DNA from: an uncultured Actinomycetes bacterium
GTDB taxonomy: Bacteria; Actinomycetota; Acidimicrobiia; Acidimicrobiales; SZUA-35
Length of the DNA: 64,000 bases
Assembly: GCA_902826025.1 (NCBI GenBank)
Contig: CADEDH010000010.1
Location: 55,146-119,145 of the forward strand
Reading direction: 5' to 3'
Shown here piece after piece: positions 1 to 64,000 of the stretch (positions are counted from its first letter, which is position 1; each line of letters starts with the position of its first letter). The notes below the pieces were generated by a model. The model did no database searches and had not been told where the DNA came from. It worked only from the letters and a program-made list of their open reading frames with translations. Both the position numbers and the translations under genes were made by a program.

Positions 1-414
1 GCCGGTGCCGGTTTCGGCCGCCAGGCTCCGGAGCTGGTTGAGCACGGCATCGCGGTCGGGGAGGCCGGCCCGCACGCCGGTGGGCGACGCCGAGTCGATA
101 GGGCCCACGTAGTTGAGCCCCATGAACGTGCCCGACATGCGCAGGTGGGTGTGGGGGTCGATGAAGCCGGGGAGCAGCACCCGGCCGGCGTAGCGGTCGT
201 CGATCGTGTGGGCGTGGCGGCGCAGCCACGGCGCCATCGAGTCGAGCGTGCCGACCGACACGATCCGGCCCCCGGCCACCGCCACCGCCATCGCCCCGGC
301 CCGATCAGGGGGCCCGCCGCCGGCGGAGGCCGAACCATGGGGCCGGCCGGGGTCCATGGTGTGGACGCGGGCCGCGGTGTAGACGGTGAGGTCACTCCAG
401 TCGGGTGCTGCCAT
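1..414 (-). CDS. Amidohydrolase-superfamily metal-dependent hydrolase, N-terminal part (gene continues beyond the left edge of the window)
   Basis: Hand translation of the minus strand from the ATG at 414..412 gives MAAPDWSDLTVYTAARVHTMDP...GRIVSVGTLD...RVLLPGFIDPHTHLRMSG. PGFIDxHxH is the first metal-binding motif of amidohydrolases. It is absent from the ORF track because there is no stop codon inside the window. Confidence 0.6.
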   Translation of the reverse strand, partial: MAAPDWSDLTVYTAARVHTMDPGRPHGSASAGGGPPDRAGAMAVAVAGGRIVSVGTLDSMAPWLRRHAHTIDDRYAGRVLLPGFIDPHTHLRMSGTFMGLNYVGPIDSASPTGVRAGLPDRDAVLNQLRSLAAETGTG

Positions 415-462
415 GGCCGCGAAGTCTCGCACAGGAACCGCCGGGCCGTGCTCGGCGCGGGC

Positions 463-969
463 TCAGAAGGGGGCGTCGAAGCCGGCGACGAGGCGGGCGA
501 TGCGCCACACTTCGTCGACCTTGCGCATCTCCAGCCGGTAGGGGCCGGTGGTGACGGGGGCCATCACGCTCTCGGAGGCGGCGGTGAGCAGGAGGTAGGC
601 GTGGGCCACGGCGGTCGACCCGTCGAGGTCGGTGACCACCACGTTGGTGAAGATGTGGCGGCGCTGATCGGTCTGGACGGCCCAGAACCCGGTCAGGAAC
701 TCCACCACTGCGTCCCGGCCCCGATGGGGTTCGATGGCATCGAGCCCCATGATGCTGCCTTCCCAGATGCCGTCATCGGTGAAGCAGCCGCCGAGCGCGG
801 CCTGGTCGCGCTCGTCGTAGCCCCAGCCGTAGCGGTGGATGCATTCGGCGATGGCCAGGCGGTCGGCCACCTGGCTCGGGTCGGCCGCTCCGGGGGGCGG
901 GAGTTGAACGTGGCCCGACTGTGCCGCCCAGGCCGGGTGAGGTTGGTTCGCCGTCATACCCGCCAGCAT
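463..969 (-). CDS. SnoaL-like / NTF2-fold protein
   Basis: 168-aa ORF. IAECIHRYGWGYDERDQAALGGCFTDDGIW...FLTGFW...RHIFTNVVV is typical of SnoaL_4-type NTF2-like domains. Confidence 0.7.
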   Translation of the reverse strand: MLAGMTANQPHPAWAAQSGHVQLPPPGAADPSQVADRLAIAECIHRYGWGYDERDQAALGGCFTDDGIWEGSIMGLDAIEPHRGRDAVVEFLTGFWAVQTDQRRHIFTNVVVTDLDGSTAVAHAYLLLTAASESVMAPVTTGPYRLEMRKVDEVWRIARLVAGFDAPF

Positions 970-998
970 CGTCGGGCCTCATCTGGGCCCGCAAGCGG

Positions 999-1841
999 TC
1001 AGCGGCGGTTCTTGGACCGGAACGCGCTGGCCATCAGCTCGGGCCGGTAGGCCGACACGGGCTGGCCAACGGCGTAGCGGTAGAGGGCGGTCTGGTATAC
1101 GACCGACAACGCCGACATGACCACGGCCACGGCGAGCAGTCCGAGCACGGCGACCACCAGCGCCGGTACGGCAACAACGGTGGAGCCCGACAGCACGCCG
1201 ATGGCGGCCACGACGATGAAGGGGAGTGAGGCGACGAAGCCGATCAACCCCATCCCCAGGTGGCCGGCCAGGCCCTCGCCCCACACCGACCGCAGGAGCC
1301 CGCCCGAGCGCTTCACCGCTTGACCAACGCCCACGTTCTCGATCACCAGGATCGGCAACACCAGGAAGGTGACGGCGGCCCAGGCCAGGCCCCCGAGGAA
1401 ACCGAGGATGGAGCCGAGGACGCCGGCCCGCTCCTGGATCTGGCGGATGACGAGGCTGACCGTGGCCGACACGACGGCCCACGGCAGGATGCGACCGATG
1501 CGGGACGTGGCCCCGCCGATGGCCGATCCCAAGGTCGGATCGCCGCCGCTCATCCGCACGTTGGCGCCGTGGATCAGGGCCGAGTTGAAGAACACGGTGA
1601 TGAAGGCCAGCACCACGTAGAGAACGAAACCGAGCCCATAGGTCAGCGGGCTCGGCGCGGCTCCCGTGGTCTCGTCGAGCGACCCGATGCCCATGCTGGC
1701 CAGGAGGGGGATGGCGAAGATGGCGACGATCAACAGGGAGGCGATGCCGGAGATCACCGGGAGGGCCAGGAGTTCCTTGTCCTGGCGGACCATCGCCCAC
1801 GACGCCTTGAACAACTCGACCGAACTCTCGATTCGTCCCAT
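999..1841 (-). CDS. Polytopic membrane protein (DUF6159-like), function unknown
   Basis: Multiple hydrophobic helices. The N-terminus MGRIESSVELFKASWAMVRQDKELL resembles the conserved start of this membrane family. Start chosen at the internal ATG at 1841; the ORF opens at 1859. Confidence 0.65.
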   Translation of the reverse strand: MGRIESSVELFKASWAMVRQDKELLALPVISGIASLLIVAIFAIPLLASMGIGSLDETTGAAPSPLTYGLGFVLYVVLAFITVFFNSALIHGANVRMSGGDPTLGSAIGGATSRIGRILPWAVVSATVSLVIRQIQERAGVLGSILGFLGGLAWAAVTFLVLPILVIENVGVGQAVKRSGGLLRSVWGEGLAGHLGMGLIGFVASLPFIVVAAIGVLSGSTVVAVPALVVAVLGLLAVAVVMSALSVVYQTALYRYAVGQPVSAYRPELMASAFRSKNRR

Positions 1842-1889
1842 GGCACCAGTATGAACCACGCCAGGCCGCTGGCAGGGTCGGTTTGTCTG

Positions 1890-2036
1890 TCACACCGGGC
1901 GGAAGTGCTCGACCAGGACGCTGCGCCCGTCGGTGTCGTCCCGGACCCGCCGCACCAGGCCGACCACCTCCAACCGGTCCACGATGGGCGACACGGCCGT
2001 GATAGAACTCGTGTCAAGTGCTGTGTGTCCTCGTAC
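1890..2036 (-). pseudogene. MarR-type winged-helix remnant (recognition helix and wing only)
   Basis: The tail of the minus ORF 1890..3119 reads ALDTSSITAVSPIVDRLEVVGLVRRVRDDTDGRSVLV. This matches the MarR pattern (vdrLe.kGLv.R..d..DrR.v.v) but lacks the N-terminal and C-terminal dimerisation helices and has no in-frame ATG. Confidence 0.35.
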
Positions 2037-2075
2037 CAGAAGCCATATGGACCTGCCCCAAGGAGGCCTGAACCA

Positions 2076-3068
2076 ATGAAGCTCGCCCTCTACCTGCCGA
2101 ACTTTCGCGATGAGGTGACGGTCAAGGAGCTGGAGGATCTCACGGCGCTGGCCGAGGAGCTCGACTTCGACTCGGTGTGGACGCTCGACCGGATCGTGGT
2201 GCCCGAGGCGTCGGACCGCCAGGAGCTGCAGTACCCGTTCGGCATGATGGAGGCCTTCCCCAAGGCCCTGCCGGTGTCGGCCCGGGGCCAGTGGTACCAG
2301 GGGTGGCCCCTGATCCCGTGGCTGGCGGCCAAGACCACCAAGGTGCGGATCGGCATGAGCATCACCGACACCCCCTACCGGGCCCCCGGGGTGCTGGCGG
2401 CCGAGATCGCCACGGTCGACCACCTGTCCAACGGTCGGATCAACGTGGGCGTGGGCGCCGGCTGGATGCCCGAGGAGTTCGCCGCCGCCAGCGCCTCCCA
2501 CATCTATCCCAAACGACACAAGCACGTGCGGGAGACGATCGAGATCATGCAGGGCATCTGGACCAATGACCTGTTCGAGTACCACGGTGAGTTCGCCGAC
2601 TTCGACCGGTGCGGGTTCGGGGCCAAGCCGCTGCAGGATCCCCATCCGCCGATCTACTTCAGCGGCCTGAAAGACCCGAAGCGGTCGGCCAACCGGATCG
2701 CCAAGTACAACCTGGCCGGCTGGATCGGCATCCAGGACACGCCCGAGGAACTGCTCGACTGGCGGGGCCCGATCCAGCACGAGCTGGAGGAGCTGGGCAA
2801 GCCCGGCGCCATGGACAGCCTCGAGCTGTGCAGCATGTACTGGTTCGTCATCACCGATGAGTCGTCCGACCAGACGCCGGCGGGCAAAGCCAGCAACATC
2901 CTGATCGGCACCGCAGCCCAGATCACCGACAACCTCAAGCGGCTGGCCGAGGCCGGCCTCACGATGCCGCTGATCTGGCCCCCGTTCTCCGACGTGCCGG
3001 TGTCGAAGACGCTCGACGATCTCAAGCGGCTCAACGAGGAGATCCTCCCCAAGGTCAACGCGGTCTAG
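2076..3068 (+). CDS. Luciferase-like monooxygenase (LLM) family, F420/flavin-dependent oxidoreductase
   Basis: MKLALYLPNF...LDFDSVWTLDRIV...RIGMSITDTPYRAPGVLAAEIATVDHLSNGRINVGVGAGW. AGGAGG RBS at 2061-2066, 9 nt upstream of the ATG at 2076. Confidence 0.85.
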   Translation: MKLALYLPNFRDEVTVKELEDLTALAEELDFDSVWTLDRIVVPEASDRQELQYPFGMMEAFPKALPVSARGQWYQGWPLIPWLAAKTTKVRIGMSITDTPYRAPGVLAAEIATVDHLSNGRINVGVGAGWMPEEFAAASASHIYPKRHKHVRETIEIMQGIWTNDLFEYHGEFADFDRCGFGAKPLQDPHPPIYFSGLKDPKRSANRIAKYNLAGWIGIQDTPEELLDWRGPIQHELEELGKPGAMDSLELCSMYWFVITDESSDQTPAGKASNILIGTAAQITDNLKRLAEAGLTMPLIWPPFSDVPVSKTLDDLKRLNEEILPKVNAV

Positions 3069-3099
3069 CTCCCGCCGTTCGAGGGAAGGAACCACCACC

Positions 3100-4011
3100 A
3101 TGCAGTACGACGAGGTCATCGCCGTCTATTTCGCCGATCCGACAGCGGACGGGACGGTGCCCGAGCCGACCCGGCGAGCCTCGGTGGCCCGCCGGCTGCG
3201 GGATGCCATCGAGCCGATCGCCATGCACCCGGTGTGGTCCCGGACCACCAACGAGGCTCAGGCCGCTCTCGGGCTCGACTTCTTCTCCGGCTACGCCTGG
3301 GGCCGGGCGGCGGCCCTGGGTGAACCGGCGCCGGCGATCGTGGTGTCGTCGTTCGCCGTGTTCGAGCCGGGGTTGATCGGCGGGGTCTACGACGCCGGCC
3401 GGAAGATCTGCGGCCGCGACCAGCTGCTGGCCACCCGGTTCTCGGCCACCACCGCCAGCCTCACGGCGGTGCTCGACGGGACTGGGGGCGATCTGCCCGC
3501 TGTGGCGGCCCGTCTCCGGGAGGCGGCCCTGGGTCTCGACCAGGCCGGCCGGCCCCTGTACGCCGGGCTGGCTGCGATCCCGCTGTCGGACGACCCGGTG
3601 GAGGTGCTGTGGCGGAGCGCCGAGATGATCCGCGAGCACCGGGGCGACTCCCACATCGCCGCCTGCGTGGCCGCCGGCCTCGATCCCATCGCCATGAGCA
3701 TCCTGACCGAGCTGTGGGTCGGCTACCCGCTCGGCGAGTACTCGGGCAGCCGGGGTTGGGCACCCGAGGCGCTCGCCGCCTGCGCCGATCGACTGCGGGC
3801 CCAGGGCCTGCTCGACGGCGAGCAGCTCAGCGCCGAGGGGCTGGCCTTTCGCGAGCGGATCGAGGACGCCACCGACACAGCGCAGGCCCAGCTCGTGGCT
3901 CGGTTGGGCGACGACGTCGAGGGGCTGCTGGCCCACCTCAACCAGTGGTCGGCCCGCTGTGTGGAGGCCGGCGCCTTCCCGCCCAACGCCTACAAGCGGG
4001 CCGCCGGCTGA
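3100..4011 (+). CDS. Conserved actinobacterial hypothetical protein (recalls the SCO6745-like family)
   Basis: 303-aa ORF, 31 nt downstream of the LLM gene. ARRLRDAIEPIAMHPVWS...FFSGYAWGRAAALGEP pattern. The family name is from memory only. Confidence 0.55.
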   Translation: MQYDEVIAVYFADPTADGTVPEPTRRASVARRLRDAIEPIAMHPVWSRTTNEAQAALGLDFFSGYAWGRAAALGEPAPAIVVSSFAVFEPGLIGGVYDAGRKICGRDQLLATRFSATTASLTAVLDGTGGDLPAVAARLREAALGLDQAGRPLYAGLAAIPLSDDPVEVLWRSAEMIREHRGDSHIAACVAAGLDPIAMSILTELWVGYPLGEYSGSRGWAPEALAACADRLRAQGLLDGEQLSAEGLAFRERIEDATDTAQAQLVARLGDDVEGLLAHLNQWSARCVEAGAFPPNAYKRAAG

Positions 4012-4065
4012 CCCGGGCCGGCCTCACCCGTTCGTGCCCCCCCTCCGAGAGAGACGAGCCAACAG

Positions 4066-4545
4066 ATGACCACAGATCGCCATTCGACCAGCCGCCGGGT
4101 GAACGCCACCCCGGCCGCCATCTTCGCCCTGCTCACTGACCCCGCATCCCACGCCGCCATCGACGGCTCGGGGATGGTGGAAGCGGCAATCGACGCCAGG
4201 CCCGTCGCCGCCGTCGGCGACACCTTCGACATGGACATGGACCGAACCCCGATCGGCGACATCCCGGGGATGGTGAAGTACAAGGTCCGCAACCACGTCA
4301 CCCGGCTCGAGCCGGACCGGCTGATCGAGTGGGCCACCGGCGGGATCGGCACGCCCCCGGTCGGGCACCTCTACGGCTGGCAGCTCGAAGCGGTGGGCGA
4401 CACCGAGACCGAGGTCACCCACTACTGCGACTGGTCGGGCATCTCCGACGAGGCCCGCAAGCGCATCCCCTGGCCCGTCGTGCCCCTAAGCATGCTGGAG
4501 CAGTCGGTGGCCAACCTGGGCCAGCTCGCCACCGGCGCCGCCTGA
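4066..4545 (+). CDS. SRPBCC (START / polyketide cyclase-dehydrase-like) family protein
   Basis: 159 aa. STSRRVNATPAAIFALLTDPASHAAIDGSG...VTRLEPDRLIEW is typical of SRPBCC ligand-binding proteins. Confidence 0.7.
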   Translation: MTTDRHSTSRRVNATPAAIFALLTDPASHAAIDGSGMVEAAIDARPVAAVGDTFDMDMDRTPIGDIPGMVKYKVRNHVTRLEPDRLIEWATGGIGTPPVGHLYGWQLEAVGDTETEVTHYCDWSGISDEARKRIPWPVVPLSMLEQSVANLGQLATGAA

Positions 4546-4560
4546 GAGCCTGGCTCCGGG

Positions 4561-5082
4561 TCAGGACCCGTTGCGGTAGGTGGCTTGGCCGAACGCCACG
4601 ACGGTGAGGAAGGCAGCGGGCAGAGCGAAGGCGAAGGCCAGGGCGGTGGCCTGGCCGGTGAACACGCCGATCCCGATCCCCACCGCCGCCCCCAGCGCCA
4701 GGCTGATCAGCACCCGTCGTCCCAGCCGGGCGAGGCCTTGGCCCGAGAGCGACGCCAGGCCCTCGAACGTCTCGGCGTAGTAGTGGCCCCGGCCGGGCGA
4801 ACCCCAAGCAGCGGCGGTTGTCTCCCAGCGGTCGCTCGCTTCCTGCGACATCTCGGGCGCTGCTGACGGGGCGGGGCCGGTTGCCTCTGCGGCCAGCTCG
4901 GCGTCGTAGGCCCGTCTCCTGTCGGGGTCGCCTAGCACCTCGTAGGCCTCGTTCAACAACCGGAACACCACAGGATCACCGCCGTGGTCGGGATGGGCCA
5001 CCATGGCCAGCTCCCGGTACCGGTCCCGGATCTCGCGCTGGCTGGCCGAGGTCGGCAGGCCGAGATCGTCGTAGTACGACAC
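4561..5082 (-). CDS. J-domain (DnaJ-like) protein with C-terminal transmembrane helices
   Basis: MSYYDDLGLPTSASQREIRDRYRELAMVAHPDHGGD...YEVLGDPDRRRAYD contains the HPD motif. The C-terminal segment LISLALGAAVGIGIGVFTGQATALAFAFALPAAFLTVVAF is hydrophobic. Confidence 0.8.
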   Translation of the reverse strand: MSYYDDLGLPTSASQREIRDRYRELAMVAHPDHGGDPVVFRLLNEAYEVLGDPDRRRAYDAELAAEATGPAPSAAPEMSQEASDRWETTAAAWGSPGRGHYYAETFEGLASLSGQGLARLGRRVLISLALGAAVGIGIGVFTGQATALAFAFALPAAFLTVVAFGQATYRNGS

Positions 5083-5176
5083 GGGCCGAATCTACTGGCT
5101 GTGGCCGGAGCCGTTGGCGCGCCCGGATTCGATGGGCCCCGCACGGGGTATCCGGTGGGAGCCGAAGGGAGGCCAC

Positions 5177-5572
5177 GTGGCCGGAATCGCCGTCATCACC
5201 GAAGCCTGTATCGACACCAAGGACCGGGCTTGCGTGGACGTCTGCCCCGTGCAGTGCATCTACGAGTACGACCCGGCCAAGGGGTTGCTGTTTTCCGAGG
5301 TGGAGCACGGAAGCGGGGAGATCGAGAACACCCACGTGCCCGATCCCGACAACATCGCCATCTTCGGCGACAGCATCCTCTACGTGAACATGGACGAGTG
5401 CACGAGCTGTACCGCCTGCTACCAGCCCGACGTTTGCCCGGTGGGCGCGATCTACTCCGACGAGCACGTACCCGACGGGGCAACCCAGACGCGCTACAAC
5501 TCGACCGATCCCAACAAGGGAAACGACCACACGTTCTTCATCGCCCACAGTCGTGCGGTGTTCGCCGACTGA
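5177..5572 (+). CDS. Ferredoxin, 7Fe-type ([3Fe-4S][4Fe-4S])
   Basis: CIDTKDRACVDVCPVQC plus CTSCTACYQPDVCPVGAI cluster motifs. GTG start at 5177, preceded by GAAGGGAGG at 5164-5172. Confidence 0.8.
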   Translation: MAGIAVITEACIDTKDRACVDVCPVQCIYEYDPAKGLLFSEVEHGSGEIENTHVPDPDNIAIFGDSILYVNMDECTSCTACYQPDVCPVGAIYSDEHVPDGATQTRYNSTDPNKGNDHTFFIAHSRAVFAD

Positions 5573-5600
5573 GCGTCGGCTTCTCGACCCGGCCCGGCCG

Positions 5601-5625
5601 CCGGCGGCAGGCTTACCGCCGCCGG
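5601..5625. terminator. Possible bidirectional hairpin at a convergent gene junction
   Basis: ccggcggc (5601-5608) and gccgccgg (5618-5625) form an 8-bp G+C stem with a 9-nt loop. It lies between the ferredoxin (+) and the methyltransferase (-) and overlaps the methyltransferase stop codon. Confidence 0.25.
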
Positions 5626-6200
5626 GTCCAGACCCGGAGCTGGAACTGCTCATCGTCGAGATGGACGACGGGCGACAGGAAGGCAAGGGTGTCGTCGATC
5701 CAACGGTGGACGGCGTCGGCGGTGCGGGGATAGTCGGTGGGTCCCGTGTAGTGGACGGCGACGAAGGTGCCGCCCGGTTCGAGCCAGCGGCGGATACCGG
5801 CCGCAGCCACTCCAAGCCCGGCGTCGGTGAGGTAGTAACCGACCTCGGACCACACGAGCAGGTCGCCCGTCCCGTCGGGCCAGAACTCGGGGAACCGCTC
5901 CTGATGCACGGCGACGTGGTTCAGGGGGCGGAGCCGGCGGCGGGCCCGGGCCACCACGTCGTCCACGAAGTCGAAGGCGTCGAGATGGTCGCATCGGCGG
6001 GCCAGCCGCTCGGTGAGGGCGCCGTTGGCGCAGCCCGGCTCCAGCCCCCAGCGGTACCGGGAGTGGGGGAGCGAGGCCAGCGTGAGATCGTACTTCCGGT
6101 GCTCGTACCAACTGGTCTCGAAGTCCCATGGGTCGTCGTGGGCCTGGTAGAGGTCGGCGAAGTAGCGGTGGTCGTGCGAGGTGGCTGCCGGCTCTGCCAT
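5613..6200 (-). CDS. Class I SAM-dependent methyltransferase (NodS-like)
   Basis: YFADLYQAHDDPWDFETSWYEHRKY...GLEPGCANGALTERLA. Its start overlaps the upstream stop (TGATG at 6198-6202). Confidence 0.8.
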   Translation of the reverse strand: MAEPAATSHDHRYFADLYQAHDDPWDFETSWYEHRKYDLTLASLPHSRYRWGLEPGCANGALTERLARRCDHLDAFDFVDDVVARARRRLRPLNHVAVHQERFPEFWPDGTGDLLVWSEVGYYLTDAGLGVAAAGIRRWLEPGGTFVAVHYTGPTDYPRTADAVHRWIDDTLAFLSPVVHLDDEQFQLRVWTRRR

Positions 6201-7258
6201 CAGAGGTCGCCGCCCCCGCAGTCGGTATCAGGATCGGGATCGGGTCGGGCTGGTAGCGAGGCCAGCTGAGCCAGGTCTCGCTCGCCGTGGTGTTGGCGGA
6301 GGTAGAGGTGGAGATCGGCGATCCGCTGGGCCGTGCCCGTGCCCGTGCCGGTGCCGGTTTCGGTGACGAACGGCCGGGGGCCGAAAGCCTGGCTGAAGCG
6401 GTCGGCCATGGCGGTGGCGGCCCGTTCGATGCTGTGGCGGGTGGCCAGGGCCCGGTAGCGGGCGGCGGTGCCGTCGCCCGGGGCGGCGTCGGAGGAGCGG
6501 CCGGCGGCGTCGAGCAGAGCCCGACACGTCAGGTCCCAGGCCCGTAGCTCGCCCTGCGCCGCCCGCTGGTAAGGGTCGTCACCGGCCAGGATCTCGGCCT
6601 GGTCGACCAGCCCGGCAGCGGCGCCGGCCCAGCAGGCGGCGGGGCCGATGGCTCCGTGCCAGAACCCGGGCCGGGCCAGGTACCACCCGGGCGCCTCGAC
6701 GGGCCGGGCCGGGTGACGGGCGACGTGCAGCGATCCGGTGGCCGTGTCGGCCAGGGCCGGGGTGGCCCAGGGGCCGGGCTCGGTTCGCAGTGTGGAGCCC
6801 GCCGTGAGATCGATGTCGAGGAGCCAGGTTGCTCCCCGCTCGTCGTCGGCCGTGACCAGGGCCCGGCTCACGATGCCGAGGCCCGAGCAGAACCGTTTCA
6901 CCCCGGAGAGGGTGCCGCTGCCCCGCTCGAAGCGGAGCTCGCCCGGGGCTCCGCCCGACGCCCAGACGCCGTACAAGCCCCCTGGCGCACCCGGGCCGTC
7001 GGGGGCGTGGGCCGTGCCGGACTCGGCCAGGATGGCGAGGGCGTCGAGATGGGCCTCGGCCAACCGGGCCACGCTGACCGACCCGGTGCGGGCCCAGCGG
7101 TGCAGGGCCCGCCACCGCCAGGCCGTGCCTCCCCCGGCCGGCGCCGGCAGGGGACGGGAGACGAGCGCCAGCGTATGGCGGCGGAGATCGGCTCGCCGAT
7201 GGGGTGACGGGAACCACCGTGCGTCATCGGGCTGCGGCGGGTCGGGAGCCGAACTCAT
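6200..7258 (-). CDS. Acyl-CoA dehydrogenase-like protein (divergent)
   Basis: The middle and C-terminal parts are ACAD-like (GVKRFCSGLGIVSRALV..., AQRIADLHLYLRQHHGERD). Start chosen at the ATG at 7258, which overlaps the upstream stop by 4 nt (ATGA). The C-terminal tail is low-complexity (TG repeat, PD repeat). Confidence 0.6.
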   Translation of the reverse strand: MSSAPDPPQPDDARWFPSPHRRADLRRHTLALVSRPLPAPAGGGTAWRWRALHRWARTGSVSVARLAEAHLDALAILAESGTAHAPDGPGAPGGLYGVWASGGAPGELRFERGSGTLSGVKRFCSGLGIVSRALVTADDERGATWLLDIDLTAGSTLRTEPGPWATPALADTATGSLHVARHPARPVEAPGWYLARPGFWHGAIGPAACWAGAAAGLVDQAEILAGDDPYQRAAQGELRAWDLTCRALLDAAGRSSDAAPGDGTAARYRALATRHSIERAATAMADRFSQAFGPRPFVTETGTGTGTGTAQRIADLHLYLRQHHGERDLAQLASLPARPDPDPDTDCGGGDL

Positions 7259-7998
7259 GCGTCGAGCGAGTCGAGCGCGTCCAGGGCGACGAGGTCGGCG
7301 GCGAAGCCGCCGGGGGCCCGGCCCTGGCGCCGGGCGCTCGTCGCCACCACGATGTCGGCGGTCGACCGGATCGGCCAGCCGTGGACGACCAGCCGGTTCC
7401 ACAGGTCGTGGTCCTCACCGGTGGGTATGGCCCGCCATCCGCCGACCGACTGGTAGGCGTCGGCCCGAACGCCGAGGTTGGCGGCGTGGACGTGGGAGTG
7501 CGAGCCGTCGGGTCGGATCAGGTAGCTGTCGTCGAACCGGCGGCGGAACCGGGGATCATCGTCGGCGTCGCCCAGGAGCCGTACGACCCCGGCCACGCCG
7601 ACCACACCGACCCTGGCGTGCCCCAGCTGACGCTCGATCCAGTCCGTCGGGACGATCGTGTCGGCGTCGGTGCTGGCCAGCCACACCGTCGGCAGCGGGT
7701 GCGATGCCAGCACCGCGGAGGCCAGGCCGGCGGCGGCCCCCAGACGGCGGGCGGCGCCGGCGCAGCGGAGATCGGCCGCCACCACCAGGTCGGGCGGGCC
7801 GGTGAGCCGGAGTCGGGCCCGGGACTCGGTGGTGTCGCCGCAGGAGTCGACGACCACGACGATCGAACAGGTGACCGTGGGGGCCACGGCGGCCCGGGCG
7901 GCGTCCACCGCGTCGAGGGCGGCGTTGATGCGGCGGCTCTCGTTGTGGGCCGGGATCACCACCACCACGTGGCCGGTCGTCGGGATGTCCCGGGTCAC
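7255..7998 (-). CDS. Family 2 glycosyltransferase
   Basis: VVVVIPAHNESRRI...VVVVDSCGDTT...STDADTIVP...GEDHDLW. The GTG at 7998 overlaps the PIG-L stop by 4 nt (GTGA). Confidence 0.8.
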   Translation of the reverse strand: MTRDIPTTGHVVVVIPAHNESRRINAALDAVDAARAAVAPTVTCSIVVVVDSCGDTTESRARLRLTGPPDLVVAADLRCAGAARRLGAAAGLASAVLASHPLPTVWLASTDADTIVPTDWIERQLGHARVGVVGVAGVVRLLGDADDDPRFRRRFDDSYLIRPDGSHSHVHAANLGVRADAYQSVGGWRAIPTGEDHDLWNRLVVHGWPIRSTADIVVATSARRQGRAPGGFAADLVALDALDSLDA

Positions 7999-8729
7999 GG
8001 GCGCCCGGCGAAGTAGTACTCGTGCCGCCACTGCAGGGGCTCGAGGTCACCGCTGGCCAGTATGGGTGGGGTGGTGCCGTCGGGGCCGACGAGCTGGCTG
8101 CGATGGTGGGCCAGCGCCTCCCGCCGGCGGTCCTGATGCTCGTCGGGAATGGCCAGCCGGCGAAGGCCCGGGGCTGGAGCGGTGTGCGTCCAGGCCCAGA
8201 ACAGACCGGCGGCCAGAACGGTCGACCGCTGGGCCGCCACCACCGCAGCGGCCCGCCCCACCGCCTCGTGGTCGGTGTGGTGGTCGTGGGCCCAGGGGGC
8301 GACGATCAGGGCCGGGTGGCCGACGGCCGCCTGCAGGGCGTCGACCAGCTGGGGCTCGTGTTCGGCGACATGGCCGTCGGGTAGCCCCAGCCGGATCACC
8401 CCGGGGGCAACGGCGGGGTGGGGTCCGGCCGGGTGGCGGCCGGCCAGGTGGGCCAGAGCGCTCTCCTGCTCGCGGCGGCGGGTGCGGGCCACGGGTTCCG
8501 GGGCAAGCCCGGGGTAGGCGGCCTCACCGTCGGTCACGGCCACCACGGTGACGGCGGCGCCGGCCTCGAGTTGGCGGGCCAGCAGCCCGCCCATGATCAA
8601 GATCTCGTCGTCGGGGTGGGGAACGACGAACACCGTGCCGCCCTCGAGCGGCGGATCCCAATCGGCGGCGGTCGCACGGGCGGTCGCCCAGGTGAGCTGG
8701 CACGACGCCGGCTGTGCCCGGTCGGTCAC
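7995..8729 (-). CDS. PIG-L / LmbE-family N-acetylglucosaminyl deacetylase
   Basis: VFVVPHPDDEILIMGG...VTDGEAAY...HHTDHEAVG are the zinc-binding motifs of the PIG-L family. Confidence 0.85.
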   Translation of the reverse strand: MTDRAQPASCQLTWATARATAADWDPPLEGGTVFVVPHPDDEILIMGGLLARQLEAGAAVTVVAVTDGEAAYPGLAPEPVARTRRREQESALAHLAGRHPAGPHPAVAPGVIRLGLPDGHVAEHEPQLVDALQAAVGHPALIVAPWAHDHHTDHEAVGRAAAVVAAQRSTVLAAGLFWAWTHTAPAPGLRRLAIPDEHQDRRREALAHHRSQLVGPDGTTPPILASGDLEPLQWRHEYYFAGRP

Positions 8730-9087
8730 TGAACGTGAGGGGCGCGCTCGGGTCGGCCGAGGGCAGGGGAGGGAATCATCCCGCCGGTGTTACCCGCCGG
8801 CCCGCCCGGGATAAACGGAGCCGACCGGCAGCTCGGTCCTCCGGCGAAATCTGTGCCGTCGATGTATCCAGCCTCCAGGCCGGGCCTCTTGGGGGAGCGG
8901 AACCCACTCATCCGTGCCGGGACCCTTCCCCGGCCCGGGGCGTCCCGTCGATCCCATGAACCCACCGTACGTTGACTCTCTCCTCTCCCCGGATGCGTCC
9001 GCCGGCCGGCCGTGCCAAGCTCGTGGCGCTGGGGCGGGCGACCTTCGCCTCGGGCGCGCCCTCGGGGTGATCGAGAGCAAGGGGAGT

Positions 9088-12000
9088 GTGGCCATCGTGA
9101 CGACGTCGGCAGGCAGGGATCCGTTTCTGGCTCGGGTTGGGGCACCGCCCGGGCGGGCTGGCCAGCTCGAACGGTTCGTCGATCTGGCGGCGTCGCTGGC
9201 CAGCGATGGGCCCGGCCTCCACCTGCTCGAAGCCCCGGCTGGAATGGGCAAGACCCACCTGCTGGAGGCAGCGGTCGACCGGCTGGCGGGGGCCGGCTAT
9301 CGCTGCGTGCGGGCCCCGTCGGAGCAGGGCCAGGAGCCGTACCGCACTGCGGTCCGCCTGTTGGGCGACCTGGGGGTGTCGTCGGGCGATCTGCTGGGAG
9401 GTCGTCGGGCGATCGAGAACCTGATGTCCGATCGGGCCCAAGCCGATCTCGACGGTCTGCTCGGCCGCCTGGCCCAAGCCGCCCTCGACGCCATCGGCAG
9501 CCACCCCACCGTCATCGTCCTCGACGACCTCCACTGGATCGACCCGGCCTCGGCCGGCCTCGTCGACGCGCTGATCAAGGAGGCGGCGGTCGCCGTGTCG
9601 CCGCCACCGGTTCTCCTGGCGCTGGCCTACCGGCCGATCGGGCCTGGCGTCGCAGCGTCGGGCCTCGTGACCCAGGTGGCCGGGGAGCGCCGGTGTGTGA
9701 CCGAGGTGTTGGAGCCGCTCGACGGGGCGGCCCTGTTCGAAGCGATCGAGCAGCTGGTGCCGGCCACGCCCAGCCCCACCTACCAGGCCATGGTCCAGCG
9801 GGCCAGCAACGGCAACCCGTTGCGGATCCGGGCCGCAGTGGAGATCCTGCGGCGCCGCGGTGTGCCGCCGGGCGTCGGGCCCGACGACCGGCGGGCCCAG
9901 GGCACGATCGACACCTGGGCGCCGTCGGCCGATCCGGTGACGAGCTGGATCGACGGGCTCGGCGGACCGGCCCAGCATGTGCTCGGTGCCGTGGCCATCC
10001 TGGCCGCCGAGTTCACGGCGGTGGAGGCCACCGCCGTGAGCGGAGAGGCCGGGCCTCAGGTGGACGATGCCCTCGACGCCGGCCACGCCGCTGGCCTGGT
10101 GGCCACCGACGGCACCCTCTACTGGTTCACCCACGCCGTGATCCGCGACGAGCTCGCCCACCGCCTTCCGGTGAGCCGCCGGGCCCGGGCCCGGAGGCGG
10201 GCGGTGGCCTGGGAGCGGTCCCGGGCCACCGCCGATCCTGCCGCCTGGGCCCGGGCGGCCGAGCACCTCCTGCTCAGCGGCGGCTCCGAGAGCCCGAGCG
10301 ACGGGGGCCACGTCGAGATCCTGGCCGCCGCCGCCGAGTGGGCGTTCGGCACCGGTGCCTGGGCGGCAGCCGCCCGGTACGCCGAAGCCGCCATCGATGC
10401 CGCCCGCCGCGCCGGTGCCGATCCGGCCACGATGGCCGACCTGGAGCTGCGGGCGGCCGAGGCCCACCACTTCAACCACGACCTCGGCGCCACCCGACGC
10501 CGGGTGGGGGCTCTGGCCGCCGTCGATCTCAGCGCCTTCGACGACGCCACCCGGAGCCGTATCGTCCGCCTGGCGGTGAGGGCCGAGATGATGGCCAGCA
10601 TCCAGATGGGTGGGGGCGACATCGACGTGTCGGCCCTGGTCGACTTCGTGGCCGCCACCACCGACGACAGGGAACGGGCCCAAGCCCTACAGCTCCTGGC
10701 CGAGTGCGACCTGGCCGGCAACCATCTCGACGAGGCGCTGGTCCACGCCCGGGACGGGCTGGCCCACGCCCTGCGTTCGGGCGATCAGCGCACGATCGGC
10801 CTGGCCTACGCCTCGGTCGGCTTCACCCATCTCACCCGCTCCGACCTGGGTCGGGCCGAGGATGCCTATCAGCGGATGCAGGGGTCGGCCGCCGCCGCCG
10901 GCGACGGTTGGTTGCTGAGCGAGTCGCTGGCCCGACTCCCCTTCATCTCGCTGGTGGTGGGTGATCTCGACGAGACCGAGCAGCGCTCGATCCGGGCGGC
11001 CGACGCCGCCGTCACCCACCGCCAGTACGTGTCGGAGTGCCTGGCCACCTGCACCCGCGCCTCCGCCGCCCTGCTCCGGGGCGACCTGGCCGCCACCGAG
11101 CACCACAGCCGGCGGGCCCGGGCCGTCATGCACCGATCCGGCTATCTCGGCGCGCTCCAGCACTTCTATCCGGCGTGGCTCCGGTCGTTCCTGCTGACCG
11201 ACGACCTCGCCGGAGCGGAGGCGCTGCTCGATCAGTGGCGAGCCGACGGCGGGGCCGAGGCGCCGCCCGCCCGACGTTACGTCGAGCTGGTGAGCGGACC
11301 CGGCGGCCGGGACCGGCGTCCCGGTTCGATCCCGTCGGCCCGGCTCCCGACCCAGTTCCGGGTGGGGTACGCCGCTCTGCAGATCGGCCTCGACCTCCGG
11401 GCCGGCGACAACGCCAACCTCGTTGCGCTGCTCGACCTGGTGGAAGAGGGGGTCGACCTGGGGCTGGTGTTCGCCATGAATTGGCCGGTGTGTCTGTTCC
11501 GGGTCCTGGGCGACGGCCACCTGGCCCTCGGCGCACCGGCCCGGGCGGCCGGATACTACCGCCTGGCCGCCGAGCGATGCCGCCGGGTCCGGGCCCGGAC
11601 CGAGCTGGCCTTCGCCCTGGCCGGGCTGGCCACGATCGACGACCGGTCGGTGAGCGACGACGAGCGCCGCCGGGCCGCGAGCGAGGCCTATCAGTTGGCG
11701 TCCCGCTTGGGTCTGGCGGGGCTGGCCGCCCCGGCGGCGCTGGCCACCCACCAGGCGATCGATCTCGAGGCCCACGCCGCCGATCCCGGCTATCGGGTGG
11801 TGCTGGTGACCGACATCGTCGGCTCCACCCCGCTCAGTGTCGAGTTCGGCGACCGGGCCTACCACCACGTCGTCATGCACCACCACCGCCTGGTCAGGGC
11901 GGCGCTGGCCGATCACGAAGGGGTGGAGTTCAGCGAAGGCGGCGACTCGCTGTTCGCCTGGTTCGCCGATCCGGCCCGGGCCGTCGCCTGCGCCGCCGAC

Positions 12001-12273
12001 GTCCAGGCCCGCATGGCCGCCGCCCGCCTGGCCGGTGCCGGGTGCCACGTGAGGATCGGGCTGGCCGGCGGGGTCCCCTTCGTCGACAACGGGCGACCCT
12101 ACGGGGCGGTGGTCAACCTGGCCGCCCGAATCTGCTCGGCCGCCGGGGCCGACCAGGTGCTGGTGTCCGAGCCCCTGGCCGCCGCCGCCCCCGGTGGGCT
12201 CGTCGCCCGCTCGATCGGACCGGTCGAGCTGAAGGGTTTCCCGGGCCGGCGCCCGTTGTTCGCCGTCGTCTGA
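9088..12273 (+). CDS. STAND/AAA_16-type P-loop ATPase with TPR-like helical repeats and a C-terminal class III nucleotidyl cyclase domain
   Basis: Walker A LLEAPAGMGKTHLL, Walker B VIVLDDLHWID, and a long Ala/Leu-rich repeat region. The C-terminus reads VLVTDIVGSTPL...GGDSLFAWF...GAVVNLAARI (cyclase metal Asp residues and Asn/Arg). The start is uncertain: GTG at 9088 with AAGGGGAG upstream; the ORF is open from 8914. Confidence 0.8.
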   Translation: MAIVTTSAGRDPFLARVGAPPGRAGQLERFVDLAASLASDGPGLHLLEAPAGMGKTHLLEAAVDRLAGAGYRCVRAPSEQGQEPYRTAVRLLGDLGVSSGDLLGGRRAIENLMSDRAQADLDGLLGRLAQAALDAIGSHPTVIVLDDLHWIDPASAGLVDALIKEAAVAVSPPPVLLALAYRPIGPGVAASGLVTQVAGERRCVTEVLEPLDGAALFEAIEQLVPATPSPTYQAMVQRASNGNPLRIRAAVEILRRRGVPPGVGPDDRRAQGTIDTWAPSADPVTSWIDGLGGPAQHVLGAVAILAAEFTAVEATAVSGEAGPQVDDALDAGHAAGLVATDGTLYWFTHAVIRDELAHRLPVSRRARARRRAVAWERSRATADPAAWARAAEHLLLSGGSESPSDGGHVEILAAAAEWAFGTGAWAAAARYAEAAIDAARRAGADPATMADLELRAAEAHHFNHDLGATRRRVGALAAVDLSAFDDATRSRIVRLAVRAEMMASIQMGGGDIDVSALVDFVAATTDDRERAQALQLLAECDLAGNHLDEALVHARDGLAHALRSGDQRTIGLAYASVGFTHLTRSDLGRAEDAYQRMQGSAAAAGDGWLLSESLARLPFISLVVGDLDETEQRSIRAADAAVTHRQYVSECLATCTRASAALLRGDLAATEHHSRRARAVMHRSGYLGALQHFYPAWLRSFLLTDDLAGAEALLDQWRADGGAEAPPARRYVELVSGPGGRDRRPGSIPSARLPTQFRVGYAALQIGLDLRAGDNANLVALLDLVEEGVDLGLVFAMNWPVCLFRVLGDGHLALGAPARAAGYYRLAAERCRRVRARTELAFALAGLATIDDRSVSDDERRRAASEAYQLASRLGLAGLAAPAALATHQAIDLEAHAADPGYRVVLVTDIVGSTPLSVEFGDRAYHHVVMHHHRLVRAALADHEGVEFSEGGDSLFAWFADPARAVACAADVQARMAAARLAGAGCHVRIGLAGGVPFVDNGRPYGAVVNLAARICSAAGADQVLVSEPLAAAAPGGLVARSIGPVELKGFPGRRPLFAVV

Positions 12274-12295
12274 GGGGCCGGTTCCATCCGGCCTC
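12274..12295 (+). terminator. Hairpin immediately after the STAND-cyclase stop codon
   Basis: ggggccgg / ttccat / ccggcctc gives 8 pairs including one G-U and a 6-nt loop, followed by an A/T-richer tract and the RBS of the next gene. There is no U-tail. Confidence 0.3.
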
Positions 12296-12326
12296 CGATC
12301 AATCATTGAGTAACAGGAGGCATGTG

Positions 12327-14591
12327 ATGGGACTGGGACGAACCTGGAACGAAGGGCACGGCAAGGAGTTCGCCGTCTTGTCGGCCGCATTCGCCGCAGC
12401 CGATGAAACGAGGATCAAGGACCTCAGCACGCAGTTGGAGGCGGGTGCCCCGATAATGACCGCCCGGGAAATCCTGCACGGCGCTGGGCCGTTCGCTCGC
12501 ACGAACAGCTTCGGTGTCGATCTGGACGACCGGTGGGATCCGACTGTGACCCAATTCCGCTGGTACCACCCCGAAGCCTGCTTCTGGCTGCCGTCCAAGT
12601 CAAAGCCATACCAGATCGACGCTGTGATGCGCCGGGCGCTGCTGGCGGCCTGCAGACTGTGGACGGACGGATACACCGACATCGAGTTCTGCGGCGTCTG
12701 CGAGCAGCAGGAGTTCAGGATTCGGTACAACATAGTGGAGAGCGGAACCCCCAAGCAGGTCCGGTTCTGGGTCGAGGTGCCCGACCACTGGGCCAGTTAC
12801 GACGTCACCGGGCGGGACAGCGACGATCGTGACGTTCGCCGGTTCCTCGAAGACTGGGGCGTGGGGGATCGGCCGGCTGGTGCCGCTGTATGTACCAGTG
12901 TTAGGGGTGGGGAACTGCGAAAGGGTGAGCCGTTCGATCCGGCAGCGTTCGACGGCGACACCGTCGATTACACGCTGATCGCGTGGGCTGACGAGGCCGA
13001 GGGCGGCATCGAACCGCAGGGAATCGAGAATTTTGCCGCTCCCGCCTCCGAAGTGCGCCGAATCGCCCGGATGAAGCGGCTTGCGGTGACCGCCGCCTGG
13101 ACTGTGCTGCCCGACGATGGGGCGGCGGAGGCATTGAATCCGGCCTCCGGGAGGGCAGGCGAGAGGTTGTGGCACGCACTGCACGGCGCTCCGGCCACGG
13201 ACGATCTGGTCGTGAGCGAGCCGGTCGCCCGAGGCGGGCTGGGACGGTACGGGCGGATCCTGCAGGCTGGTGAGCCCCCGACCGAAGAGCTACTGGGAGA
13301 GGTGGGCGTTATCGCCGCCCGGATGACTTCGGACCTGCCCGGCGAGATCCCGACCGAGGGATACAGCGACGCTGGCTACGCCTTCCTTGGACAGTTCATC
13401 GACCACGACGTCACCTTCGATTCTTCGTCGTCGCTCCAGCGGGCACTCGATCCGCACTCGCTCATCGACTTCCGGACTCCCAGGCTCGACCTCGATTCCA
13501 TCTACGGCGGCGGGCTTGCTCAACAGCCGTACCTCTACGACGAGAGGGGCCGGTTCGTCCTCGGTACCGACATCTCCTACGACGGGCGCTACCGGCCCGA
13601 TCTAGCCCGGTCCGAGCGTGGCGTGGCTCTCATCGGCGACCCCCGCAACGACCAGAACGCCATCTTGTCCCAGCTGACAGTTCTGTTCCTCCGGTTCCAC
13701 AACGCCGTCGTCGACGGGCTTCACCGTCCGGGGGCGGCGGGCCTGCCCTTCGCTGAGGCCCAGCAGCTGGTGCGCTGGCACTACCAGTGGCTGGTCGTGC
13801 ACCACTTCCTTCCGGCGGTGATCGGCCCCGCCAAGGCGGCGTCCTACCTGTGGCCGGCCGGCGATCAGCCCACGGGACCGGGGCTGGTCACGGCGTTGAC
13901 CGACGACAGGCTCAAGCTCAGCGTCGCCGGTGATCCGTGGGAGACGTTCATGCCGGTCGAGTTCTCTGCCGCGGCCTTCCGATTCGGTCACTCGATGCTC
14001 CAATCGAGCTACCGGACCACCGGCAACGGCCCGGCCGTTCCCACCATCAGCCGGGCCGGCCTTCTGCGGCGGCCGTCGTCGGCGGTCGACTGGCGGTACT
14101 TCGTCCGCGGCCTCGGTGACCCGAAGCTGGTGCAGACGAGCGCGGCGATCGACACCCACCTGCTTCCGGCGCTCGCTGACATGAGCAAGCTCAGCCTGAT
14201 CCCACCGTCTGACGGTGACCCGGTTTCGCTGCCGGCGCGGACGCTGCTCCGGGGACTGCGCCTACAGCTGCCATCGGGGCAAGCGGCAGTGGCGAAGCTC
14301 AACCAGCTGGGCTACCAAGAACTGAGGGCGCTGGACCCGGCCGAGACCGGGCTCTCGCCGATGCGCTCGGCGGAGGAGACACCGCTGTGGTACTACATCC
14401 TTCGTGAGGCGGAGCTGACTCGGGGCGGCGCCACTCTCGGCCCGCTTGGGGGGACCCTGGTGGCCGAGGTGCTGCTGGGCCTCCTGGTCCACGACGAGAG
14501 CTCGTTCCTCCACGCCGGCTGGGCTCCCGAGGAGGGCGACTTCACCTTCGCCGACCTGGTGACGGCAGCCGAGCGCTGGGCGGCCGACTAG
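12327..14591 (+). CDS. Animal-heme-peroxidase (peroxidase-cyclooxygenase superfamily) protein with a roughly 330-aa N-terminal domain of unknown family
   Basis: GQFIDHDVTFD (distal His), RTPRLDLDSIYG, GDPRNDQNAILSQLTVLFLRFHN (distal Arg), AAFRFGHSML (proximal His). AGGAGG at 12315-12320 lies 6 nt upstream of the ATG at 12327. No signal peptide. The N-terminal third matches nothing I recognise. Confidence 0.85.
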   Translation: MGLGRTWNEGHGKEFAVLSAAFAAADETRIKDLSTQLEAGAPIMTAREILHGAGPFARTNSFGVDLDDRWDPTVTQFRWYHPEACFWLPSKSKPYQIDAVMRRALLAACRLWTDGYTDIEFCGVCEQQEFRIRYNIVESGTPKQVRFWVEVPDHWASYDVTGRDSDDRDVRRFLEDWGVGDRPAGAAVCTSVRGGELRKGEPFDPAAFDGDTVDYTLIAWADEAEGGIEPQGIENFAAPASEVRRIARMKRLAVTAAWTVLPDDGAAEALNPASGRAGERLWHALHGAPATDDLVVSEPVARGGLGRYGRILQAGEPPTEELLGEVGVIAARMTSDLPGEIPTEGYSDAGYAFLGQFIDHDVTFDSSSSLQRALDPHSLIDFRTPRLDLDSIYGGGLAQQPYLYDERGRFVLGTDISYDGRYRPDLARSERGVALIGDPRNDQNAILSQLTVLFLRFHNAVVDGLHRPGAAGLPFAEAQQLVRWHYQWLVVHHFLPAVIGPAKAASYLWPAGDQPTGPGLVTALTDDRLKLSVAGDPWETFMPVEFSAAAFRFGHSMLQSSYRTTGNGPAVPTISRAGLLRRPSSAVDWRYFVRGLGDPKLVQTSAAIDTHLLPALADMSKLSLIPPSDGDPVSLPARTLLRGLRLQLPSGQAAVAKLNQLGYQELRALDPAETGLSPMRSAEETPLWYYILREAELTRGGATLGPLGGTLVAEVLLGLLVHDESSFLHAGWAPEEGDFTFADLVTAAERWAAD

Positions 14592-14613
14592 CGGCCAGTA
14601 GCCAGTGGGCGGC

Positions 14614-16722
14614 TCAGGGCAGCCGGTGGACGACGATGGGGAGGGCGGTGGTGCCGGCGGTGTCGTGGAGGCGGGCGGCACCCACCGTCAGGCTCCAGCC
14701 CGTGCGCATCGTGGTGGCGCACAGTAGCACGGGGCCCGGCGGGAGCTCGGCGGCGGCGACCGGGTCGACGGTGATGGCGTCCTCCAGATGGGCCACCAGG
14801 GCGGCGCTCGACGCGTTCGTCGGGGCGGGGCCCGCTCCGGTCCACCGCAGGGCGTCGATCAGGGGGAGGCGGCCGATGGCGGCCAGGTGGGCGGCGAGGG
14901 CCTGGTTGGCGGCGGCTTCCCCCGGCGGTGCCGGCGCCGGCACCACGGCCAGGGGCCGTTGGGGCCACACGTTCGACCAGCGGCGCAGCGCCTCGACGGC
15001 GCCGTCGAGCAGGGCCGGCGGGATCGAGCCATGGCCGGCGCCGGCCAGGGCGGTGAGCTCGTCGCCCCAGGCGGCGTCGTCGGCGAAGGCCACCGCCCGA
15101 CCCTCGGCGATGCCGGCGATACGACCCTTGCGGCCGGGGCCGTTGGGCCACAGCTTGCGCGGCTCGATCACCACGTCGATCCCCCGGAGGTGGGCCTGGG
15201 CGGCCCGGAGGCGGTCGTCACCGGGCCGGCCGCCGGGGGCCGGAAGGGTGCCGGTGCACACCGAGCACCGCCCGCACGGTGCCGGCGACGGGTCGTCGAG
15301 CGCCTGCTGGAGGTAGGCCATCAGGCAGCCCTGGCCTCGGGCGTAGCGGCGCATGAGGTCGGCCTCGGCCCGGCGGGTGGCGGCCAGCGAGTCCCACTTG
15401 GCGTAGTCGTGGGCGTAGGGGGTGCCCGTCGCCTCCCAGGCCGAGCCGTTCTTGGCCACTACGCCCTCGACGGCGAGGATCTTGAGCAGGGTCTCCAGCC
15501 GGCCCCGGCGGATCCCGGTGGCCGACTCCAGCTCAACGATCGAGCGGGGCGGGCCGCCGGTCAGGCGCTGGAGGGTGGCGTCGACGTCGTCGGGATCGGG
15601 AATCGATGCCGTGGCGAAGTAGTCCCAGATGCGCTCGTCGGCGGCGGCCGACAGCAGCACGGCGTCGGCCCGCTCGACGGCCCGCCCGGCTCGGCCGATC
15701 TGCTGGTAGTAGGCCACGGGGGTGGCAGGCGAGCCGACGTGGAGGCAGAAGCCGAGGTCGGGCTTGTCGTAACCCATACCGAGGGCCGAGGTGGCCACCA
15801 CCGCCTTCACCCGGTTGTGGCGCAGCCGCTCCTCGATCTCGACCCTCGAGTCGGCGTCGAGTTGGCCGGTGTAGGCCGCCACTTCGTGGCCGCACGACTG
15901 GAGGAAGTCGGCGAGGCGGTTGGCCTCGGCCACGGTGAGGACGTAGACGATGCCCGAGCCGTCCAGGGTGTCGAGGGCGTCGGCCACCCAGGCGTAGCGC
16001 TCCAGCGGGGTGAGGCCGGGGACCACCGAGAGACGCAGCGATGTGCGGGCCAGGGTGCCCCGGAAGGTGACCGTGCCCGGGCCGAGTTGGCGTTCGATGT
16101 CGGCCGTCACCCGGCCGTTGGCCGTGGCCGTTGTGGCCAGCACCGAGGCGGTGGGTGTCGACAGCAAGGCCCGGGCCAGGCGCTGGTAGTCGGGCCGGAA
16201 GTCGAAGCCCCAGTCGCTGATGCAGTGGGCCTCGTCGATGACGACGAGCCCCACGCGGGCCATGAGCTCGTCTAGACGGGCGGCGAAACGGGGGTTGCCC
16301 AGGCGTTCGGGGGAGACGAGCAGCACGTCCAGCTCGTCGGCGTCGAGCGAGGCGAACACCGGGTCCCAGTCGTCGAAGTTGGTGCTGTTGACGGTGGCGG
16401 CCCGCAGGCCGGCCCGGGTGGCCGCCGCCACCTGGTCGCGCATCAGGGCCAGGAGGGGCGACACCACCAGGGTGGGGCCGGCACCGGCGGCGCGGAGGGC
16501 GGCGGTGGCGGCCCAGTACACGGCCGACTTGCCCCACCCGGTGGCCTGCACCACCAGCACCCGGGCCGCCGGTTCGATGATGGCGGCCACCGCCTCCACC
16601 TGGTCACCCCGGGGCGTGGCTCCGGGGCCGGCCAGGCGGGCCAGCACGGCGCCGAGGTGGGTGGCGGCGTCGGTGGACCGCTCGTCGGTCATCGGGCGGT
16701 GGCTCGGTTCACTGCCCGTCAC
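14614..16722 (-). CDS. recQ: RecQ-family ATP-dependent DNA helicase with an extended C-terminal domain
   Basis: GWGKSAVYW (motif I), VVIDEAHCISDWGFDFRPDY (DEAH / RecQ motif II), TSALGMGYDKPDLGF, QQIGRAGR, and a Zn-binding segment CGRCSVC. Confidence 0.9.
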   Translation of the reverse strand: MTGSEPSHRPMTDERSTDAATHLGAVLARLAGPGATPRGDQVEAVAAIIEPAARVLVVQATGWGKSAVYWAATAALRAAGAGPTLVVSPLLALMRDQVAAATRAGLRAATVNSTNFDDWDPVFASLDADELDVLLVSPERLGNPRFAARLDELMARVGLVVIDEAHCISDWGFDFRPDYQRLARALLSTPTASVLATTATANGRVTADIERQLGPGTVTFRGTLARTSLRLSVVPGLTPLERYAWVADALDTLDGSGIVYVLTVAEANRLADFLQSCGHEVAAYTGQLDADSRVEIEERLRHNRVKAVVATSALGMGYDKPDLGFCLHVGSPATPVAYYQQIGRAGRAVERADAVLLSAAADERIWDYFATASIPDPDDVDATLQRLTGGPPRSIVELESATGIRRGRLETLLKILAVEGVVAKNGSAWEATGTPYAHDYAKWDSLAATRRAEADLMRRYARGQGCLMAYLQQALDDPSPAPCGRCSVCTGTLPAPGGRPGDDRLRAAQAHLRGIDVVIEPRKLWPNGPGRKGRIAGIAEGRAVAFADDAAWGDELTALAGAGHGSIPPALLDGAVEALRRWSNVWPQRPLAVVPAPAPPGEAAANQALAAHLAAIGRLPLIDALRWTGAGPAPTNASSAALVAHLEDAITVDPVAAAELPPGPVLLCATTMRTGWSLTVGAARLHDTAGTTALPIVVHRLP

Positions 16723-16750
16723 GGTACCGGGTGGGCCTGAAATCTCGGAA

Positions 16751-16791
16751 CTGTGGCGCCTCGTGCTGGATTCTGCGCGCTGACGCCACAG
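16751..16791 (-). terminator. Hairpin between the kinase/small-ORF unit and recQ
   Basis: ctgtggcg (16751-16758) pairs with cgccacag (16784-16791), giving an 8-bp stem. The 25-nt loop is large, so confidence is low. Confidence 0.2.
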
Positions 16792-16833
16792 ATCCCGGTC
16801 CTGGGGCGCAGGGCGTTCCCCTGTTCCGGCTGA

Positions 16834-16956
16834 TTAGCCGACGCTGGTGACCACGATCACGACGACGACACCTACGACGGCGGCCACAGCCCCGACAGCA
16901 GCGGCGATCGCGGCGACAGCGCCGGCCATCCATCCAATGTCGTCGTCGTCGTCCAT
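16834..16956 (-). CDS. Possible 40-aa single-pass membrane peptide
   Basis: Hand translation gives MDDDDDIGWMAGAVAAIAAAVGAVAAVVGVVVVIVVTSVG*. Third codon positions are G+C-rich. Below the ORF-track size cut-off. It sits between the kinase and recQ on the same strand. Confidence 0.25.
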   Translation of the reverse strand: MDDDDDIGWMAGAVAAIAAAVGAVAAVVGVVVVIVVTSVG

Positions 16957-17030
16957 GCCCTGGCCCTTCGAGGTGGTTCGCGAGCGGAGTCGTCCGGAGC
17001 ATACCGGGCCCGCGGGGCGAAAGGGTAGGC

Positions 17031-19562
17031 CTATCTCGGCTCGGTGAACAGAACTGTCCGGTTCTCGATGAGCTGGTCGGTGGCGCAGAGCCCGACGGGG
17101 GTCAGACGCCCGTCCGGGACGCCGTACTCGGTAACGAGGATGTCATGTACGGCCTGGGCCCGCGCCGCCGACAGCTGGCAGTTGGCCTCCGGCGCCCCGT
17201 CCGGCGAGGCGTAGCCCTCGATGAGAACCTGCTCGGCCCGGGACGACGCGATGATCTCGGCGATCTGCTGCAATGCAGCGTCGAACTCCGGTGCCACTTC
17301 AGCTGAGCTCGGTTGGAACCGTACGCGCAGCGACTCGTCGTTGGCCTCACAGATCTCGCACAGTGTCTCGGCTCGAAGCTCCGACCTCTGGAGAGCCGGC
17401 CGGCCGTCGGGCCCCATCGTGTCGACGTAATAGAAGGCCTCGAAGGGGCGACCGTCGGCGGTGAACTCGTACGGCCCGCCGACACCGTCGTAGTCGATGT
17501 TCTGACCGCTATCGAGCAGTTGGAGGCAGTCGGCATAGGTCAGGCACCTCTGCCCTTCCGTCGTCACGCCGTTGATCTCGGGCGCCAGAGCAGCAGGGTC
17601 CGAGGAGTTGGCGGCGGCCGCGGCCAAGGCCAGGACGACGACCGCGTCGTAGGACTGGGCGTCGTAGCTCTCCAGCCGTTCCCCTGAGGCGATGTCCAAA
17701 CCGTCCCGGAGATGGGTGAGGGCCGGCCCGGTGGCTTCGGCTCCCACCGTTATCTGGTGGGCGCCGGCGAGAAGGCTGCTCCGATCGCCGAGGGCCTGGG
17801 CGATCTGGGAGTTGCCGTCGACCAGCCAGACCGAACCGAAATCGTAGGACAACTCGCTGAGGATCCCGGCAACATCGGCCGACTGCTGGTCGAACGCGAT
17901 GATCACGATCGCGTCGGGTCCGGCTTGCACCACCTCAGCGAGACGGGATCGGTCGATCTGATCCCGCAACCCGAAGCTGTACTCGGCGACAACACGGGGT
18001 CGAGCCTCGCCGCCTTCGAAGTTCTGCTCGAACTCGTCTTTGAGGGCCGAGCCGTAGGCGTCGTCGAGGTAGATCACGGCGGCTGCCGTCCGGCCGGCTT
18101 CCTTGATCTCCCGTGCCAGGAGCCGCCCCTGGATGGCGTCGGACGGAGCGGTACTGAAGCTGAGGTCGAGACTGTCGGCATCATCGAGGAGTGGCGAGGT
18201 GGCGTTGACCGAGAGTTCGATCACTCCTGCGCTGGTCACCTGCGACAGGATGTTGAGCGACGCCTCGGAACCGATGTTGGTTATCAGGGCATCGGGGCAG
18301 GTGCCGAGCAGCTCGGTGACTTCGTCGGGCGTCGGCTGGCTGGCCGTCGTCGTCTCCCGGTAGTCGATGGGGGGCCGGCCGTTCTCGGCGTTGACCGCGT
18401 TCACCTCATCGACGGCAACCTGGGCCGCACCGGCCCTGAAGTTGTCGCCCAACAACTCGCTGTCGAGGAACTGGATCGCCAGACCGTCTTCTCCGCCGGT
18501 GCATGCGGCGGCCGGGAGCACCGCCGCGGCGGCACCGTTGCCGCCGCCGCTGGTACCGGTCGGCGACCCGTCGGACCGGCCGTTGCCGAACAACAGGAAG
18601 GCCATCAGCACGAGCGAGAGGCCGGCGAACGCGGCCGCCGCCACGTACGGCCAGCGGGGTGGAGGTGGTGCGGCACCTCCGCCCGGCTGTGTCGGTTGCC
18701 GGCCGGCGACGACGAGACCTTTGAGCTCGATGCCGTTGCGCAACCTGCGCCCGTCGGGCGCCAGGCACTTGTCGATGATGCCGCGGGTCTCGTCGGGTAT
18801 GGCTGCGTCTATGTCGGGAATGCCTAGGAGCTGGTTCGTCTCGTCGGCGAAGGGGCGGCGGCCGGTCGCCGCCTCATGGAGCACGACGCCCAGGGACCAC
18901 AGGTCGGCGCTGGGGCGCACCGCCGGCGGTGCTTGGCCCGATCGAAGGGCCCGGACGAGCTCGGGCGTGGCGTAGTGCGGTGTTGCGCCGATGAGAGGGG
19001 CCCAGGTCAACGGGCCCATGCTCGCCGCCGTCTCCAGATCAGCCAGCTTCCATACCGTGCCGAACTTGAGGATGTTCGCCGGCTTGATGTCGCTGTGGAT
19101 CAGGTTGGCTCCGTGGAGCGCCACCACGCCCTCGATGAGGTCGTCCTGGAGCCTCGTGAGCGCAGCACCGTGAAGCTTGCCGTCGCGTCGGATCTGGTCG
19201 GCCAGGCTCTCGTCGCCGAGCTCATGGACGAGAACCACGCACGGCCCGGCATCCGGGGTTTCGGCCCTGAACGCGTCATAGGCCTGCACCACATTCGGCT
19301 CGTGGGCGACCGTTCTGGCCTTTTCGTATTCGGCGATCAGCCACTTCGCCGCCTCGGGGCTGGGAATGGGCGTGATCTTGAGAGCGGCCTCGGTGGGGAA
19401 CTCGTTGATCCTCAGGCCCGTGTACCGGATGTGGTAGACCGACGACGTGCCGCCGTCGGCGATGTGGGACAGGACCTGCCAGTTCTCGAACTGATGCCCG
19501 TCAGGCAGGTGAACCCTTCGGTAGCTGGGAACCGTGGGCTGTGAGCCGTAGGTGCCCGTCAT
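17031..19562 (-). CDS. Ser/Thr protein kinase, then a TM helix, an extracytoplasmic type-1 periplasmic-binding-protein (LivK-like) domain and a C-terminal OmpA-like domain
   Basis: Kinase: EAALKI (catalytic Lys), LIHSDIKPANIL, KLADLE, ATPHYATPE. TM: WPYVAAAAFAGLSLVLMAFLLF. The PBP1-like region is about 350 aa. C-terminus: IEGYASPDGAPEANCQLSAARAQAVHDILVTEYGVPDGRLTPVGL (OmpA_C pattern). Start at the ATG at 19562. Confidence 0.8.
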   Translation of the reverse strand: MTGTYGSQPTVPSYRRVHLPDGHQFENWQVLSHIADGGTSSVYHIRYTGLRINEFPTEAALKITPIPSPEAAKWLIAEYEKARTVAHEPNVVQAYDAFRAETPDAGPCVVLVHELGDESLADQIRRDGKLHGAALTRLQDDLIEGVVALHGANLIHSDIKPANILKFGTVWKLADLETAASMGPLTWAPLIGATPHYATPELVRALRSGQAPPAVRPSADLWSLGVVLHEAATGRRPFADETNQLLGIPDIDAAIPDETRGIIDKCLAPDGRRLRNGIELKGLVVAGRQPTQPGGGAAPPPPRWPYVAAAAFAGLSLVLMAFLLFGNGRSDGSPTGTSGGGNGAAAAVLPAAACTGGEDGLAIQFLDSELLGDNFRAGAAQVAVDEVNAVNAENGRPPIDYRETTTASQPTPDEVTELLGTCPDALITNIGSEASLNILSQVTSAGVIELSVNATSPLLDDADSLDLSFSTAPSDAIQGRLLAREIKEAGRTAAAVIYLDDAYGSALKDEFEQNFEGGEARPRVVAEYSFGLRDQIDRSRLAEVVQAGPDAIVIIAFDQQSADVAGILSELSYDFGSVWLVDGNSQIAQALGDRSSLLAGAHQITVGAEATGPALTHLRDGLDIASGERLESYDAQSYDAVVVLALAAAAANSSDPAALAPEINGVTTEGQRCLTYADCLQLLDSGQNIDYDGVGGPYEFTADGRPFEAFYYVDTMGPDGRPALQRSELRAETLCEICEANDESLRVRFQPSSAEVAPEFDAALQQIAEIIASSRAEQVLIEGYASPDGAPEANCQLSAARAQAVHDILVTEYGVPDGRLTPVGLCATDQLIENRTVLFTEPR

Positions 19563-19656
19563 GGCCGGGAGTCTACAGTGCAGTGGAAGCATCGTGGATC
19601 AGGGTCCTGCACCCCATCCGGTCGACAGGGGAAGTGCCCCGGGATCACCAGGCGCG

Positions 19657-19866
19657 CTAGTGGCCGCTGCGGCACCTGGCGCAGTTGTCGGCGCTGATCT
19701 CGACGTGGGCCGAGCGGTAGTGGACGCCGTCGATGGGGGCACCCGCCGGTTGGTCCCGGTATGTGGCCCTGGCCCACTCCTGCGACCCGTGTGTGCGACC
19801 CTCGTCGGGGGACGAGCGATCAGCGACCCACTCGAACGATCGGACATCGGCTGCCATCGGCGCCAC
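19657..19866 (-). CDS. Small hypothetical protein (69 aa)
   Basis: The ORF has G+C-rich third positions and a non-repetitive composition (…FEWVADRSSPDEGRTHGSQEWARATYRDQPAG…CARCRSGH). No family recognised. Confidence 0.3.
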   Translation of the reverse strand: MAPMAADVRSFEWVADRSSPDEGRTHGSQEWARATYRDQPAGAPIDGVHYRSAHVEISADNCARCRSGH

Positions 19867-19916
19867 TGGTCACGACTTCAGGGGTGGGGCGGACCGCCGG
19901 CCCCGGGCGGGGGCGG

Positions 19917-20780
19917 TCACACGTCGAGGCGGAATCCCCCGTCGCCGAGGTTCACCAGCCGGCCGGCGGTGGGCTCGGGGAAGTGGGTGCCGATGACGAG
20001 CGCGCCGGACTCGGCCCAGCGAGTGAACGCCTCGCGTCGGCTGGCCCGCGACTGGGTCTGGTCGGAGTCGACAACGGCGGCGAGCTCGGGGTCGGCGATC
20101 TGCATAGGTGAGTGCACCATGTCGCCGGTTATGACCGCCCGTTCGCCGGCCGACTCGACGATGAGCGAGATGTGTCCGGGGGTGTGCCCCGGGGTCGACT
20201 CGAACCACACGTGCTCGCTGATCCGGTGGTCGACGGCCACGAGGTCGGCCAGGCCGGCGTCATGGATCGGGGCCACCGAGTCGCCGAACACGTCGTCGCC
20301 GAAGAGGTCGGGGGTGGTCTTCCAGTGCTCGTATTCGGGCCGGGCGAACAGGTACCGGGCGTTGGTGAACGTCGGAACCCAGTTGCCGTCGACCAGGCGG
20401 GTGTTCCAGCCGACGTGGTCGACGTGGAGGTGGGTGCAGACCACCTCGGTGATCGACTCCGGCGGGTAGCCGGCGGCGGTGAGATCGTCCAGGAACGGGA
20501 GCTGGAGGTTGTTCCAGTCGGGGCTGTGACGCGGCTTGTCGTTGCCGACGCAGGTGTCGACGGCGATGCGGTGCCCGCCGACGTCGACCACGAGGCACTG
20601 GATGCGCAGCAGGAGAAAGCCCTCGTCGGTGACGAAATGGGGGCGGAGCCAACCGGCGGCCTCGGCCCGGGCCAGCACGTCCTGCTTGCTGACGCCCTCG
20701 AACAGGAACCTCGGTGAGGTCGGTGCCTGGCTCTCGAGGATCGAGGTGATAGTCGCCTCGCCGACCTTCCACTGCAGCAT
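19917..20780 (-). CDS. Metallo-beta-lactamase-fold hydrolase (lactonase-like)
   Basis: VVCTHLHVDHVGWN (HxHxDH), TPGHTPGH and a C-terminal His. 287 aa. Confidence 0.85.
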   Translation of the reverse strand: MLQWKVGEATITSILESQAPTSPRFLFEGVSKQDVLARAEAAGWLRPHFVTDEGFLLLRIQCLVVDVGGHRIAVDTCVGNDKPRHSPDWNNLQLPFLDDLTAAGYPPESITEVVCTHLHVDHVGWNTRLVDGNWVPTFTNARYLFARPEYEHWKTTPDLFGDDVFGDSVAPIHDAGLADLVAVDHRISEHVWFESTPGHTPGHISLIVESAGERAVITGDMVHSPMQIADPELAAVVDSDQTQSRASRREAFTRWAESGALVIGTHFPEPTAGRLVNLGDGGFRLDV

Positions 20781-20901
20781 GCCTGTGTGCCTCCTCCGGC
20801 CGATCGGCGCCAGATCGTGTCCTGTGGCACCGGCCGCTTACGCTAGCGCTCGGCGCCAGCGCGTAAGGAAACGGCTGGTCAGGCCAGAGGAGAGGGACCA
20901 C

Positions 20902-22041
20902 ATGCGCATCGGACTGTTCCATCCGAACGCCCGCTCGATCCACGCCATGTCGCCCGAGATGCTGGCCCGCTGTGCCGACCCGCTCGACATCGACGACCAG
21001 GTCGCCATCGCCCGGGCGGCGGAGGAGGTGGGCCTCGACTACCTGTTCATGGCCGATGCCTGGGGCCGCTACGGGCCCCGGTCGACGGCCATGGGTCTGC
21101 AGGATCCGATCCTGCTGCCGCCGATCCTGGCCGCCGCGCTGGTGCCGGTCACCTCGCGCATCGGGCTGATCACCACCGTCCACACCAGCTACTTCTCGCC
21201 GCTCGTGGTGGCCCGTATGGGCGCCGCGCTCGACGCGCTGAGCCGGGGACGGTGGGGCATCAACGTGGTGACGGGGGCGGGGATGGCCGAGGACCTGTTG
21301 GTCCAGACTGGCGCTCAGCCCACCCACGACGGGCGGTACGAGCGGGCCGAGGAGTTCGTCGAGGTGCTGGTGCGGGCCTGGTCGGGCCGGCCCTTCGAGT
21401 TCCACGGATCGCACTTCGACCTCGCCGGCGACCTGGTGGGGCCGGCCACCGCGCAGCAGCCCCGCCCCCTCGTCGTCAGCGCCGGGGCGTCGGTAGCCGG
21501 CCAGCGTTTCGCCGGCCGCTACAGCGACATGGTGTTCATGCCGGGGCGCACGCCGCTCGACACCTGTCGGGAGCGGATGGACGGCATCCGGGCCGAGGCC
21601 GAGCGGGCCGGGCGCAGCGGGGACGACGTGCGCCTGCAGATGCACGCCAGCATCGTGGTGCGGGCCAGCGGTGCCGAGGCGCGAGAGTTCGCCGAGGAGT
21701 TGGCGGCCGGCGTCGACGTGGAGGCGGTGGCCGAGTACCTCAGTGGTATCCGCAGCAACATCTCCACCTACGACGACATCTACGCCGAGATGGGCGAGCT
21801 GCAGCTCCGCCAGATCGGTTCGGTGGCCGGGGCCCGCCAGATCGTCGGCGACCCGGGCGAGGTCGCCGACCAGATCGAGCTGCTGAACACCGAGTTCGGC
21901 TGCGACGGGGTGGCGATCACACTCCCGCTGTGGCAACCGGACGAGGTCCGGCGGGTGGGCGGGCTGCTGTTGCCCGAGCTGGAGCGCCGGGGCCTGTGGG
22001 CCCGCCGAGATACCGGATCGCCGGAATCACGGGGCGAGTAG
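20902..22041 (+). CDS. LLM-class flavin-dependent monooxygenase (NtaA/SnaA/DszA-like)
   Basis: MRIGLFHPNARS...LDYLFMADAWG...RIGLITTVHTSYFSPLVVARMGAALDALSRGRWGINVVTG. Confidence 0.8.
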   Translation: MRIGLFHPNARSIHAMSPEMLARCADPLDIDDQVAIARAAEEVGLDYLFMADAWGRYGPRSTAMGLQDPILLPPILAAALVPVTSRIGLITTVHTSYFSPLVVARMGAALDALSRGRWGINVVTGAGMAEDLLVQTGAQPTHDGRYERAEEFVEVLVRAWSGRPFEFHGSHFDLAGDLVGPATAQQPRPLVVSAGASVAGQRFAGRYSDMVFMPGRTPLDTCRERMDGIRAEAERAGRSGDDVRLQMHASIVVRASGAEAREFAEELAAGVDVEAVAEYLSGIRSNISTYDDIYAEMGELQLRQIGSVAGARQIVGDPGEVADQIELLNTEFGCDGVAITLPLWQPDEVRRVGGLLLPELERRGLWARRDTGSPESRGE

Positions 22042-22620
22042 CCGATCGACCGTGTCGAGGAGCATTCGGCGCTGACCGGCGGCGGTGAACGTCGCCTCGG
22101 TGGCGAGGCGGCCGAGGAAGCCGTCGAGTACGAGCAGCACCCAGCTGGTGAGCGTCGGGGCCGAGACGTCGGTTCGCACCTGGCCCGCCTGCTGGGCCCG
22201 GCGGATCCAGATGCGCAGGCTGCGGCGCTGTGCCTCATCGTCGGCGGCCAGGGCGGCGGCGATGGCGGGTTCGCTCATCACGGCGCCGACCGCGCGGACA
22301 AAGCCCGGCACTCGTGGATCGCCCACGTCATCGGCGGTGTGGCGCACCCAGTCGCGCACCACCTGCGCTGGGTCGGACCGGCCGGTCTGGGCGGCGAACC
22401 AGTCGTTGGTCTCCCGGGTGCCGTACTCCAGGATCGCCAGCAGGAGGGCCGCCTTGGTCGGAAAGTAGTGGAAGAACGTGCCCGACCCGATCCCCGCATG
22501 ACGGCTGATCCTCGCCGTCGTGGCCCCCTCGTATCCGAGTTCGGCGAAGCAGGTCAGTCCGGCGTCGATGATGGCGAGCCGGCGTTGCTCGTGCTTCTCG
22601 GGATCAACCGTGCGGGCCAC
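22027..22620 (-). CDS. TetR-family transcriptional regulator
   Basis: The N-terminal HTH reads RRLAIIDAGLTCFAELGYEGATTARISRHAGIGSGTFFHYFPTKAALL. Its 3' end overlaps the convergent LLM gene by 15 nt. Confidence 0.9.
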   Translation of the reverse strand: MARTVDPEKHEQRRLAIIDAGLTCFAELGYEGATTARISRHAGIGSGTFFHYFPTKAALLLAILEYGTRETNDWFAAQTGRSDPAQVVRDWVRHTADDVGDPRVPGFVRAVGAVMSEPAIAAALAADDEAQRRSLRIWIRRAQQAGQVRTDVSAPTLTSWVLLVLDGFLGRLATEATFTAAGQRRMLLDTVDRLLAP

Positions 22621-22672
22621 GGCTCCGGTCTCCTCTCGACCCTTTTATTAGAGCAGTCACTCGGGTATTGTA

Positions 22673-23755
22673 GTGGGTGTGTCCACCGACGCTGTCATGG
22701 CCCAACCTCGCCGGCGGGGACCGGTGCTCGGTGTGCTGCTCGGTGCTCCGGTCTCGGCCGAGCTGGTGCAGGGCTACCTCGATGTCACGGGCGATCTCGC
22801 CGGGTCGCTCTTCCTGGTCGTGTTCCTGGCCCCGCTGTATGGGGGCGCCGCCCTGGTGATCCGTGAGGTGGCTGTCCGCACCGGACGCGGCTGGCCGGGG
22901 ATCCTGGCGCTGTCGTGGGCCTTCGGCGTCGCGATGCCCGGCCTGATCGATCTCTCACTCTTTGCTGAGCACCGCCCCGATGTGCGTGGGTGGGAGGAAC
23001 TCTGGTCGCCTACGGCGGCTGGCGGCGTGAGCTGGCATCCGGCATTCACGTGGTCGGCGGCCCACGTCGTGATGAGCATCGGGGTGCCGCTGGCCCTGCT
23101 CGACGCCCTCGCCCCCTCCACTCGAGGCCGCTCGCTGCTGGGGTGGAAGGGCGTGGTCGCCCTCGGCGTCTCCTGTGTCGGGGTGGCGGCTCTGATCCGC
23201 CGTGACGCGGCGCCGGGCTCGGTGCCGACACCGCAACAGACCGTATGTGTGCTTGTGGTGGTCGGTCTACTGGTTGCGCTGGCGCTGTCTCCATTCGGCC
23301 GGTCGATGGGTAGAAGGTATGACGGGCGCCGCACGTCGACCGCGTCGGTGGGCCTGGCCGGCCTGGTCGGCTTCGCCGTGATGGCATCTCTCGACTTCCC
23401 GCCTCCCACCTGGGCCGGCCTCGGGCTGGCGGTCGTCTTGACCCTCTCCCTCGGCGGCGCCATCGCCGGTGCCGCCCGCTTCCGCCCCTGGGGTACGGTC
23501 CATGTCACTTCCCTGGCCTGCGGGGCATTGGTGGAGCGCACCCTGGTCGGTTGCCTCAGCCCGCTGCCACCCGGTGTCGGGCCCTCGGCCAAGCTGGTGC
23601 AGGCGGCGATCGTGCTCGCCGGCGTGGCGACCGTCTCCGCTCTGGCGGTGCGCCGCTCCGCCGCCGGAGCCCCCGGGCCCGGGCTGGAAGAGGTCGGATC
23701 GGCAGGATCGAGTGGTCGGCTTCGACCGGCGCGTCGATCAGCGTCGGCGGGGTGA
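22673..23755 (+). CDS. Polytopic membrane protein, unknown function, divergent from the TetR gene
   Basis: About 9 hydrophobic segments. The start is uncertain (GTG at 22673 or ATG at 22697). Confidence 0.55.
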   Translation: MGVSTDAVMAQPRRRGPVLGVLLGAPVSAELVQGYLDVTGDLAGSLFLVVFLAPLYGGAALVIREVAVRTGRGWPGILALSWAFGVAMPGLIDLSLFAEHRPDVRGWEELWSPTAAGGVSWHPAFTWSAAHVVMSIGVPLALLDALAPSTRGRSLLGWKGVVALGVSCVGVAALIRRDAAPGSVPTPQQTVCVLVVVGLLVALALSPFGRSMGRRYDGRRTSTASVGLAGLVGFAVMASLDFPPPTWAGLGLAVVLTLSLGGAIAGAARFRPWGTVHVTSLACGALVERTLVGCLSPLPPGVGPSAKLVQAAIVLAGVATVSALAVRRSAAGAPGPGLEEVGSAGSSGRLRPARRSASAG

Positions 23756-24802
23756 TCGGCGTAGGGGGGCGGTGGCGAACTCGGCCATGCCCTCAGCCAG
23801 GAGTACCGACGGGCGGTAGCCGAGCGTCTCGACGGCCCGTTCGATCGAGGCCGTCACGTGGCGCACGTCGCCCAGCCGGTAGCCACCCACCACCTCCGGC
23901 CGTAGGCCCTCGCCGTGGGCGGCAGCCAGCGCCTCTGCCATCTCCAGCAGGGTGGAAGGCCGGCCACTGGCCACGTTGAAGGTCCCGCCGACCCCTTGGG
24001 GTGTCACCAGGGCGAGTCGGTTGGCTTCGGCCACGTCCTTCACGTGGACGAAGTCGCGTCGCTGTCCGCCGTCCTCGAACAGTCGGGGAGCGGTCCCCTT
24101 GGCCAACGCGGTCCGGAAGATGCTGGCCACACCGGCATAGGGGGTATCGGATGGCATCCGGGGCCCGTAGACGTTGTGGTAGCGGAGCGCGGTCACGGTC
24201 ACACCGGGATGTTCCCGAGCGAAGGTCCGACAGAGGTACTCCTGCTGGACCTTGGTGGCGGCGTACACGTTGCGGGGATCAAGGGGGGCGTCCTCGGTCA
24301 CCATCGCCGGCTTCAGGGGCTCGTCGCATCGGGGGCACCGGGGTTCGTATCGCCCTGCCTCCAGGTCGTCGACAGACCGGGGGGGCGGACGTACGACCTC
24401 GTGTTCGGCGCAGGTGTAGGCCCCCTCGCCGTAGACGACCATGCTCGATGCCAACACGATCCGGCCGCTGAACCGGAGCTCGTGGGCCACGGCCAGGCCC
24501 ACTGCGGTCCCCAGATCGTTGCTGGCCACGTAGGCCGGCGCGTCGGCGAAGTCCACTCCCAACCCCACCTTCGATGCCTGGTGGCAGACGGCGTCACATC
24601 CGGGCAGCGCAGCGCGCCACACGCTGGCATCGGTCACGTCGCCCCACCGGTAGTCGACGTCGGCTCTCAACCAGTCGGGCCGGCCATCGTGGGCTTCTGG
24701 ATCGAGGTTGTCGATCACGACGACCTCGTGGCCCTCATCGGTCAGGGAGTCCACCACGAACGAGCCGATGAAACCGGCACCACCGGTGACCAGGATGCGC
24801 AT
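23738..24802 (-). CDS. NAD-dependent sugar-nucleotide epimerase/dehydratase (extended SDR) with a Cys-rich insertion
   Basis: MRILVTGGAGFIGS, YAATK (YxxxK). Insertion: YTCAEHEVVRPPP...RCPRCDEPLKP. Confidence 0.85.
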   Translation of the reverse strand: MRILVTGGAGFIGSFVVDSLTDEGHEVVVIDNLDPEAHDGRPDWLRADVDYRWGDVTDASVWRAALPGCDAVCHQASKVGLGVDFADAPAYVASNDLGTAVGLAVAHELRFSGRIVLASSMVVYGEGAYTCAEHEVVRPPPRSVDDLEAGRYEPRCPRCDEPLKPAMVTEDAPLDPRNVYAATKVQQEYLCRTFAREHPGVTVTALRYHNVYGPRMPSDTPYAGVASIFRTALAKGTAPRLFEDGGQRRDFVHVKDVAEANRLALVTPQGVGGTFNVASGRPSTLLEMAEALAAAHGEGLRPEVVGGYRLGDVRHVTASIERAVETLGYRPSVLLAEGMAEFATAPLRRSPRRR

Positions 24803-24903
24803 TGGCGGAGTCTGGCTGCCCCGAGCGGTGGAACGGTGCTGTTTTCAGAAAGTTAAGGGACGTCATCGTTCACATCGTCGGTTCCTGAGGCCAGGATGGG
24901 CTG

Positions 24904-25599
24904 GTGATCGATGTCGTGCTTCCCGCCCTGAACGAGGCTGCCGCCCTGCCCGCTCTGCTCGAAGCCTTTCCTCCGGGATTCCGGGGCATCGTTGTCGACA
25001 ACGGCTCGACCGACGGCACGGCCGATGTGGCCACCGCTAATGGCGCGGTCGTGGTGAGTGAGGCCCGCCGGGGTTTCGGGGCCGCCTGTTGGAAGGGCCT
25101 GGAGACGGCCGAGAGCGACGTCGTGTGCTTCATGGACGCCGACGGGAGCTTTGATCCGCTCGAGCTGCCGGCGCTGGTGGCACCTCTGCTCGACGGCCGG
25201 GCCCGCCTCGTCCTGGGCGCCCGTCAAGCCGAGCGGGGGGCGTGGCCGTTCCATGCCCGTCTGGCCAACCGGGCCCTGGCGTTCGAGCTTCGGCGCCGTG
25301 GTCGGGTCGGGCTCCGCGATCTCGGCCCGATGCGGGCTGCCCGCCGGGCCGACCTGCTGGGGCTGGGGATCGACGACCGCCGGTCCGGCTGGCCGTTGGA
25401 GATGGTGCTGCGGGCGGCGGCGGCCGGCTGGCCGATCGAAGAGATCCCGGTTTCCTACCGGCCCCGCGTCGGCCGGTCGAAGGTGACCGGCACTCTCCGG
25501 GGCACGGTGCAGGCGGTGGGCGACATGTCTCGGATCTTGCGGACCATTCCAACTGCGATCCCGGGCAGCTCATCGGCCCCGCCCTCGGTGGCGTCGTGA
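24904..25599 (+). CDS. Family 2 glycosyltransferase (polyprenol-phosphate sugar synthase-like)
   Basis: IDVVLPALNEA...IVVDNGSTDGT...VCFMDADGSFDP. GTG start. Confidence 0.8.
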   Translation: MIDVVLPALNEAAALPALLEAFPPGFRGIVVDNGSTDGTADVATANGAVVVSEARRGFGAACWKGLETAESDVVCFMDADGSFDPLELPALVAPLLDGRARLVLGARQAERGAWPFHARLANRALAFELRRRGRVGLRDLGPMRAARRADLLGLGIDDRRSGWPLEMVLRAAAAGWPIEEIPVSYRPRVGRSKVTGTLRGTVQAVGDMSRILRTIPTAIPGSSSAPPSVAS

Positions 25600-26192
25600 A
25601 CCCGCCCCCCGGCGAGTCGCTGGACGATCTGGTCACCGCCCCCTGGGTCCGCCGATCCCGCCGTCCGGTCTACGCCAATCGCTGGATCGAGGTCGTGGAG
25701 GACGTGGTCGCCCTGCCCAACGGACGGGAGACGATCTACGGGGTGGTGCAGTGCGGCCCCTGCGTGGGCGTGCTGCCGTTCGTCGACGACGACCACGTGG
25801 TCCTGGTCCAGCAGTACCGCTACGTGGCCGGCCATCCGACCTGGGAGATGCCGACCGGCGGGGTCCATCCCGGCGAGCCGCTGGAAGAAGCGGCCCGGCG
25901 GGAGCTGGCCGAGGAGGCCAGCCTGGCCTGCAACGAGCTCGTACCAATCAGCCGATTCCACACGTCGAAGAGCGTGGTCGATGAGACCGCCCATCTCTAT
26001 GTCGCCCGGGGCCTGGTACCCGCCCAGGCCGAGCCCGACGAGACCGAACTGGTCCGCACCGCCGTCCGACCCTTCCCCGAGGTCCTGGAGCAGGTGCTGG
26101 CGGGTGACATCACCGACTCCATGACCGTCATCGCAGTGCTCACCGCCCACCACCTCAGAACCCGGGGTCGGCTGTGGACCGCGACGGGCTGA
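25596..26192 (+). CDS. NUDIX hydrolase
   Basis: Nudix box GGVHPGEPLEEAARRELAEEASL. The GTG at 25596 overlaps the GT2 stop by 4 nt (GTGA). Confidence 0.8.
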   Translation: MNPPPGESLDDLVTAPWVRRSRRPVYANRWIEVVEDVVALPNGRETIYGVVQCGPCVGVLPFVDDDHVVLVQQYRYVAGHPTWEMPTGGVHPGEPLEEAARRELAEEASLACNELVPISRFHTSKSVVDETAHLYVARGLVPAQAEPDETELVRTAVRPFPEVLEQVLAGDITDSMTVIAVLTAHHLRTRGRLWTATG

Positions 26193-26830
26193 CGATCCCG
26201 TCCGCCCCGGCGGCCCTGCTCGTGATCGCCAAGGAGCCGGTGGCGGGACGGGCCAAAACCCGCCTGCAACCTCCGTTGACCCTGGCCCAGGCGGCACGGG
26301 TGGCGGAGGCGTGTCTGCTCGACACGCTGGCCGAGGCCGCCACGATCCGGGCTGGCCGCCGGGTGCTCGTCTTCGATGGCGACGCCGGGCGCTGGTGCCC
26401 GCCCGGCTGGGAGACCGTTCCCCAGCGGGGAGGGGCGCTGGGGGAGCGTCTGGGCAACGCCTTCACCGACGTCTCCGGGCCGGCTGTCGTCATCGCCATG
26501 GACACGCCCCAGCTGAGCGCCGCCAGCCTGCAACAGGCCCTGGAGGCCGTGACCGAACCGGGCACCGCCGTGATCGGGTTCACCGAGGACGGTGGCTACT
26601 GGCTCCTCGGGCTGCCGGCCGACCGGGATCCGGTTGCCGTGTTCGACGGGGTACCGATGAGCACGTCCCTCACCGGGGCGGCCCAACACCACCGCCTGGT
26701 GGAGATCGGCTACCGGGTGGTCGAGTTGGAGATCCTGCGTGACATCGACGACCACGCCGATCTGGTGGCGGTGGCCCCCCTCTGCGTCGGCCGCCGGCTC
26801 GGCGCGCTGATGCCGACGTTGTCATGCTGA
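26174..26830 (+). CDS. DUF2064 / TIGR04282-like nucleotide-diphospho-sugar transferase-fold protein
   Basis: LLVIAKEPVAGRAKTRLQPPL...VVIAMDTPQLS...GFTEDGGYWLLGL. Overlaps the NUDIX gene by 19 nt. Confidence 0.7.
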   Translation: MDRDGLTIPSAPAALLVIAKEPVAGRAKTRLQPPLTLAQAARVAEACLLDTLAEAATIRAGRRVLVFDGDAGRWCPPGWETVPQRGGALGERLGNAFTDVSGPAVVIAMDTPQLSAASLQQALEAVTEPGTAVIGFTEDGGYWLLGLPADRDPVAVFDGVPMSTSLTGAAQHHRLVEIGYRVVELEILRDIDDHADLVAVAPLCVGRRLGALMPTLSC

Positions 26831-26846
26831 GCGCCCCCGGTCGCCG

Positions 26847-28292
26847 TCATCGGCCACCGAGGCGGTCCAACACGTTGGCCGTCATCCGCTGCACCCGGCG
26901 ATCGGCCCTGAAGGCGGCATCGCCCAGGAGGAACCGGGGCCAGTAGTTGGTGCCGACGTTGACCACGGTGCCCCCGCCCTGGTGCCGTACCTCGGTGGCC
27001 TCGTGTCGCCGCTGCTCGCCGTCGGGCGTCACGATCCCGGTTCGGGCCAGCACCGTGAGCCCGGCCAGATCGGCATCGGGGGCGTGGTCCCATTCGTAGC
27101 CGACGAGGCCGGCGATCCGGTCACCGTCGCGCAGTCCCGTGCCCCGGTAGATCCAGTGGTCGGCGGCGGTGACCGTCCAGTCGTAGCCGGCGCCGTAGCG
27201 TACGTAGTCGACGTACTGGGAGCCGAGCAGTTCGGCTTCCGGCCGCCCGACCAGGTCGTGGCGCCAGGTGGCGGTGATATCGGTGTGGGGATCGTCGGAC
27301 CACTGCCGGGCCTTGTGGCAGGTCAGGGTGGAATCGGTCAGCCGGATGCGCCAGTAGATCGAGTTGGCGGCGAAGAAGGCGGCGTTGCCGCCTGACGCGA
27401 CGAAGCCTTCCAGGGTCTGCCTCATCGGGGTGGACCAGTACTCGTCGTGAAAGACCGACACGAACAGTCGGGCCCGCTCCACCACGGTGGGGTCGCGGTG
27501 GAGGTCGAAGCTGGTGATCCATGACGCCCGCCGACCTTCGCCGGCCAGCCAACGGGCGAACTGCCAGTCGCCATAGAACAGGAAGCCGGCCCCGTTGAAC
27601 ACGTCGAAGGGGCGACGGATCGCCAGCTCCCGGGCCACACCGTGGGGCGAGTTGTAGCGGTAGAGGCTGGCGCCACCCCAGGCGTTGTAGGCGTGGTAGG
27701 TGGTCAGCGGCACCTGCACCACCAGGCCGTCACCAGCGGTGGGGTCGGCGGCCCGGATCACGAACGGGGCGTAGCGCCGCTGGCCCCGCCCCTCGGCCAC
27801 TGCCAGGTACAGGCCGCTGGGCCAAGTGGGGTCGACCGGAATCCGCAGGGCGACGGGCCACCCGGCCGGATCGTCGGTGCCGTCGGACCCGACGTCCACC
27901 CTGGATCCGGTGGCCAGCAGGCGGGGCCGCTGCCGGCCGGTCTCGGCCCCGGCCCGGATGACGGCGATCTCGACCGGGAACGGGGCCCGGGCCCGGACCT
28001 CGACGAGGTCATCCATCCCCACCGATGGTTCGGTCCACAGGGCGAACGACTGGTCGTAGGGGGGCGACTCCACGGCGGTGGCGAACTCCGTCGCCGGGTC
28101 GGGTGGAGCGTCACTCCCGATCTGACCCACCAGCCGGGCCGCACCACCCAGGGCGCCAGCGGCCGCGGCGCCGATCCCGTAACGCAACACGGCCCGGCGC
28201 CCGGTCCTCCGCTCGACCGGCTCCTCCTGTGCCAGCCTCGGTTGACCCGACGGCCCGACGCCCTCGCTGGAGTCCGACGTCGGCGACGCCAT
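26847..28292 (-). CDS. Tat-exported N,N-dimethylformamidase-large-subunit-like (DUF6605-like) protein
   Basis: Twin-arginine signal TGRRAVLRYGIGAAAAGALGG. LVVQVPLTTYHAYNAWGGASLY motif. Its ATG overlaps the upstream stop (TGATG at 28290-28294). Confidence 0.7.
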   Translation of the reverse strand: MASPTSDSSEGVGPSGQPRLAQEEPVERRTGRRAVLRYGIGAAAAGALGGAARLVGQIGSDAPPDPATEFATAVESPPYDQSFALWTEPSVGMDDLVEVRARAPFPVEIAVIRAGAETGRQRPRLLATGSRVDVGSDGTDDPAGWPVALRIPVDPTWPSGLYLAVAEGRGQRRYAPFVIRAADPTAGDGLVVQVPLTTYHAYNAWGGASLYRYNSPHGVARELAIRRPFDVFNGAGFLFYGDWQFARWLAGEGRRASWITSFDLHRDPTVVERARLFVSVFHDEYWSTPMRQTLEGFVASGGNAAFFAANSIYWRIRLTDSTLTCHKARQWSDDPHTDITATWRHDLVGRPEAELLGSQYVDYVRYGAGYDWTVTAADHWIYRGTGLRDGDRIAGLVGYEWDHAPDADLAGLTVLARTGIVTPDGEQRRHEATEVRHQGGGTVVNVGTNYWPRFLLGDAAFRADRRVQRMTANVLDRLGGR

Positions 28293-29227
28293 CAGCGCGG
28301 GAGGTCGACGTCGCAGGAATCCTGGACCGGCTCGTGTAGGTCCAACAGGGCGGCCTGCCGGTCGGCGACCGCGGCGGCCCAGGCGTCGGCGTCGATCCGA
28401 TCCGGATCGAGCCCGGCTTCGACCACCACAGCTGCCAGATCGCGATTGGCAGCGGCCAGCGCTTCGGATCTCTCGACGAGAACATCGGGCGCGGTCTGGG
28501 CCATGGCGTTGGCCGCGAACCGGATGTCGTCGATCACCCGCTGCCGACCCTCGGGGGCGGCGGAGCCGTAGTCTTCGATGGCGGCGTGGGCCGAAACGTA
28601 CCGGGCGGCGTAGCGGCAGAAGTTCCCTTCGCCGCCCGACACCGCAGCCGGCACTTGTTGGCCGGCGGCCCGTGCCACCACCTCATCTTCGGGGATCGGG
28701 CCCAACCACTTCTCAACCAGCTGGCCGTCCGGGCTGAGCAGCATGGCGCTCGGTTGGAGCGACACCCCGAGCTCGGCCCACGACTGATAGGTCGCGTCCC
28801 AGAGCATGCGGATGGTGAGCTCGTTGTCGGCCACGAACTCCTCGGCCTCCTCCAGGCTGTCCTGGGTGCCCAGACCCACCACGGTGAGCGTGTCCTCGTT
28901 CTGTCGGGCGAACTGCTCGACGCCGGCCGCTTCGGCCCGGCACACCGGTCAATGGGGGGCCCAGAACCACAACAGCACGGGGCGATCGGCCGGAACCAGG
29001 CTCTGGAGCGACACCTCGGAGCCCGACTCGACATCGGTGACCGACAGATCGGGGAGGACACCGGCCGATTGATTGGATCCGCTACCGGCCGGTGGTGGGG
29101 CCGCTGCGCCGCCGGTCTCCCCGCCGGAGCCGCACCCGGCGGCCGTAGCCGCCATCACCAGGGTGAGGCCCAGGATCGCAATCGGGCGCTTGGCCGTGAG
29201 CCGGAACCGGACCGGGAGGATCTGCAC
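28292..29227 (-). CDS. TlpA/ResA-like thioredoxin-fold lipoprotein with an in-frame TGA (28949..28951) at the first redox-Cys position. Candidate selenoprotein or a recent pseudogene.
   Basis: Two same-frame track ORFs (28949..29320 and 28292..28945) are separated only by TGA. The joined sequence reads ...RPVLLWFWAPH-TGA-PVCRAEAAGVEQF..., against the family consensus WASWCPPCRAE. Lipobox: LVMAATAAGC. The start is uncertain (GTG at 29227; the ORF is open to 29320). Confidence 0.6.
28922..28941 (-). other. G+C-rich hairpin starting 8 nt after the in-frame UGA (possible bacterial SECIS-like element)
   Basis: The mRNA reads UGA CCGGUGU GCCGG(G)CCG AAG CGG CCGGC. This gives 5 + 3 bp with one bulged G and a small G-containing apical loop. 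Confidence 0.3.
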
Positions 29228-29367
29228 CGAGGCGAAACCCGGTTCAGTGCCAGATGATTCCGACTGTTTCTCGGCGCCAGAAGCAGATGCGGATGGGGGT
29301 TCAAGCTGAACCCTTAACAATCGGAGAACACCTCGGGAGTCAGCGGACCGGCTGCCATGATGGCGAC

Positions 29368-30333
29368 ATGACGACCACCGTTACCGCGGTACGCGAGCGA
29401 GCGGCTGACATCGACCAACGAACCCGGGGGGCGGTTCTGGGTGCCGGCCGAATCATCGTCGGTCTGATGTGGCTGGCCAACCTCCACTGGAAGGTTCCAC
29501 CCGATTTCGGCCAGGACAATGGGGGCGGTCTGTTCAAGTACTCGGCCTCGGTCTCCCGCCACTCGCCGTTTGCTCCCTTCACCTGGATCACCGAGCAGAT
29601 CATCGTTCCCAACTTCGTCTTCTTCGGCTGGGTGATCCTGATCGCCGAGACGGTGGTGGCCGCCCTGCTTCTCATCGGCTACCGGACCCGGCTGGTGGCC
29701 CTGGCCGGCGCCGGCCTGGCCGTACCGATCCTGCTGTCGGTCCTGTACTACGACCGGGCCGACGAATGGTCCTGGTCCTACCTGCTGATGATCGCGGCGC
29801 ACCTGTTGATCTACGCCTCCTCCACCAGCCGCTCACTCGACCTCGACTCTGCGCTCGGGGGCGGCGAGATCCAGGTCCGAAGGGCGCTGCGGGCCGTCGG
29901 CATCGTCACCACCGTGGTCGGCCTGCTCGGGCTCTATGTCGCCCGGTCCGTAGCCTTCGCCGGATCGAGGGTGGCCCTGTTGGGCAGCGACGCCGGATTC
30001 GTGAACGATGCCGGCGACCTCGTCCGTCGCTGGGAGTTGAAGTTCCTCTGGTTCAACCCGCTGTGGGCTGTGGTCACCATCGCTGCCGGCCTGGCTGTAC
30101 TGGCCGGGGATCGATTGAGGGTGGCAGGCCGGGTGGCGGGGGGTGTCCTGGTATTGGCCGGGGTTGTGGTCTTCGTGATCGGGCGCTTCGACTACGTGCG
30201 CGACGACGGGGCGATCCAGGTGATCTCCACTGCCTCGAACTCAGCCGTGTGGTGCGGGCTGGGGCTGGCGGTGCTACTGCTCGATCGCCGCCTCCGTCGC
30301 CTCCGCACCGCTGATGCCGTCGCTGCCGCGTGA
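29368..30333 (+). CDS. DoxX-family membrane protein with an extra C-terminal TM region
   Basis: RIIVGLMWLANLHWKVPPDFG...FFGWVILIAETVVAALLLIGYRTRLVALAGAGLA. Start at the ATG at 29368. Confidence 0.65.
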   Translation: MTTTVTAVRERAADIDQRTRGAVLGAGRIIVGLMWLANLHWKVPPDFGQDNGGGLFKYSASVSRHSPFAPFTWITEQIIVPNFVFFGWVILIAETVVAALLLIGYRTRLVALAGAGLAVPILLSVLYYDRADEWSWSYLLMIAAHLLIYASSTSRSLDLDSALGGGEIQVRRALRAVGIVTTVVGLLGLYVARSVAFAGSRVALLGSDAGFVNDAGDLVRRWELKFLWFNPLWAVVTIAAGLAVLAGDRLRVAGRVAGGVLVLAGVVVFVIGRFDYVRDDGAIQVISTASNSAVWCGLGLAVLLLDRRLRRLRTADAVAAA

Positions 30334-31736
30334 CAGCGGAGAACGGCCGGCCACCGGCAGCAGGGTGGGCGAGGAGGACGATCAGGGGATCCGGCGCAGT
30401 GGCGACGAGCATCGGCCCGTGGCTGGTGGCGTTGGTGGTGATCGCGGTGGCCGTCCGCTGGGGTCGGCACCTCCAGCTGATCGAGCCGAACATCAGGCTG
30501 GGGGCGGCGCCTCTGGTTGGCGAGAACAAGAGGGACGGCTGGGACTGGCGATTCGATCGCAACCTGCTGTCCGCCGGCGGCGTCGGCCTGATCGTGTCGT
30601 TGGCGGTTTCCCGTCCCTGGTGGTGGCGATGGCCCAAGGGCGCGGTCACAGCCTTCACGTCCCTGGCGGCGGCGTGCTTCGCCACGCTGCTGGCTCTGGC
30701 CGACGGGGTCGAGGGCCACGGCGAGCTTCTGCGGGGGGCGGAGCACCCCACCGAGTACCTGGCGAACCTCGCCACGGCGCCACCGGCCGGCGCCTTCGTG
30801 CGCGGGTTCGTCGGCGACATCGACCGCTACAGCGTGCACGTCCGGGGTCATCCCCCGGGGTTCGTACTGTTGCTGAAGGTGCTCGACCGGCTCGGCCTCG
30901 ACGGACCGTGGCCCGTTGTCGGCCTGTCAGTTCTCGGCACCGCCTTGGTGCCGGTGGCGGTGCTGTCGGCGGTGGGAGCGGTCGGCGGTGACCACTGGGT
31001 TCGACGCTGCGCCCCCCTGCTGGCGGTGTCGCCCTATGCGCTGTGGCAGATGACGTCGGCCGACGCCGTCTTCAGCGCCGTGGGGGCGTTCGGAGCGGCA
31101 TGTTGCGTACTGGGTTCGGCCTCATACGGGTGGCGAGCCTGGCCGTGGGGCATCGCCGGTGGGGCTCTGCTGGCCGGGCTGCTGTTCCTCACCTATGGCG
31201 GGGCCCTGTTCCTCCTCGTGCCCGGTCTGCCGGTCGCCGTGGCCTTGTGGCGGCGGGCGGCCGCTGCCCCGGCCGTGGCGGCGGGGGCGGTTGCGGCGGC
31301 GGCCGCCGTCACTGCCGCCTTCGCCGCCGCTGGCTTCTGGTGGTTCGACGGTGTCGCCGAGACCCAGCGCCAGTACTGGGCCGGCACCGCCCGGCTCCGG
31401 CCTGCCGGGTACTTCGCCCTGGCCAACGTGGCGGTGGCGCTGATCGCCATCGGTCCCGGCGGTTTCGCCGGCCTCACCGGCCTGTGGCGTCGCCGTCGCT
31501 GCCCGCCACCGTTCGCTGCTCTGACGCTGGGGGCGCTGCTGGCGGTCGCCGGATCGAACGTGTCGCAGCTGACCAAGGGTGAGGTGGAGCGGATCTGGTT
31601 GCTGTTCTATCCCTGGTTGGTGGTGTCGGGGGGCCTGGTGGTGGGAGCGGAGCGACGATGGCGCTCGGCGGCGTTGGTGGCGTCACAGGCGGCCTGCGGC
31701 GTGGCGCTGCAGGCGGTGCTGGTGTCGAAGTGGTGA
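30330..31736 (+). CDS. Polytopic membrane protein, GT-C-like (ArnT/PMT-like?), function unknown
   Basis: At least 10 hydrophobic helices and an HPPGFVLLLK loop motif. The GTG overlaps the DoxX stop by 4 nt (GTGA). Confidence 0.5.
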   Translation: MTAENGRPPAAGWARRTIRGSGAVATSIGPWLVALVVIAVAVRWGRHLQLIEPNIRLGAAPLVGENKRDGWDWRFDRNLLSAGGVGLIVSLAVSRPWWWRWPKGAVTAFTSLAAACFATLLALADGVEGHGELLRGAEHPTEYLANLATAPPAGAFVRGFVGDIDRYSVHVRGHPPGFVLLLKVLDRLGLDGPWPVVGLSVLGTALVPVAVLSAVGAVGGDHWVRRCAPLLAVSPYALWQMTSADAVFSAVGAFGAACCVLGSASYGWRAWPWGIAGGALLAGLLFLTYGGALFLLVPGLPVAVALWRRAAAAPAVAAGAVAAAAAVTAAFAAAGFWWFDGVAETQRQYWAGTARLRPAGYFALANVAVALIAIGPGGFAGLTGLWRRRRCPPPFAALTLGALLAVAGSNVSQLTKGEVERIWLLFYPWLVVSGGLVVGAERRWRSAALVASQAACGVALQAVLVSKW

Positions 31737-31768
31737 TGAAGCCGACCGGCTCCGGGGGGGTTTCACGC

Positions 31769-32617
31769 TCACCGGATACCGAGGTTGGTGTCGTTTCCCG
31801 GCGGCATCCCGCTCACCACGCCCAGCAGAGCCTGAGCCGGAACGGACAGGGGCAGGACGGTGCGGGTGAGCAGGAGATCGGTGTCCAGCCGACCGGAGCG
31901 AACGGTGGGGCCGAAACTTCCCCAGAAGGCTCCATCGGCGGTGATCGTCAACTCACTGGGGATGTCCCGGGCCTCAGCCTCCACCCCCAGGTCCTCCAGG
32001 TCGGCCCGGCCCCGCCGCACGATCGGGCGGACCAGATGATCGTCGGGGGCGACCCCCAACGACGTCACGAGCCGGCGTAGCGGATCGAGCCCGGGGTCGT
32101 CGAGCGGACCGGCGGTGGTGGTGGCGATCCGCACCGTGACCCCGCCGGCCACCAGGCGGGGCACCGCCGCCACGACCTTGGCGAAGTTGTCCTCACCCCG
32201 GGCCAGGTCGTTGAGATCCGGTCGATGGGAATCGAGGGAGATCTGCAGGGCGACGTCATGGTCGGCCAGAACCAGAGCCCGGTCGATCCGATCGCCCTCG
32301 AACAACGTGCCGTTGGTGAGCAGGACGACGGGAAGGTGAGCCGCCATGGCCCGCACGGTCTCCGGTAGCCAGGGGAGCAGGAACGGCTCACCCCCGGTCA
32401 CCCCGAGCCCGGTGAAGCCGAGCTCGGCCGCCTGTTCGGCCACGGACAGCATCGTGGCCGCTTCGAGTTGGCGCCGGGGGCTCCGGGGCGAGGACTCGGT
32501 CAGGCAGTAGGAACAGGCGAGGTTGCAGTTGTAGTTCGAGTACAACCAGACCCGGCCGGGGAGCGTCCCGTCGGCTACCGCCGCCGCCACCGGGTGATCG
32601 GTGAGAATGTCAGTCAC
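31769..32617 (-). CDS. Radical SAM protein (single CxxxCxxC cluster, no SPASM-type Cys-rich C-terminus)
   Basis: YSNYNCNLACSYCLTES and GVTGGEPFLLP. A GTG at 32617 would overlap the upstream gene by 8 nt; the ORF is open to 32674. Confidence 0.75.
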   Translation of the reverse strand: MTDILTDHPVAAAVADGTLPGRVWLYSNYNCNLACSYCLTESSPRSPRRQLEAATMLSVAEQAAELGFTGLGVTGGEPFLLPWLPETVRAMAAHLPVVLLTNGTLFEGDRIDRALVLADHDVALQISLDSHRPDLNDLARGEDNFAKVVAAVPRLVAGGVTVRIATTTAGPLDDPGLDPLRRLVTSLGVAPDDHLVRPIVRRGRADLEDLGVEAEARDIPSELTITADGAFWGSFGPTVRSGRLDTDLLLTRTVLPLSVPAQALLGVVSGMPPGNDTNLGIR

Positions 32618-33209
32618 GAGCCAGCTCCCCTTCGGGCTGTACCGGGTCGATGTCCAAGGCGAAACCGGTTTCACAGAGCCGATCGACGACCTCGGGCGAG
32701 GTCGGCAGCTCGAACCCGGTGGCGAACCGGTTCAGGAACAGGGTGGCCCCGATCGTGGTGGCCAGCTCCACCAGCAGGTGATCGGGCCACCACCGCCGGG
32801 CGGGCGACCAGGTGGAGTCGGCGATGGGTCCGGTGGATCCGGCCATGGCGTCGATCCATCGGAGCAACGTCCGCTCCGCCTCGTCGGGAAAGGCGGCGTC
32901 CAAGGGGATCTCGCCTCGGAGAGCCCGCACCTCGTCGGAAGTGAGGCCTGCGTCGACCGCCACCGTCGTGTGGGCGTGAATGCAGTAGCGGCAGCCCTGA
33001 AGGGCCGAGGTCCTCAGAATGGCGAACTCCTTGTACCGGATCCCGGCCGCGCCCGGGCCCAGGGCGGCTCCGACGAACGCCAGCGTGGGAGCGAGCAGCT
33101 CAGGTACCTGCGCCAACGCCGCAACGATGGGACCCGGATCGCCTCCGGCAAAGTACGGCTTCGTCATCAGTGGTGCCTGCTCCGGGTCGGGCAACTCAAT
33201 TCGCGGCAT
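32610..33209 (-). CDS. Carboxymuconolactone decarboxylase / AhpD-like family protein
   Basis: FAILRTSALQGCRYCIHAHT is the AhpD-type CxxC-containing helix. ATG at 33209. Confidence 0.75.
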   Translation of the reverse strand: MPRIELPDPEQAPLMTKPYFAGGDPGPIVAALAQVPELLAPTLAFVGAALGPGAAGIRYKEFAILRTSALQGCRYCIHAHTTVAVDAGLTSDEVRALRGEIPLDAAFPDEAERTLLRWIDAMAGSTGPIADSTWSPARRWWPDHLLVELATTIGATLFLNRFATGFELPTSPEVVDRLCETGFALDIDPVQPEGELARD

Positions 33210-33367
33210 ACACCATCGTTCCAAAGCCGCCGGCTCCCCACGCATCCGGCCCCGAAAGTTTCGTGAACGTTTTCCTCCTCGCTCGCTTGCTTGTCGACTC
33301 GGATCAGGCCCGACTCTGACGGGTCGTGGCCAGTTCGCCATCAACGTGCCCTGCTACCGTCGAGATC

Positions 33368-34231
33368 ATGGTCAAATGGGGCCTCGGCATCCTGATCGTG
33401 GCCGTCGCCTGCTCGTCCACCGAGGCGGTCGCGTCCTGTCCGGCCAGCCCGTTCCGGTCGTCGCCTCCGCTGGTGATCGCCCACGCCGGAGGTGAGGGCC
33501 TGGGGCCGGCCAACACCCTGCTGGCGATGGAGCGTTCGATCGACGCCGGCGCCGATGTGCTCGACGCCGACCTGAGGATGACCAACGACGGGGTGGTGGT
33601 TGCCCGCCACGACCGCGACCTGTCAACCAGCACCGACGGGACAGGCCCGATCGACGAGCGGAGTTGGGCCGAGGTGAGCCGCCTCGACACCAGAGCCGGC
33701 TGGACAGGGCCGCCGATCGATCGGCCGGTCCCGATCCCCTCACTGGAACAGATCCTGCTCCGCTTCCCCGACGTACCGATCTCCCTCGAGATCAAGCAGA
33801 GCGAACCGTCGATGGCTGCCGAGTTGTGTGCCGTTCTGACCCGAACCGACAGCATCGGCCGGGTCTACCTGAGCGCCAACGACGACGACGACCTGTACGC
33901 CGCCCAACGCCAGTGCCCCGAGTCCACGGTCATCACCACGACGTATGCCGACGTGGAGGAGATGCGGGCCGCCCGCGAGTCCGGGGAGAACTGGTGCGCG
34001 CCGGCCCCCATCGGTCAGCCTCCGTACCGCGCCGGTCGGTTCGAACCAGACGATGTGACCTGGTCACACGCTCATGGCCTGGCGATCTTCACCTGGACCG
34101 TCGATGATCCCTCCGCCTTGCGGGAGCTGGCTGTGGCCGGTGTAGACGGCGTATATACCACCAGGCCCGATGTCGCCCGTCGGGTCTTCGATGAATTAGC
34201 TGGGCTTGAATCCAACTCTCATTCACAATGA
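33368..34231 (+). CDS. Glycerophosphodiester phosphodiesterase (GDPD family), probable lipoprotein
   Basis: Signal/lipobox: MVKWGLGILIVAVACSS. PLVIAHAGGEG...NTLLAMERSIDAGADVLDADLRMTNDGVVVARHD. Confidence 0.85.
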   Translation: MVKWGLGILIVAVACSSTEAVASCPASPFRSSPPLVIAHAGGEGLGPANTLLAMERSIDAGADVLDADLRMTNDGVVVARHDRDLSTSTDGTGPIDERSWAEVSRLDTRAGWTGPPIDRPVPIPSLEQILLRFPDVPISLEIKQSEPSMAAELCAVLTRTDSIGRVYLSANDDDDLYAAQRQCPESTVITTTYADVEEMRAARESGENWCAPAPIGQPPYRAGRFEPDDVTWSHAHGLAIFTWTVDDPSALRELAVAGVDGVYTTRPDVARRVFDELAGLESNSHSQ

Positions 34232-34375
34232 TGTCGCGGCCCTGCATGGCCACGTATTCATGATTCGAAACATTCGCTGAACAAAAGAGAAAGCATCCGG
34301 GGAGAGGCGATCGCTCGTGTTCAATTGCCGCCATCGACGGTCGTCGACGGCCGTCTCCGGCAACAAGGAGCACGC

Positions 34376-35101
34376 ATGATGAGAACACAACCCCTGCGCC
34401 GCCTGGCGCTTGCTGCGCTCGGTCTCGCCTCGAGCGGAGTGGCGTTCTCCGGCCCGGCGTCCGCCGGCGAACACCACGAGGACGAAGCCGCCACCTACAC
34501 CGTCACGTTCGAGAACTTGACCGAGGGGCAGTGGTTCACGCCGCCGAACTTCGCCGCCCACCGTAGCGGGGTGCGGGTCTTCGGTCTTGGCCGGCCGGCC
34601 TCACCGGGCGTGGTGGCGGTCGCCGAGAACGGCATGGTGCCGGTGTTGGCGGCCGAGCTCAGCGCCGCCATCGACGGGGAGGGGCTCGGCACGAGCGGAG
34701 TCGGTCCCGGCGTCGACGGTGGCCCGATACCACCAGGGGCCGCCGTCAGCTTCGAGGTGAGTTCGACCGAGCGGCGCTTCAGCCTGGTGTCGATGGTGAT
34801 CTGCACCAACGATGGCTTTGCCGGGTTGAGCTCGGTCAACCTTCCCCGTTGGGAGGGGGAGACCACGACGCTACGGGTGCGGGCCTACGACGCCGGCTCC
34901 GAGATCAACACCGAGCGCCACGACGACCTCGTCCCGGCACCGTTCTGCGGAGGCGGAGGCAAAGGCACGACCGTCTCGAATCCGGCCCTGGCCGAGAGCC
35001 GCAAGGTGCGCCTCCATCGCGGGATCGAGGGCGTCGGCGACCTCGGCCCCCAGTTCGACTGGAGCAATCCTGTCGCCGAGGTGACCATCACCCGGAACTG
35101 A
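34376..35101 (+). CDS. Secreted spondin_N-domain protein
   Basis: Signal peptide MMRTQPLRRLALAALGLASSGVAFSGPASA. YTVTFENLTEGQWFTPPNFAAH, MVICTNDGFAG, AYDAGSEINTE. AAGGAG RBS at 34365-34370. Confidence 0.7.
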   Translation: MMRTQPLRRLALAALGLASSGVAFSGPASAGEHHEDEAATYTVTFENLTEGQWFTPPNFAAHRSGVRVFGLGRPASPGVVAVAENGMVPVLAAELSAAIDGEGLGTSGVGPGVDGGPIPPGAAVSFEVSSTERRFSLVSMVICTNDGFAGLSSVNLPRWEGETTTLRVRAYDAGSEINTERHDDLVPAPFCGGGGKGTTVSNPALAESRKVRLHRGIEGVGDLGPQFDWSNPVAEVTITRN

Positions 35102-35124
35102 TCCCCGGCGGTTCGGCCGGCACG

Positions 35125-35160
35125 CCAGCGGACCAGCGGACCGTTCCGCCGGTCCGCTGG
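35125..35160 (+). terminator. Strong two-tier hairpin downstream of the spondin-domain gene
   Basis: ccagcggacc-a-gcgga-ccgt-tccgc-c-ggtccgctgg gives 10 bp + 5 bp with a 4-nt loop. It starts 24 nt after the stop codon. There is no U-tail, which is common in high-G+C actinobacteria. Confidence 0.55.
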
Positions 35161-35346
35161 CCCCAGTCGAGCCTCGAATCCGGGTGCAGCGGTTCGGCGA
35201 CCCCTGGATCAGCCCCAAAAGGCGAATCTGACCCGCTGGCCTGTGGGCCAGTGACGGCTCAGGCAGGGCTAAACAGTGGGGCGGGTACGTGGCTGTGCTC
35301 CGGAGCCGTGACGTCGACGACGTTGTGATTTCGACTGGCGACGGCC

Positions 35347-36087
35347 TCAGGCGATTGACGATCGTTCGAGCCTTGGCGGACCGGTCTCGACAATGCCTCT
35401 GCTCATGGCCAGCGCCACGGCCATCGTCCGATTCGAGCAGTTGAACTTGAGCATGATGTTGGCAACGTGTCGTTTCACCCCGTGAGTAGAGATTTTCAGC
35501 TCTCGAGCGATCTCTTTGTTGCTCATCCCAACGGCCATCAGATCGAGGACCGTTAACTCCCGAGCGGTAAGTAGGGGCAGAGGCATGTCGCCTTCGAGTC
35601 GCCCTTCGAACATGTGCGACGCCAGCTCTGAGTCGAAAACGACCTGCCCGCGAGAGAGCGATTCCAACGCCCACTTCAGCCGGTCGACAGAGAGTTTCCC
35701 TTCCGCCAGAAGTCCATTGGCCCGTCGCTGCAGGGTAGCGCACATGTGGCTGGAGGGAAGGGTGGAGATCAGCACCAGGAGGGCAACCCGGTCGCGGGCC
35801 AGAAGGAAGTCACCCAGCCCCGGAATGTCCGCGTTGGCGATCAGAACGTCGGGCTGGAACTGTGTCCAGCACCGCACCACGTCCTCGAGGCAGGACGCGG
35901 TGGCAGTGACACACCCGGCGAACCCGGGATCTCGCATCATGTCGGCGAGGCCGCGTCTCACGACTTCGCGACCATCGACGATCAAGATTCGCCGTCCGCC
36001 ATCGAGGTCTGTTCCGACATCCAACATCGATGCTTCGATCTCGGATGCCCCAGTAGATCTGTGGGTGACCATGCTCTGTTCGTTCAT
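35347..36087 (-). CDS. LuxR/NarL-family regulator with an atypical receiver domain
   Basis: C-terminal HTH: LTARELTVLDLMAVGMSNKEIARELKISTHGVKRHVANIMLKF. The receiver region RILIVDGREV...PDVLIANADIPG has Asn where the phospho-acceptor Asp is expected (by-eye alignment). Confidence 0.8.
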   Translation of the reverse strand: MNEQSMVTHRSTGASEIEASMLDVGTDLDGGRRILIVDGREVVRRGLADMMRDPGFAGCVTATASCLEDVVRCWTQFQPDVLIANADIPGLGDFLLARDRVALLVLISTLPSSHMCATLQRRANGLLAEGKLSVDRLKWALESLSRGQVVFDSELASHMFEGRLEGDMPLPLLTARELTVLDLMAVGMSNKEIARELKISTHGVKRHVANIMLKFNCSNRTMAVALAMSRGIVETGPPRLERSSIA

Positions 36088-36294
36088 GCGTGGAGTCCTC
36101 ACCGGCGGGTGCCGTACGCGGCATCTGGCACTCGTCCGGGATCTGGACCAATGGCCGCATGCTCACTCCCCTGACCGAACCCGACCACGGTCCCAGTGCG
36201 GTCCCACCGGGTGGCGAGCGGCCGTGGGACCCGGGGTGTCTCTGATTGCCAAATGCGATCGGTAACTGAAATCGATCTCCAATCAAGGGACAAA

Positions 36295-36495
36295 TCAGAT
36301 GATCGCCAGACTCGCCCACTCCATAGTGTCGCTCTCGTTGGTAGCTCTTACCCTCGGCTCTCCGCACGTGCAGCAGATGTACGGGTTGTACTGGAAGTAG
36401 ACGGGGGGTGCTGCAGACTGCCCCGTCGATCTCGGTACTGATGTACCGCCGACAGGAGTCGCCAGTTGACGCTGGTAGCATGCAGTACAGCTCAT
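36295..36495 (-). CDS. Possible small Cys-rich protein (66 aa) in the divergent regulator intergenic region
   Basis: MSCTACYQRQ...PPVYFQYNPYICCTCGEPRV...; a purine-rich GGAGAAGAGGG sits just upstream of the ATG at 36495. No family recognised. Overlaps the earliest possible start of the opposite-strand gene. Confidence 0.2.
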   Translation of the reverse strand: MSCTACYQRQLATPVGGTSVPRSTGQSAAPPVYFQYNPYICCTCGEPRVRATNESDTMEWASLAII

Positions 36496-39201
36496 GCCCT
36501 CTTCTCCGGAAATTCTCGTCGGTTCGACTGCGACCGGTCTCGGCTTCTGGTGAATCCAAGACCAGCCGCCGTCCTCCAGCGAGCAGAGCTGGTTCAGCGG
36601 ATTCGGTATCATCGGGGGCGGGTGATCGTGGTGGCGGGCTCCGGCTCGGGCAAGTCACAGCTGGCCTCCCAGATCACCGGTTCCTTCCCCGCTCGGCAGG
36701 TCATCGATGACGCGACGACAGCAGACCTAGCTGCCCTGACCACTGATGGAGTGGTGCTGTCTCGGACCCGCATCGATCACCTCGACTCCGATCGCAGCGC
36801 CCTGCGACTGGGCGCCGATGACCTTTGGTTCTCCGTCGACGAGATCGGTCAACTGCTCGACGGGCAGACCGGCGACAGCCTCGCCGACCCGGCGGTAGCG
36901 GCGGCGCTCCACGCCCAGACAGGCGGTTGGCCGCTCGCGGTGGCCGCCGTCGTCCAACTCCTCGGACTTCAGCCCGCGGCCCGACGTCAGATCGACCGGA
37001 TCGCCACCCAGGGGCCCCACTTCCGCCCGGTGTTCGAACACGTACTTCGAGGTGTTCCGACCGACTTCGTGGACAAGCTCAGCGAGTTGGCCAACCTGCC
37101 CATCATCCTGCCTGAGTTCCTGAACGAGGAGGACGGCGGCGATGGGTGGTCGTTGCTGGGGCAGTACGGCGTCCCGCTCCGAACCAACATCCAGGGTTTC
37201 CACGTGCTGCCGGCGGCGATCCGCCTCCATCTCGCCGCTCGACGACCATTGTCCGAGGAGCGGGCCGTCACGTGCGGTCGCGCTCTGGTCCAGCACATGG
37301 GTCTGGCGACTGCCATCGGCATGCTCATGGATGCCCAGGCGCCGCACAGCGCGGAGGTCATCGTGGCCGACACCCCGGAGACGGGTCGCTACGGGCCTGG
37401 ACAGCTCGATCTACTGCACCGGCTCGAGCAGTTGGTGTACCAGGTGGGCGAACCCAGATGCGAGACCCTCCTCACGATCGCAGCTCTGAATCTGCGCCTG
37501 GCGCGCTTCAGCCAGCTGAAGGCGAACGTCGAGCACTGCGTCGACCGGGCCACCGTCGACGACGAGCCGCTCGTGGCGCTCCGGGCCCGGATCATCGGTC
37601 AGCTGGCTTTGGCCCGTTCCTCCTCGGCGGCGATCAGTGATCAGGACCTGCAGGAGTTGGTCGACGAACAGCAGCGCATCGGTGACCGTCGTTCGGAGCT
37701 CGAGATCAACGAGCTGAGCTTCGTCACCATGGCCGGCCGCAGCGACACCGCATCTCTCGTCGCCGCCATCGCCCTGGGTAACGAGACAGCAGACCGCCTG
37801 GCGGCTAGCGGTGACACCTACGGGGCAGCCGAGCTGCTTCGTCAGGTAGCCGTCGGGCCCGTCCTCGACCTGGGCCGCTACAACGAGTTGCTGGAGCTGG
37901 AGCGACGAGCTGGCGAGATGGCCGGGGAGACGATGCCCAGCGAGCGATCGCTGGTCTTCCGCGCCCTGGCCACGGCGCTGGTCGGAAACCTGCCTGACCA
38001 CGAGCAAGCCGTGGCCACGGTCACCGCCGTCTATGAACCCCTCTCGACCAGCTGGCTCGAGGCGTATCTCTGGGGAGCCCGAATGGTTGCCGTCTCCATC
38101 GCCGGCGACGCCGACGGGGTGATCTATGCCTACAGCCGGTATCGCCAGTCGATCGGCCAGCTCGCCACTACCCCGTCGGGAACGATCTGGGAGTGCTTCG
38201 CCGCTGCCGCCCTCGCCCTGGTAGGCCAGGCTGAGGCGGCGGAGACGGCACTGGCCCGGGCACGGACGATCGGTTCTCACAATCACCCGGCGCTGGGTAT
38301 GGCCGAGTTGGTGGTTTTGGCCCGGGTCGGGGACCCGGCCACGGCCTTCGAGCTCTACGCCGAGCTGACCGACGCTGGTCTCCTGCCGCTGGAACGGCGT
38401 TGGCGTGCCGACCTGGAGCTCGTCTTCGCAGCCCGACGAATGGGTATCGAGGCCGCGCCGTTGGAGTCGATCTTCCACTCGGCGGCCCGCGTCGGGATGG
38501 CGGGCCTGGCCCGGATCCTGGCCCGACCGCTGGATGACAGTGCCGATCTCATCGTCATCCACCTGTTCGGGGAGTTCGCCGTCACCGCGTTGACACGACC
38601 AATTGCCTTCTCGCTGGGCAAGCCCACCGATCTGATCAAGATGCTTGCCCTCCACGAGGGTCCGGTCCACATCGAGAAGCTCATCGACGCCCTCTGGCCG
38701 GACGGCGACCTGGAGTCGGGCCGGCTCCGGGTCAAGAATGTGATCAACCGCGCTCGCCAGGTACTCGGTAAGGACGCCATTATCCGACGAGGCGAGCTGG
38801 TCATGTTCAGCAGCCGGATGACAACTGACTTGAGCCGCTTCTGGCAGAGCGTTGCCGTGGCCAATGCCGCGCCGAAGTGTTCGCGTGAGTTTGTGGCGTC
38901 CGCTGCCCAGTCACTCGACGCGTCACGGCTGGGGCTGCTTCCCAGTGAGCTCTTCGCCGAATGGTGCATCGAGGAGCGCTGGAAGGTCGACGCAACGATC
39001 GCCCGGCTGCTCGACGGCCTGTCCCGGTGTCCGCCAGCCGAGATCGATCTCGATTGGCTCATCGGGCAGGCGATCGAGGCCCGTCTCACCGACAGATCCT
39101 TTTTCGGGCGCATTGCCGACGGGGCCCGAGACTGTGGCCAACTGGGGCCAGCCGATAGGGCAGCCCGAGAAGCCCATCGCCTGACCGAGTTGGTGGCTTA
39201 G
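36466..39201 (+). CDS. Large regulator: N-terminal MalT-like P-loop NTPase, helical repeat region, and a C-terminal SARP-type OmpR winged helix plus BTAD
   Basis: Walker A: RVIVVAGSGSGKSQLA, preceded by NPRPAAVLQRAELV (MalT-like). C-terminus: IHLFGEFAV...LIKMLALHEGPVHIEKLIDALWPDGDLESGRLRVKNVINRARQVLG...LSRFWQ...EWCIEERWKV (SARP DNA-binding domain and BTAD). The start is either TTG at 36466 (ACAGGAG RBS) or GTG near 36548. Confidence 0.8.
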   Translation: MTLVACSTAHALFSGNSRRFDCDRSRLLVNPRPAAVLQRAELVQRIRYHRGRVIVVAGSGSGKSQLASQITGSFPARQVIDDATTADLAALTTDGVVLSRTRIDHLDSDRSALRLGADDLWFSVDEIGQLLDGQTGDSLADPAVAAALHAQTGGWPLAVAAVVQLLGLQPAARRQIDRIATQGPHFRPVFEHVLRGVPTDFVDKLSELANLPIILPEFLNEEDGGDGWSLLGQYGVPLRTNIQGFHVLPAAIRLHLAARRPLSEERAVTCGRALVQHMGLATAIGMLMDAQAPHSAEVIVADTPETGRYGPGQLDLLHRLEQLVYQVGEPRCETLLTIAALNLRLARFSQLKANVEHCVDRATVDDEPLVALRARIIGQLALARSSSAAISDQDLQELVDEQQRIGDRRSELEINELSFVTMAGRSDTASLVAAIALGNETADRLAASGDTYGAAELLRQVAVGPVLDLGRYNELLELERRAGEMAGETMPSERSLVFRALATALVGNLPDHEQAVATVTAVYEPLSTSWLEAYLWGARMVAVSIAGDADGVIYAYSRYRQSIGQLATTPSGTIWECFAAAALALVGQAEAAETALARARTIGSHNHPALGMAELVVLARVGDPATAFELYAELTDAGLLPLERRWRADLELVFAARRMGIEAAPLESIFHSAARVGMAGLARILARPLDDSADLIVIHLFGEFAVTALTRPIAFSLGKPTDLIKMLALHEGPVHIEKLIDALWPDGDLESGRLRVKNVINRARQVLGKDAIIRRGELVMFSSRMTTDLSRFWQSVAVANAAPKCSREFVASAAQSLDASRLGLLPSELFAEWCIEERWKVDATIARLLDGLSRCPPAEIDLDWLIGQAIEARLTDRSFFGRIADGARDCGQLGPADRAAREAHRLTELVA

Positions 39202-39214
39202 CTCAGCTCCCGGC

Positions 39215-39676
39215 TCACGCCGGATGGGCCGCCATCTGTTCGACGTACTCGGTGAGTTGCCCCAGCACCTGAGGCCAGCCGGCGAGGTTTGCCTGATAGC
39301 GGGCCTCGATCTCATCGGCGGGAGCCACGACCTTCGAGAAGTCGCCCTCGGACACCTTCACGGCTGTAGCGCCGCCCTCTTCCTGCAGCCGGAACCGGAT
39401 CACCGTTGAGTTGTCGGGGGTGGCCATCGTGCCGGCGGCGCCGATGACCGCCCAGCGGAACGCGACGGCCGACAATGGCTCCAGCTCTTCGATGACAGCG
39501 GGGATGTCGCCGTGAGACCCGTGGTCGAACACCACGGAGCCGCCTAGACGAAGATCGATCCTCGTCGGCTCGCCGTTGCCAAACCATTGGCCGAGGTGAT
39601 CACCTTCGGTGAGCGCCGACCAGACCAGGGCACCCGGGGCCTTTACCACCGTTTCAAGCTCGATTGTATTTTTCAT
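39215..39676 (-). CDS. SRPBCC / AHSA1 (activator of Hsp90 ATPase homolog 1-like) family protein
   Basis: MKNTIELETVVKAPGALVWSALTEGDHLGQWFG. AAGGAG lies 8 nt upstream of the ATG. Confidence 0.75.
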   Translation of the reverse strand: MKNTIELETVVKAPGALVWSALTEGDHLGQWFGNGEPTRIDLRLGGSVVFDHGSHGDIPAVIEELEPLSAVAFRWAVIGAAGTMATPDNSTVIRFRLQEEGGATAVKVSEGDFSKVVAPADEIEARYQANLAGWPQVLGQLTEYVEQMAAHPA

Positions 39677-39747
39677 AATTATCGCTCCTTGTTTCGATAT
39701 TATTTGGCTCCTCTTGAGCCACTCTACAATGCGAAATCGTTCAGCGC

Positions 39748-40431
39748 CTATCTGAGGAGATTAAGAAGAGAATCAGACCAGGACGGGTCGTATCCATCCA
39801 GTACCGGAAACCCCGCGCCGCCCTGCGGCCCGTATCCGAGCGGGAGTGCCGGCATGCCGGTCCATCGGTAGCTCACTCCCGGATTGTGTTGCCCGTAGCC
39901 CGAGCCGGTGAAGAGGTGGGGACTGCCCTGGACGCTGGCGGTCGATGCCAGCTTCCAGTCCTGGTAGACAGCCGTCCGGCCGACGCCAACGGCGATGGCG
40001 GCGCCGAGCGCTTTCTCGTCGACCTGATCGCAGCCCGCCGCCACCTCCAGGATTACCGCCGGCAGGCTGATGCATCGATGGTCGACGTAAAAGGCCCGTC
40101 TCAGTGCGGCATCGAGCTGCTCGCTACCGCCGAGGCCACCGATCCCGGGTGACTTGGTCGCTTGTACCGCTTCGAGGGCCGGCAGCATTGTCACTGGATA
40201 GGTCTCGGCCGGTGCCGACCAGGGGCGCCAGCCGAGATCCGGTCGGCTGCCGGCGATCACCACCACCTCAGCGTCGATGATCAGCTTGGGTGTTGGGCAG
40301 GCGTTGAGCAGCTCCAACGGATACGCACGGTGATCGATGGCGAGATCGAACCCCCGCTGGCTGGCGGCGGCCCGGAGCTGAACCAGGCACAGGGTGGCCC
40401 AGGGGCAGCCGATGTCGGACCAGAATGTCAC
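39748..40431 (-). CDS. DsbA-family (FrnE/HCCA-isomerase-like) thioredoxin-fold protein
   Basis: VTFWSDIGCPWATLC is typical of the family N-terminus (M.i.iwsD..CPWC), and GSPHLF lies near the C-terminus. Start chosen at the GTG at 40431; the rest of track ORF 39748..40779 overlaps the upstream gene. Confidence 0.7.
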   Translation of the reverse strand: MTFWSDIGCPWATLCLVQLRAAASQRGFDLAIDHRAYPLELLNACPTPKLIIDAEVVVIAGSRPDLGWRPWSAPAETYPVTMLPALEAVQATKSPGIGGLGGSEQLDAALRRAFYVDHRCISLPAVILEVAAGCDQVDEKALGAAIAVGVGRTAVYQDWKLASTASVQGSPHLFTGSGYGQHNPGVSYRWTGMPALPLGYGPQGGAGFPVLDGYDPSWSDSLLNLLR

Positions 40432-40493
40432 TATTCCTGGCTCCGAGCTGAACAAGGCAGGCTCGTCGGCTTTCACCGCTTCTTGAGTAGGGT

Positions 40494-41948
40494 TCAAGCT
40501 ATTTCCAGTCGTTCTGAGCGAGCTTGGGTGGTAGTTGACCGGTTGCCGTCGGGATTGGTCTGACTTGAGGTCCAAATCCCTTTCGATCGCATCAGAAACT
40601 CGCCGATATAGCCATCGTGAGGCATTCCTGGCCGGCTCCAATGTGTCGGCTGATCGCCGATATAGAGGCTTCTTATCGTCGGATGATCGGCCAACTCGTC
40701 GAGTAGGGACTCGTCGGTGCTCAGGGCCGTGACCGCCAGGCTGTTGGCCAGTGGCGCCACACCCATCGACCGGTCCCACGGGGCGACCCAGGCGCAGGGA
40801 AACGGCAGCTCCACACCGAGGGTTCGGCTCGAGCAGTCGGGCAGAAGATGTACGGCGGGCCTCAGGACTGCGCTGCCATCACCCAGGCTGGCGACCACAC
40901 CGTCTCCGCCCAGCACCGGCTCGGCGCCCTCGGCGACCTTGCGTAGGTACTTCTCGATCGCCCGGGCTCGATGTTCAGGATGCACCGGTAGCACTGCGTC
41001 GTCGTGGTCGGGAGGCAGGCTCGGCATCGACCGGAGACGATCGGCGAGCGCCTCGGCCAGCGGACGGGGATCGCCTTCGACCAGGATGCCGCTGGCGTTG
41101 ACGCACCCGACCCCGGCACCACCGGCGACGGACTCGACGATCACGTCAAGATGCTGGCGCCAGTCGACGTCGGCGGAGACGATGATCTTCGACCGGCCGG
41201 GGCCCTGAGTGAACACCCGGTCGTCGTCGGCGTAGCGGGCCACGACCTCGTCGCCCCCGAACACCGAGGCCAGATCGGATCCTCGAAGCAGGGCATCGGC
41301 CCCGCCGTGATCGCAGGGCAGTAGCACGACATGGTCGTCGCCGAACCCGGCCGAACGCAGTGCCATCACCAGTCGTTGGGGCGTGAAGGGTTCCTGCCGT
41401 GACGGTCGCACCGCCACCCGATAGCCCAGTGCCAGCGCCTCCAGCCAACCAGCGTGGATTCCGGGGTAGTTTCCCGATGACCCGACACCGAACACCGAAC
41501 CTCTCCGAACCCAGAGCCCGGAACCGTTTGCGGTTCGGGTGTCTCGCCGATCCGATACTGCGCCGGCTGGCCGGGCGAGCTTCACGATCGAGCGCATCTC
41601 CGACATGTGCCTGGCCACCTCGTCTGCCCCGAAACGCACCACCGACACCGGGACACCGGTCGACCGGCACACCGTACGGTGGTACTCGTCCCGACTCAGC
41701 CCCGCCACCGTGTCGCTGGCGAACAGCCGGCCGGCCCGTTCGAGAGCAGCCAGCCTGTCCCCGGCGGGCAGGGGCGACGCTCGTCCCAAGGCGGCCAGCG
41801 CATGCTCGATGAAGACCGGCGGCACGAGGCTCAGTTCCGCCAGGGTGTCGTCCCTGACGTCGACGACCGGGACCCTCACTTGCATGCGTCGGGGTCCGAA
41901 TGGCCCAAGGCTGTCGATTATCGGCGGATCCCCGATGATGAGGCTCAT
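40494..41948 (-). CDS. Aldehyde-dehydrogenase-superfamily protein, LuxC/acylating-reductase-like (Cys nucleophile kept, general-base Glu apparently absent)
   Basis: TQGPGRSKIIVSADVD aligns by eye with ELGGKSPxIVxxDAD, placing Gln at the Glu position. GGAGVGCVNASGILVEG aligns with the catalytic-Cys motif. The start overlaps the upstream stop (TGATG). Confidence 0.65.
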   Translation of the reverse strand: MSLIIGDPPIIDSLGPFGPRRMQVRVPVVDVRDDTLAELSLVPPVFIEHALAALGRASPLPAGDRLAALERAGRLFASDTVAGLSRDEYHRTVCRSTGVPVSVVRFGADEVARHMSEMRSIVKLARPAGAVSDRRDTRTANGSGLWVRRGSVFGVGSSGNYPGIHAGWLEALALGYRVAVRPSRQEPFTPQRLVMALRSAGFGDDHVVLLPCDHGGADALLRGSDLASVFGGDEVVARYADDDRVFTQGPGRSKIIVSADVDWRQHLDVIVESVAGGAGVGCVNASGILVEGDPRPLAEALADRLRSMPSLPPDHDDAVLPVHPEHRARAIEKYLRKVAEGAEPVLGGDGVVASLGDGSAVLRPAVHLLPDCSSRTLGVELPFPCAWVAPWDRSMGVAPLANSLAVTALSTDESLLDELADHPTIRSLYIGDQPTHWSRPGMPHDGYIGEFLMRSKGIWTSSQTNPDGNRSTTTQARSERLEIA

Positions 41949-43042
41949 CAGTACACACCCTCAATGACTTCTTGACCCTCGAACTCCTCCACCGGTGCCA
42001 CGTCGGCAATCGAATCGCCCATGTGACCGACCGGTGACTCGATCCGCGTAGCCATGTCGCGCTCGAGGTTGTTCGGGAGCAGGAACCACTTGCTGACGTG
42101 GTTGACGATCACCTGCCCCCGCTGGCCGTGGTCGACGCGCTGGCCGGTGCCAGGATCAACGACCGCGAAGCTGACGAACGGGGCGAAGCTGTCGAAGATG
42201 CAGGGATCCCCCGGCTGGAGGCCCGGCCGCTCGACCCCGCCAGCCCCCAACGCCATGGTGTTCGCATACCCTCCGGACAGTCTCACCTTCGGGAAGACAT
42301 CGTTCGCCAGGACGGAGCGGCTGTCGGGGTCCATGTGGGCACCACCCCACTGGATGGACTCGACCTGGCCCTCCATCGCCGCCATGAACTTCGGCCGTTG
42401 CGCCATCCGCTCCAGCATTGGAGGCGTCGTCATGATGACGCCGACGTCCTGTACACCCAAGAACGTCTCGGCCTGGGTGAACAGGTGCTCGGTGTAGGCA
42501 GCCACGTCCTCGTAACGTCGCTCGGAGACCAGCTTCTTCACCCAGCGGGGATCGAGATCGATGGGGAACCACAACCCGCCCCGACGTGCCGCCACGCCTC
42601 GCCAGAGGTCGCCCACCATATGGGGGCCGCCCGGGACGAGGGCGAGCCAGTTCCGCCCGTACGGGACGTCGCAGGCGTCGAGCACCGCCGTCAACCAATC
42701 GGTGAGGAGGTCATACCACTCCTGGAGGACCACCACCCGCTTGGGGGGCCCGGTCGTGCCGCCACTTTCGAACACGCCGACGATCTTCGAGTCTCGGCAG
42801 CCCTTGGGGATCAGATCCCGGAGCTGGACCGTCCGGAGGTCGTTGGCGACGTTCGGGAACCGGAGCAGGTCCTCGAACGAGGTGACGTCGGTTCGAGGGT
42901 CGAAGTCGAGCAGGCGGGCCCGGCTCAGCCAGAACGGGGAACCGGTCTCGGGTGAGAAGTGCCAGTCCATGGCGGCTCGGAGGAAGTCCGGGTCGTGAAC
43001 CGGGTTCACCAGCGGGTCATGGGACGTTGCAGTGGTGGGCAT
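41948..43042 (-). CDS. Short ANL-superfamily adenylate-forming enzyme (PaaK / coenzyme-F390-synthetase / LuxE-like)
   Basis: VFESGGTTGPPKRVV (P-loop-like AMP motif) and WGGAHMD. 364 aa. AGGAGA RBS upstream of the ATG at 43042. Confidence 0.7.
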   Translation of the reverse strand: MPTTATSHDPLVNPVHDPDFLRAAMDWHFSPETGSPFWLSRARLLDFDPRTDVTSFEDLLRFPNVANDLRTVQLRDLIPKGCRDSKIVGVFESGGTTGPPKRVVVLQEWYDLLTDWLTAVLDACDVPYGRNWLALVPGGPHMVGDLWRGVAARRGGLWFPIDLDPRWVKKLVSERRYEDVAAYTEHLFTQAETFLGVQDVGVIMTTPPMLERMAQRPKFMAAMEGQVESIQWGGAHMDPDSRSVLANDVFPKVRLSGGYANTMALGAGGVERPGLQPGDPCIFDSFAPFVSFAVVDPGTGQRVDHGQRGQVIVNHVSKWFLLPNNLERDMATRIESPVGHMGDSIADVAPVEEFEGQEVIEGVY

Positions 43043-43079
43043 CGTAGTTCTCCTGTCGTAGGTTCGGATTGGTGATGCT

Positions 43080-44621
43080 TCAGGTCGCGAGGCGGAGTGG
43101 TCGTTGAGCCCGCTCGTGGTAGCGCGAGGCCAGAGCGTCGACGATCCCCGGATCCACCATCGGTAGGCGGCGGGAGAAGGAGGACAGTGCATCGACGAAC
43201 TCACGCTCCATCTCCCGCTCGTCGGCCAGGACCGGGCTGCAGTCATCGACGATCAGGCGACCGCCGACGAGCACCGCTTCCACGTCGGCTGAGCATCCGG
43301 CCGTCAGCAGCGATTCGAGCGGCCGCGGATTGAGCACATAGCGCCAGTCATCGACGGGGATCAGGACGACATCACCCTCGTTCCCGACCCGCAACGAGCC
43401 CAAGCCCGCCCAGCCCAGACCACGAGCGGCGTCCGCCGTGCCCATGGCCAGCGCTCGACTGGGCGACACCAGGGTGTTGTCGCCGGCGATCTCGTTGTGG
43501 CCCTGCCACGCCGCCCGCATGTTCTCCAACATGCCGCCGAGTAGCACGGGGGCCCCGTCGGTCGATACCGATACCCGGGCGCCGGCCTGGACCTGGCCGG
43601 TCAACAGCTTCGTCCCGCTCATGACCGACTCGCCGGAGCTCCCGTACTTGGCCGGCGAGTGGTCGAAGTGAACGCCGGCGCCGACCAGCTGGCTCACCTC
43701 GCCGTCGTCCAGGTAGGAGCAGTGGACCGCCGTGAGCTGGCTGGAGAGGATCCCCAGCCGGCGGAGCCGCTCGACCGGGCGGGCTCCGAAATAGGAGGCG
43801 ACGAAGTCGGCCTCGTTCCGCAACGCACCCAGGTGGGTGGCAAACCGCGTCTGATGCGAAGCCACGATGGCAGCCAGGCCCTCGCCCAGCTCGTCGGACA
43901 TGTTGGTCGTGTAGACGGCGGACGGGCGGGCCATCAACCGGCCACTGGGGTCTTCGGCACAAAGCCGGAGCACCTCGTCGAGCTCGCTCAGCACTGCCTC
44001 CACCTCGACCACCCTCGTCGGCTTGGCCTCACCTGGGCGGCACACCACGTCGGCGGCCCATGTGCTGATGGCACCCCGCATGCCGAGCTTCAGCACGCCG
44101 GCGGCCAGCGCCTCCGGCCGATTGAGCGAACCGAGATCTCCCACTGCCGTTACCCCGGTCCTCAACTGCGTCCACAGCGAATAGCGGGCGATCGCCTCCG
44201 CCTCGGCTGGTGTGAGGGCGTCGATCATCTCGCGTGATCGGCAGAACATTGCCGAGATCGTGTGCATGTCCCCACCGCCGGCAAAGAAGCCGGGCTGATC
44301 GGCACAGTCGTTGGGCGCCCGGGTCGCCGCCCCGAAGGCCATGCGGGAGGCGAACATGTCATGCCAATGGCCGTTGACGAAACCAGGAAGTACCAGTCGA
44401 CCGCGGGCGTCGACGGTCGACGTACGACTCTTCCCTTGGCGAATGATGGTCTGGAATGATCGTCGCACTTCGGAGGTGGCCCCGACCTCGGCGATCCGAC
44501 CGTCGACGATCAGCACCGACCCCTCGGGAATGATCGTGTCGTCCTCATCGGCGGTGTAGACGAAGCCCCCGTCGACGAGGACGACGTCGGCTTCCGCGTC
44601 GTCTCGATGTGAGCTGATCAT
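43080..44621 (-). CDS. Amidohydrolase-superfamily metalloenzyme (chlorohydrolase/deaminase-like fold; candidate NatAM/BomN-type benzoxazole cyclase)
   Basis: LPGFVNGHWHD (HxH), FATHLG, TAVHCSYL and VSVSTDGAP (Asp) together form a complete metal-ligand set. The ATG overlaps the upstream stop (ATGA at 44618-44621). Confidence 0.8.
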   Translation of the reverse strand: MISSHRDDAEADVVLVDGGFVYTADEDDTIIPEGSVLIVDGRIAEVGATSEVRRSFQTIIRQGKSRTSTVDARGRLVLPGFVNGHWHDMFASRMAFGAATRAPNDCADQPGFFAGGGDMHTISAMFCRSREMIDALTPAEAEAIARYSLWTQLRTGVTAVGDLGSLNRPEALAAGVLKLGMRGAISTWAADVVCRPGEAKPTRVVEVEAVLSELDEVLRLCAEDPSGRLMARPSAVYTTNMSDELGEGLAAIVASHQTRFATHLGALRNEADFVASYFGARPVERLRRLGILSSQLTAVHCSYLDDGEVSQLVGAGVHFDHSPAKYGSSGESVMSGTKLLTGQVQAGARVSVSTDGAPVLLGGMLENMRAAWQGHNEIAGDNTLVSPSRALAMGTADAARGLGWAGLGSLRVGNEGDVVLIPVDDWRYVLNPRPLESLLTAGCSADVEAVLVGGRLIVDDCSPVLADEREMEREFVDALSSFSRRLPMVDPGIVDALASRYHERAQRPLRLAT

Positions 44622-45940
44622 GCTGCTCGACCCCGACCGAACACGACGGCGTCATCCCAGCTCTCACCGGGTCCGTACAGCGATCTCGGCTTGCGGGACT
44701 GGGCCGGGTCCAAGAGGAGCTCGGAGGGTACCAGGGTGCCCTCCGGCACCACGTCGACCGAGCTCGGTACGCCGAGGTGCTCACGTATGCCGCTCAAGAG
44801 CTTCCCGGCCACGAGGGCCGGCGACGCTGAGGACTCGACCTGAACCACCAGTTGATCCAGCTCGGCCCGAGAACGCCAGAACATGACGCCGAGCTCCGGG
44901 GGGAGAGAGAACACCACCTGTTCCACGTCGAGTTGGGTGACCGCCCTGCCCTTGACGGGGTAGCCCTGCGCCGACCGACCGAGTACCTCGATGATCGGGA
45001 GCTTCCACCCGCACGCACAATCCTCGTAGGAGAGGCGCACGAGATCCTCGACGTTGTATCGCACCAGTGGCATGGCGCGGAGATGGAGTGGGGTGAGCAC
45101 CAGCTCGCCCTCGCCATCTCTCCTGATCTGACCGGTCGCCTGGTCGAGTACCTCGCCCTTGACCCGGTCGGCCCACAGGTGGAGGCGGTCGGCCTCGCAC
45201 CTGCCGGCCAAGCTCCCCAGCTCGGAGCACCCGTACTCGTCGATGACGGGGACGCCCCAGATGCCGGAGATCCTCTGCCGGCGAGCCGGCGACAGGGGTT
45301 CGCCGCCCACGAACAGGGCCCGGAGCGAGGGGAAGTCGACCTTGGGATCCAAGCCGGCCGCGGCGGCGGTCGCCGCCCACAACAGACAGTCCGTCGGATT
45401 CGACCAGGTCAACGTGACATCGAGCTCCCGCAGGACCCGTACGACACGGGTGAACGGCATCAATGACGAGCGATTGTCACCAGCGATCGCCGTGGCCCCC
45501 GCCGATTGGGCGGTTCGGGCCACCAGGTGAGCCGCCATACCCAGCGCGTACGGACTACGAACGAACACCACGTCGCTCCCCGTGATGCCGAAGGTCTTGC
45601 GGGCGAAGCGATCGGTCAGGTCCTGCCAGTCAGACGCACAGTAGTAGGCCGGCGTCGGTGCACCGCTGGACCCGCTCGACTCGAAATACGAGTCCAGCTC
45701 GGCTCGTGGAACGGCCAGCAACTCGAAGGGGTAGCTGGTCGCCAGGTCCGACTTGCTCGTGGGCGGTAGGGCCCGAAAGTCCTCCAGCGTCCGGGGCTGG
45801 TTGCAGCCACGGCGCCAGGACTCGGCGTAGTGTGGGGCGTTGGCGGCCCGACCGAGTACCGAAGGGATCAGCGCGTCCTGGATCTCCGTCAGCTCTTCGA
45901 ACGTCGCCCAGTCGCCGATAGTGGGCAGTGGCGAACTCAT
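44618..45940 (-). CDS. Phenylacetate-CoA-ligase / coenzyme-F390-synthetase-like adenylating enzyme (candidate NatL2/BomJ-type aryl ligase)
   Basis: FESSGSSGAPTPAYY, FVGGEPLSP, IDEYGCSELG, and a C-terminal PaaK-like domain. GGAGGGG RBS. The ATG overlaps the upstream stop (ATGA at 45937-45940). Confidence 0.8.
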   Translation of the reverse strand: MSSPLPTIGDWATFEELTEIQDALIPSVLGRAANAPHYAESWRRGCNQPRTLEDFRALPPTSKSDLATSYPFELLAVPRAELDSYFESSGSSGAPTPAYYCASDWQDLTDRFARKTFGITGSDVVFVRSPYALGMAAHLVARTAQSAGATAIAGDNRSSLMPFTRVVRVLRELDVTLTWSNPTDCLLWAATAAAAGLDPKVDFPSLRALFVGGEPLSPARRQRISGIWGVPVIDEYGCSELGSLAGRCEADRLHLWADRVKGEVLDQATGQIRRDGEGELVLTPLHLRAMPLVRYNVEDLVRLSYEDCACGWKLPIIEVLGRSAQGYPVKGRAVTQLDVEQVVFSLPPELGVMFWRSRAELDQLVVQVESSASPALVAGKLLSGIREHLGVPSSVDVVPEGTLVPSELLLDPAQSRKPRSLYGPGESWDDAVVFGRGRAA

Positions 45941-47853
45941 GTAATTTCCCCTCCATTGGCCGTGGCGACAAGGTCGACGCCGACAAGCGCTGCGCATTCG
46001 GGGACGAGCAGCTCAACGAGAGAGTCATGCAACACGCTGGCACCGTCGTACGAGAGCACTGACTCGGGATGAAACTGATAGGAGCGGAACGTCGGTCCAG
46101 ACAGGGCGTGGACTTCACCAGTCGGCTCGTCCCGGCTCATATCGACCAGGCCGCCCGCCTTGAGTCGATAGCTGGATGCCTCAGCGCTCCAGGCGCTGAA
46201 GCTGTTGTAGAAGCCCACCGACACCGTCTTGCCGAATAGGTCGACCAGTTGCGCTCGACCCTGATTCGGAGTCTTGCGTCGCCGCACCGGGAGGCCGAGC
46301 TGGGCGCAGACGATCTGATGGCTGAGGCACACAGCCACGAACGGCTTTCTCATCGCCAGCAGCTGGCTGGCGATGGTGTGCAACCGGGCAACTCTTAGGC
46401 TATTCCAGTCCAGCGGACTCCCGGGGCCAGGCCCAAGCACCACCACGTCGTAGCCATTGAGGTTGTAGTCGTCGGCCCAGCGGCGGCGGGTCACGTCGAG
46501 GCCGAGCATGTTGAGCTGATACTCCAGCATTGAGGTGAAGTCGTCCTCGGCATCGATGACGAGAACGGACCGACCATCGAGCACCGCCCCCGGGTGGCGT
46601 TGGGCGTGTGGCTCACGCCAAAAGCCAGCGATGTTCCGGTTGCGGTTGGCCAGCATGTCTCGTATCTCGGCGTCGTCGCCCAATCGCTCCCGGCCCCTCC
46701 CCCGGAGCGCGGCCAGCATGGTCTCGGCCTTCGCCCTGGTCTCGCCGGCCTCGTGCTCCGGCACCGAATGTCGCACGATCGTCGAGCCAACGCTCACCCG
46801 CACAACCCCCGAGGGGTTGATGTCGGCGAAGCGGATCAAGATGGCGGAGTCCATGTTCACATCGCCGTCGACCAGTGCAATCACCCCGGCGTAATAGCCG
46901 CGCCCTTCGGGTTCGTGTCGGGCCACTACCCGGCACGCGTTCTCGATCGGGCTACCGACCACCGTCGGCGCAAACATCGTGGCCCGGAGAAGCTCGGCCG
47001 GACTACGGGACGTGACACCCTCGATGACGTACTCCGTGTGGGCCAGTCGGGCCATTTCCCGCAGGTGCGGCCCCACCAGGGCGATACCGGAGTCACACAC
47101 CGTTGTCATCATCTTCAGTTCCTCGTCCACCACCATGAAGAGCTCGTCTGACTCCTTACCGTCTCGAAGGAAATCGATTACGCCTTCACGGCTCGGCCCG
47201 GCCGCGGGATAGCAGTACGTCCCGCTGATCGGATTCATCTGCAATCGACCTCCCGACAGCACAAGGTGACTCTCAGGCGTCGCCCCCACCAGGGCCCGAT
47301 CTTCTAGGAAGACGAGAAAGATCCAGCGGGCTTCCGGCTCGTCCTCCAGAAGTCGGCCGAACAGAGCCAGTGCATGTCGGGCGCTGTAGTCATCGATCTC
47401 GCAGACGTAGCTCCGTTTAAGCACGAAGTTCGCCCCCTCGCCGTCCTCGATCTCTCTCTGGACCGCCTCTACCTCGGTGCAATACTCCGTGTCGCTACGA
47501 TCGAAGCCGACCTCCGCAATCTTGAAGTCGATACCACTGACGTAGCGGAGCAGATCGGCTTTCGCTATGGTCGTTGCCTCGTCAATTTCCATTCGGATCA
47601 GAGGTGACTTATCGTCAACGCAACAGTATCCGCGCTCGACCACCTGCCGGTACGGGACGACAACGAGCTGAGGCCCCGTCGTGGCCGCACTTATCTCGTC
47701 GAGTCGACTGAGCTCGCTCACCGGGCCCCGCAGAACCTCCACGGTTTCTTCGTGTGCCCCGCGCCGCCATACAAGGGCGAAGGGCTCTACGTTCTCGCCA
47801 TCACCAATGAGGTCCTGGACAAAGTCTTCAATGTTGCGGGTGGACTGTTTCAT
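45937..47853 (-). CDS. Fused chorismate-utilising (MST) plus glutamine amidotransferase enzyme, PhzE-type 2-amino-2-deoxyisochorismate (ADIC) synthase
   Basis: MST core: GATPESHL...NPISGT...DELFMVVDEELKMM...AHTEYVIEG...FAPTVVGSPIENA...GRGYYAGV. C-terminal GATase: VVVLGPGPGSP...FVAVCLSHQ...YQFHPES. 638 aa, which fits the PhzE-like fusion architecture. Confidence 0.85.
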   Translation of the reverse strand: MKQSTRNIEDFVQDLIGDGENVEPFALVWRRGAHEETVEVLRGPVSELSRLDEISAATTGPQLVVVPYRQVVERGYCCVDDKSPLIRMEIDEATTIAKADLLRYVSGIDFKIAEVGFDRSDTEYCTEVEAVQREIEDGEGANFVLKRSYVCEIDDYSARHALALFGRLLEDEPEARWIFLVFLEDRALVGATPESHLVLSGGRLQMNPISGTYCYPAAGPSREGVIDFLRDGKESDELFMVVDEELKMMTTVCDSGIALVGPHLREMARLAHTEYVIEGVTSRSPAELLRATMFAPTVVGSPIENACRVVARHEPEGRGYYAGVIALVDGDVNMDSAILIRFADINPSGVVRVSVGSTIVRHSVPEHEAGETRAKAETMLAALRGRGRERLGDDAEIRDMLANRNRNIAGFWREPHAQRHPGAVLDGRSVLVIDAEDDFTSMLEYQLNMLGLDVTRRRWADDYNLNGYDVVVLGPGPGSPLDWNSLRVARLHTIASQLLAMRKPFVAVCLSHQIVCAQLGLPVRRRKTPNQGRAQLVDLFGKTVSVGFYNSFSAWSAEASSYRLKAGGLVDMSRDEPTGEVHALSGPTFRSYQFHPESVLSYDGASVLHDSLVELLVPECAALVGVDLVATANGGEIT

Positions 47854-47876
47854 TTCGTGCCTTTCACATTCAAAGC

Positions 47877-48533
47877 TCAGAACAGCTCGACGATTGTTCT
47901 GAAGTCGATCAGTTGAGCGCATCTTGTTGACGCATAGTTGAGAGCCAGCTGATGGTGTTGGGGCGAGAAGTCGGCCACGGCGTCACCAACGAGAAACGTC
48001 TCGAGGTCCCAGCTGAAGGCTTCACACGCGGTCATCAGAACGCCTATATGTGCATAGACGCCGCACACGATCAGTTGGTCTCGCCCTGCAGCCTGGATCC
48101 GCTCCAGGAGGTCGGATCGATGGAATGCGCTGTACCTCCATTTGGTGACAATCCAGTCATCAGCACTGGGTCGGAGGGCGGAAGTCACTCCGCGATCGTT
48201 CTCATCCGACGTCATGCCCCGACCCCAGAAGGCATTGAGCAAGCCTCGGTCTTCGTCGGACATGGAGCCCGGTTGACAGCTGTAGGCAATCGGCACGCCG
48301 GCGTTGACGCAGGCGGAACGGAGGGCCGCGATGTTGGCCACGAGATCACCGACCGGCGGCTGGCCGCCGAAGCCACGGAGGAAGAAGTTCTGCATGTCAT
48401 GGATGAGCAGAATCGACCGGAGAGGATCAGGCTGCCAGGAGGCGGGAGACGGGGGAAACGTCGACCGGTCAGGCATCGGATAGGGCACCGTTTCCAGTGC
48501 CGAACTGACCAGGAGCTCAGTTCCCTCAGACAC
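47877..48533 (-). CDS. Isochorismatase-family hydrolase (PhzD-type, ADIC to DHHA)
   Basis: YPMPDRSTFPPSPASWQPDPLRSILLIHDMQNFF...VPIAYSCQPG...VTKWRYSAF...LIVCGVYAHIGV. Confidence 0.85.
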   Translation of the reverse strand: MSEGTELLVSSALETVPYPMPDRSTFPPSPASWQPDPLRSILLIHDMQNFFLRGFGGQPPVGDLVANIAALRSACVNAGVPIAYSCQPGSMSDEDRGLLNAFWGRGMTSDENDRGVTSALRPSADDWIVTKWRYSAFHRSDLLERIQAAGRDQLIVCGVYAHIGVLMTACEAFSWDLETFLVGDAVADFSPQHHQLALNYASTRCAQLIDFRTIVELF

Positions 48534-49317
48534 CGAGCGTCGCTCCGCCGTCCACGGTGACGTCCTGCAGCGTCATGTGTCTGCTCTTGTCGCCCAGGAG
48601 GAAGAGGACCACGGCCGCGATGTCCTGGGGACTGGCCAGTCGGCCGATCGGGATTCCGAGTCGGAAGGCCTCCGGATCACCGGCGATCGTCGTATGGAGC
48701 TTGTCGGCTCCGTCCCAAGATCGGGACAGCATCGGCGTCAACGTCGAGCCCGGCGAAACGACGTTGCACCGGATGCCGAGCGGCGCCACGGCCAGGCCGA
48801 GGCTTTTGGCGTAGGATGTGGCGGCCGCCTTGGATGCCGAGTAGGCGGCCATACCGGCCCGGGGAACCCGGGCCGCGTTGGAGGAAATGGTCACGATGCA
48901 TCCGGTGCGCCGCGGCAGCATTCGCCTCACTACTTCCTGCGAGACCGCCACCACCCCTCGGGCGTTCACCGCCATGCAGTAGTCCCAGTCGGCCAGGTCC
49001 AACTCGACCGGGTCGGCGGTGGTCAGCACGCCGGCGGCGTTGACAAGCAGGCCGATCGGCCCGACCTCGCGCTCGACGCGCCCCACCGTGATTCGGACCG
49101 ACTCGATGTCGGTCACGTCGGTCGCGAAGTCGACCACCTGGGACCCACCGGCCACGTGGCCCAGGAGTCGGGCCAAGGCGTCACTATCGCGGTCCACGGC
49201 GGCGACGGTGACCCCGTCGTCGACGAGGGCCTGGACGACGGCCGAACCGACTCCGCCCGCCGCCCCGGTGACCAGTGCGACCGGTCGCTGGCCGTCGCGG
49301 CTGTGGTGACCCGTCAT
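48526..49317 (-). CDS. Short-chain dehydrogenase, EntA/DhbA-type 2,3-dihydro-2,3-dihydroxy(amino)benzoate dehydrogenase
   Basis: VALVTGAAGGVGSAV, NAAG, YSASKAA (YxxxK). The ATG at 49317 overlaps the DAHP synthase stop (ATGA). Its 3' end overlaps the isochorismatase start by 8 nt. Confidence 0.8.
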   Translation of the reverse strand: MTGHHSRDGQRPVALVTGAAGGVGSAVVQALVDDGVTVAAVDRDSDALARLLGHVAGGSQVVDFATDVTDIESVRITVGRVEREVGPIGLLVNAAGVLTTADPVELDLADWDYCMAVNARGVVAVSQEVVRRMLPRRTGCIVTISSNAARVPRAGMAAYSASKAAATSYAKSLGLAVAPLGIRCNVVSPGSTLTPMLSRSWDGADKLHTTIAGDPEAFRLGIPIGRLASPQDIAAVVLFLLGDKSRHMTLQDVTVDGGATLGV

Positions 49318-50369
49318 GCGATCGTCGACAGAGTGGGGGCCGCGATCCACCGTCGCATGGCTGTGGCGACGGGCCGTAGCTCGGCCATCAAGCTCCTGAA
49401 CTGTTCCGGCAGGATTGCCTGGGCGCCGTCGCATTTGGCGGTCGCCGGGTCGGGGTGGACGTCGATGATGACGCCGTCGGCCCCGGCCGCGAGGGCGGCC
49501 AGCGTCATGGGGGCGATCAGGTTTGGGGCTCCGGTGGCATGGCTGGGATCGACGACCACCGGAAGATGCGACCGTTGCTTGACCAGCGCGACGGCGGCCA
49601 GATCAAGGGTGAAACGGAGCGAAGGATCGAAGCTGCGGATGCCACGCTCGCACAGCACGACGTTCTCGTTGCCCTCCACTAGGATGTATTCAGCCGAGCC
49701 CAGCCACTCGTCGATCGTGCTGCCGAACCCCCGTTTGAGGAGGACGGGCACGTCGCTGCGTCCGAGTTCGGTCAGCAGGCTGTAGTTCTGAGCGTTGCGC
49801 GCCCCGACCTGCAACATGTCGACGTGGTCGACGAGCGCCTCGACGTCCCGGGCGTCGACGACCTCGGACACCACCGGGAGGCCGGTCGTGGCCCGGATCT
49901 CCGACAGGATCTGCAGGCCGTCCGAACCCATCCCCTGGAAGGAGTAGGGCGACGTGCGTGGCTTGAACGCGCCGCCTCGGAGCACCGATGCCCCTTCAGC
50001 TCGCACCGCCCACGCGATCCGGCTGATCATGTCGGAGCTCTCGACCGCGCACGGTCCGGCGATCACCGTGAATCCCGACCCCCCGATCTGAACTCCACCG
50101 ACGTCGACCACGGTGTCACCGGCCCGGGAGCCGCGGTCGACGAGAGGAGCGACGTCGGCGACCGTCACGACCTCGGTGTCTCGGCCAAAGGCGTCCAGGT
50201 CGAACCGCTCGTGATCAACGAGGCCGACGGCCAAGATGGCGTCCTCACCGTTCACCCGAACCGCCAACACCGTGGTAGCGCCGGCTGAGCGCAGCGTGCT
50301 TGCGATCTGGTCGTTCGCTTTACCGGCGGGTGAGACCTCAAGGTCCACCCCTCTGATGAGCACAGCCAT
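49314..50369 (-). CDS. 3-deoxy-7-phosphoheptulonate (DAHP) synthase, type I-beta with an N-terminal regulatory domain
   Basis: VIAGPCAVES...VLRGGAFKPRTSPYSFQG...MLQVGARNAQN...LLKRG...VVVDPSH. Confidence 0.85.
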   Translation of the reverse strand: MAVLIRGVDLEVSPAGKANDQIASTLRSAGATTVLAVRVNGEDAILAVGLVDHERFDLDAFGRDTEVVTVADVAPLVDRGSRAGDTVVDVGGVQIGGSGFTVIAGPCAVESSDMISRIAWAVRAEGASVLRGGAFKPRTSPYSFQGMGSDGLQILSEIRATTGLPVVSEVVDARDVEALVDHVDMLQVGARNAQNYSLLTELGRSDVPVLLKRGFGSTIDEWLGSAEYILVEGNENVVLCERGIRSFDPSLRFTLDLAAVALVKQRSHLPVVVDPSHATGAPNLIAPMTLAALAAGADGVIIDVHPDPATAKCDGAQAILPEQFRSLMAELRPVATAMRRWIAAPTLSTIA

Positions 50370-50491
50370 AGTGAGTCCTTCAGTTGGTCAAACGGTTGTT
50401 CGCAGCACTGCGCAGCTCGCCGCAGCGGCAGCAGTCATGTCGTCTCGGTGGGTCGAACTCCACCATCGATCCCAGGCCATCGACAGGTGCA

Positions 50492-50505
50492 AAAGATCGA
50501 TCTTT
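50492..50505. promoter_or_regulatory. Perfect 14-nt palindrome in the divergent promoter region of the biosynthetic operon
   Basis: AAAGATCGATCTTT is its own reverse complement. It lies in the 335-nt gap between the DAHP synthase (-) and the FAD monooxygenase (+). CCATCGA occurs twice just upstream (50463-50469 and 50477-50483). Confidence 0.3.
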
Positions 50506-50704
50506 CTGCCCACCAAGTGGGATGACCAGATGGCTACTCCCACCGGCCCATTTGGCCGCACCCACGGCTGATCATCGGCCCCTTGCGCCCGGCGTCGTTC
50601 GCCGGGTTAATGAGGTGCGGAGAGACCGCTCCGACCGTCTCGTCCGATTTGTGTTGCCGGTCGCCTCGATCGGCAACTGGCCAGAGCACAACGGAGGCCC
50701 CAGG

Positions 50705-52324
50705 ATGAACCAGCACAGCACCTTGACCGATCGGCCGCTGACGGCGGTGGACGGACTGCCAGTAGTGGTCGTCGGGGCGGGCCCGGTCGGCTCGATTCTG
50801 GCTCTGGAGCTGGCCCGCCATGGAGTCCGGAGCATCCTCGTCGAGCGGCGCCTGGAGCCTTCGAGCCATCCCAAGATGGACTTCGTCAACTCCCGCAGCA
50901 TGGAATTCCTGCATCGCCTCGGGCTGGCCGACCGCCTGTGGGGCGACGGCGTTCCCACGGACCAGGACTTCAGGTTCATCTGGACGGCATCGTTCGGCGA
51001 TGACCTCATCGCTGACTGGTCGTCGGCATCGGTTGACGACCTGCGGCGGGAGATGGCCCGGGTCAACGACGGGACATTGCCACGGGTGCCGTATCTACGA
51101 GTCATCGGCTCCCGGTTGGAGCAGATCACGCGCCGAGCCTGTCTGGACAGTCCCTTGATCGACCTCCGGCTCGGAACGACGTTCGAGGCCCTCGACCAGG
51201 ATGGGAGTGGCGTGACGGTCACTATCACCGACGAGACCGGTCGGTCAGCTTCCGTCCGGGGCTCGTATCTGGTGGGTTGTGACGGGTCCGGCAGTCGGGT
51301 TCGGGACGCGCTTGGTATTCACAACGACGAGATCGGACCCGTCTCTCAGAATTGCAATGTGTACTTCCGCAGCAACGACCCTCGGCTGCTGAAGTACGGG
51401 CGATTCTTTCTCAGTGTGGTTGGCAGCGGGGTGACTCTTGTCACTCGTGATGGTGGCGATACCTGGACTGGTGTGTTTCCCCGATTCGACGGTGCTCCTT
51501 TCACCGACGATCCGCTACCTGTGCTGTGGAGAATGATCGGCCTCGACTTCGTCGTCGACGAAGTGTTGTCGGTGGCCAACTGGGAGAATCGACTGGCTAT
51601 AGCCACCACCTATCGTGAGGGCCGGGCCTTCATCGCCGGCGACTCAGCCCATCAGTTCTTTCCCTCGGGCGGCCACGGCGCCAATACTGGCATCGGCGAC
51701 GCCATCGATCTTGGCTGGAAGCTGGCTGCGACTCTCAGCGGTTGGGCTGATCCCGACCTGTTGCTTTCGTACGAGATCGAACGGCGACCGGTCGCTCAGT
51801 TCAATCGGGAGATGTGCTTCAGCCTCATGGAGGTATGGCGCCGGTTCATCTTCTTGAACAAGGACGGGGCGACATCATCCCAGATCGCCGGATACCTCCA
51901 CCAGCAGAAATTCCATGCCAACAACCTAGGGATCCACCTCGGCTACCGGTATCGGCAGTCGCCGGCCATCTGCCCCGACACCGATCCAGAGCCCGCCTGG
52001 CATTCCGACCGGCTGGTGGCATCGTCGTGGTCGGGGTCGCGGGCGCCCAGCATGCGCAAGGCCGACGGGACCGAGATCTACGATCTGCTCGGGCCCGAGT
52101 TCACCCTGCTCGACTTCTCCCGCGACGGCGCCGGTGAGTCGCTTGCCCACGCGGCCAGCAGCCTCGGCGTCCCCCTTTGCTGGATAACCCTCGACGAGCC
52201 ACTGCTGGCGACAACATACGAGCGTGCCCTGGTCCTGATCCGACCCGATCATCACGTCGCCTGGCGTGGTGACGAACCGCCGGCCGATGCGGTCCGTACG
52301 TTGGCTGGCCTGGTCGGACGATGA
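50705..52324 (+). CDS. FAD-dependent aromatic-ring monooxygenase (PheA/TfdB group A hydroxylase)
   Basis: VVVVGAGPVGSILALELARHG (GxGxxG), LVGCDGSGSRVR (DG motif), AFIAGDSAHQFFPSGGHGANTGIGDAIDLGWKL (GD motif). ACGGAGG RBS upstream of the ATG at 50705. Confidence 0.85.
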   Translation: MNQHSTLTDRPLTAVDGLPVVVVGAGPVGSILALELARHGVRSILVERRLEPSSHPKMDFVNSRSMEFLHRLGLADRLWGDGVPTDQDFRFIWTASFGDDLIADWSSASVDDLRREMARVNDGTLPRVPYLRVIGSRLEQITRRACLDSPLIDLRLGTTFEALDQDGSGVTVTITDETGRSASVRGSYLVGCDGSGSRVRDALGIHNDEIGPVSQNCNVYFRSNDPRLLKYGRFFLSVVGSGVTLVTRDGGDTWTGVFPRFDGAPFTDDPLPVLWRMIGLDFVVDEVLSVANWENRLAIATTYREGRAFIAGDSAHQFFPSGGHGANTGIGDAIDLGWKLAATLSGWADPDLLLSYEIERRPVAQFNREMCFSLMEVWRRFIFLNKDGATSSQIAGYLHQQKFHANNLGIHLGYRYRQSPAICPDTDPEPAWHSDRLVASSWSGSRAPSMRKADGTEIYDLLGPEFTLLDFSRDGAGESLAHAASSLGVPLCWITLDEPLLATTYERALVLIRPDHHVAWRGDEPPADAVRTLAGLVGR

Positions 52325-53370
52325 GCCCGGGCCTAGCCGGCGACGCCATCCCGAACTGGTGGTCCGGGACCAGATGGTCGCCCGAACGGCTGGCGAGAGC
52401 GGAGGCCGACTACATACTCGGGCTCCTGGATCGTCGCCGTGAAGAGGTGGTGGCGGGGTCCTGGACGGTTCGATGTCCGGAAGCCATGGTGCGCACGGTG
52501 ATGGAGCACCACGTGCATGAGGTGGTGAGCCTGTCGTGGGGCGATGATCCGGGCCGCCAGGTTCTCGATGCCTACCTCTCCGCCATGACCCTGATCGGTG
52601 CCGACCGCGGCCCGGGCGAGGCGTTCGTCCAGTCTCTCGACCTGGGAGCCAACGTGCAGGCGGCCGTCGATCGGGCCGGGCTCCCGGAAGGTGCCGCCCG
52701 GTTCGTGGTCGAGCGCCATCGACGGCTCGGCTTCGCCGGTCCTGACGAGTTGCTTGGCATGGCCTTCTACCGATGGGAGATGCTAGCTGTTCATCTGGAA
52801 GCGCTCGCCCGGCTGACAGGGATCAAGGGGGCTCCACGCTTCAGTGGCGAGCCGCTCCGGCTCATCACATCGGGCTGCTACTGGAGCCTCCGGGCCCGCC
52901 GTCTACTCGATCTTTCACTGGCGCTGCAGCGGCGCGGCCCGCCAGGATGGCGGTCGGTCCTTCGGACGCTGGAGCGGTCGATCGCTGAGGACCAGCTCCT
53001 GGAGCACAGCATCGCCGAGTCGGCGGCCGGCCGCCCGGTCCCCCCGGTCGCCTTCCTCCTGGACCAGCCAGGCCGGACCACGTTCGACGGGGTCCGTGGA
53101 GCGATGCTCCGGGTTCTGGACCAGCAGGGGGCGGCCAGCATCCCGGAGCTCGCCCACGAGCTCGGCGTGGACGCCGAGACCCTGGAGCTGGCCGCCGCCA
53201 GTGCCTTCACCGACTCGTTGATCGTGAGGCGGCTGTCGCCCGGTAGCGGGCCCACCTTCGCTCTGTCCCCTAGGGGCGAGGCCGAACTCGCGGCCTGGCG
53301 GGTAGACGTCAGTGAGGCCCGCCGCGCCGCCGGCGCCGGTCGACGTAGCTTCGGCGAGTTGGCTGAGTAG
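52321..53370 (+). CDS. Hypothetical protein with a probable C-terminal winged-helix domain
   Basis: The ATG overlaps the monooxygenase stop (ATGA). The C-terminus reads GAASIPELAHELGVDAETLELAAASAFTDSLIVRRL...ALSPRGEAEL, which is MarR/wHTH-like. The N-terminal 230 aa are unassigned. Confidence 0.5.
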   Translation: MSPGLAGDAIPNWWSGTRWSPERLARAEADYILGLLDRRREEVVAGSWTVRCPEAMVRTVMEHHVHEVVSLSWGDDPGRQVLDAYLSAMTLIGADRGPGEAFVQSLDLGANVQAAVDRAGLPEGAARFVVERHRRLGFAGPDELLGMAFYRWEMLAVHLEALARLTGIKGAPRFSGEPLRLITSGCYWSLRARRLLDLSLALQRRGPPGWRSVLRTLERSIAEDQLLEHSIAESAAGRPVPPVAFLLDQPGRTTFDGVRGAMLRVLDQQGAASIPELAHELGVDAETLELAAASAFTDSLIVRRLSPGSGPTFALSPRGEAELAAWRVDVSEARRAAGAGRRSFGELAE

Positions 53371-53529
53371 CAGCGCGACCCCGACAGAGCACGCCGAGCA
53401 GGCGTGGCGCGTCGCTGGCCGGCCCTGTTGGTCGCCTGATAGCTTGCCGGCGGGGGAACCCGGTCGGCATCGGCTTTCTGCTGCGTGCCGGGGTTCGTAG
53501 CTGGCTTGTGGCCGGAGAGGCGGTGCTCG

Positions 53530-54279
53530 ATGGGCTTCGCAGGGCGCGTGGCGCTGGTGACCGGCGCGCAACAAGGGATCGGTGCGGCGGTCGCTGTGGC
53601 CATCGGGGGGCAGGGGGCGGCGGTGCTGGTCAATTACCTCGACGATCCGGGCGCCGCCTCGGCGGTGGTGGCGCAGATCGAAGCGGCGGGAGGCCGGGCC
53701 GTCGCCGTCGCCGGTGATGTGCGCTCGCGGGAGGACGTGGCGGCCATGGTCGCCGCTGGCGACGAGCTCGGGGGTGTGGAGCTGCTGGTCAACAACGCCG
53801 GTACGTTCCCCCGGGTTCCGTTGTTGGAGATGACCGATGCCCAATGGTCGACCGTGCTGGAGGTGAACCTCGGCGGCACCTTTCGGTGCACGCAGCTGGT
53901 CGCTCGCCGGCTGGCCGATGCCGGCCGGCCCGGTGCGGTGGTCAACCTGTCGTCCGTCGCCGCCTACCGAGGCTCTCCGCTGGGCACCCACTACGGCGCC
54001 AGCAAGGCCGGTGTCGTCGGGTTCACCCGGGCGGCCAGTGCCGAATTGGCACCTCTGGGGATCCGCATCAACGCCGTTGCTCCCGGCCTCACCGACACCG
54101 CCCAGCCCCGCGACGGCATGACCGAGGCCGAGATCGCCCGGGCCAGCGCCCACGTGCCGTTGGGGTCGATGGCCACCCCGGCGCAGATCGCTGATGTTGT
54201 GGTGTTCCTGCTCTCCGATGCGGCCGGCCACATCACCGGTCAGGTGCTGCATGTCAACGGCGGGAGCTACTTCGGGTGA
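53530..54279 (+). CDS. Short-chain dehydrogenase/reductase (FabG-like)
   Basis: RVALVTGAQQGIGAAV, NNAG, YGASKAG, PGLTDT. Confidence 0.85.
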   Translation: MGFAGRVALVTGAQQGIGAAVAVAIGGQGAAVLVNYLDDPGAASAVVAQIEAAGGRAVAVAGDVRSREDVAAMVAAGDELGGVELLVNNAGTFPRVPLLEMTDAQWSTVLEVNLGGTFRCTQLVARRLADAGRPGAVVNLSSVAAYRGSPLGTHYGASKAGVVGFTRAASAELAPLGIRINAVAPGLTDTAQPRDGMTEAEIARASAHVPLGSMATPAQIADVVVFLLSDAAGHITGQVLHVNGGSYFG

Positions 54280-54319
54280 GCGGCGAGCCGGCGCTGGCCG
54301 CATGGCGGCGCTTCTCAGG

Positions 54320-55180
54320 TCAGGGCCGGCGAAGGAGATGGCCGGGATCGCGGCCGCCGACGATGCCGGTGTGGGGGCCGTAGCGGGACCAGCCCAACAG
54401 CCGCTGGTAGTCGCGGTCGAACCCAGCCACGGTGGCCCGGTCGATGCAGAGGTACTGGTTCTCCTGCTGGCGGAGCCAGGCCCGGGCGTAGAGCACGGCG
54501 ATTGCTCGGCGGGGCCGCTGGGTGTGGTTGGCCCCGCCGCCGTGGATGAGGCGACCGTCCCACAGCCCCACTGATCCCGCGCCCATCTCGAGCGGAATGG
54601 TGGCCCCCACGGCCGCATCGAGATCGGGGCTGACCTCGAGGTGGCTACCGGGCAGGACGCGGCTGGCGCCGTTGGCTTCGGTGAACGGGTCGAGGGCCCA
54701 GATGGCCGACACCATCAGTGGCGGATGGGGTCGAGGCAGGGGGTAGCAACCGTCGTCGTGGTGCAGTGCCTGGGCCACCTCGCCCGGCTCGATCTGAATG
54801 CTGGAGATCTCCGACAGCTGGATCTGATCCTGCAGATGCGCTTCCACCGCCGCGATCACCAGGGGATCGGTGATCAGCTGGTCGAAGGCCCGCGAGTTGC
54901 CGGCGAGGTTGAACACCCGCCGGGTGCGGTAGCCGCCGAACGTGCTCCGGCTGGTGTCGACGCCGGTGTTCAGCCGGTCGAACTCGGCCCGCACCTCATC
55001 GAGCTCGGCGCCGCCTACCCGGTCCGGGAAGTGGGTGAACCCCAGGGTGGCCAGCTCCCGGATCTGGGCGTCAGCGCCGGCCCGGTTGGCGTCGGTGCTG
55101 ATCCGATGGGCGGCCATCGCCATGGCTTCGGCACTGAAGGGGTTGCGGTCGATGGCATCGCCACGCTGCCCGTTGTCCAT
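54320..55180 (-). CDS. Phytanoyl-CoA dioxygenase (PhyH) family Fe(II)/2-oxoglutarate oxygenase
   Basis: QALHHDDG (HxD), ANGASRVLPGSH, LIHGGGAN. Confidence 0.8.
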   Translation of the reverse strand: MDNGQRGDAIDRNPFSAEAMAMAAHRISTDANRAGADAQIRELATLGFTHFPDRVGGAELDEVRAEFDRLNTGVDTSRSTFGGYRTRRVFNLAGNSRAFDQLITDPLVIAAVEAHLQDQIQLSEISSIQIEPGEVAQALHHDDGCYPLPRPHPPLMVSAIWALDPFTEANGASRVLPGSHLEVSPDLDAAVGATIPLEMGAGSVGLWDGRLIHGGGANHTQRPRRAIAVLYARAWLRQQENQYLCIDRATVAGFDRDYQRLLGWSRYGPHTGIVGGRDPGHLLRRP

Positions 55181-55232
55181 CGCGCCAGTATCGCAGGTGA
55201 GCCGCTGGCGGTCCCGTGGTCTGACGGGTGGT

Positions 55233-56009
55233 CTACAGGCCGTCGATGCTGGTGAAGTCGGGATCGCGCTTGTCGATGAACGCGGCGACCGCTTCGCTGT
55301 TGGCCGGCGCTCCTATGAGCTCGGCGTAGGCCGCCACCTCGCGTCGGTGGGCGGCGAGCGCATCGTCGCGCCGGCCGCTGTCGAGCATGAGACGCTTCGT
55401 GGCCACGAGCGATGGGATGGGGTTGGCGGCCAACTCGGCGGCAACCTCTGCCGTCGCATCCTCGAGCTGGTCGGCGGCGCACACCTTCCACACCAGGCCC
55501 ATGGCCAGGCATTCCTGGGCATCGAACCAGCGGCCCGACAGCAGGATGTAGGCCGCCGCCTGCCATCCCATCCGGTCGGCGAAGGTGAAGCTGGAACCGG
55601 CCTCGGGGGCCAGCCCGAGCTGGGGGAACGGGGTGCGCAGTCGGGCGGTATCGGCCATCAGCACCAGGTCGCAATGGGCGAGGATGGTCATGCCGATACC
55701 GACGCCCAGACCGTTGACGGCGGCGATGAGGGGCTTGGGGAAGGCGGCCACGACCTCGAGCATCGACGGGAACTGGTGGGGTTCTGCTCCGTCGTCATGG
55801 CTGGCCAGCATCTCGGTGAGGTCCTGGCCGGCGCAGAACGCCCGGCCGTTGCCGGTCAGCACCACGACGGCCACCCCCGGTGCGGTGGCGGCGTCGCTCA
55901 GCGCATCGCGCAGTGCGGCGAACAGGGCGTTGTTCATGGCGTTCAACGCGTCCAGCCGGTTCATCCGCAGGACCCGCACCCGGCCGCGATCCTCGATCTG
56001 CAGCACCAT
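55233..56009 (-). CDS. Enoyl-CoA hydratase/isomerase (crotonase) family
   Basis: VRVLRMNRLDALNAMN...VVVLTGNGRAFCAGQDL...IAAVNGLGVGIG. Start at the ATG at 56009. Confidence 0.85.
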   Translation of the reverse strand: MVLQIEDRGRVRVLRMNRLDALNAMNNALFAALRDALSDAATAPGVAVVVLTGNGRAFCAGQDLTEMLASHDDGAEPHQFPSMLEVVAAFPKPLIAAVNGLGVGIGMTILAHCDLVLMADTARLRTPFPQLGLAPEAGSSFTFADRMGWQAAAYILLSGRWFDAQECLAMGLVWKVCAADQLEDATAEVAAELAANPIPSLVATKRLMLDSGRRDDALAAHRREVAAYAELIGAPANSEAVAAFIDKRDPDFTSIDGL

Positions 56010-56038
56010 GACCTCAGCCCCGGGTCTCGCCGCCGGTA

Positions 56039-56455
56039 TCAGGCATTGAGGACGACGACCGCCCGGCCCGGCGTAGTCTTCTGGCCCGACTCGGTCTCGG
56101 TCCAGACTTCGACCTCCACCAGCTTCTGGCCGTTCTCTTCCCGCTTGTCGGCCACCACGCCCTTGGCCTGCCATTGGGTGCCCTGCAGGTCCATGCCCCG
56201 GTACTGGCAGGCGACCGACTTGACCCAGCCGCTGGCCCCAACCCAGTCGGAGACCACCTGGCCGAGCGTCGACCACTTCATCCGGCCGTGGACGATGTTG
56301 TCGCCGATCTGCTGGGCCTGTTCGAAGGACTGGTCCCAGTGGAGGGGGTTGAAATCGCCCGAGCCGGCGCAGTACAGCACCAGCTGGGCCCGATCCGGGG
56401 CCTTGGTGATCGGCGGGAGTTCGTCGCCCACATTGACTTCGTTGAACGTCGGCAT
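56039..56455 (-). CDS. MaoC-family (R)-specific dehydratase subunit (HadB-like)
   Basis: YCAGSGDFNPLHWD...IVHGM. 138 aa, located in the C-terminal part of track ORF 56039..56902. Confidence 0.75.
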   Translation of the reverse strand: MPTFNEVNVGDELPPITKAPDRAQLVLYCAGSGDFNPLHWDQSFEQAQQIGDNIVHGRMKWSTLGQVVSDWVGASGWVKSVACQYRGMDLQGTQWQAKGVVADKREENGQKLVEVEVWTETESGQKTTPGRAVVVLNA

Positions 56456-56469
56456 GGTCGCTCGTCTCC

Positions 56470-56964
56470 TCAGTAGTAGATGGCCTGGCCGTAGGTCCGC
56501 ATCACGACGTCCCCGGTGTCCTGCTCGGTGAAGGACTGCTCGCTGGTGACGACGAGCATCTTGCCCAGCCCCTTCGATTCCTTGACCTCCAGCTTGGAGA
56601 TCTTGGAGGTCATGAACAGTCGATCGCCGGCCTTCAGGGGGCGCTCGTAGTGGACCTCGGTGCCCCCGTCGAGAAGGCCCTTGAGGCCGTGGCGGATCGA
56701 GGGCCCGGTGTTGCGGGGCCCGCTGAACGTGGGGTCGGACTGGCCGGGGATGAACACCGGCGTGCCCAGGTAGCAAGGCGGGGCGGGGAGGCTGTCGTGC
56801 CCGGCGGCGGTGGCCGCATCGAGGTCGTAGTATCGAGGGTCGCTGTAGCCGACTCCCCGGGCGAAGGCCCGCACGCTGGTGGTGGTCAGCTCGACCGGCC
56901 ACGGCTCGCTCTCCACCCCGACCGTGGCCAGCATCTCGTCGGTCAGCTCGAACTCAGCCGCCAT
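56470..56964 (-). CDS. MaoC N-terminal-like / FAS1-like dehydratase subunit (HadA-like)
   Basis: 164 aa. VRAFARGVGYSDPRYYD...HYERPLKAGDRL. Lies immediately upstream of the HadB-like gene. Confidence 0.7.
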   Translation of the reverse strand: MAAEFELTDEMLATVGVESEPWPVELTTTSVRAFARGVGYSDPRYYDLDAATAAGHDSLPAPPCYLGTPVFIPGQSDPTFSGPRNTGPSIRHGLKGLLDGGTEVHYERPLKAGDRLFMTSKISKLEVKESKGLGKMLVVTSEQSFTEQDTGDVVMRTYGQAIYY

Positions 56965-57222
56965 CGCACTCCCTTGTGTCGTCGTGGTTTGGGCCCCGTT
57001 TTAGCGCACGGACCCGGGTCCGGCACGTCCGGACCACGGGCGCCCCGCCGCTGGTCCAGCGAGGCGCGCCGTCACCCGTCGAGGGGCCCCGGAACTCGCC
57101 ACCGATCCCACGGTGTCCTGATGGTTGGAACGTCAGATCCGAAGGTGGCCAGCCTGTTCACTGTGCCGCTGCTCGCCAACGCCTATCAGCATGTGCTCAC
57201 GGGGATACCTTTCTTGGCGCGC

Positions 57223-57252
57223 GTGTTAGGAATCCGATCGGCTCGATCGACA
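57223..57252 (+). promoter_or_regulatory. ECF-type promoter candidate upstream of the ECF sigma gene (copy 1 of a duplicated 30-nt motif)
   Basis: GTGTTAGGAATCCGatcgGCTcGaTCGACA has a GGAAT -35-like element and a CGAC -10-like element separated by 14 nt. It ends 87 nt before the sigma ATG. Copy 2 (59206-59235) matches at 24 of 30 positions, counted by hand. Confidence 0.55.
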
Positions 57253-57339
57253 ATGGGGGTTATGAGAGAACAGGGCGACGGAGGAGGCTGACGCCATCGG
57301 GTGTGTGTCACCTTGGCGGCGGTCCGGGCCGGGTATGAG

Positions 57340-57870
57340 ATGACGGCATCGGAGGAGGAGGTCCAGGTTCGCGTCGATCGGGGCGACGTCGTCGCGATCC
57401 TGGACGGCTCTCTCCCCGTCGTCTACGACTACCTTCTCCGCCGGGTCGGTGATCGGCAGCAGGCAGAGGACCTCACGTCGGAGACGATGCTCGCTGCGCT
57501 CACGGCAGTGCGGGACCGGGGCTCGGAGATCGTGAGTGTCGGCTGGCTGATCGGGATAGCGCGGCACAAACTGATCGATCACTGGCGGGCCCGCGAGCGC
57601 GAGCAGCGCAGGCTCAGGGTGATCTTTAGTGGCATGCAGGAGCGGCATGTGGATGAGCCCTTCGAGGAGAGCGGCGCTCTACGGGCGCTGGCACAGCTGA
57701 ACCCCTGGCAGCGGGCGGCGCTCACGCTGAGGTATGTCGACGGGCTGTCTGTCCCTGAGGTGGCGGCCCATATCGGACGTTCGGTCGGCGCCACCGAAGT
57801 TCTCCTGGTTCGGGCGAAGAGAGCGTTCCGGCAGCGCTATTCACCCGAGGGTTTGACCGGCGATGAATGA
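57340..57870 (+). CDS. ECF-subfamily RNA polymerase sigma factor
   Basis: Region 2: VYDYLLRRVGDRQQAEDLTSET...IARHKLIDHWR. Region 4: LNPWQRAALTLRYVDGLSVPEVAAHIGRSVGATEVLLVRAKRAFR. Confidence 0.85.
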   Translation: MTASEEEVQVRVDRGDVVAILDGSLPVVYDYLLRRVGDRQQAEDLTSETMLAALTAVRDRGSEIVSVGWLIGIARHKLIDHWRAREREQRRLRVIFSGMQERHVDEPFEESGALRALAQLNPWQRAALTLRYVDGLSVPEVAAHIGRSVGATEVLLVRAKRAFRQRYSPEGLTGDE

Positions 57871-59161
57871 CGATCGGTTGTTCGAGTCGCTCCGGCGCCC
57901 GCTGGGATCCACCGAGCCCGACCCCGACTTTCGGGTCCGCTTACTGGCTGAGCTTCGTCTGGCGGCCTCGGCGTCGGAGGCGGGGCCCGTCGACATCGAC
58001 GCTGCTACGTCCATCACCGTCCGGGGTGCTTCCGATGCTTCTCGGAACCGCCGGCTCGAACAACGGCGGGGCGGCGTTCGCACGGCGGTAGCGCTCTCGG
58101 TGGCAGCGGCGATCGCTGTTGTAGCAGTGACGATTTCATCCATGGGTGAGCCAGGAGCCAAGATCGAGACGGAAGCGGGGGTCACGGGCGCACCAGTCGT
58201 AACCACGTCGACAGTCTCCACCTCTGCCATCGCGATCCCGGTCACGGCGATCGAAGCTGCCGGCGGGCAGGTGATCCCGCTGACGCGTGCGCCCACGCAG
58301 GTCGTGGTGGCCGGGGACGACCTCTGGGTGCAGTTCGACGGCGGGCCCCTCGAACGCCGCTCGGCTGTCGACGGCACGGTTCGGGCCACGGTGGATCTGG
58401 CCCCGGGCGGGGTGACCGAGAGCGCGCCGCCGCTGCTGGCGTTCGGCTCCTTGTGGGTGCCGATGGTCGATGATGGTGAGGTGGCGCGGATTGACCCGGA
58501 CACTGGTGTCGTAACGGCCCGGCTCGCCATCCCTGGCGGTCTGGCCTCCGAGGCCGACGCCACTACGGTCTCCCGCCTGGCGGCCTCAGCTGATGGAGTG
58601 TGGGTGCTGAGCGGCACCGGCCCGGTACAGGAACTGGTGGAGATCGATCCGGCCGCCAATGAGGTGGCGAGCACCCTGCCCGCTGGCGAATTCCCCTACT
58701 CGATCGAGTTCGGATTCGGGTCGCTGTGGGTTACGCACCTGGCAGCCGAGCCCGGGGTTCGGCGGATCGATCCAGCGACCGGTGCCGTGCTGGCCGACGT
58801 CGAGTTGCCGATCCGGTATGCCGACGTCGTCGTCGACGATGCCTCACTGTGGATCTACGGCGATGAGTCGGCCATCGCATCGGTAGTGAGGATCGACCCC
58901 GCCACGAACCAGGTGGTGGCGCGCATTCCCACCTCGGAAGCAAGCGTCCCATTGCATGGCCCGTCGAGCCTCGTCTTCACTGATGGCCTGCTCTGGGTCA
59001 CGGCCCCCGACGTGAAGGCCGTCGCCATCGACACCGACAGCAACGCCGTAGTGGCTCGTTACGGTCCTGGGGGCGGCATGGTTGCACTGAGTGCCGGGGC
59101 CGATCGGCTGTGGATTGCCGACCCGTTCGGCCGCACCCTCTCGATGCTTCCCCTTCCTTGA
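57863..59161 (+). CDS. Membrane-anchored protein with an extracytoplasmic beta-propeller-like repeat domain (probable anti-sigma partner)
   Basis: Overlaps the sigma gene by 8 nt. Single TM: VRTAVALSVAAAIAVVAVTI. Repeated units of about 40 aa end in LWV/VWV/LWI. No ZAS HxxxCxxC motif. Confidence 0.65.
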   Translation: MNDDRLFESLRRPLGSTEPDPDFRVRLLAELRLAASASEAGPVDIDAATSITVRGASDASRNRRLEQRRGGVRTAVALSVAAAIAVVAVTISSMGEPGAKIETEAGVTGAPVVTTSTVSTSAIAIPVTAIEAAGGQVIPLTRAPTQVVVAGDDLWVQFDGGPLERRSAVDGTVRATVDLAPGGVTESAPPLLAFGSLWVPMVDDGEVARIDPDTGVVTARLAIPGGLASEADATTVSRLAASADGVWVLSGTGPVQELVEIDPAANEVASTLPAGEFPYSIEFGFGSLWVTHLAAEPGVRRIDPATGAVLADVELPIRYADVVVDDASLWIYGDESAIASVVRIDPATNQVVARIPTSEASVPLHGPSSLVFTDGLLWVTAPDVKAVAIDTDSNAVVARYGPGGGMVALSAGADRLWIADPFGRTLSMLPLP

Positions 59162-59205
59162 CTCTCATCATCGGCTAGGGCACCGGTGTGACGAATTGCG
59201 AGGCG

Positions 59206-59235
59206 GTGTTAGGAATCCGGCTTGCTGGTTCGACA
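59206..59235 (+). promoter_or_regulatory. ECF-type promoter candidate (copy 2 of the duplicated 30-nt motif) upstream of the lipoprotein gene
   Basis: GTGTTAGGAATCCGgcttGCTgGtTCGACA has the same spacing as copy 1 and ends 96 nt before the ATG at 59332. Confidence 0.55.
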
Positions 59236-59331
59236 GAGGGTTCGGAGCTGATCTGGAGCGATGCAGGCCTGATGAGGGCGCACCGGTAGCAACTCCGTGC
59301 GGAAATCTGGGAGATCGGGAGGGAGCGCTGA

Positions 59332-60114
59332 ATGCGCCATGTGCTGGTGGGCCTTGCGTGCTCGGGTGGCCTGTTGATCGCGGGCTGTGGCGGTGTCGAT
59401 TCTCCGGCGGCGGAGGAGGCTGTCGTGACGTCTACTGCGCCGCCGGCCATCGCTCCGTCGAGCACCGCACCATCCGGCACGGCGCCGCCGGATCGCCCTG
59501 AAGCGGGAGCGCTGCAACCCGGAGTGGAGTATGCGGTCAGCGACACGATCGGTGACCTGACGTTTTCGTTCCGCTCCCCTGAGACGGGAGGCGTGACCCT
59601 GGAGTACGGGCCGAACCAGTTCGGCCTGTACCGCGACGATCAGCCCGAGACGATGGCGGCCCTGTGGGTGGCGGATACCGATCGGTTCAACATCGCCATC
59701 ATCGACCCGACTACCGGTGCCCCGACCAGCCGGTCCGAACTACCGGCTGATCTATTGCAATGGCTGCAGGAGCAGCCCTTCTTGGAGACGCTCGACCCAC
59801 CTCACCCTATCTTGGTGGGCAACGCGGCTGGGACGATGATGGTCGCTCGGACGATGGCGCTGGAAAGCGCCACGGACCCGTCGTACTGCGCCATGACGAG
59901 CGGCGATCCCTCCGAGAATCTGCCGGCGTCCGTGGAAGGGTGCGCAACCCTGTTCGTCGACGACCAGGGCGGCCCTTGGACGACCTTTCCCGGAACCGTC
60001 ACCGAATTTGTTCTGCTCCGGCTCGGATCGAGCGAGGTGTTGGTTTTGACCGAACGCCTAGCCGATGACATCCGACCCACCCCCCTGGGTGATCTGAAGG
60101 TCGCTGCCTCTTAA
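59332..60114 (+). CDS. Lipoprotein of unknown function
   Basis: Lipobox: MRHVLVGLACSGGLLIAGCGG. Followed by a Pro/Ala/Ser-rich linker and then a globular domain. Confidence 0.65.
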   Translation: MRHVLVGLACSGGLLIAGCGGVDSPAAEEAVVTSTAPPAIAPSSTAPSGTAPPDRPEAGALQPGVEYAVSDTIGDLTFSFRSPETGGVTLEYGPNQFGLYRDDQPETMAALWVADTDRFNIAIIDPTTGAPTSRSELPADLLQWLQEQPFLETLDPPHPILVGNAAGTMMVARTMALESATDPSYCAMTSGDPSENLPASVEGCATLFVDDQGGPWTTFPGTVTEFVLLRLGSSEVLVLTERLADDIRPTPLGDLKVAAS

Positions 60115-60127
60115 GGTGCACACGCAC

Positions 60128-61483
60128 CTACCTGACGGCCCACTCGGGCGGTACGCCGAGGCCGAGCTCGTCGGCCAGCTGGGCGGCCGTCGTCGGGAGC
60201 GCAGGAAAGGGGTAGGGCGTGAGCCGGAACGCTTCGGTGAGCGAGGCTCGGGCCGGCTCGGTCAACCCGGCCGCGGCGTAGGCCGCCGCAGCGTGCACGT
60301 GCAGGTCGGCGGCGTCGGTTCCCAGGAGGCCGGCGTGCTCGAGGTAGGCGAGCGCCTCCTCGGAGCGACCGGCCCTGGTCAGCGACCACGCCAGTGCGTC
60401 GGCGGCGAACACCGTCGGGCGGGCCTCGAACGCCATGCGGGCGAAGCGCACCGCTTCGTTGGGATCACCGTGGTCGGCGTGGAAGCGGGCCGCCTCGAGT
60501 GTGTTGTCCTCCCCGGCCGCGCCGTGACGCTCGATCAACGCTGCGGTACGGGCGTAGAGATCGGTGGCCTCGGTGGAGCGACCTGTGGCCTCGTAGATCT
60601 CGCCCAGGACCGTCATCAACGCCGGCTCGGGGAACCCGGCGATCGATGTCTCGAGGATCGAGATCGCTTCGCCGGCACGATCGAGAGCGAACAGCGCCCG
60701 CGCCGTGCCGAGCGCAGTGAGCGAACCCCCGGGCTCGGCCCTCTCGGCTCGCTCGTAGGCGGCGAGCGCCTCGGCGGGCACGCCGGCGGCGAGGGCGAGG
60801 TCACCGACGAGCGTGGCGATGGTTGCGGTCTCCGACAGGTCGCCAACGGCGGCCGTCTCGGCCTGGGCCATGGCCACGCGGGCGCCGTCGAGATCGCCGT
60901 TCAGCTCACGGAGGTACGACACGCGGGCCAGCGCCGCGGCGTCGGGTCGGCGCTCCAGCAGGTCCAGCAGGTGGGCCTCGGCCTCCTCGTAGCGACCGAG
61001 CTCGATCGACGCATCGACCAGGATGGCCAGCGCGTCGGGGGAGTCGGGGTGGGCGGCGCGGGCGGCGGTGCCGACGTCGTGGGCGGCGGCGAACTGGTGG
61101 AGCGTGAGGAGGAGCGAACCATGGGCCAGGTAGGTGGCGAGATCGTCGGGTCGCAAGCGGATGGCCTCGTCCACCGCGTGCCGGGCCTGCTCCACCAGCT
61201 CGCGGTCGCCGCTGCCGGCCGCTCGGTCCAGGTAGTAGGGAGCGAGCTGTTGCCAGGCGACGCCGTCGTCGGGATCAGTGGCGACCCGTTGCTCCAACTG
61301 CGCCACCTCGGCCGCGGGATCGGCCGGTGCCAACGCGGTGGCTGCCGGCTGGTCGTCACCCCGGGTGACGGCGAACTGTGCGGCGCTGAAGGCAACCGCC
61401 ATGGCGAGGAGCGTGCCGGCCAGGCGGACGCCCCGCGAGGGGGACCGCATGGTCCCCCTCGACGTGGTGAGCGTGTGACCCAT
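60128..61483 (-). CDS. Secreted/anchored tetratricopeptide-repeat protein
   Basis: N-terminal hydrophobic segment LAGTLLAMAVAFSAAQFAV, then repeated Ala/Leu/Tyr-rich 34-mer-like units. The start is uncertain (61483 or the ATG at 61450). Confidence 0.7.
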   Translation of the reverse strand: MGHTLTTSRGTMRSPSRGVRLAGTLLAMAVAFSAAQFAVTRGDDQPAATALAPADPAAEVAQLEQRVATDPDDGVAWQQLAPYYLDRAAGSGDRELVEQARHAVDEAIRLRPDDLATYLAHGSLLLTLHQFAAAHDVGTAARAAHPDSPDALAILVDASIELGRYEEAEAHLLDLLERRPDAAALARVSYLRELNGDLDGARVAMAQAETAAVGDLSETATIATLVGDLALAAGVPAEALAAYERAERAEPGGSLTALGTARALFALDRAGEAISILETSIAGFPEPALMTVLGEIYEATGRSTEATDLYARTAALIERHGAAGEDNTLEAARFHADHGDPNEAVRFARMAFEARPTVFAADALAWSLTRAGRSEEALAYLEHAGLLGTDAADLHVHAAAAYAAAGLTEPARASLTEAFRLTPYPFPALPTTAAQLADELGLGVPPEWAVR

Positions 61484-61488
61484 CGAGC

Positions 61489-62844
61489 TCAGTCCGTCCC
61501 CGCCTTCGGCGACGCAAGGTAGGGAAACTTCGCCGCCAGCGGCACATCGTTGGCGTCGACGCCGTCACCGAGATCCTTGTTTGGTGAGATGTTGAACTCG
61601 GGCGAGAACGCCGTGGCACCGGCCAGCGCCCGGATCTCGATATCGACCACATCGTCGGTCAGCGTGCGCCCGTTGGGGAAGCCCGACTTGGCGATGTCGG
61701 TGTTCAGACGCAGCATCTCCGCCGGCTTGACGCCCTTGGGCTGGTTGAGCCCTGGGATCCCAGTCAGGAAGATCGTGGCGATGTCCTCCCGACCTCCCAG
61801 GCCGAGCCCGGCGTCCACCTCGGTGGGCACCTTGACCCCCGGATACAGGACCGGGATCAGGCCGGCCAGCTCGGGCTTGATGACGTGATCGAGGAACTGG
61901 GCGTCCTGCGACGGACGAGAGGCGTTGAAGCGGTCCTTCTTGCCCATCGGGATCACGACCTCGTTCACCAGCGGCTGGCCTAGGCGCGAGACCTGAACCC
62001 AGTCGCCGACGCTCTTCACCGAACCGGTATCACTGGCGATACGGGTTGCCTTGCGGTGGGTCGTGGCCCACACCCCGATCACCGGATCGTCGTCGACCAG
62101 CCGGTCGATCGGGACCTGGAGGGCCAGGGTGTGCACGTTCAGGCCGGCCACGTAGTCCTCACCGTCTTCGGCGGGGAGGGGAATGAGGTGGGCCGGGTTG
62201 AACGGCCGAAGGCCACCGAGATCGAAGATCGATCCGAGATCGACGAAGAAGGCGTCGTCGCGGGGACCGGCGAAGGTGGTGATGCCGCCCGACAGCTGCT
62301 TGACCGCCGGGGCGGCCAGGTTCGACTCGTAGTTGGGCGTCGAGCGCTCTCCCACGTTGGTCGGTGCCACCGGGATGTTGCGGCCGAGCACCCGGCTCCG
62401 GCCCTGCTCGTCGACCTCGGTGAGGGTGTAGGTCTGGCGAACACTGAGGTCGGGGTCCTCGAGCTTGGTGACTTGGCCGGTGTTGTACAGGAACGTCCCG
62501 GGGTTGGCGGTCGTCGTGGTGAACCGGAACTGGTAGCGGGTGTCGGCCCGGGCGTCGCCGTCGTTGTCGACGTTGATCTGGTAGAGGACGTCGTCGCCGA
62601 ACTGGTAGAAGTTGGGCCCGCCCGCCGGCTGCTCGAACGGGATCACGTTGGCGATGAGGGTCACCGTGTCCGGGGCGTCAGGGCTGACGAAGGCGTAGAC
62701 GTCGGTGAGATCGGTCACCGGGTCCTGCGATGAGAGGGGGGCTTCGCGGTGGCTCGACGCCCCCGCGATCCCCATGGCGCCAGCGAGGATGCTGGCGGTG
62801 ATGCCGAGCGCGGGGAGCGCCCGGCGGGTCAGGTACGTGGGCAT
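61489..62844 (-). CDS. DUF4331-domain secreted protein
   Basis: ASSHREAPLSSQDPVTDLTDVYAFVSPD...NFYQFGDDVLYQINVDNDGD is the characteristic DUF4331 N-terminus, following a signal peptide. Confidence 0.8.
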   Translation of the reverse strand: MPTYLTRRALPALGITASILAGAMGIAGASSHREAPLSSQDPVTDLTDVYAFVSPDAPDTVTLIANVIPFEQPAGGPNFYQFGDDVLYQINVDNDGDARADTRYQFRFTTTTANPGTFLYNTGQVTKLEDPDLSVRQTYTLTEVDEQGRSRVLGRNIPVAPTNVGERSTPNYESNLAAPAVKQLSGGITTFAGPRDDAFFVDLGSIFDLGGLRPFNPAHLIPLPAEDGEDYVAGLNVHTLALQVPIDRLVDDDPVIGVWATTHRKATRIASDTGSVKSVGDWVQVSRLGQPLVNEVVIPMGKKDRFNASRPSQDAQFLDHVIKPELAGLIPVLYPGVKVPTEVDAGLGLGGREDIATIFLTGIPGLNQPKGVKPAEMLRLNTDIAKSGFPNGRTLTDDVVDIEIRALAGATAFSPEFNISPNKDLGDGVDANDVPLAAKFPYLASPKAGTD

Positions 62845-62958
62845 GGGAATCGTCTTTCGTTCGGCCGGATGAATCGGCGGGGTTGTGATGCGGTGCTGGC
62901 AGCACCGATGGGCCGGCCACGCGTCGACCGGACCAACGTTGATGCCAACTCCCGAGGA

Positions 62959-63834
62959 TCAGCTGGCAACACCGACGACGACCCAGTGGTCGTCATAGGG
63001 CGCCGTCACGACCGAGATGGTCAGAGGCGCTGAGATCGGGACGGTGCGGGTCCACCGCAGGGCGTCGGGCCCGAAGGCGGCGACGACCTGAGCGGTCATG
63101 GCGTCCTCCAACGGTGCCGGCGGCCCGGCGACGACCGTTCCTTCGAGCTGGCACAGCTCGTCGCCGAGGGCAGGCGACCCGAGAAGCGATCCCTCGTACT
63201 CGCCGTCGACCCGGCACTCCTGGCGGGCCGCGGCCCAGAGTTCGGCTGCCTCGGTGGCGCCTTGTTCATCGGGGAGGATCGGCTCGAGCGACGAGCCGCT
63301 CAGGTCGATCCTCCAACCGCCGTCCTCGGCCACCACCATCCAGTCGACCGTGGCCTGGCGAGGGACGAACCCGCTGACCTCGTCGAGGCGGGGTTCGAGC
63401 GCCAGCTCGCTCGCCACCACCACCGTGGTCACGCCGGACGCGGCATCCCCGGCCGCCGGGTCGATCTGGAACTCGACGATCGTCGGTCGCTGCGGAGCCG
63501 AGTCGACCCACTCACCGATCGATCCGACATCGTCCTGCGACTCCCTCGATAGAGCGCCGTAGGACCGGTCGAGTGTCCCGTCGACCTCGGCTGCCAGGTA
63601 GCGCCGCACCGCCTCGACCGGATTGGTTGCCGGTGGCTCGGACAGGGCGGCTTCCTGATCGGCGGGCGCATCGAAGGTCGGTACATCGACCCGCTCCGCT
63701 GGGACGACCGAGTCGAGCGGCGACGGTGCCGACCGGGGGCCGTCGGCCGCTGAGCATCCAGCGAGCAGGGTGACCAGCCCGGACGCAGCCGCGATCATCA
63801 CTGCGGTCCGGTTTCGTGTCGCCGTTGATTTCAT
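62959..63834 (-). CDS. Lipoprotein of unknown function
   Basis: MKSTATRNRTAVMIAAASGLVTLLAGCSA (lipobox). Start at the ATG at 63834. Confidence 0.6.
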   Translation of the reverse strand: MKSTATRNRTAVMIAAASGLVTLLAGCSAADGPRSAPSPLDSVVPAERVDVPTFDAPADQEAALSEPPATNPVEAVRRYLAAEVDGTLDRSYGALSRESQDDVGSIGEWVDSAPQRPTIVEFQIDPAAGDAASGVTTVVVASELALEPRLDEVSGFVPRQATVDWMVVAEDGGWRIDLSGSSLEPILPDEQGATEAAELWAAARQECRVDGEYEGSLLGSPALGDELCQLEGTVVAGPPAPLEDAMTAQVVAAFGPDALRWTRTVPISAPLTISVVTAPYDDHWVVVGVAS

Positions 63835-64000
63835 GCCCCGGCTTCGTGGCCGGCCGACCGCTGGATTGGAGGATCCAACCGGAAGGGCTGGCAACCCGGT
63901 TGGAGCAGGGCGCAGATGGCCGCTGCGCAGTCCGTAGAACGGTGTGGAGTCTCCGCTCTCGACGAGCTGACCATGCTGATCGGGCCGGACCCCAACAGGG

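What the first reader, a model, noticed from the sequence alone, without database searches (positions are those of the whole stretch)
28292..29227. In-frame TGA at the first Cys of the CxxC motif of a TlpA-like lipoprotein: selenocysteine candidate or very recent pseudogene
Seen in the sequence:
- The minus-strand reading frame is continuous across a single TGA at 28949..28951.
- The joined sequence reads ...ADRPVLLWFWAPH-[TGA]-PVCRAEAAGVEQF... TlpA/ResA-type thiol-disulfide oxidoreductases read ...FWASWCPPCRAE..., so the TGA sits exactly at the N-terminal redox Cys.
- Another 217 codons stay open after it, and the gene ends in a TGATG coupled to the next gene.
- Eight nt after the UGA, the mRNA can form a G+C hairpin, GCCGG(G)CCG-AAG-CGG-CCGGC (28941..28922).

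Established knowledge: Sec/Cys pairs at UxxC redox motifs are the classic signature of thioredoxin-fold selenoproteins. Bacterial Sec insertion needs a stem-loop just 3' of the UGA plus SelA, SelB, SelC and SelD.

Inference: this is either a lipoprotein-type, extracytoplasmic selenoprotein, which would be unusual in a high-G+C actinobacterium, or a one-step TGC-to-TGA nonsense mutation or sequencing error.
Basis: partly seen in the sequence, partly recalled or inferred. Interest (0 to 1): 0.75.

Follow-up and report, generated by a model that had tools for sequence, protein, structure and literature searches.

The report
Selenocysteine-containing TlpA/DsbE-like lipoprotein gene
The in-frame TGA is neither a mutation nor a sequencing error: it is a conserved selenocysteine codon at the active site of an exported thiol-disulfide oxidoreductase, it recurs in more than 100 related Acidimicrobiia genes, and public gene calls routinely cut these genes in two.

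Summary
The minus-strand frame 29227..28292 is open except for one TGA (28949-28951). That TGA occupies the first Cys position of the CxxC motif of a Redoxin/AhpC-TSA (TlpA/ResA/DsbE-like) domain, downstream of a signal peptide and lipobox.

The pseudogene and sequencing-error reading is rejected. All homologous genes recovered (104 in 79 Acidimicrobiia species genomes, plus 9 on metagenome contigs, including two independent 98%-identical relatives) carry TGA at this codon and none carries TGC or TGT. Protein sequence is conserved on both sides of it. A Cys-form homologue (WAPHCPIC) exists.

Two adjacent hairpins follow the TGA. The second, GUCGAGC-AGUUC-GCUCGAC, meets the published bacterial SECIS model in 85 of 98 family sequences and shows compensatory changes.

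selA-selB lie on the same chromosome as one orthologue, and tRNA-Sec lies in two further MAGs that carry an orthologue. The window's own genome could not be checked beyond its 64 kb.

UxxC Prx-like/TlpA-like selenoproteins are a listed bacterial selenoprotein kind, so this is a new member of a known kind.

Two extras: the window's subfamily has an uncharacterised C-terminal four-helix bundle, and a DMFA2_C-type gene almost always follows it immediately.

The parts
28292..29227 (-). Complete selenoprotein gene: 311 codons including one UGA = Sec (U93). The GTG start at 29227 is provisional because no clear RBS precedes it.
   Evidence: Continuous frame. Pfam and NCBIfam thioredoxin-fold hits. 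Syntenic, identical gene structure in L404/L405/L412.
29132..29227 (-). Signal peptide (RFRLTAKRPIAILGLTLVMAATAAG) ending in the lipobox Cys32 (29132-29134).
   Evidence: Read from the sequence. A signal peptide plus L-A-A-C-G lipobox is present in nearly all family members. No signal-peptide predictor was available.
28667..29056 (-). Thioredoxin-fold (Redoxin/AhpC-TSA, TlpA/ResA/DsbE-like) domain, residues 58-187.
   Evidence: Pfam. NCBIfam StoA/ResA/DsbE/TlpA partial hits. PDB DsbF and DsbE of M. tuberculosis at E 2.5e-14 and 1.8e-13.
28949..28951 (-). UGA read as selenocysteine (U93), the N-terminal, attacking position of the U-P-V-C redox motif.
   Evidence: Aligned to the first Cys of CxxC in the Cys homologue P0014 and in DsbE/DsbF. 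TGA in 113 of 113 homologous genes examined.
28940..28942 (-). Cys96, the resolving Cys of the UxxC motif.
   Evidence: Present in every family member printed.
28922..28941 (-).
   Evidence: RNAfold -13.8 kcal/mol. Every family member has a hairpin at this place, but in three different registers. It meets the bSECIS model in 17 of 98 sequences.
28903..28921 (-). Hairpin 2: GUCGAGC-AGUUC-GCCCGAC, with its loop 34 nt after the UGA. This is the best bSECIS candidate for the family. In this window it is weakened by one A.C mismatch.
   Evidence: On the family alignment 90% of cells pair, against 23-36% when the partner is slid. Compensatory changes: C-G to U-A in 4 sequences and G-C to C-G in 6. 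It meets all four bSECIS criteria in 85 of 98 sequences; the window copy scores -5.9 kcal/mol and misses the -7.5 cut. It is absent from the Cys-form homologue.
28313..28633 (-). C-terminal extension, residues 199-305: predicted four-helix bundle bracketed by two invariant Cys (C204, C305). No Pfam family.
   Evidence: AlphaFold2 pLDDT 85-97 over this part. No PDB fold match with E below 0.02. Invariant columns FCRY...DDIRFAxNAMAQT...C. No Pfam hit beyond residue 187.
26847..28292 (-). Translationally coupled (TGATG) downstream gene: a DMFA2_C-domain protein with a twin-arginine-like N-terminus. Probable functional partner.
   Evidence: Pfam DMFA2_C, E 3e-77. A DMFA2_C gene lies directly next to the long-form Sec gene in 9 of 10 distinct contexts, although the other flanks differ.

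Best explanation
The gene at 29227..28292 (minus strand) encodes a lipid-anchored, extracytoplasmic thioredoxin-fold thiol-disulfide oxidoreductase of the actinobacterial DsbE/DsbF-TlpA-ResA type. The attacking Cys of its CxxC motif is replaced by selenocysteine (U-P-V-C).

Proposed mechanism: the UGA at 28949-28951 is recoded during translation. SelB, carrying Sec-tRNA(Sec), binds a stem-loop in the mRNA just 3' of the UGA (hairpin 2 and/or hairpin 1, 28941..28903) and delivers Sec to the ribosome instead of terminating. The full-length protein is exported and lipidated at Cys32. Its selenolate/thiol pair then exchanges with disulfides or thiols of envelope proteins.

Shown here: the conserved UGA, coding conservation on both sides, the conserved hairpins, and Sec machinery in genomes that carry orthologues. 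Inferred: that SelB binds these hairpins, that the protein is exported and lipidated, the direction of electron flow, and the substrate. ccdA lies nearby in nine related loci, which points to a protein kept reduced. The best guess for the substrate of the window's long form is the adjacent DMFA2_C-type exported protein.
For: 1. The UGA aligns to the catalytic Cys. The Cys-form homologue P0014 reads LLVWAWAPHCPIC, and M. tuberculosis DsbF and DsbE read WFWAPWCPTC and WFWTPWCPFC.

2. The UGA is conserved. 104 of 104 instances in 79 Acidimicrobiia species-representative genomes are TGA and none is TGC or TGT. The same holds on nine further metagenome contigs, including L404 and L405, which are 98% identical in protein and come from two different sequencing runs.

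3. Both sides of the UGA are under protein-level constraint. tblastn alignments of the N-terminal part are found in 75 loci, and those printed end at the base before the TGA. Identity is 22-29 of 60 residues upstream and 53-62 of 95 downstream in distant members. The W-x-[WY]-A-P-H-U-P-x-C-R motif is nearly invariant.

4. Public gene callers start 15 of the 16 closest database homologues after the TGA, which is the usual signature of an unrecognised selenoprotein.

5. Hairpin 2 is 90% paired with compensatory changes, against about 30% for slid controls. It fits the published bSECIS model (PMC13188914) in 85 of 98 sequences. It uses GCU-CGA codons, unusual for a roughly 70% G+C genome.

6. Sec machinery. 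selA and selB (L211) lie on chromosome NZ_OZ244793.1, which also carries the orthologue (L021). tRNA-Sec (L316, L344) lies in the same MAGs as L072 and L079. selD-selA-selB-selC are clustered in the Ilumatobacteraceae locus L235.

7. Other in-frame-TGA genes of known selenoprotein families (AhpD-like CxxU, GRDB-like) sit on the same contigs as orthologues.

8. TGA is the normal stop for most ORFs in the window, so this is site-specific recoding and not a variant genetic code.
Against: The window's own genome could not be searched. No selA, selB, selD or tRNA-Sec lies within the 64 kb, which is uninformative either way.

In the window and its nearest relatives hairpin 2 carries an A.C mismatch (-5.9 kcal/mol, below the model's -7.5 cut). 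Hairpin 1 lacks a G in the first two loop positions. No single hairpin of this particular copy therefore passes the consensus bSECIS model.

Single-sequence folding energy is not better than shuffles. Rfam has no matching SECIS family.

There is no experimental evidence of selenium incorporation. The start codon and lipidation are read from the sequence only.
Confidence: 0.9

Rival explanations
1. Recent nonsense mutation (TGC to TGA) or sequencing or assembly error: the gene is a pseudogene or the A is a wrong base call.
For: A single base separates TGA from TGC. Gene callers treat the locus as two ORFs.
Against: TGA is present at the same codon in 113 of 113 homologous genes, from 98% down to about 45% protein identity, from independent samples and assemblers. 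None has TGC or TGT. Both halves remain conserved as protein. The downstream RNA hairpin is conserved.
Confidence: 0.01
2. The UGA is a conserved site, but it is either a true stop (giving a 92-residue lipoprotein, plus a separately initiated C-terminal protein from GTG 28945) or is read through with a standard amino acid (Trp or Cys by near-cognate or suppressor decoding), not Sec.
For: There is no direct evidence of selenium. A GTG lies 2 codons after the UGA. The window's own hairpins do not individually pass the bSECIS consensus.
Against: A stop here would cut the thioredoxin fold inside its active-site motif, leaving neither half functional. Yet both halves co-vary as one domain. The position is the one where Sec/Cys exchange is known in UxxC selenoproteins (PMC13188914, PMC2398784). 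Genomes carrying orthologues have selA, selB and tRNA-Sec. Family-wide, hairpin 2 fits the SelB-type element. TGA is the commonest ordinary stop in the window.
Confidence: 0.05
3. The conserved nucleotide pattern after the TGA reflects only amino-acid conservation (C-R-A-E-A-P-G-V-E-Q-F-A-R) and G+C richness. It is not a functional RNA element, and Sec insertion would use some other signal.
For: Hairpin 1 changes register between clades and is only 67% paired in any fixed register, with slid controls at 40-61%. Shuffled sequences fold about as well. RNAalifold did not recover either hairpin.
Against: Hairpin 2 keeps pairing through a non-synonymous R-to-Q change matched by a synonymous GUC-to-GUU change (C-G to U-A, 4 sequences) and through G-C to C-G (6 sequences). 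It uses rare GCU/CGA codons. The single Cys-form homologue, which reads VEAFAG instead of VEQFAR, lacks it.
Confidence: 0.1

Closest known systems
UxxC 'Prx-like thiol:disulfide oxidoreductase' and 'thiol:disulfide interchange protein' selenoprotein families (Zhang and Gladyshev; listed in PMC13188914, PMC2398784, PMC5029168)
   Same: Thioredoxin/AhpC-TSA-Redoxin fold (PF00578, PF08534). Sec in the first position of a UxxC motif. Cys-form homologues exist. A stem-loop follows directly after the UGA.
   Different: This clade is confined to Acidimicrobiia. It has the motif W-x-[WY]-A-P-H-U-P-x-C, is a lipoprotein, and was Sec in every copy recovered. The window's subfamily adds a C-terminal four-helix bundle. 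No direct sequence comparison with the published reference accessions was possible here.
Mycobacterium tuberculosis DsbE (MPT53, PDB 1LU4) and DsbF (PDB 3IOS)
   Same: Best solved-structure relatives by sequence (E 1.8e-13 and 2.5e-14). The active-site context WFWAPWCPTC / WFWTPWCPFC is nearly identical. Both are actinobacterial and exported. DsbF is a lipoprotein (from my own knowledge).
   Different: They use Cys, not Sec, have W where this family has H before the redox residue, and lack the C-terminal bundle. From memory, not tested here: they were reported to act as oxidases, so the direction of the reaction for the Sec protein cannot simply be copied from TlpA/ResA.
TlpA / ResA / StoA / CcmG (DsbE) reductases supplied by CcdA/DsbD
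   Same: Same fold and CxxC position. A ccdA (DsbD_TM) gene lies 0.5-7 kb from the Sec gene in L004, L005, L018, L029, L038, L064, L065, L069 and L409.
   Different: All NCBIfam scores are far below the family cut-offs, so it is not an equivalog of any of them. No cytochrome c maturation genes lie nearby. No ccdA lies in the window.
[quoted passage not shown]
   Same: TlpA-type fold with Sec at the redox centre.
   Different: That family has a U-G-C motif. Here the motif is U-P-x-C, the classical CxxC spacing.

Membership tests
Bacterial selenoprotein gene (SelB/SECIS-dependent UGA recoding) | In-frame UGA aligned with Cys in homologues (Sec/Cys pair) | tested here: met
   P0014 reads WAPHCPIC (TGC). 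DsbF and DsbE CxxC alignment.
Bacterial selenoprotein gene (SelB/SECIS-dependent UGA recoding) | UGA conserved in orthologues, with coding conservation on both sides | tested here: met
   113 of 113 are TGA. N-terminal tblastn alignments found in 75 loci; those printed end at the base before the TGA. Identities on both sides.
Bacterial selenoprotein gene (SelB/SECIS-dependent UGA recoding) | bSECIS stem-loop: loop 3-9 nt with G in its first two positions, stem 4-16 bp, 16-37 nt from the UGA, MFE at most -7.5 kcal/mol (PMC13188914) | tested here: inconclusive
   For the family, hairpin 2 passes in 85 of 98 sequences, with covariation. For the window copy, hairpin 2 passes on loop, spacing and stem but scores -5.9 kcal/mol. 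[quoted passage not shown]
Bacterial selenoprotein gene (SelB/SECIS-dependent UGA recoding) | selA, selB, selC and selD in the same genome | tested here: inconclusive
   Absent from the 64-kb window, and the rest of this genome is not available. In genomes with orthologues the feature is partly met: selA plus selB on NZ_OZ244793.1 (L211 with L021); tRNA-Sec in the MAGs of L072 and L079 (L316, L344); a full selD-selA-selB-selC cluster in Ilumatobacteraceae L235.
Bacterial selenoprotein gene (SelB/SECIS-dependent UGA recoding) | Selenium actually incorporated at the UGA | not testable with these tools
   Needs 75Se labelling or mass spectrometry.
Thioredoxin-fold TlpA/ResA/DsbE-like oxidoreductase (Pfam Redoxin / AhpC-TSA) | Domain match above the curated cut-off | tested here: met
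   AhpC-TSA 51.3 bits (cut-off 26), Redoxin 47.7 (26.6), Thioredoxin_8 35.7 (27).
Thioredoxin-fold TlpA/ResA/DsbE-like oxidoreductase (Pfam Redoxin / AhpC-TSA) | CxxC-type redox motif at the N-terminus of helix 1 | tested here: met
   U93-P-V-C96 aligned to the CPTC and CPFC of DsbF and DsbE.
Thioredoxin-fold TlpA/ResA/DsbE-like oxidoreductase (Pfam Redoxin / AhpC-TSA) | Extracytoplasmic location (signal peptide or lipobox) | tested here: met
   By inspection only. Basic n-region, hydrophobic core and A-A-G-C lipobox in the window. L-A-A-C-G in most homologues. No predictor was run.
Specific equivalogs: ResA, StoA, CcmG/DsbE, TlpA (NCBIfam) | Score above the equivalog or subfamily cut-off | tested here: not met
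   Best score is 38.9 bits against cut-offs of 123-230. It is a relative of these families, not a member of any of them.
Published 'Prx-like thiol:disulfide oxidoreductase' selenoprotein family | PF00578 domain with Sec in a UxxC motif | tested here: met
   Family definition taken from the table in PMC13188914.
Published 'Prx-like thiol:disulfide oxidoreductase' selenoprotein family | Sequence clustering with the reference members (for example WP_010940744.1) | not tested
   The reference sequences could not be fetched with the tools at hand.

The most novel reading that the evidence does not exclude
The window's long-form subfamily is more than another UxxC selenoprotein. It is a Sec-thioredoxin domain fused to a previously undescribed four-helix bundle with two invariant cysteines, and it is kept next to (usually co-directional with, here TGATG-coupled to) an exported DMFA2_C-type protein. 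Together these may form a dedicated extracytoplasmic two-gene module in which a selenoprotein matures, repairs or redox-gates one specific envelope enzyme. That would be a client-specific selenium-dependent Dsb-like system.
Probability: 0.25. Interest if true: 0.55.

Novelty: new member of a known kind. Interest (0 to 1): 0.42.

Why it matters
1. Annotation. Across Acidimicrobiia, a widespread class in soil, freshwater, marine and sponge habitats, this gene is called as two fragments or as a truncated ORF. The active-site half is lost, so an envelope redox enzyme is missing from metabolic reconstructions.

2. Sec usage. Every copy recovered in this clade uses Sec and none uses Cys. The clade is therefore a good natural case for asking what selenium buys in an extracytoplasmic, oxidising compartment.

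3. A testable SECIS candidate. The family supplies a compact, conserved element (GUCGAGC-AGUUC-GCUCGAC, 34 nt after the UGA) for high-G+C Actinomycetota, a group for which Rfam returned no SECIS match.

4. A lead on function. The conserved pairing with a DMFA2_C-domain exported protein gives that poorly understood domain family a possible functional context.

Tried and rejected
- Rfam scan of 28700-29100 at E up to 10: only a chance sRNA hit, no SECIS family.
- RNAalifold on the 51-sequence alignment returned an uninformative structure. Named structures were counted instead.
- ARAGORN, and tblastn with E. coli SelA, SelB and SelD, on the window and on loci L001-L080: nothing found. Repeated on the window with Acidimicrobiales SelA and SelB: nothing found.
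- Other abutting same-frame ORF pairs in the window (TGA at 463, 4009, 34229, 62959) looked like ordinary stops followed by intergenic sequence, not further Sec codons.
- A crude scan of all loci for other in-frame TGAs was mostly noise from antisense frames. Only the AhpD-like and GRDB-like cases were kept.
The post-UGA fragment was modelled instead, so the truncated thioredoxin part is low-confidence.
- Foldseek against PDB gave no significant match for the C-terminal bundle, only generic four-helix bundles at E above 0.02.
- Neighbourhoods of short-form members (L007, L022, L029) showed no shared functional partner.
- Folding the regions after the TGA of the AhpD-like and GRDB-like candidates revealed no common motif that would decide between hairpin 1 and hairpin 2.
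- Literature searches for Ilumatobacter plus selenocysteine found nothing relevant.
Full report
**1. The observation**

On the minus strand, the frame that starts at GTG 29227 and ends at the stop 28292-28294 is interrupted only by TGA 28949-28951. The surrounding peptide is ...DRPVLLWFWAPH-[TGA]-PVCRAEAAGVEQFARQ.... After the TGA, 218 further sense codons stay open. The gene's TGA stop overlaps the ATG of the next ORF (TGATG).

With Cys in place of the stop, the protein matches Pfam AhpC-TSA, Redoxin, Thioredoxin_8 and Thioredoxin above their curated cut-offs. It matches NCBIfam StoA, ResA, DsbE, MauD and TlpA weakly, far below their cut-offs. The best solved-structure relatives by sequence are M. 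tuberculosis DsbF (3IOS, E 2.5e-14) and DsbE/MPT53 (1LU4, E 1.8e-13). In those alignments the TGA column falls exactly on the first Cys of WFWAPWCPTC and WFWTPWCPFC.

The N-terminus reads as a signal peptide ending in an A-A-G-C lipobox at Cys32. In this G+C-rich context, however, the region folds no better than shuffled sequence (z = -0.54).

**2. Is the TGA an accident?**

A protein search with the joined sequence returned 16 close homologues. Fifteen of them are C-terminal fragments that begin just after the TGA position. The sixteenth, P0014, is a full-length Cys form reading ...WAWAPHCPICAGE.... That pattern suggested gene callers were breaking a conserved TGA.

Fetching the DNA confirmed this. 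Eighty loci from species-representative genomes came back, nearly all labelled Acidimicrobiia (Ilumatobacteraceae, Ca. Poriferisocius and others). They held 104 copies of the motif in 79 loci. All 104 have TGA and none has TGC or TGT. The 80th locus is cut off at the motif.

Nine further metagenome contigs all have TGA too. They include L404 and L405, which come from two different sequencing runs and differ from the window gene at only three codons.

The reading frame upstream of the TGA is conserved as protein. tblastn found the N-terminal part in 75 loci, and the alignments printed end at the base before the TGA. Most copies carry a signal peptide and an L-A-A-C-G lipobox.

A recent nonsense mutation or a base-call error is therefore excluded. 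TGA also terminates most ordinary ORFs in the window, so this is site-specific recoding and not an altered genetic code.

**3. RNA signal**

In every family member two adjacent hairpins follow the TGA.

- Hairpin 1 lies roughly at +11 to +31. It is G+C-rich but sits in three different registers in different clades. In a fixed register only 67% of cells pair, and slid controls reach 40-61%.
- Hairpin 2 lies at +31 to +49: GUCGAGC-AGUUC-GCUCGAC. It is 90% paired, against 23-36% for slid controls. It shows compensatory C-G to U-A changes (4 sequences, through an R-to-Q replacement matched by a synonymous GUC-to-GUU change) and G-C to C-G changes (6 sequences).

[quoted passage not shown] Hairpin 2 passes in 85 of 98 unique sequences and hairpin 1 in 17 of 98. 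The one Cys-form gene lacks hairpin 2.

In the window and its nearest relatives hairpin 2 carries an A.C mismatch (GCC instead of GCU; -5.9 kcal/mol). Hairpin 1 is correspondingly longer there (-13.8 kcal/mol). I cannot say which of the two binds SelB in this copy. Rfam has no matching model.

**4. Sec machinery**

The window holds no tRNA genes at all, and so no tRNA-Sec. It also has no selA, selB or selD. That says little for a 64-kb piece.

To test the lineage I scanned the genome collection for the SelA pyridoxal-phosphate motif written in G+C-rich codons. This gave selA-selB pairs in Acidimicrobiales MAGs (L116, L172). A SelA alignment led by one of these then found selA in many Acidimicrobiia. 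Among them is L211 on chromosome NZ_OZ244793.1, where selB follows directly. The same chromosome carries the Sec-TlpA orthologue in L021.

From tRNA-Sec genes found beside these clusters I derived a lineage-specific pattern. Two of them (L316, L344) belong to the same MAGs as orthologue loci L072 and L079.

In the Ilumatobacteraceae locus L235, selD, selA, selB and selC are clustered. A 2026 preprint independently reports the full machinery in Actinomarinales, another order of the class (10.64898/2026.04.03.716425). On the same contigs as some orthologues lie two further in-frame-TGA genes of known selenoprotein kinds: AhpD-like E-C-F-Y-U and GRDB-like.

**5. What it does**

The protein is an exported, lipid-anchored thioredoxin-fold oxidoreductase with a U-P-V-C centre. 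From established chemistry, a selenolate at the attacking position is a better nucleophile and leaving group than a thiolate, and it resists irreversible over-oxidation. That suits an oxidising envelope.

The direction of electron flow is not settled. A ccdA (DsbD_TM) gene lies within 0.5-7 kb in nine related loci, as it does for TlpA/ResA-type reductases. On the other hand, the closest characterised relatives, mycobacterial DsbE and DsbF, were described as oxidases (from my own knowledge, not tested here). No cytochrome c maturation genes are nearby.

The window belongs to a long-form subfamily. About 110 extra C-terminal residues are predicted with high confidence (pLDDT 85-97) as a four-helix bundle bracketed by two invariant Cys. 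This part has no Pfam family and no significant PDB fold match.

In 9 of 10 distinct genomic contexts a DMFA2_C-domain gene lies directly next to this long form, downstream and co-directional in all but L409, where it is convergent. In the window the two are TGATG-coupled, and the downstream protein has a twin-arginine-like N-terminus. The other flanking genes differ between contexts. That makes the DMFA2_C protein the best guess for a client or partner. This is inference only.

**6. Comparison with what is known, and verdict**

UxxC thioredoxin-fold selenoproteins of the 'Prx-like thiol:disulfide oxidoreductase' (PF00578) and 'thiol:disulfide interchange protein' types have been catalogued since 2005-2008 and appear in current reviews (PMC13188914, PMC2398784, PMC5029168). 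The present gene meets the defining features of that kind. It is not an equivalog of ResA, StoA, CcmG or TlpA.

It is therefore a new member of a known kind. It is real, conserved, systematically mis-annotated, and carries some additional unexplained architecture. Sec use is common, not unusual, in this actinobacterial class.

Confidence that this is a genuine Sec codon is about 0.9. Interest is moderate (0.42).

Noticed in passing
L022 9995 and 10605. Likewise L023, L028, L031, L032, L037, L039, L043-L045, L051, L053, L062, L063, L066-L068, L070, L072-L075.: Sponge-associated Ca. Poriferisocius and related Acidimicrobiales carry two tandem Sec-TlpA paralogues about 600 bp apart. Each has its own lipobox, TGA and hairpins. 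The upstream copy has a long Pro/Thr-rich linker.
   Followed up: partly
L038 17368 (+); L069 5791 (+): An in-frame TGA in a CMD/AhpD-like protein with the motif E-C-F-Y-[TGA]-x-x-x-H-S (CxxU). It lies on the same contigs as Sec-TlpA orthologues. AhpD-like is a known selenoprotein family.
   Followed up: partly
L038 6359 (+): An in-frame TGA in a GRDB-like protein (PF07355, E 5e-5) with the motif LLTPV-[TGA]-PLC. It is a probable further selenoprotein on the same contig.
   Followed up: partly
window 26847..28292 (-), and the DMFA2_C genes next to the Sec gene in L001, L404-L407, L409-L413: The long-form Sec gene lies directly next to a DMFA2_C-domain (N,N-dimethylformamidase beta-like) gene in 9 of 10 contexts. 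L002 is the exception. The window copy has an RR-type N-terminus (RRTGRRAVL).
   Followed up: partly
window 29254..30333 (+) and 30330..31736 (+): A DoxD/DoxX-like membrane protein gene sits divergently upstream of the Sec gene. It overlaps by 4 nt a 468-aa polytopic membrane protein gene with no Pfam family. The arrangement is syntenic in L404 and L412. A possible redox link to the lipoprotein was not examined.
   Followed up: no
L404 9719-9997 plus 10001-10654; L405, L411, L412; P0001-P0016: Public gene calls split the selenoprotein into a 91-99 aa N-terminal ORF and a 175-217 aa C-terminal ORF. Neither fragment has a Pfam hit on record.
   Followed up: yes
L408 304-1146 and 1255-1842: In this contig a DDE transposase gene sits directly upstream of the C-terminal fragment P0013, and no N-terminal or TGA part was found. 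This is possibly a genuinely disrupted copy.
   Followed up: no
L003, L050, L064 (record titles): Contigs carrying the Acidimicrobiia-type Sec gene are labelled Planctomycetota, Chloroflexia and Phenylobacterium MAGs. The likely cause is mis-binning or mislabelling.
   Followed up: no
L235 9039-13065; also L225, L228, L239, L247, L279: selD, selA, selB and tRNA-Sec are clustered within about 4 kb in several Acidimicrobiia. In L211 (Ca. Poriferisocius) only selA-selB are adjacent, and selC and selD lie elsewhere.
   Followed up: partly
window 46001-52000 compared with the rest: G+C drops to 0.62-0.63 in the sub-windows 46001-48000 and 50001-52000, against about 0.69-0.75 across 1-34000. The gene content there was not examined.
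   Followed up: no

Follow-up and report, generated by a model that had tools for sequence, protein, structure and literature searches.

A probable 3-hydroxyanthranilate-derived benzoxazole gene cluster in an uncultured Acidimicrobiales bacterium

The window, that is the whole stretch of 64,000 nucleotides that was analysed, contains a real and previously uncharacterised gene cluster of an uncultured Acidimicrobiales bacterium, set in a low-GC variable region of the genome. Nine minus-strand genes and a divergent hydroxylase gene were re-checked by direct reading of the sequence, and their positions, junctions and gaps all agreed with those given in an earlier note on this DNA. The minus-strand genes are joined by ATGA overlaps (49314-49317, 45937-45940 and 44618-44621), by a TGATG overlap between the EhpF-like and ALDH-like genes (41946-41950) and by an 8-nt overlap reading GTGTCTGA (48526-48533); the remaining intergenic gaps in the nine-gene operon are 23, 37 and 62 nt. 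A tenth co-directional gene follows 71 nt past the DsbA-like gene and has an AAGGAG ribosome-binding site. No match to the sigma-70 consensus was found in the divergent region at 50370..50704, a result that is uninformative in genomes of this kind. The features of the locus are as follows.

35347..36102, minus strand: LuxR-family regulator with a GerE HTH and a weak receiver domain (Pfam GerE E 1.6e-18, Response_reg E 2.4e-4)
36466..39201, plus strand: 911-aa ORF, putative STAND-type regulator (motifs only)
39215..39676, minus strand: SRPBCC/AHSA1-family small-ligand-binding protein, tenth operon gene (Pfam AHSA1 E 1.6e-15)
39748..40431, minus strand: cytoplasmic protein of DsbA fold, similar to FrnE, kappa-GST and HCCA isomerase, whose CPWA motif has a single Cys (homologues and AF2/Foldseek)
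40494..41948, minus strand: EhpG/GriD-like reductase of the ALDH superfamily, paired with the short ANL enzyme (Pfam Aldedh E 2e-17)
41948..43042, minus strand: EhpF-like truncated ANL adenylating enzyme without the C-terminal ANL domain
43080..44621, minus strand: NatAM-type zinc amidohydrolase, predicted benzoxazole-forming heterocyclase (PDB NatAM match and conserved residues)
44618..45940, minus strand: NatL2/AjiA1-type PaaK-like ATP-dependent ligase, predicted ester-forming (PDB matches and conserved residues)
45937..47853, minus strand: PhzE-type fused ADIC synthase (Pfam Chorismate_bind and GATase, glutamine amidotransferase)
47877..48533, minus strand: isochorismatase-family hydrolase, predicted ADIC to DHHA (Pfam Isochorismatase E 3.8e-35)
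48526..49317, minus strand: DhbA/EntA-type SDR, predicted DHHA to 3-hydroxyanthranilate (NCBIfam TIGR04316 dhbA_paeA and Pfam adh_short)
49314..50369, minus strand: type I-beta DAHP synthase, with which the operon starts (Pfam DAHP_synth_1 E 7.6e-74)
50370..50704, no strand: divergent intergenic region, presumed promoter (335-nt gap between the start codons of operon and hydroxylase)
50705..52324, plus strand: RebC-like group-A FAD aromatic monooxygenase with a thioredoxin-like C-terminal domain (Pfam FAD_binding_3 and Rng_hyd_C)
52321..53370, plus strand: orphan 349-aa ORF (ATGA overlap with the hydroxylase stop)

The gene assignments were checked by Pfam, NCBIfam and PDB searches, which bore out the families proposed earlier for the nine genes and the FAD hydroxylase; for the DsbA-like protein, homologues and an AF2/Foldseek model did so. 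These assignments, the conserved catalytic residues and the synteny are demonstrated by homology at the level of sequence. The DAHP synthase (NCBIfam PRK08673, 420 bits, exceeding the cutoff of 335) would raise the shikimate flux, and the PhzE-type enzyme would convert chorismate to ADIC; the top PDB match of the latter was PhzE (3r74, E 4.7e-155), and anthranilate and ADC synthases came no better than E 1e-16. The isochorismatase would then form DHHA from ADIC, and the DhbA-type SDR, which scored 297.9 bits against TIGR04316 dhbA_paeA (slightly short of the cutoff of 300), would oxidise DHHA to 3-hydroxyanthranilate (3-HAA). Isochorismatase homologues of 52-57% identity were found in the related loci L004, L010 and L012; the match in L009 consists of two fragments only and fell below the coverage filter.

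The residue roles used for the ligase and the amidohydrolase were taken from NatL2 and NatAM (PMC7204872), where Arg87 of NatAM binds the acceptor-ring carboxylate. The best PDB matches of the ligase were AjiA1 (6wuq, E 1e-124) and NatL2 (6siw, E 1e-122), at 413-420 bits, compared with 1e-30 to 1e-45 and 108-160 bits for true PaaKs. The NatL2 zinc, nucleotide, donor and acceptor residues checked are all retained or conservatively replaced; the Zn site C248/H254/C308/C310 is kept, as are E235 (donor), Y236, G237, K418, and R156 and W178 of the acceptor 3-HAA pocket. The amidohydrolase matched NatAM (6sj0) with an E of 7e-130, the second-best match being 1e-17, and its bit score was 437 to NatAM against at most 67 to deaminases and chlorohydrolases. 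It carries the full metal and catalytic set (H85/H87/H263/H300/D355) and keeps NatAM residues H75, H77, H253, D345, H290, K315, E321 and Y227. The possibility raised in the earlier note, that the pair might fall outside the NatAM/NatL2 groups, is contradicted by these scores, and a benzoxazole product, proposed there from the 3-HAA cassette followed by this pair, is still the best hypothesis.

It is likely that the cluster (~35.3-52.3 kb) makes a 3-HAA-derived benzoxazole, with a homodimer core that is subsequently tailored. By analogy with the characterised pairs NatL2/NatAM, BomJ/BomN and MichE/MichA, we infer that the NatL2-type ligase would adenylate one 3-HAA and then join it through an ester bond to the 3-OH of another; neither a PKS nor an ACP nor a third aryl acid would be required for ring formation. 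In vitro, ATP and the two enzymes NatL2 and NatAM are enough to turn 3-HAA into its homodimer benzoxazole (PMC7204872).

A stable ester or amide as the ligase product, with the amidohydrolase hydrolysing it or forming another heterocycle, or mere overproduction of 3-HAA or DHHA, is highly improbable. Ligase-family relatives in bagremycin and ferroverdin biosynthesis can stop at the ester, the top NCBIfam match of the ligase is BagE/FevW (bagremycin ester synthetase), and the DAHP synthase also matches BagF/FevY; however, both scores are far short of their cutoffs (511 bits against 800 and 347 against 700, respectively). Other heterocycles are possible from NatAM homologues, as the imidazoline-forming MxcM of this family indicates (PMC9400959), but all NatAM catalytic residues are kept in the window, among them H290, and NatAM mutated at H290 forms no benzoxazole (PMC7204872). 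The ligase and amidohydrolase genes are moreover translationally coupled, and are neighbours in that order in every locus examined of the amidohydrolase's clade, which has 21 members, all from metagenomes.

The acceptor pockets differ from the known enzymes. The ligase shows the acceptor-side changes T128S, T135A and A211G/A212G, and in the amidohydrolase NatAM R87 is replaced by Gly (as in 10 further clade members), with M103F and F119S in the same pocket; the ester substrate may therefore differ somewhat from that of NatAM. These changes, the acceptance of 3-hydroxybenzoate analogues by NatL2/NatAM (PMC7204872), and a hydroxylase that is conserved with the pair and could act before coupling would suit a hetero-aryl benzoxazole, made from 3-HAA and either an undescribed aryl acid from elsewhere in the genome or 3-HAA hydroxylated by the FAD monooxygenase. 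Such a product is unlikely, as genes for making another aryl acid (salicylate synthase, PKS or AHBA synthase) are absent from the cluster, donor E235 and acceptor R156 and W178 are retained in the ligase, and every characterised L2/AM pair dimerises 3-HAA. The different second aryl unit implied in the earlier note is likewise unsupported in view of the retained Arg156/Trp178 and the homodimerisation by NatL2 and NatAM alone.

As the note had claimed, PKS, NRPS and carrier-protein domains were absent from all ORFs scanned within the window. Its further claim, that the missing PKS, ACP and KS-like amide synthase make the architecture undescribed, is not supported in view of the mich (microechmycin) cluster, which is free of PKS, NRPS and ACP, contains DAHPS, SDR, isochorismatase, ADIC synthase, ligase and amidohydrolase, and yields 3-HAA-dimer benzoxazoles (PMC9864271). 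The window shares this layout and core gene set, and its amidohydrolase is 51% identical to MichA. The core chemistry is already known, and the extra tailoring genes and the uncultured host are new.

Among the tailoring genes, the added ligase/reductase pair of the earlier note is present and could be assigned more sharply. The short ANL protein aligned end to end with EhpF (PDB 3l2k/3hgu, E 5e-82, residues 18-364 of 364), and its homologues in L012 and L010 (60-62% identity) also adjoin an ALDH-like gene. Over 94% of its length, the ALDH-like protein shares 33% identity (E 5e-57) with the product of the ALDH gene that comes next after ehpF in the ehp clusters of Pantoea agglomerans; with its counterpart in a Burkholderia ubonensis phenazine-type cluster it shares 50%. 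The catalytic-type Cys is kept in GxGC(V/I)NA, and QGPGRSK replaces the usual ALDH ELGGKS. On sequence, the two form an aryl-carboxylate reductase of the two-component EhpF/EhpG type, which is known from phenazine clusters; this assignment is new. The reductase would reduce an aryl carboxylate to the aldehyde with ATP and NAD(P)H, the likeliest substrate being the benzoxazole 4-carboxylate.

The substrate could instead be free 3-HAA. GriC/GriD of grixazone biosynthesis are the precedent, reducing aminohydroxybenzoate to the aldehyde in an ATP-dependent manner ahead of oxidative coupling (PMC10179220). The 2-amino-3-hydroxybenzaldehyde would then serve as the acceptor or be channelled into Schiff-base or phenoxazinone chemistry, with no free benzoxazole acid at any stage. 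This order of events is very unlikely. The acceptor-carboxylate binder at NatAM position 87 is Gly in each of the three clade loci with EhpF/G, but it is Gly also in L009 and L255, with no EhpF/G in view. Both ligases of L010 have lost R156 and a multicopper oxidase lies nearby, whereas the window's ligase keeps R156 and domain scans of its cluster detected neither a phenoxazinone synthase nor a copper oxidase. In the setting where it is known, EhpF/G was reportedly proposed by Bera et al. in 2010 to work on the completed tricyclic dicarboxylate.

For the homodimer benzoxazole, the RebC-like flavoprotein (top PDB match RebC 2r0c, E 7.6e-66) would hydroxylate an aromatic ring. In L004, L009, L012 and L014, its homologues (58-63% identity) adjoin the ligase and amidohydrolase genes; the FAD_binding_3 and Rng_hyd_C domain pair occurs in L254, L255 and L256 as well. 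With the window counted, eight of the nine clade loci examined have the hydroxylase and seven the SRPBCC protein; the hydroxylase is a hallmark of the clade and not a chance neighbour. Next to the ligase/amidohydrolase genes of L004, L012 and L014 there are SRPBCC homologues (49-52% identity), and L254, L255 and L256 each have an AHSA1 gene too. The DsbA-like protein has a weak Pfam DSBA match (E 0.0019), is 55-64% identical to many actinomycete 'DsbA family oxidoreductase' proteins, and is represented by homologues in both L012 and L014. The aligned sequences, 12 in all, share a conserved WSD(I)GCPWA, and none has a CxxC. The predicted AF2 model (pLDDT 86.6; top Foldseek matches FrnE 5xwh, GST kappa, DsbM and HCCA isomerase), together with the homologues, confirms the DsbA fold. 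The single-Cys DsbA-fold and SRPBCC proteins may bind or act on the redox-active aminophenol or quinone-imine species so formed. The roles suggested for these two and the hydroxylase follow from fold and co-occurrence, and the substrates, order and regiochemistry of all four steps, reductase included, are conjectural.

The 349-aa ORF gave a weak DUF3050 match (E 3e-4), had no homologue among 5.8 billion proteins, with weak partial matches only in an exhaustive representative search, and has no counterpart in any related locus; its place in the cluster is uncertain. The 911-aa ORF, without a match in Pfam or NCBIfam, is specific to this locus, L012 having no counterpart. In its translation, a GSGSGKS P-loop lies close to the N-terminus and there is a stretch resembling SARP/OmpR, LFGEFAV...LIKMLALHEGPVHIEKLIDALWPD; from these motifs a putative regulatory function is suggested. 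This protein and the LuxR-type protein, whose NCBIfam matches are NarL/MadR-like response regulators, may regulate the cluster.

Partial synteny with the window was observed in L004, L009, L010, L014 and L254-L256. In the metagenomic locus L012 the hydroxylase, the nine operon genes and the SRPBCC and LuxR genes stand in essentially the window's order, with 11 proteins at 52-66% identity and the LuxR-type protein, at the same end of the cluster, at 38%; this twelve-gene synteny indicates that the arrangement is not due to chance. The span given earlier was correct for the nine genes and the hydroxylase and too narrow in its limits: since the SRPBCC gene is co-directional in the operon and the LuxR-type gene is conserved with the cluster, the conserved unit is ~35.3-52.3 kb and takes in both.

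Nine co-directional minus-strand genes (50369-39748) and one plus-strand gene (50705-52324) were recovered by ORF listing and GC3 frame analysis. The earlier note had placed a nine-gene unit and a divergent gene at these positions; this was borne out by the ORF listing, the GC3 frames and domain searches, and the last also upheld the family proposed for each gene. The junctions were likewise as described there: ATGA overlaps at 49314-49317, 45937-45940 and 44618-44621, a TGATG at 41946-41950, an 8-nt overlap at 48526-48533, and gaps of 23, 37 and 62 nt in the minus-strand reading. Identical sequence was present in two Logan assemblies only (ERR3089232 and ERR3089227), and the gene starts were independently called alike in both. 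A tenth co-directional gene, which had been overlooked, encodes an SRPBCC/AHSA1 protein; it lies 71 nt downstream of the DsbA-like gene and carries an AAGGAG ribosome-binding site. Synteny with the related metagenomic locus L012 fixed the conserved unit at window positions 35347-52324, and the features in and next to it are as follows.

35347-36102, LuxR-type regulator
36466-39201, plus strand, 911-aa ORF between the SRPBCC and LuxR genes
39215-39676, minus strand, SRPBCC/AHSA1 protein
39748-50369, minus strand, nine genes, from the right: DAHP synthase, SDR, isochorismatase, ADIC synthase, ligase, amidohydrolase, EhpF-like protein (short ANL), EhpG-like protein (ALDH-like), DsbA-like protein
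50705-52324, plus strand, RebC-like FAD monooxygenase (hydroxylase)
52321-53370, plus strand, 349-aa ORF

Judged by the gene content of L012, the 911-aa ORF is an insertion, and the genes to the right of 52324 lie outside the cluster family. No PKS, NRPS or carrier protein was found in any ORF scanned within the window, in accordance with the earlier description. Since no intergenic gap within 39.2-50.4 kb exceeds 71 nt, the operon has no room for an ACP gene.

The ligase and the amidohydrolase were compared with the two enzymes of benzoxazole formation, NatL2 and NatAM, and with their alternatives, the PaaKs and the deaminases. The ligase (440 aa) matched AjiA1 (6wuq, E 1e-124) and NatL2 (6siw, E 1e-122) from end to end, with 413-420 bits to these structures against 108-160 bits to PaaKs (E 1e-30 to 1e-45), and its global identity to NatL2 was 46.7%. 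The amidohydrolase (513 aa) gave 437.5 bits with NatAM (6sj0, E 7e-130), while all other PDB amidohydrolases reached at most 67 bits (E 1e-17 or weaker), the next-best being an uncharacterised amidohydrolase/deaminase; its scores with the NCBIfam deaminase models were far under every cutoff. This comparison had been proposed as the decisive test of the cluster, and the scores of both proteins favour the benzoxazole reading.

The residue roles described for NatL2 and NatAM by Song et al. (PMC7204872) were used to examine the two active sites. The structural zinc site Cys248/His254/Cys308/Cys310, described in the same study as specific to NatL2 relative to PaaK, is kept in the window ligase and in all seven aligned ligases of related loci. 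The nucleotide and donor contacts K62, S87, S88, E235, Y236, G237 and K418, the last contributed by the partner subunit, are identical, and S238C and T239S are both conservative changes. In the acceptor pocket R156, which forms the carboxylate salt bridge, and W178 are kept; the changes T128S, T135A, A211G and A212G are small-residue and conservative. The window ligase is best read as a NatL2-type enzyme, predicted to form the ester of two 3-hydroxyanthranilate (3-HAA) units at the expense of ATP.

The NatAM residues H75, H77, H253, D345, H290, K315 and E321 correspond to window residues H85, H87, H263, D355, H300, K325 and E331 and are all identical; Y227 is also kept, and H290 is an essential residue. 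Across 121 aligned family members no variation occurs at H77, H290, K315, E321 or D345, and 120 members have histidine at H75 and at H253. The carboxylate clamp of the acceptor ring on the alcohol side, NatAM Arg87, is glycine in the window enzyme, a position occupied by Lys or Arg in 93 of the 121 members and by Gly in 11. The window enzyme has an arginine at position 83, four residues upstream, and M103 and F119 are also altered. The loop that carries Arg87 is flexible in NatAM (PMC7204872). Gly87 was considered as a marker of the EhpF/G genes and dropped as evidence: its presence in three of three EhpF/G loci is suggestive, but it also occurs in two of six loci without them. The amidohydrolase gene overlaps the ligase gene by the ATGA at 44618-44621, and the two genes are adjacent in the related loci L004, L009, L010, L012, L014 and L254-L256 as well.

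The genes for precursor supply were examined as well. The ADIC synthase matched PhzE (3r74) with E 4.7e-155 over residues 25-614, against 1e-16 or weaker for TrpE/PabB structures, and the isochorismatase was detected by Pfam at E 3.8e-35. The SDR scored 297.9 bits with the DhbA model TIGR04316 (cutoff 300), an assignment within which DHHA and 2,3-dihydro-2,3-dihydroxybenzoate as substrates are not separable by sequence. EntA and EntB are able to replace their counterparts in caboxamycin biosynthesis. In the pathway proposed here, chorismate would pass through ADIC and DHHA to 3-HAA, two 3-HAA molecules would be esterified by the ligase, and the oxazole would be closed by the amidohydrolase. 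NatL2 and NatAM alone give the benzoxazole of the 3-HAA dimer in vitro (PMC7204872), and the mich cluster, free of PKS and ACP, makes the same ring in vivo (PMC9864271).

The mich cluster of Micromonospora sp. SCSIO 07395, which directs the synthesis of microechmycin, shares with the window the DAHP synthase, putative DhbA-type dehydrogenase, isochorismatase, ADIC/anthranilate-synthase-type enzyme, MichE-type ligase and MichA-type amidohydrolase, the gene content corresponding to michA-E and michG. In both clusters PKS, NRPS and ACP are missing, and the 3-HAA genes, the L2 ligase and the AM amidohydrolase are the only scaffold-forming genes. The core of the mich product is a 3-HAA homodimer benzoxazole (PMC9864271). 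The earlier note had taken the lack of PKS, NRPS and ACP as a sign of an undescribed second aryl unit; this is not supported, as mich is a published precedent and the conservation of the acceptor pocket speaks against such a unit. The two clusters differ in tailoring. The mich cluster uses the O-methyltransferase MichF and is without the FAD hydroxylase, EhpF/G, DsbA-like and SRPBCC genes, whereas the window cluster (35.3-52.3 kb) contains no methyltransferase. The window amidohydrolase and MichA share 51% identity, and MichA falls outside the 21-member clade of the window enzyme.

In the nataxazole, AJI9561 and A33853 clusters a third acid (6-MSA, salicylate or 3-hydroxypicolinate) is attached with the help of a second ligase, an ACP and either a KS-like enzyme or a PKS. 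They share with the window the homologous ligase and amidohydrolase (NatL2 and NatAM, AjiA1, BomJ and BomN) and the same predicted supply of 3-HAA from chorismate through ADIC and DHHA. The window differs from them in the lack of the third-acid machinery and in the replacement of the NatAM Arg87 by Gly. The parts of nat-, bom- and cbx-type clusters that are missing in the window are the NatL1-type ligase, the ACP, the KS III-like amide synthase and the PKS or salicylate synthase. The caboxamycin (cbx) cluster has in common with the window the 3-HAA cassette and a NatAM-type amidohydrolase (CbxE), but it uses a NatL1-type ligase, ACP, KS III and salicylate synthase, while the window uses the ACP-independent NatL2 type.

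The short ANL protein (364 aa) lacks the C-terminal domain and matched EhpF (3l2k) with E 5e-82, its residues 18-364 aligning to 21-366. The ALDH-like gene follows directly downstream through the TGATG junction, and its product is 33% identical over 94% (E 5e-57) to that of the gene directly after ehpF in the ehp clusters of Pantoea agglomerans and 50% identical to the equivalent protein of a Burkholderia ubonensis phenazine-type cluster. The identities to Pantoea EhpF and EhpG are only 41% and 33%. The cysteine of the GxGC(V/I)NA motif is kept in all five aligned ALDH-like sequences, and QGPGRSK stands at what we take to be the site of the usual ALDH general-base Glu motif. A LuxC/LuxE identity was also considered for the pair and was rejected, as no LuxE or LuxC Pfam match was obtained even at E 5 and EhpF/EhpG is the specific match.

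The ehp cluster, which makes the phenazine D-alanylgriseoluteic acid, resembles the window in having a truncated ANL followed by an ALDH partner and a pathway fed by ADIC/DHHA, and EhpF/G reportedly reduces a phenazine carboxylate. The presence of PhzE, isochorismatase and EhpF/G raised the possibility of a phenazine cluster. This was rejected, as PhzF, PhzA/B and PhzG, all of which have annotated genes in the loci of Pantoea and Burkholderia used for comparison, were not found in any ORF scanned within the window; for the same reason a phenazine dicarboxylate is impossible here as the substrate of the EhpF/G-like pair. The grixazone enzymes GriC and GriD, an AMP-forming enzyme and an ALDH-like reductase, convert 3-amino-4-hydroxybenzoate to its aldehyde via the acyl-AMP (PMC10179220). 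By description, the window pair is likened to them in the logic of aryl-carboxylate reduction. On this analogy the most fitting role for the EhpF/G-like pair is that of a two-component aryl-carboxylate reductase, predicted to depend on ATP and NAD(P)H.

The closest structural relative of the hydroxylase was RebC (E 7.6e-66), and the literature search revealed no described benzoxazole cluster with a RebC-like monooxygenase. The DsbA-like protein had a sub-threshold Pfam match and is 55-64% identical to many actinomycete proteins named DsbA family oxidoreductase. Its AF2 model (pLDDT 86.6) matched FrnE (TM 0.59), kappa-class GST, DsbM and HCCA isomerase. The window protein has a single Cys, in a CPWA motif. 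In all 12 aligned members an invariant WSD precedes (I/L/T)(G/T)CPW(A/G), where one Cys stands in place of a CxxC, and these sequence features suggest an activity like that of kappa-GST or HCCA isomerase rather than of a disulfide oxidoreductase. As far as searched, no characterised member of the family was found. The family is widespread in actinomycetes (more than 500 matches). The likeness of the window proteins to RebC/StaC and to FrnE, kappa-GST and HCCA isomerase is at the level of fold or family, the substrates being unrelated (indolocarbazoles for the former; disulfides, glutathione conjugates and chromenes for the latter).

The hydroxylase, the EhpF/G-type reductase and the DsbA-fold and SRPBCC proteins would tailor or handle the product, in an order and with a regiochemistry that we infer, as we do the parts played by the DsbA-fold and SRPBCC proteins. 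We favour a course in which the benzoxazole 4-carboxylate is reduced to its aldehyde and a ring is hydroxylated.

The 911-aa ORF, which has no counterpart in L012, gave no Pfam and no NCBIfam match; it carries a P-loop (GSGSGKS) and a C-terminal stretch resembling a SARP/OmpR-like winged helix, and it is probably a STAND-type pathway regulator. The related locus L009 carries an AfsR-like regulator of 1264 aa instead of this ORF. The 349-aa ORF begins with an ATG that overlaps the hydroxylase stop (ATGA), and its GC3 of 0.81 is coding-like. It gave a weak DUF3050 match only (E 3e-4), with no Pfam, NCBIfam or PDB identity and none among 5.8 billion proteins; an exhaustive search of representatives gave weak partial matches only, and it is missing from all related loci.

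The distribution of the cluster was analysed next to that of its amidohydrolase. The closest relatives of the amidohydrolase are 54-66% identical and are all metagenome or MAG sequences; no close copy of the cluster was found among species-representative genomes, where the best amidohydrolase match was 53-54% identical. In a neighbour-joining tree of 121 homologues, computed with no bootstrap, the window enzyme lies in a clade of 21 members, every one from a metagenome or MAG, with NatAM and MichA outside. Co-occurrence was counted over 86 loci with NatAM homologues, the window itself being excluded. Of these loci, 76 also carry isochorismatase, ADIC synthase and SDR genes, and 33 a gene for a NatL2-type ligase. 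The hydroxylase, EhpF/G, DsbA-like and SRPBCC genes are confined, among the 86 compared, to loci of the window clade, and they occur in none of the 76 loci from species-representative genomes (L178-L253). The RebC-like hydroxylase accompanies the ligase and amidohydrolase in all examined clade loci but one, and most of these also have SRPBCC.

Within the clade, L012 holds the hydroxylase, DAHP synthase, SDR, isochorismatase, ADIC synthase, ligase, amidohydrolase, EhpF-like, EhpG-like, DsbA-like, SRPBCC and LuxR genes; eleven of the proteins are 52-66% identical to those of the window and LuxR is 38% identical. The 3-HAA genes, ligase, amidohydrolase and hydroxylase occur together in L004, L009, L254, L255 and L256, joined by SRPBCC in all except L009. 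In L010 a second ligase and EhpF/G accompany the 3-HAA genes, ligase and amidohydrolase. In L014 tryptophan dioxygenase and kynureninase genes, in place of the chorismate route, lie next to those for the ligase, amidohydrolase, hydroxylase, DsbA-like and SRPBCC proteins. O-methyltransferases are present in L014, L254 and L255.

Several of these loci showed features of their own. In L010 (JGI 3300044807, 2794-16270) two NatL2-like ligases flank the amidohydrolase, both without Arg156 (Gly and Ala), EhpF/G lie on the opposite strand, the DAHP synthase is of type II and a multicopper oxidase lies upstream; its product is possibly tris-aryl or oxidatively coupled. In L014/L015 (JGI 3300049142 and 3300053176; 4449-18363) the core of ligase, amidohydrolase, hydroxylase, DsbA-like and SRPBCC genes adjoins tryptophan 2,3-dioxygenase, hydrolase and kynureninase genes, together with a nitroreductase, an IGPS-like gene, a second NatL2-like ligase and an O-methyltransferase. 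It seems that the 3-HAA supply has been exchanged between routes inside one cluster family. Fragments of Tn3-family and DDE transposases lie directly after the cluster in L254 (ENA ERZ25039539, 15426-19938), consistent with a mobile cluster family.

Benzoxazoles are a privileged pharmacophore, and to our knowledge the characterised bacterial pathways are a handful (nat, bom, cbx, aji, mich and clx); we know of no reputation of the Acidimicrobiales for benzoxazole chemistry. The ring-forming logic of the window cluster is already known, and the understanding of benzoxazole ring formation is unchanged by it. New are the tailoring set, in which EhpF/G appears alongside benzoxazole genes, the clade with its conserved hydroxylase and SRPBCC protein, and the uncultured Acidimicrobiales host. 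Many cryptic benzoxazole loci, diverse in their tailoring, have already emerged from a survey of NatAM/ClxD neighbourhoods (PMC9400959). The window contributes an orphan cluster of an uncultured Acidimicrobiales lineage and evidence of a distinct amidohydrolase clade, as well as a first pairing of benzoxazole machinery with a two-component carboxylate reductase of the EhpF/EhpG type, which could provide an aldehyde handle of use in biocatalysis. A broader reading is put forward tentatively, its likelihood falling slightly short of even: the window would belong to an uncharacterised, metagenome-only benzoxazole clade defined by ligase, amidohydrolase, RebC-like hydroxylase and SRPBCC, of which this branch recruited EhpF/EhpG and a single-Cys DsbA-fold enzyme, and its product would be a new chemotype of uncultured Acidimicrobiia, unlike the microechmycin- and nataxazole-like acids. 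Candidates for such a product would be a hydroxylated 2-arylbenzoxazole-4-carbaldehyde, or a quinone-imine or thiol-adduct derivative.

The genomic setting of the cluster was also examined. The flanking helicase and radical-SAM genes are 93% and 94% identical to genes of one uncultured Actinomycetota MAG, and both are 75-92% identical to those of Acidimicrobiales/Ilumatobacteraceae MAGs. This MAG is the closest, and its locus L098 follows the gene order of window positions 23706-35119, with nucleotide identities of 88-93%. Collinearity ends at about 35.1 kb, shortly before LuxR, and L098 holds none of the window genes of 35.3-64 kb. The GC content of the window is about 0.70, with a lower stretch of 0.62-0.67 from about 33 to 52 kb that begins about 2 kb left of the synteny break. 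The break and the GC dip together suggest that the cluster region is variable or acquired; since L098 contains none of 35.3-64 kb, it is the left edge alone that is supported. No tRNA gene that might mark an island was found within the window.

Some further observations were made in the remainder of the window. About 2 kb (27107-29156) is missing from the otherwise collinear L098, comprising most of an N,N-dimethylformamidase-beta-like ORF (26847-28682; DMFA2_C, E 6e-77). On the plus strand at 8914-14591, two very long ORFs overlap in different frames (8914-12273, with an AAA_16 ATPase domain, and 11037-14591); the pair may be a frameshifted gene for a large STAND/AAA regulator, or one may be a spurious high-GC ORF. 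The minus-strand gene at 17031-19598 encodes a protein of 855 aa in which a Ser/Thr kinase, a periplasmic-binding/ANF-receptor domain and a C-terminal OmpA domain are combined in an unusual architecture.
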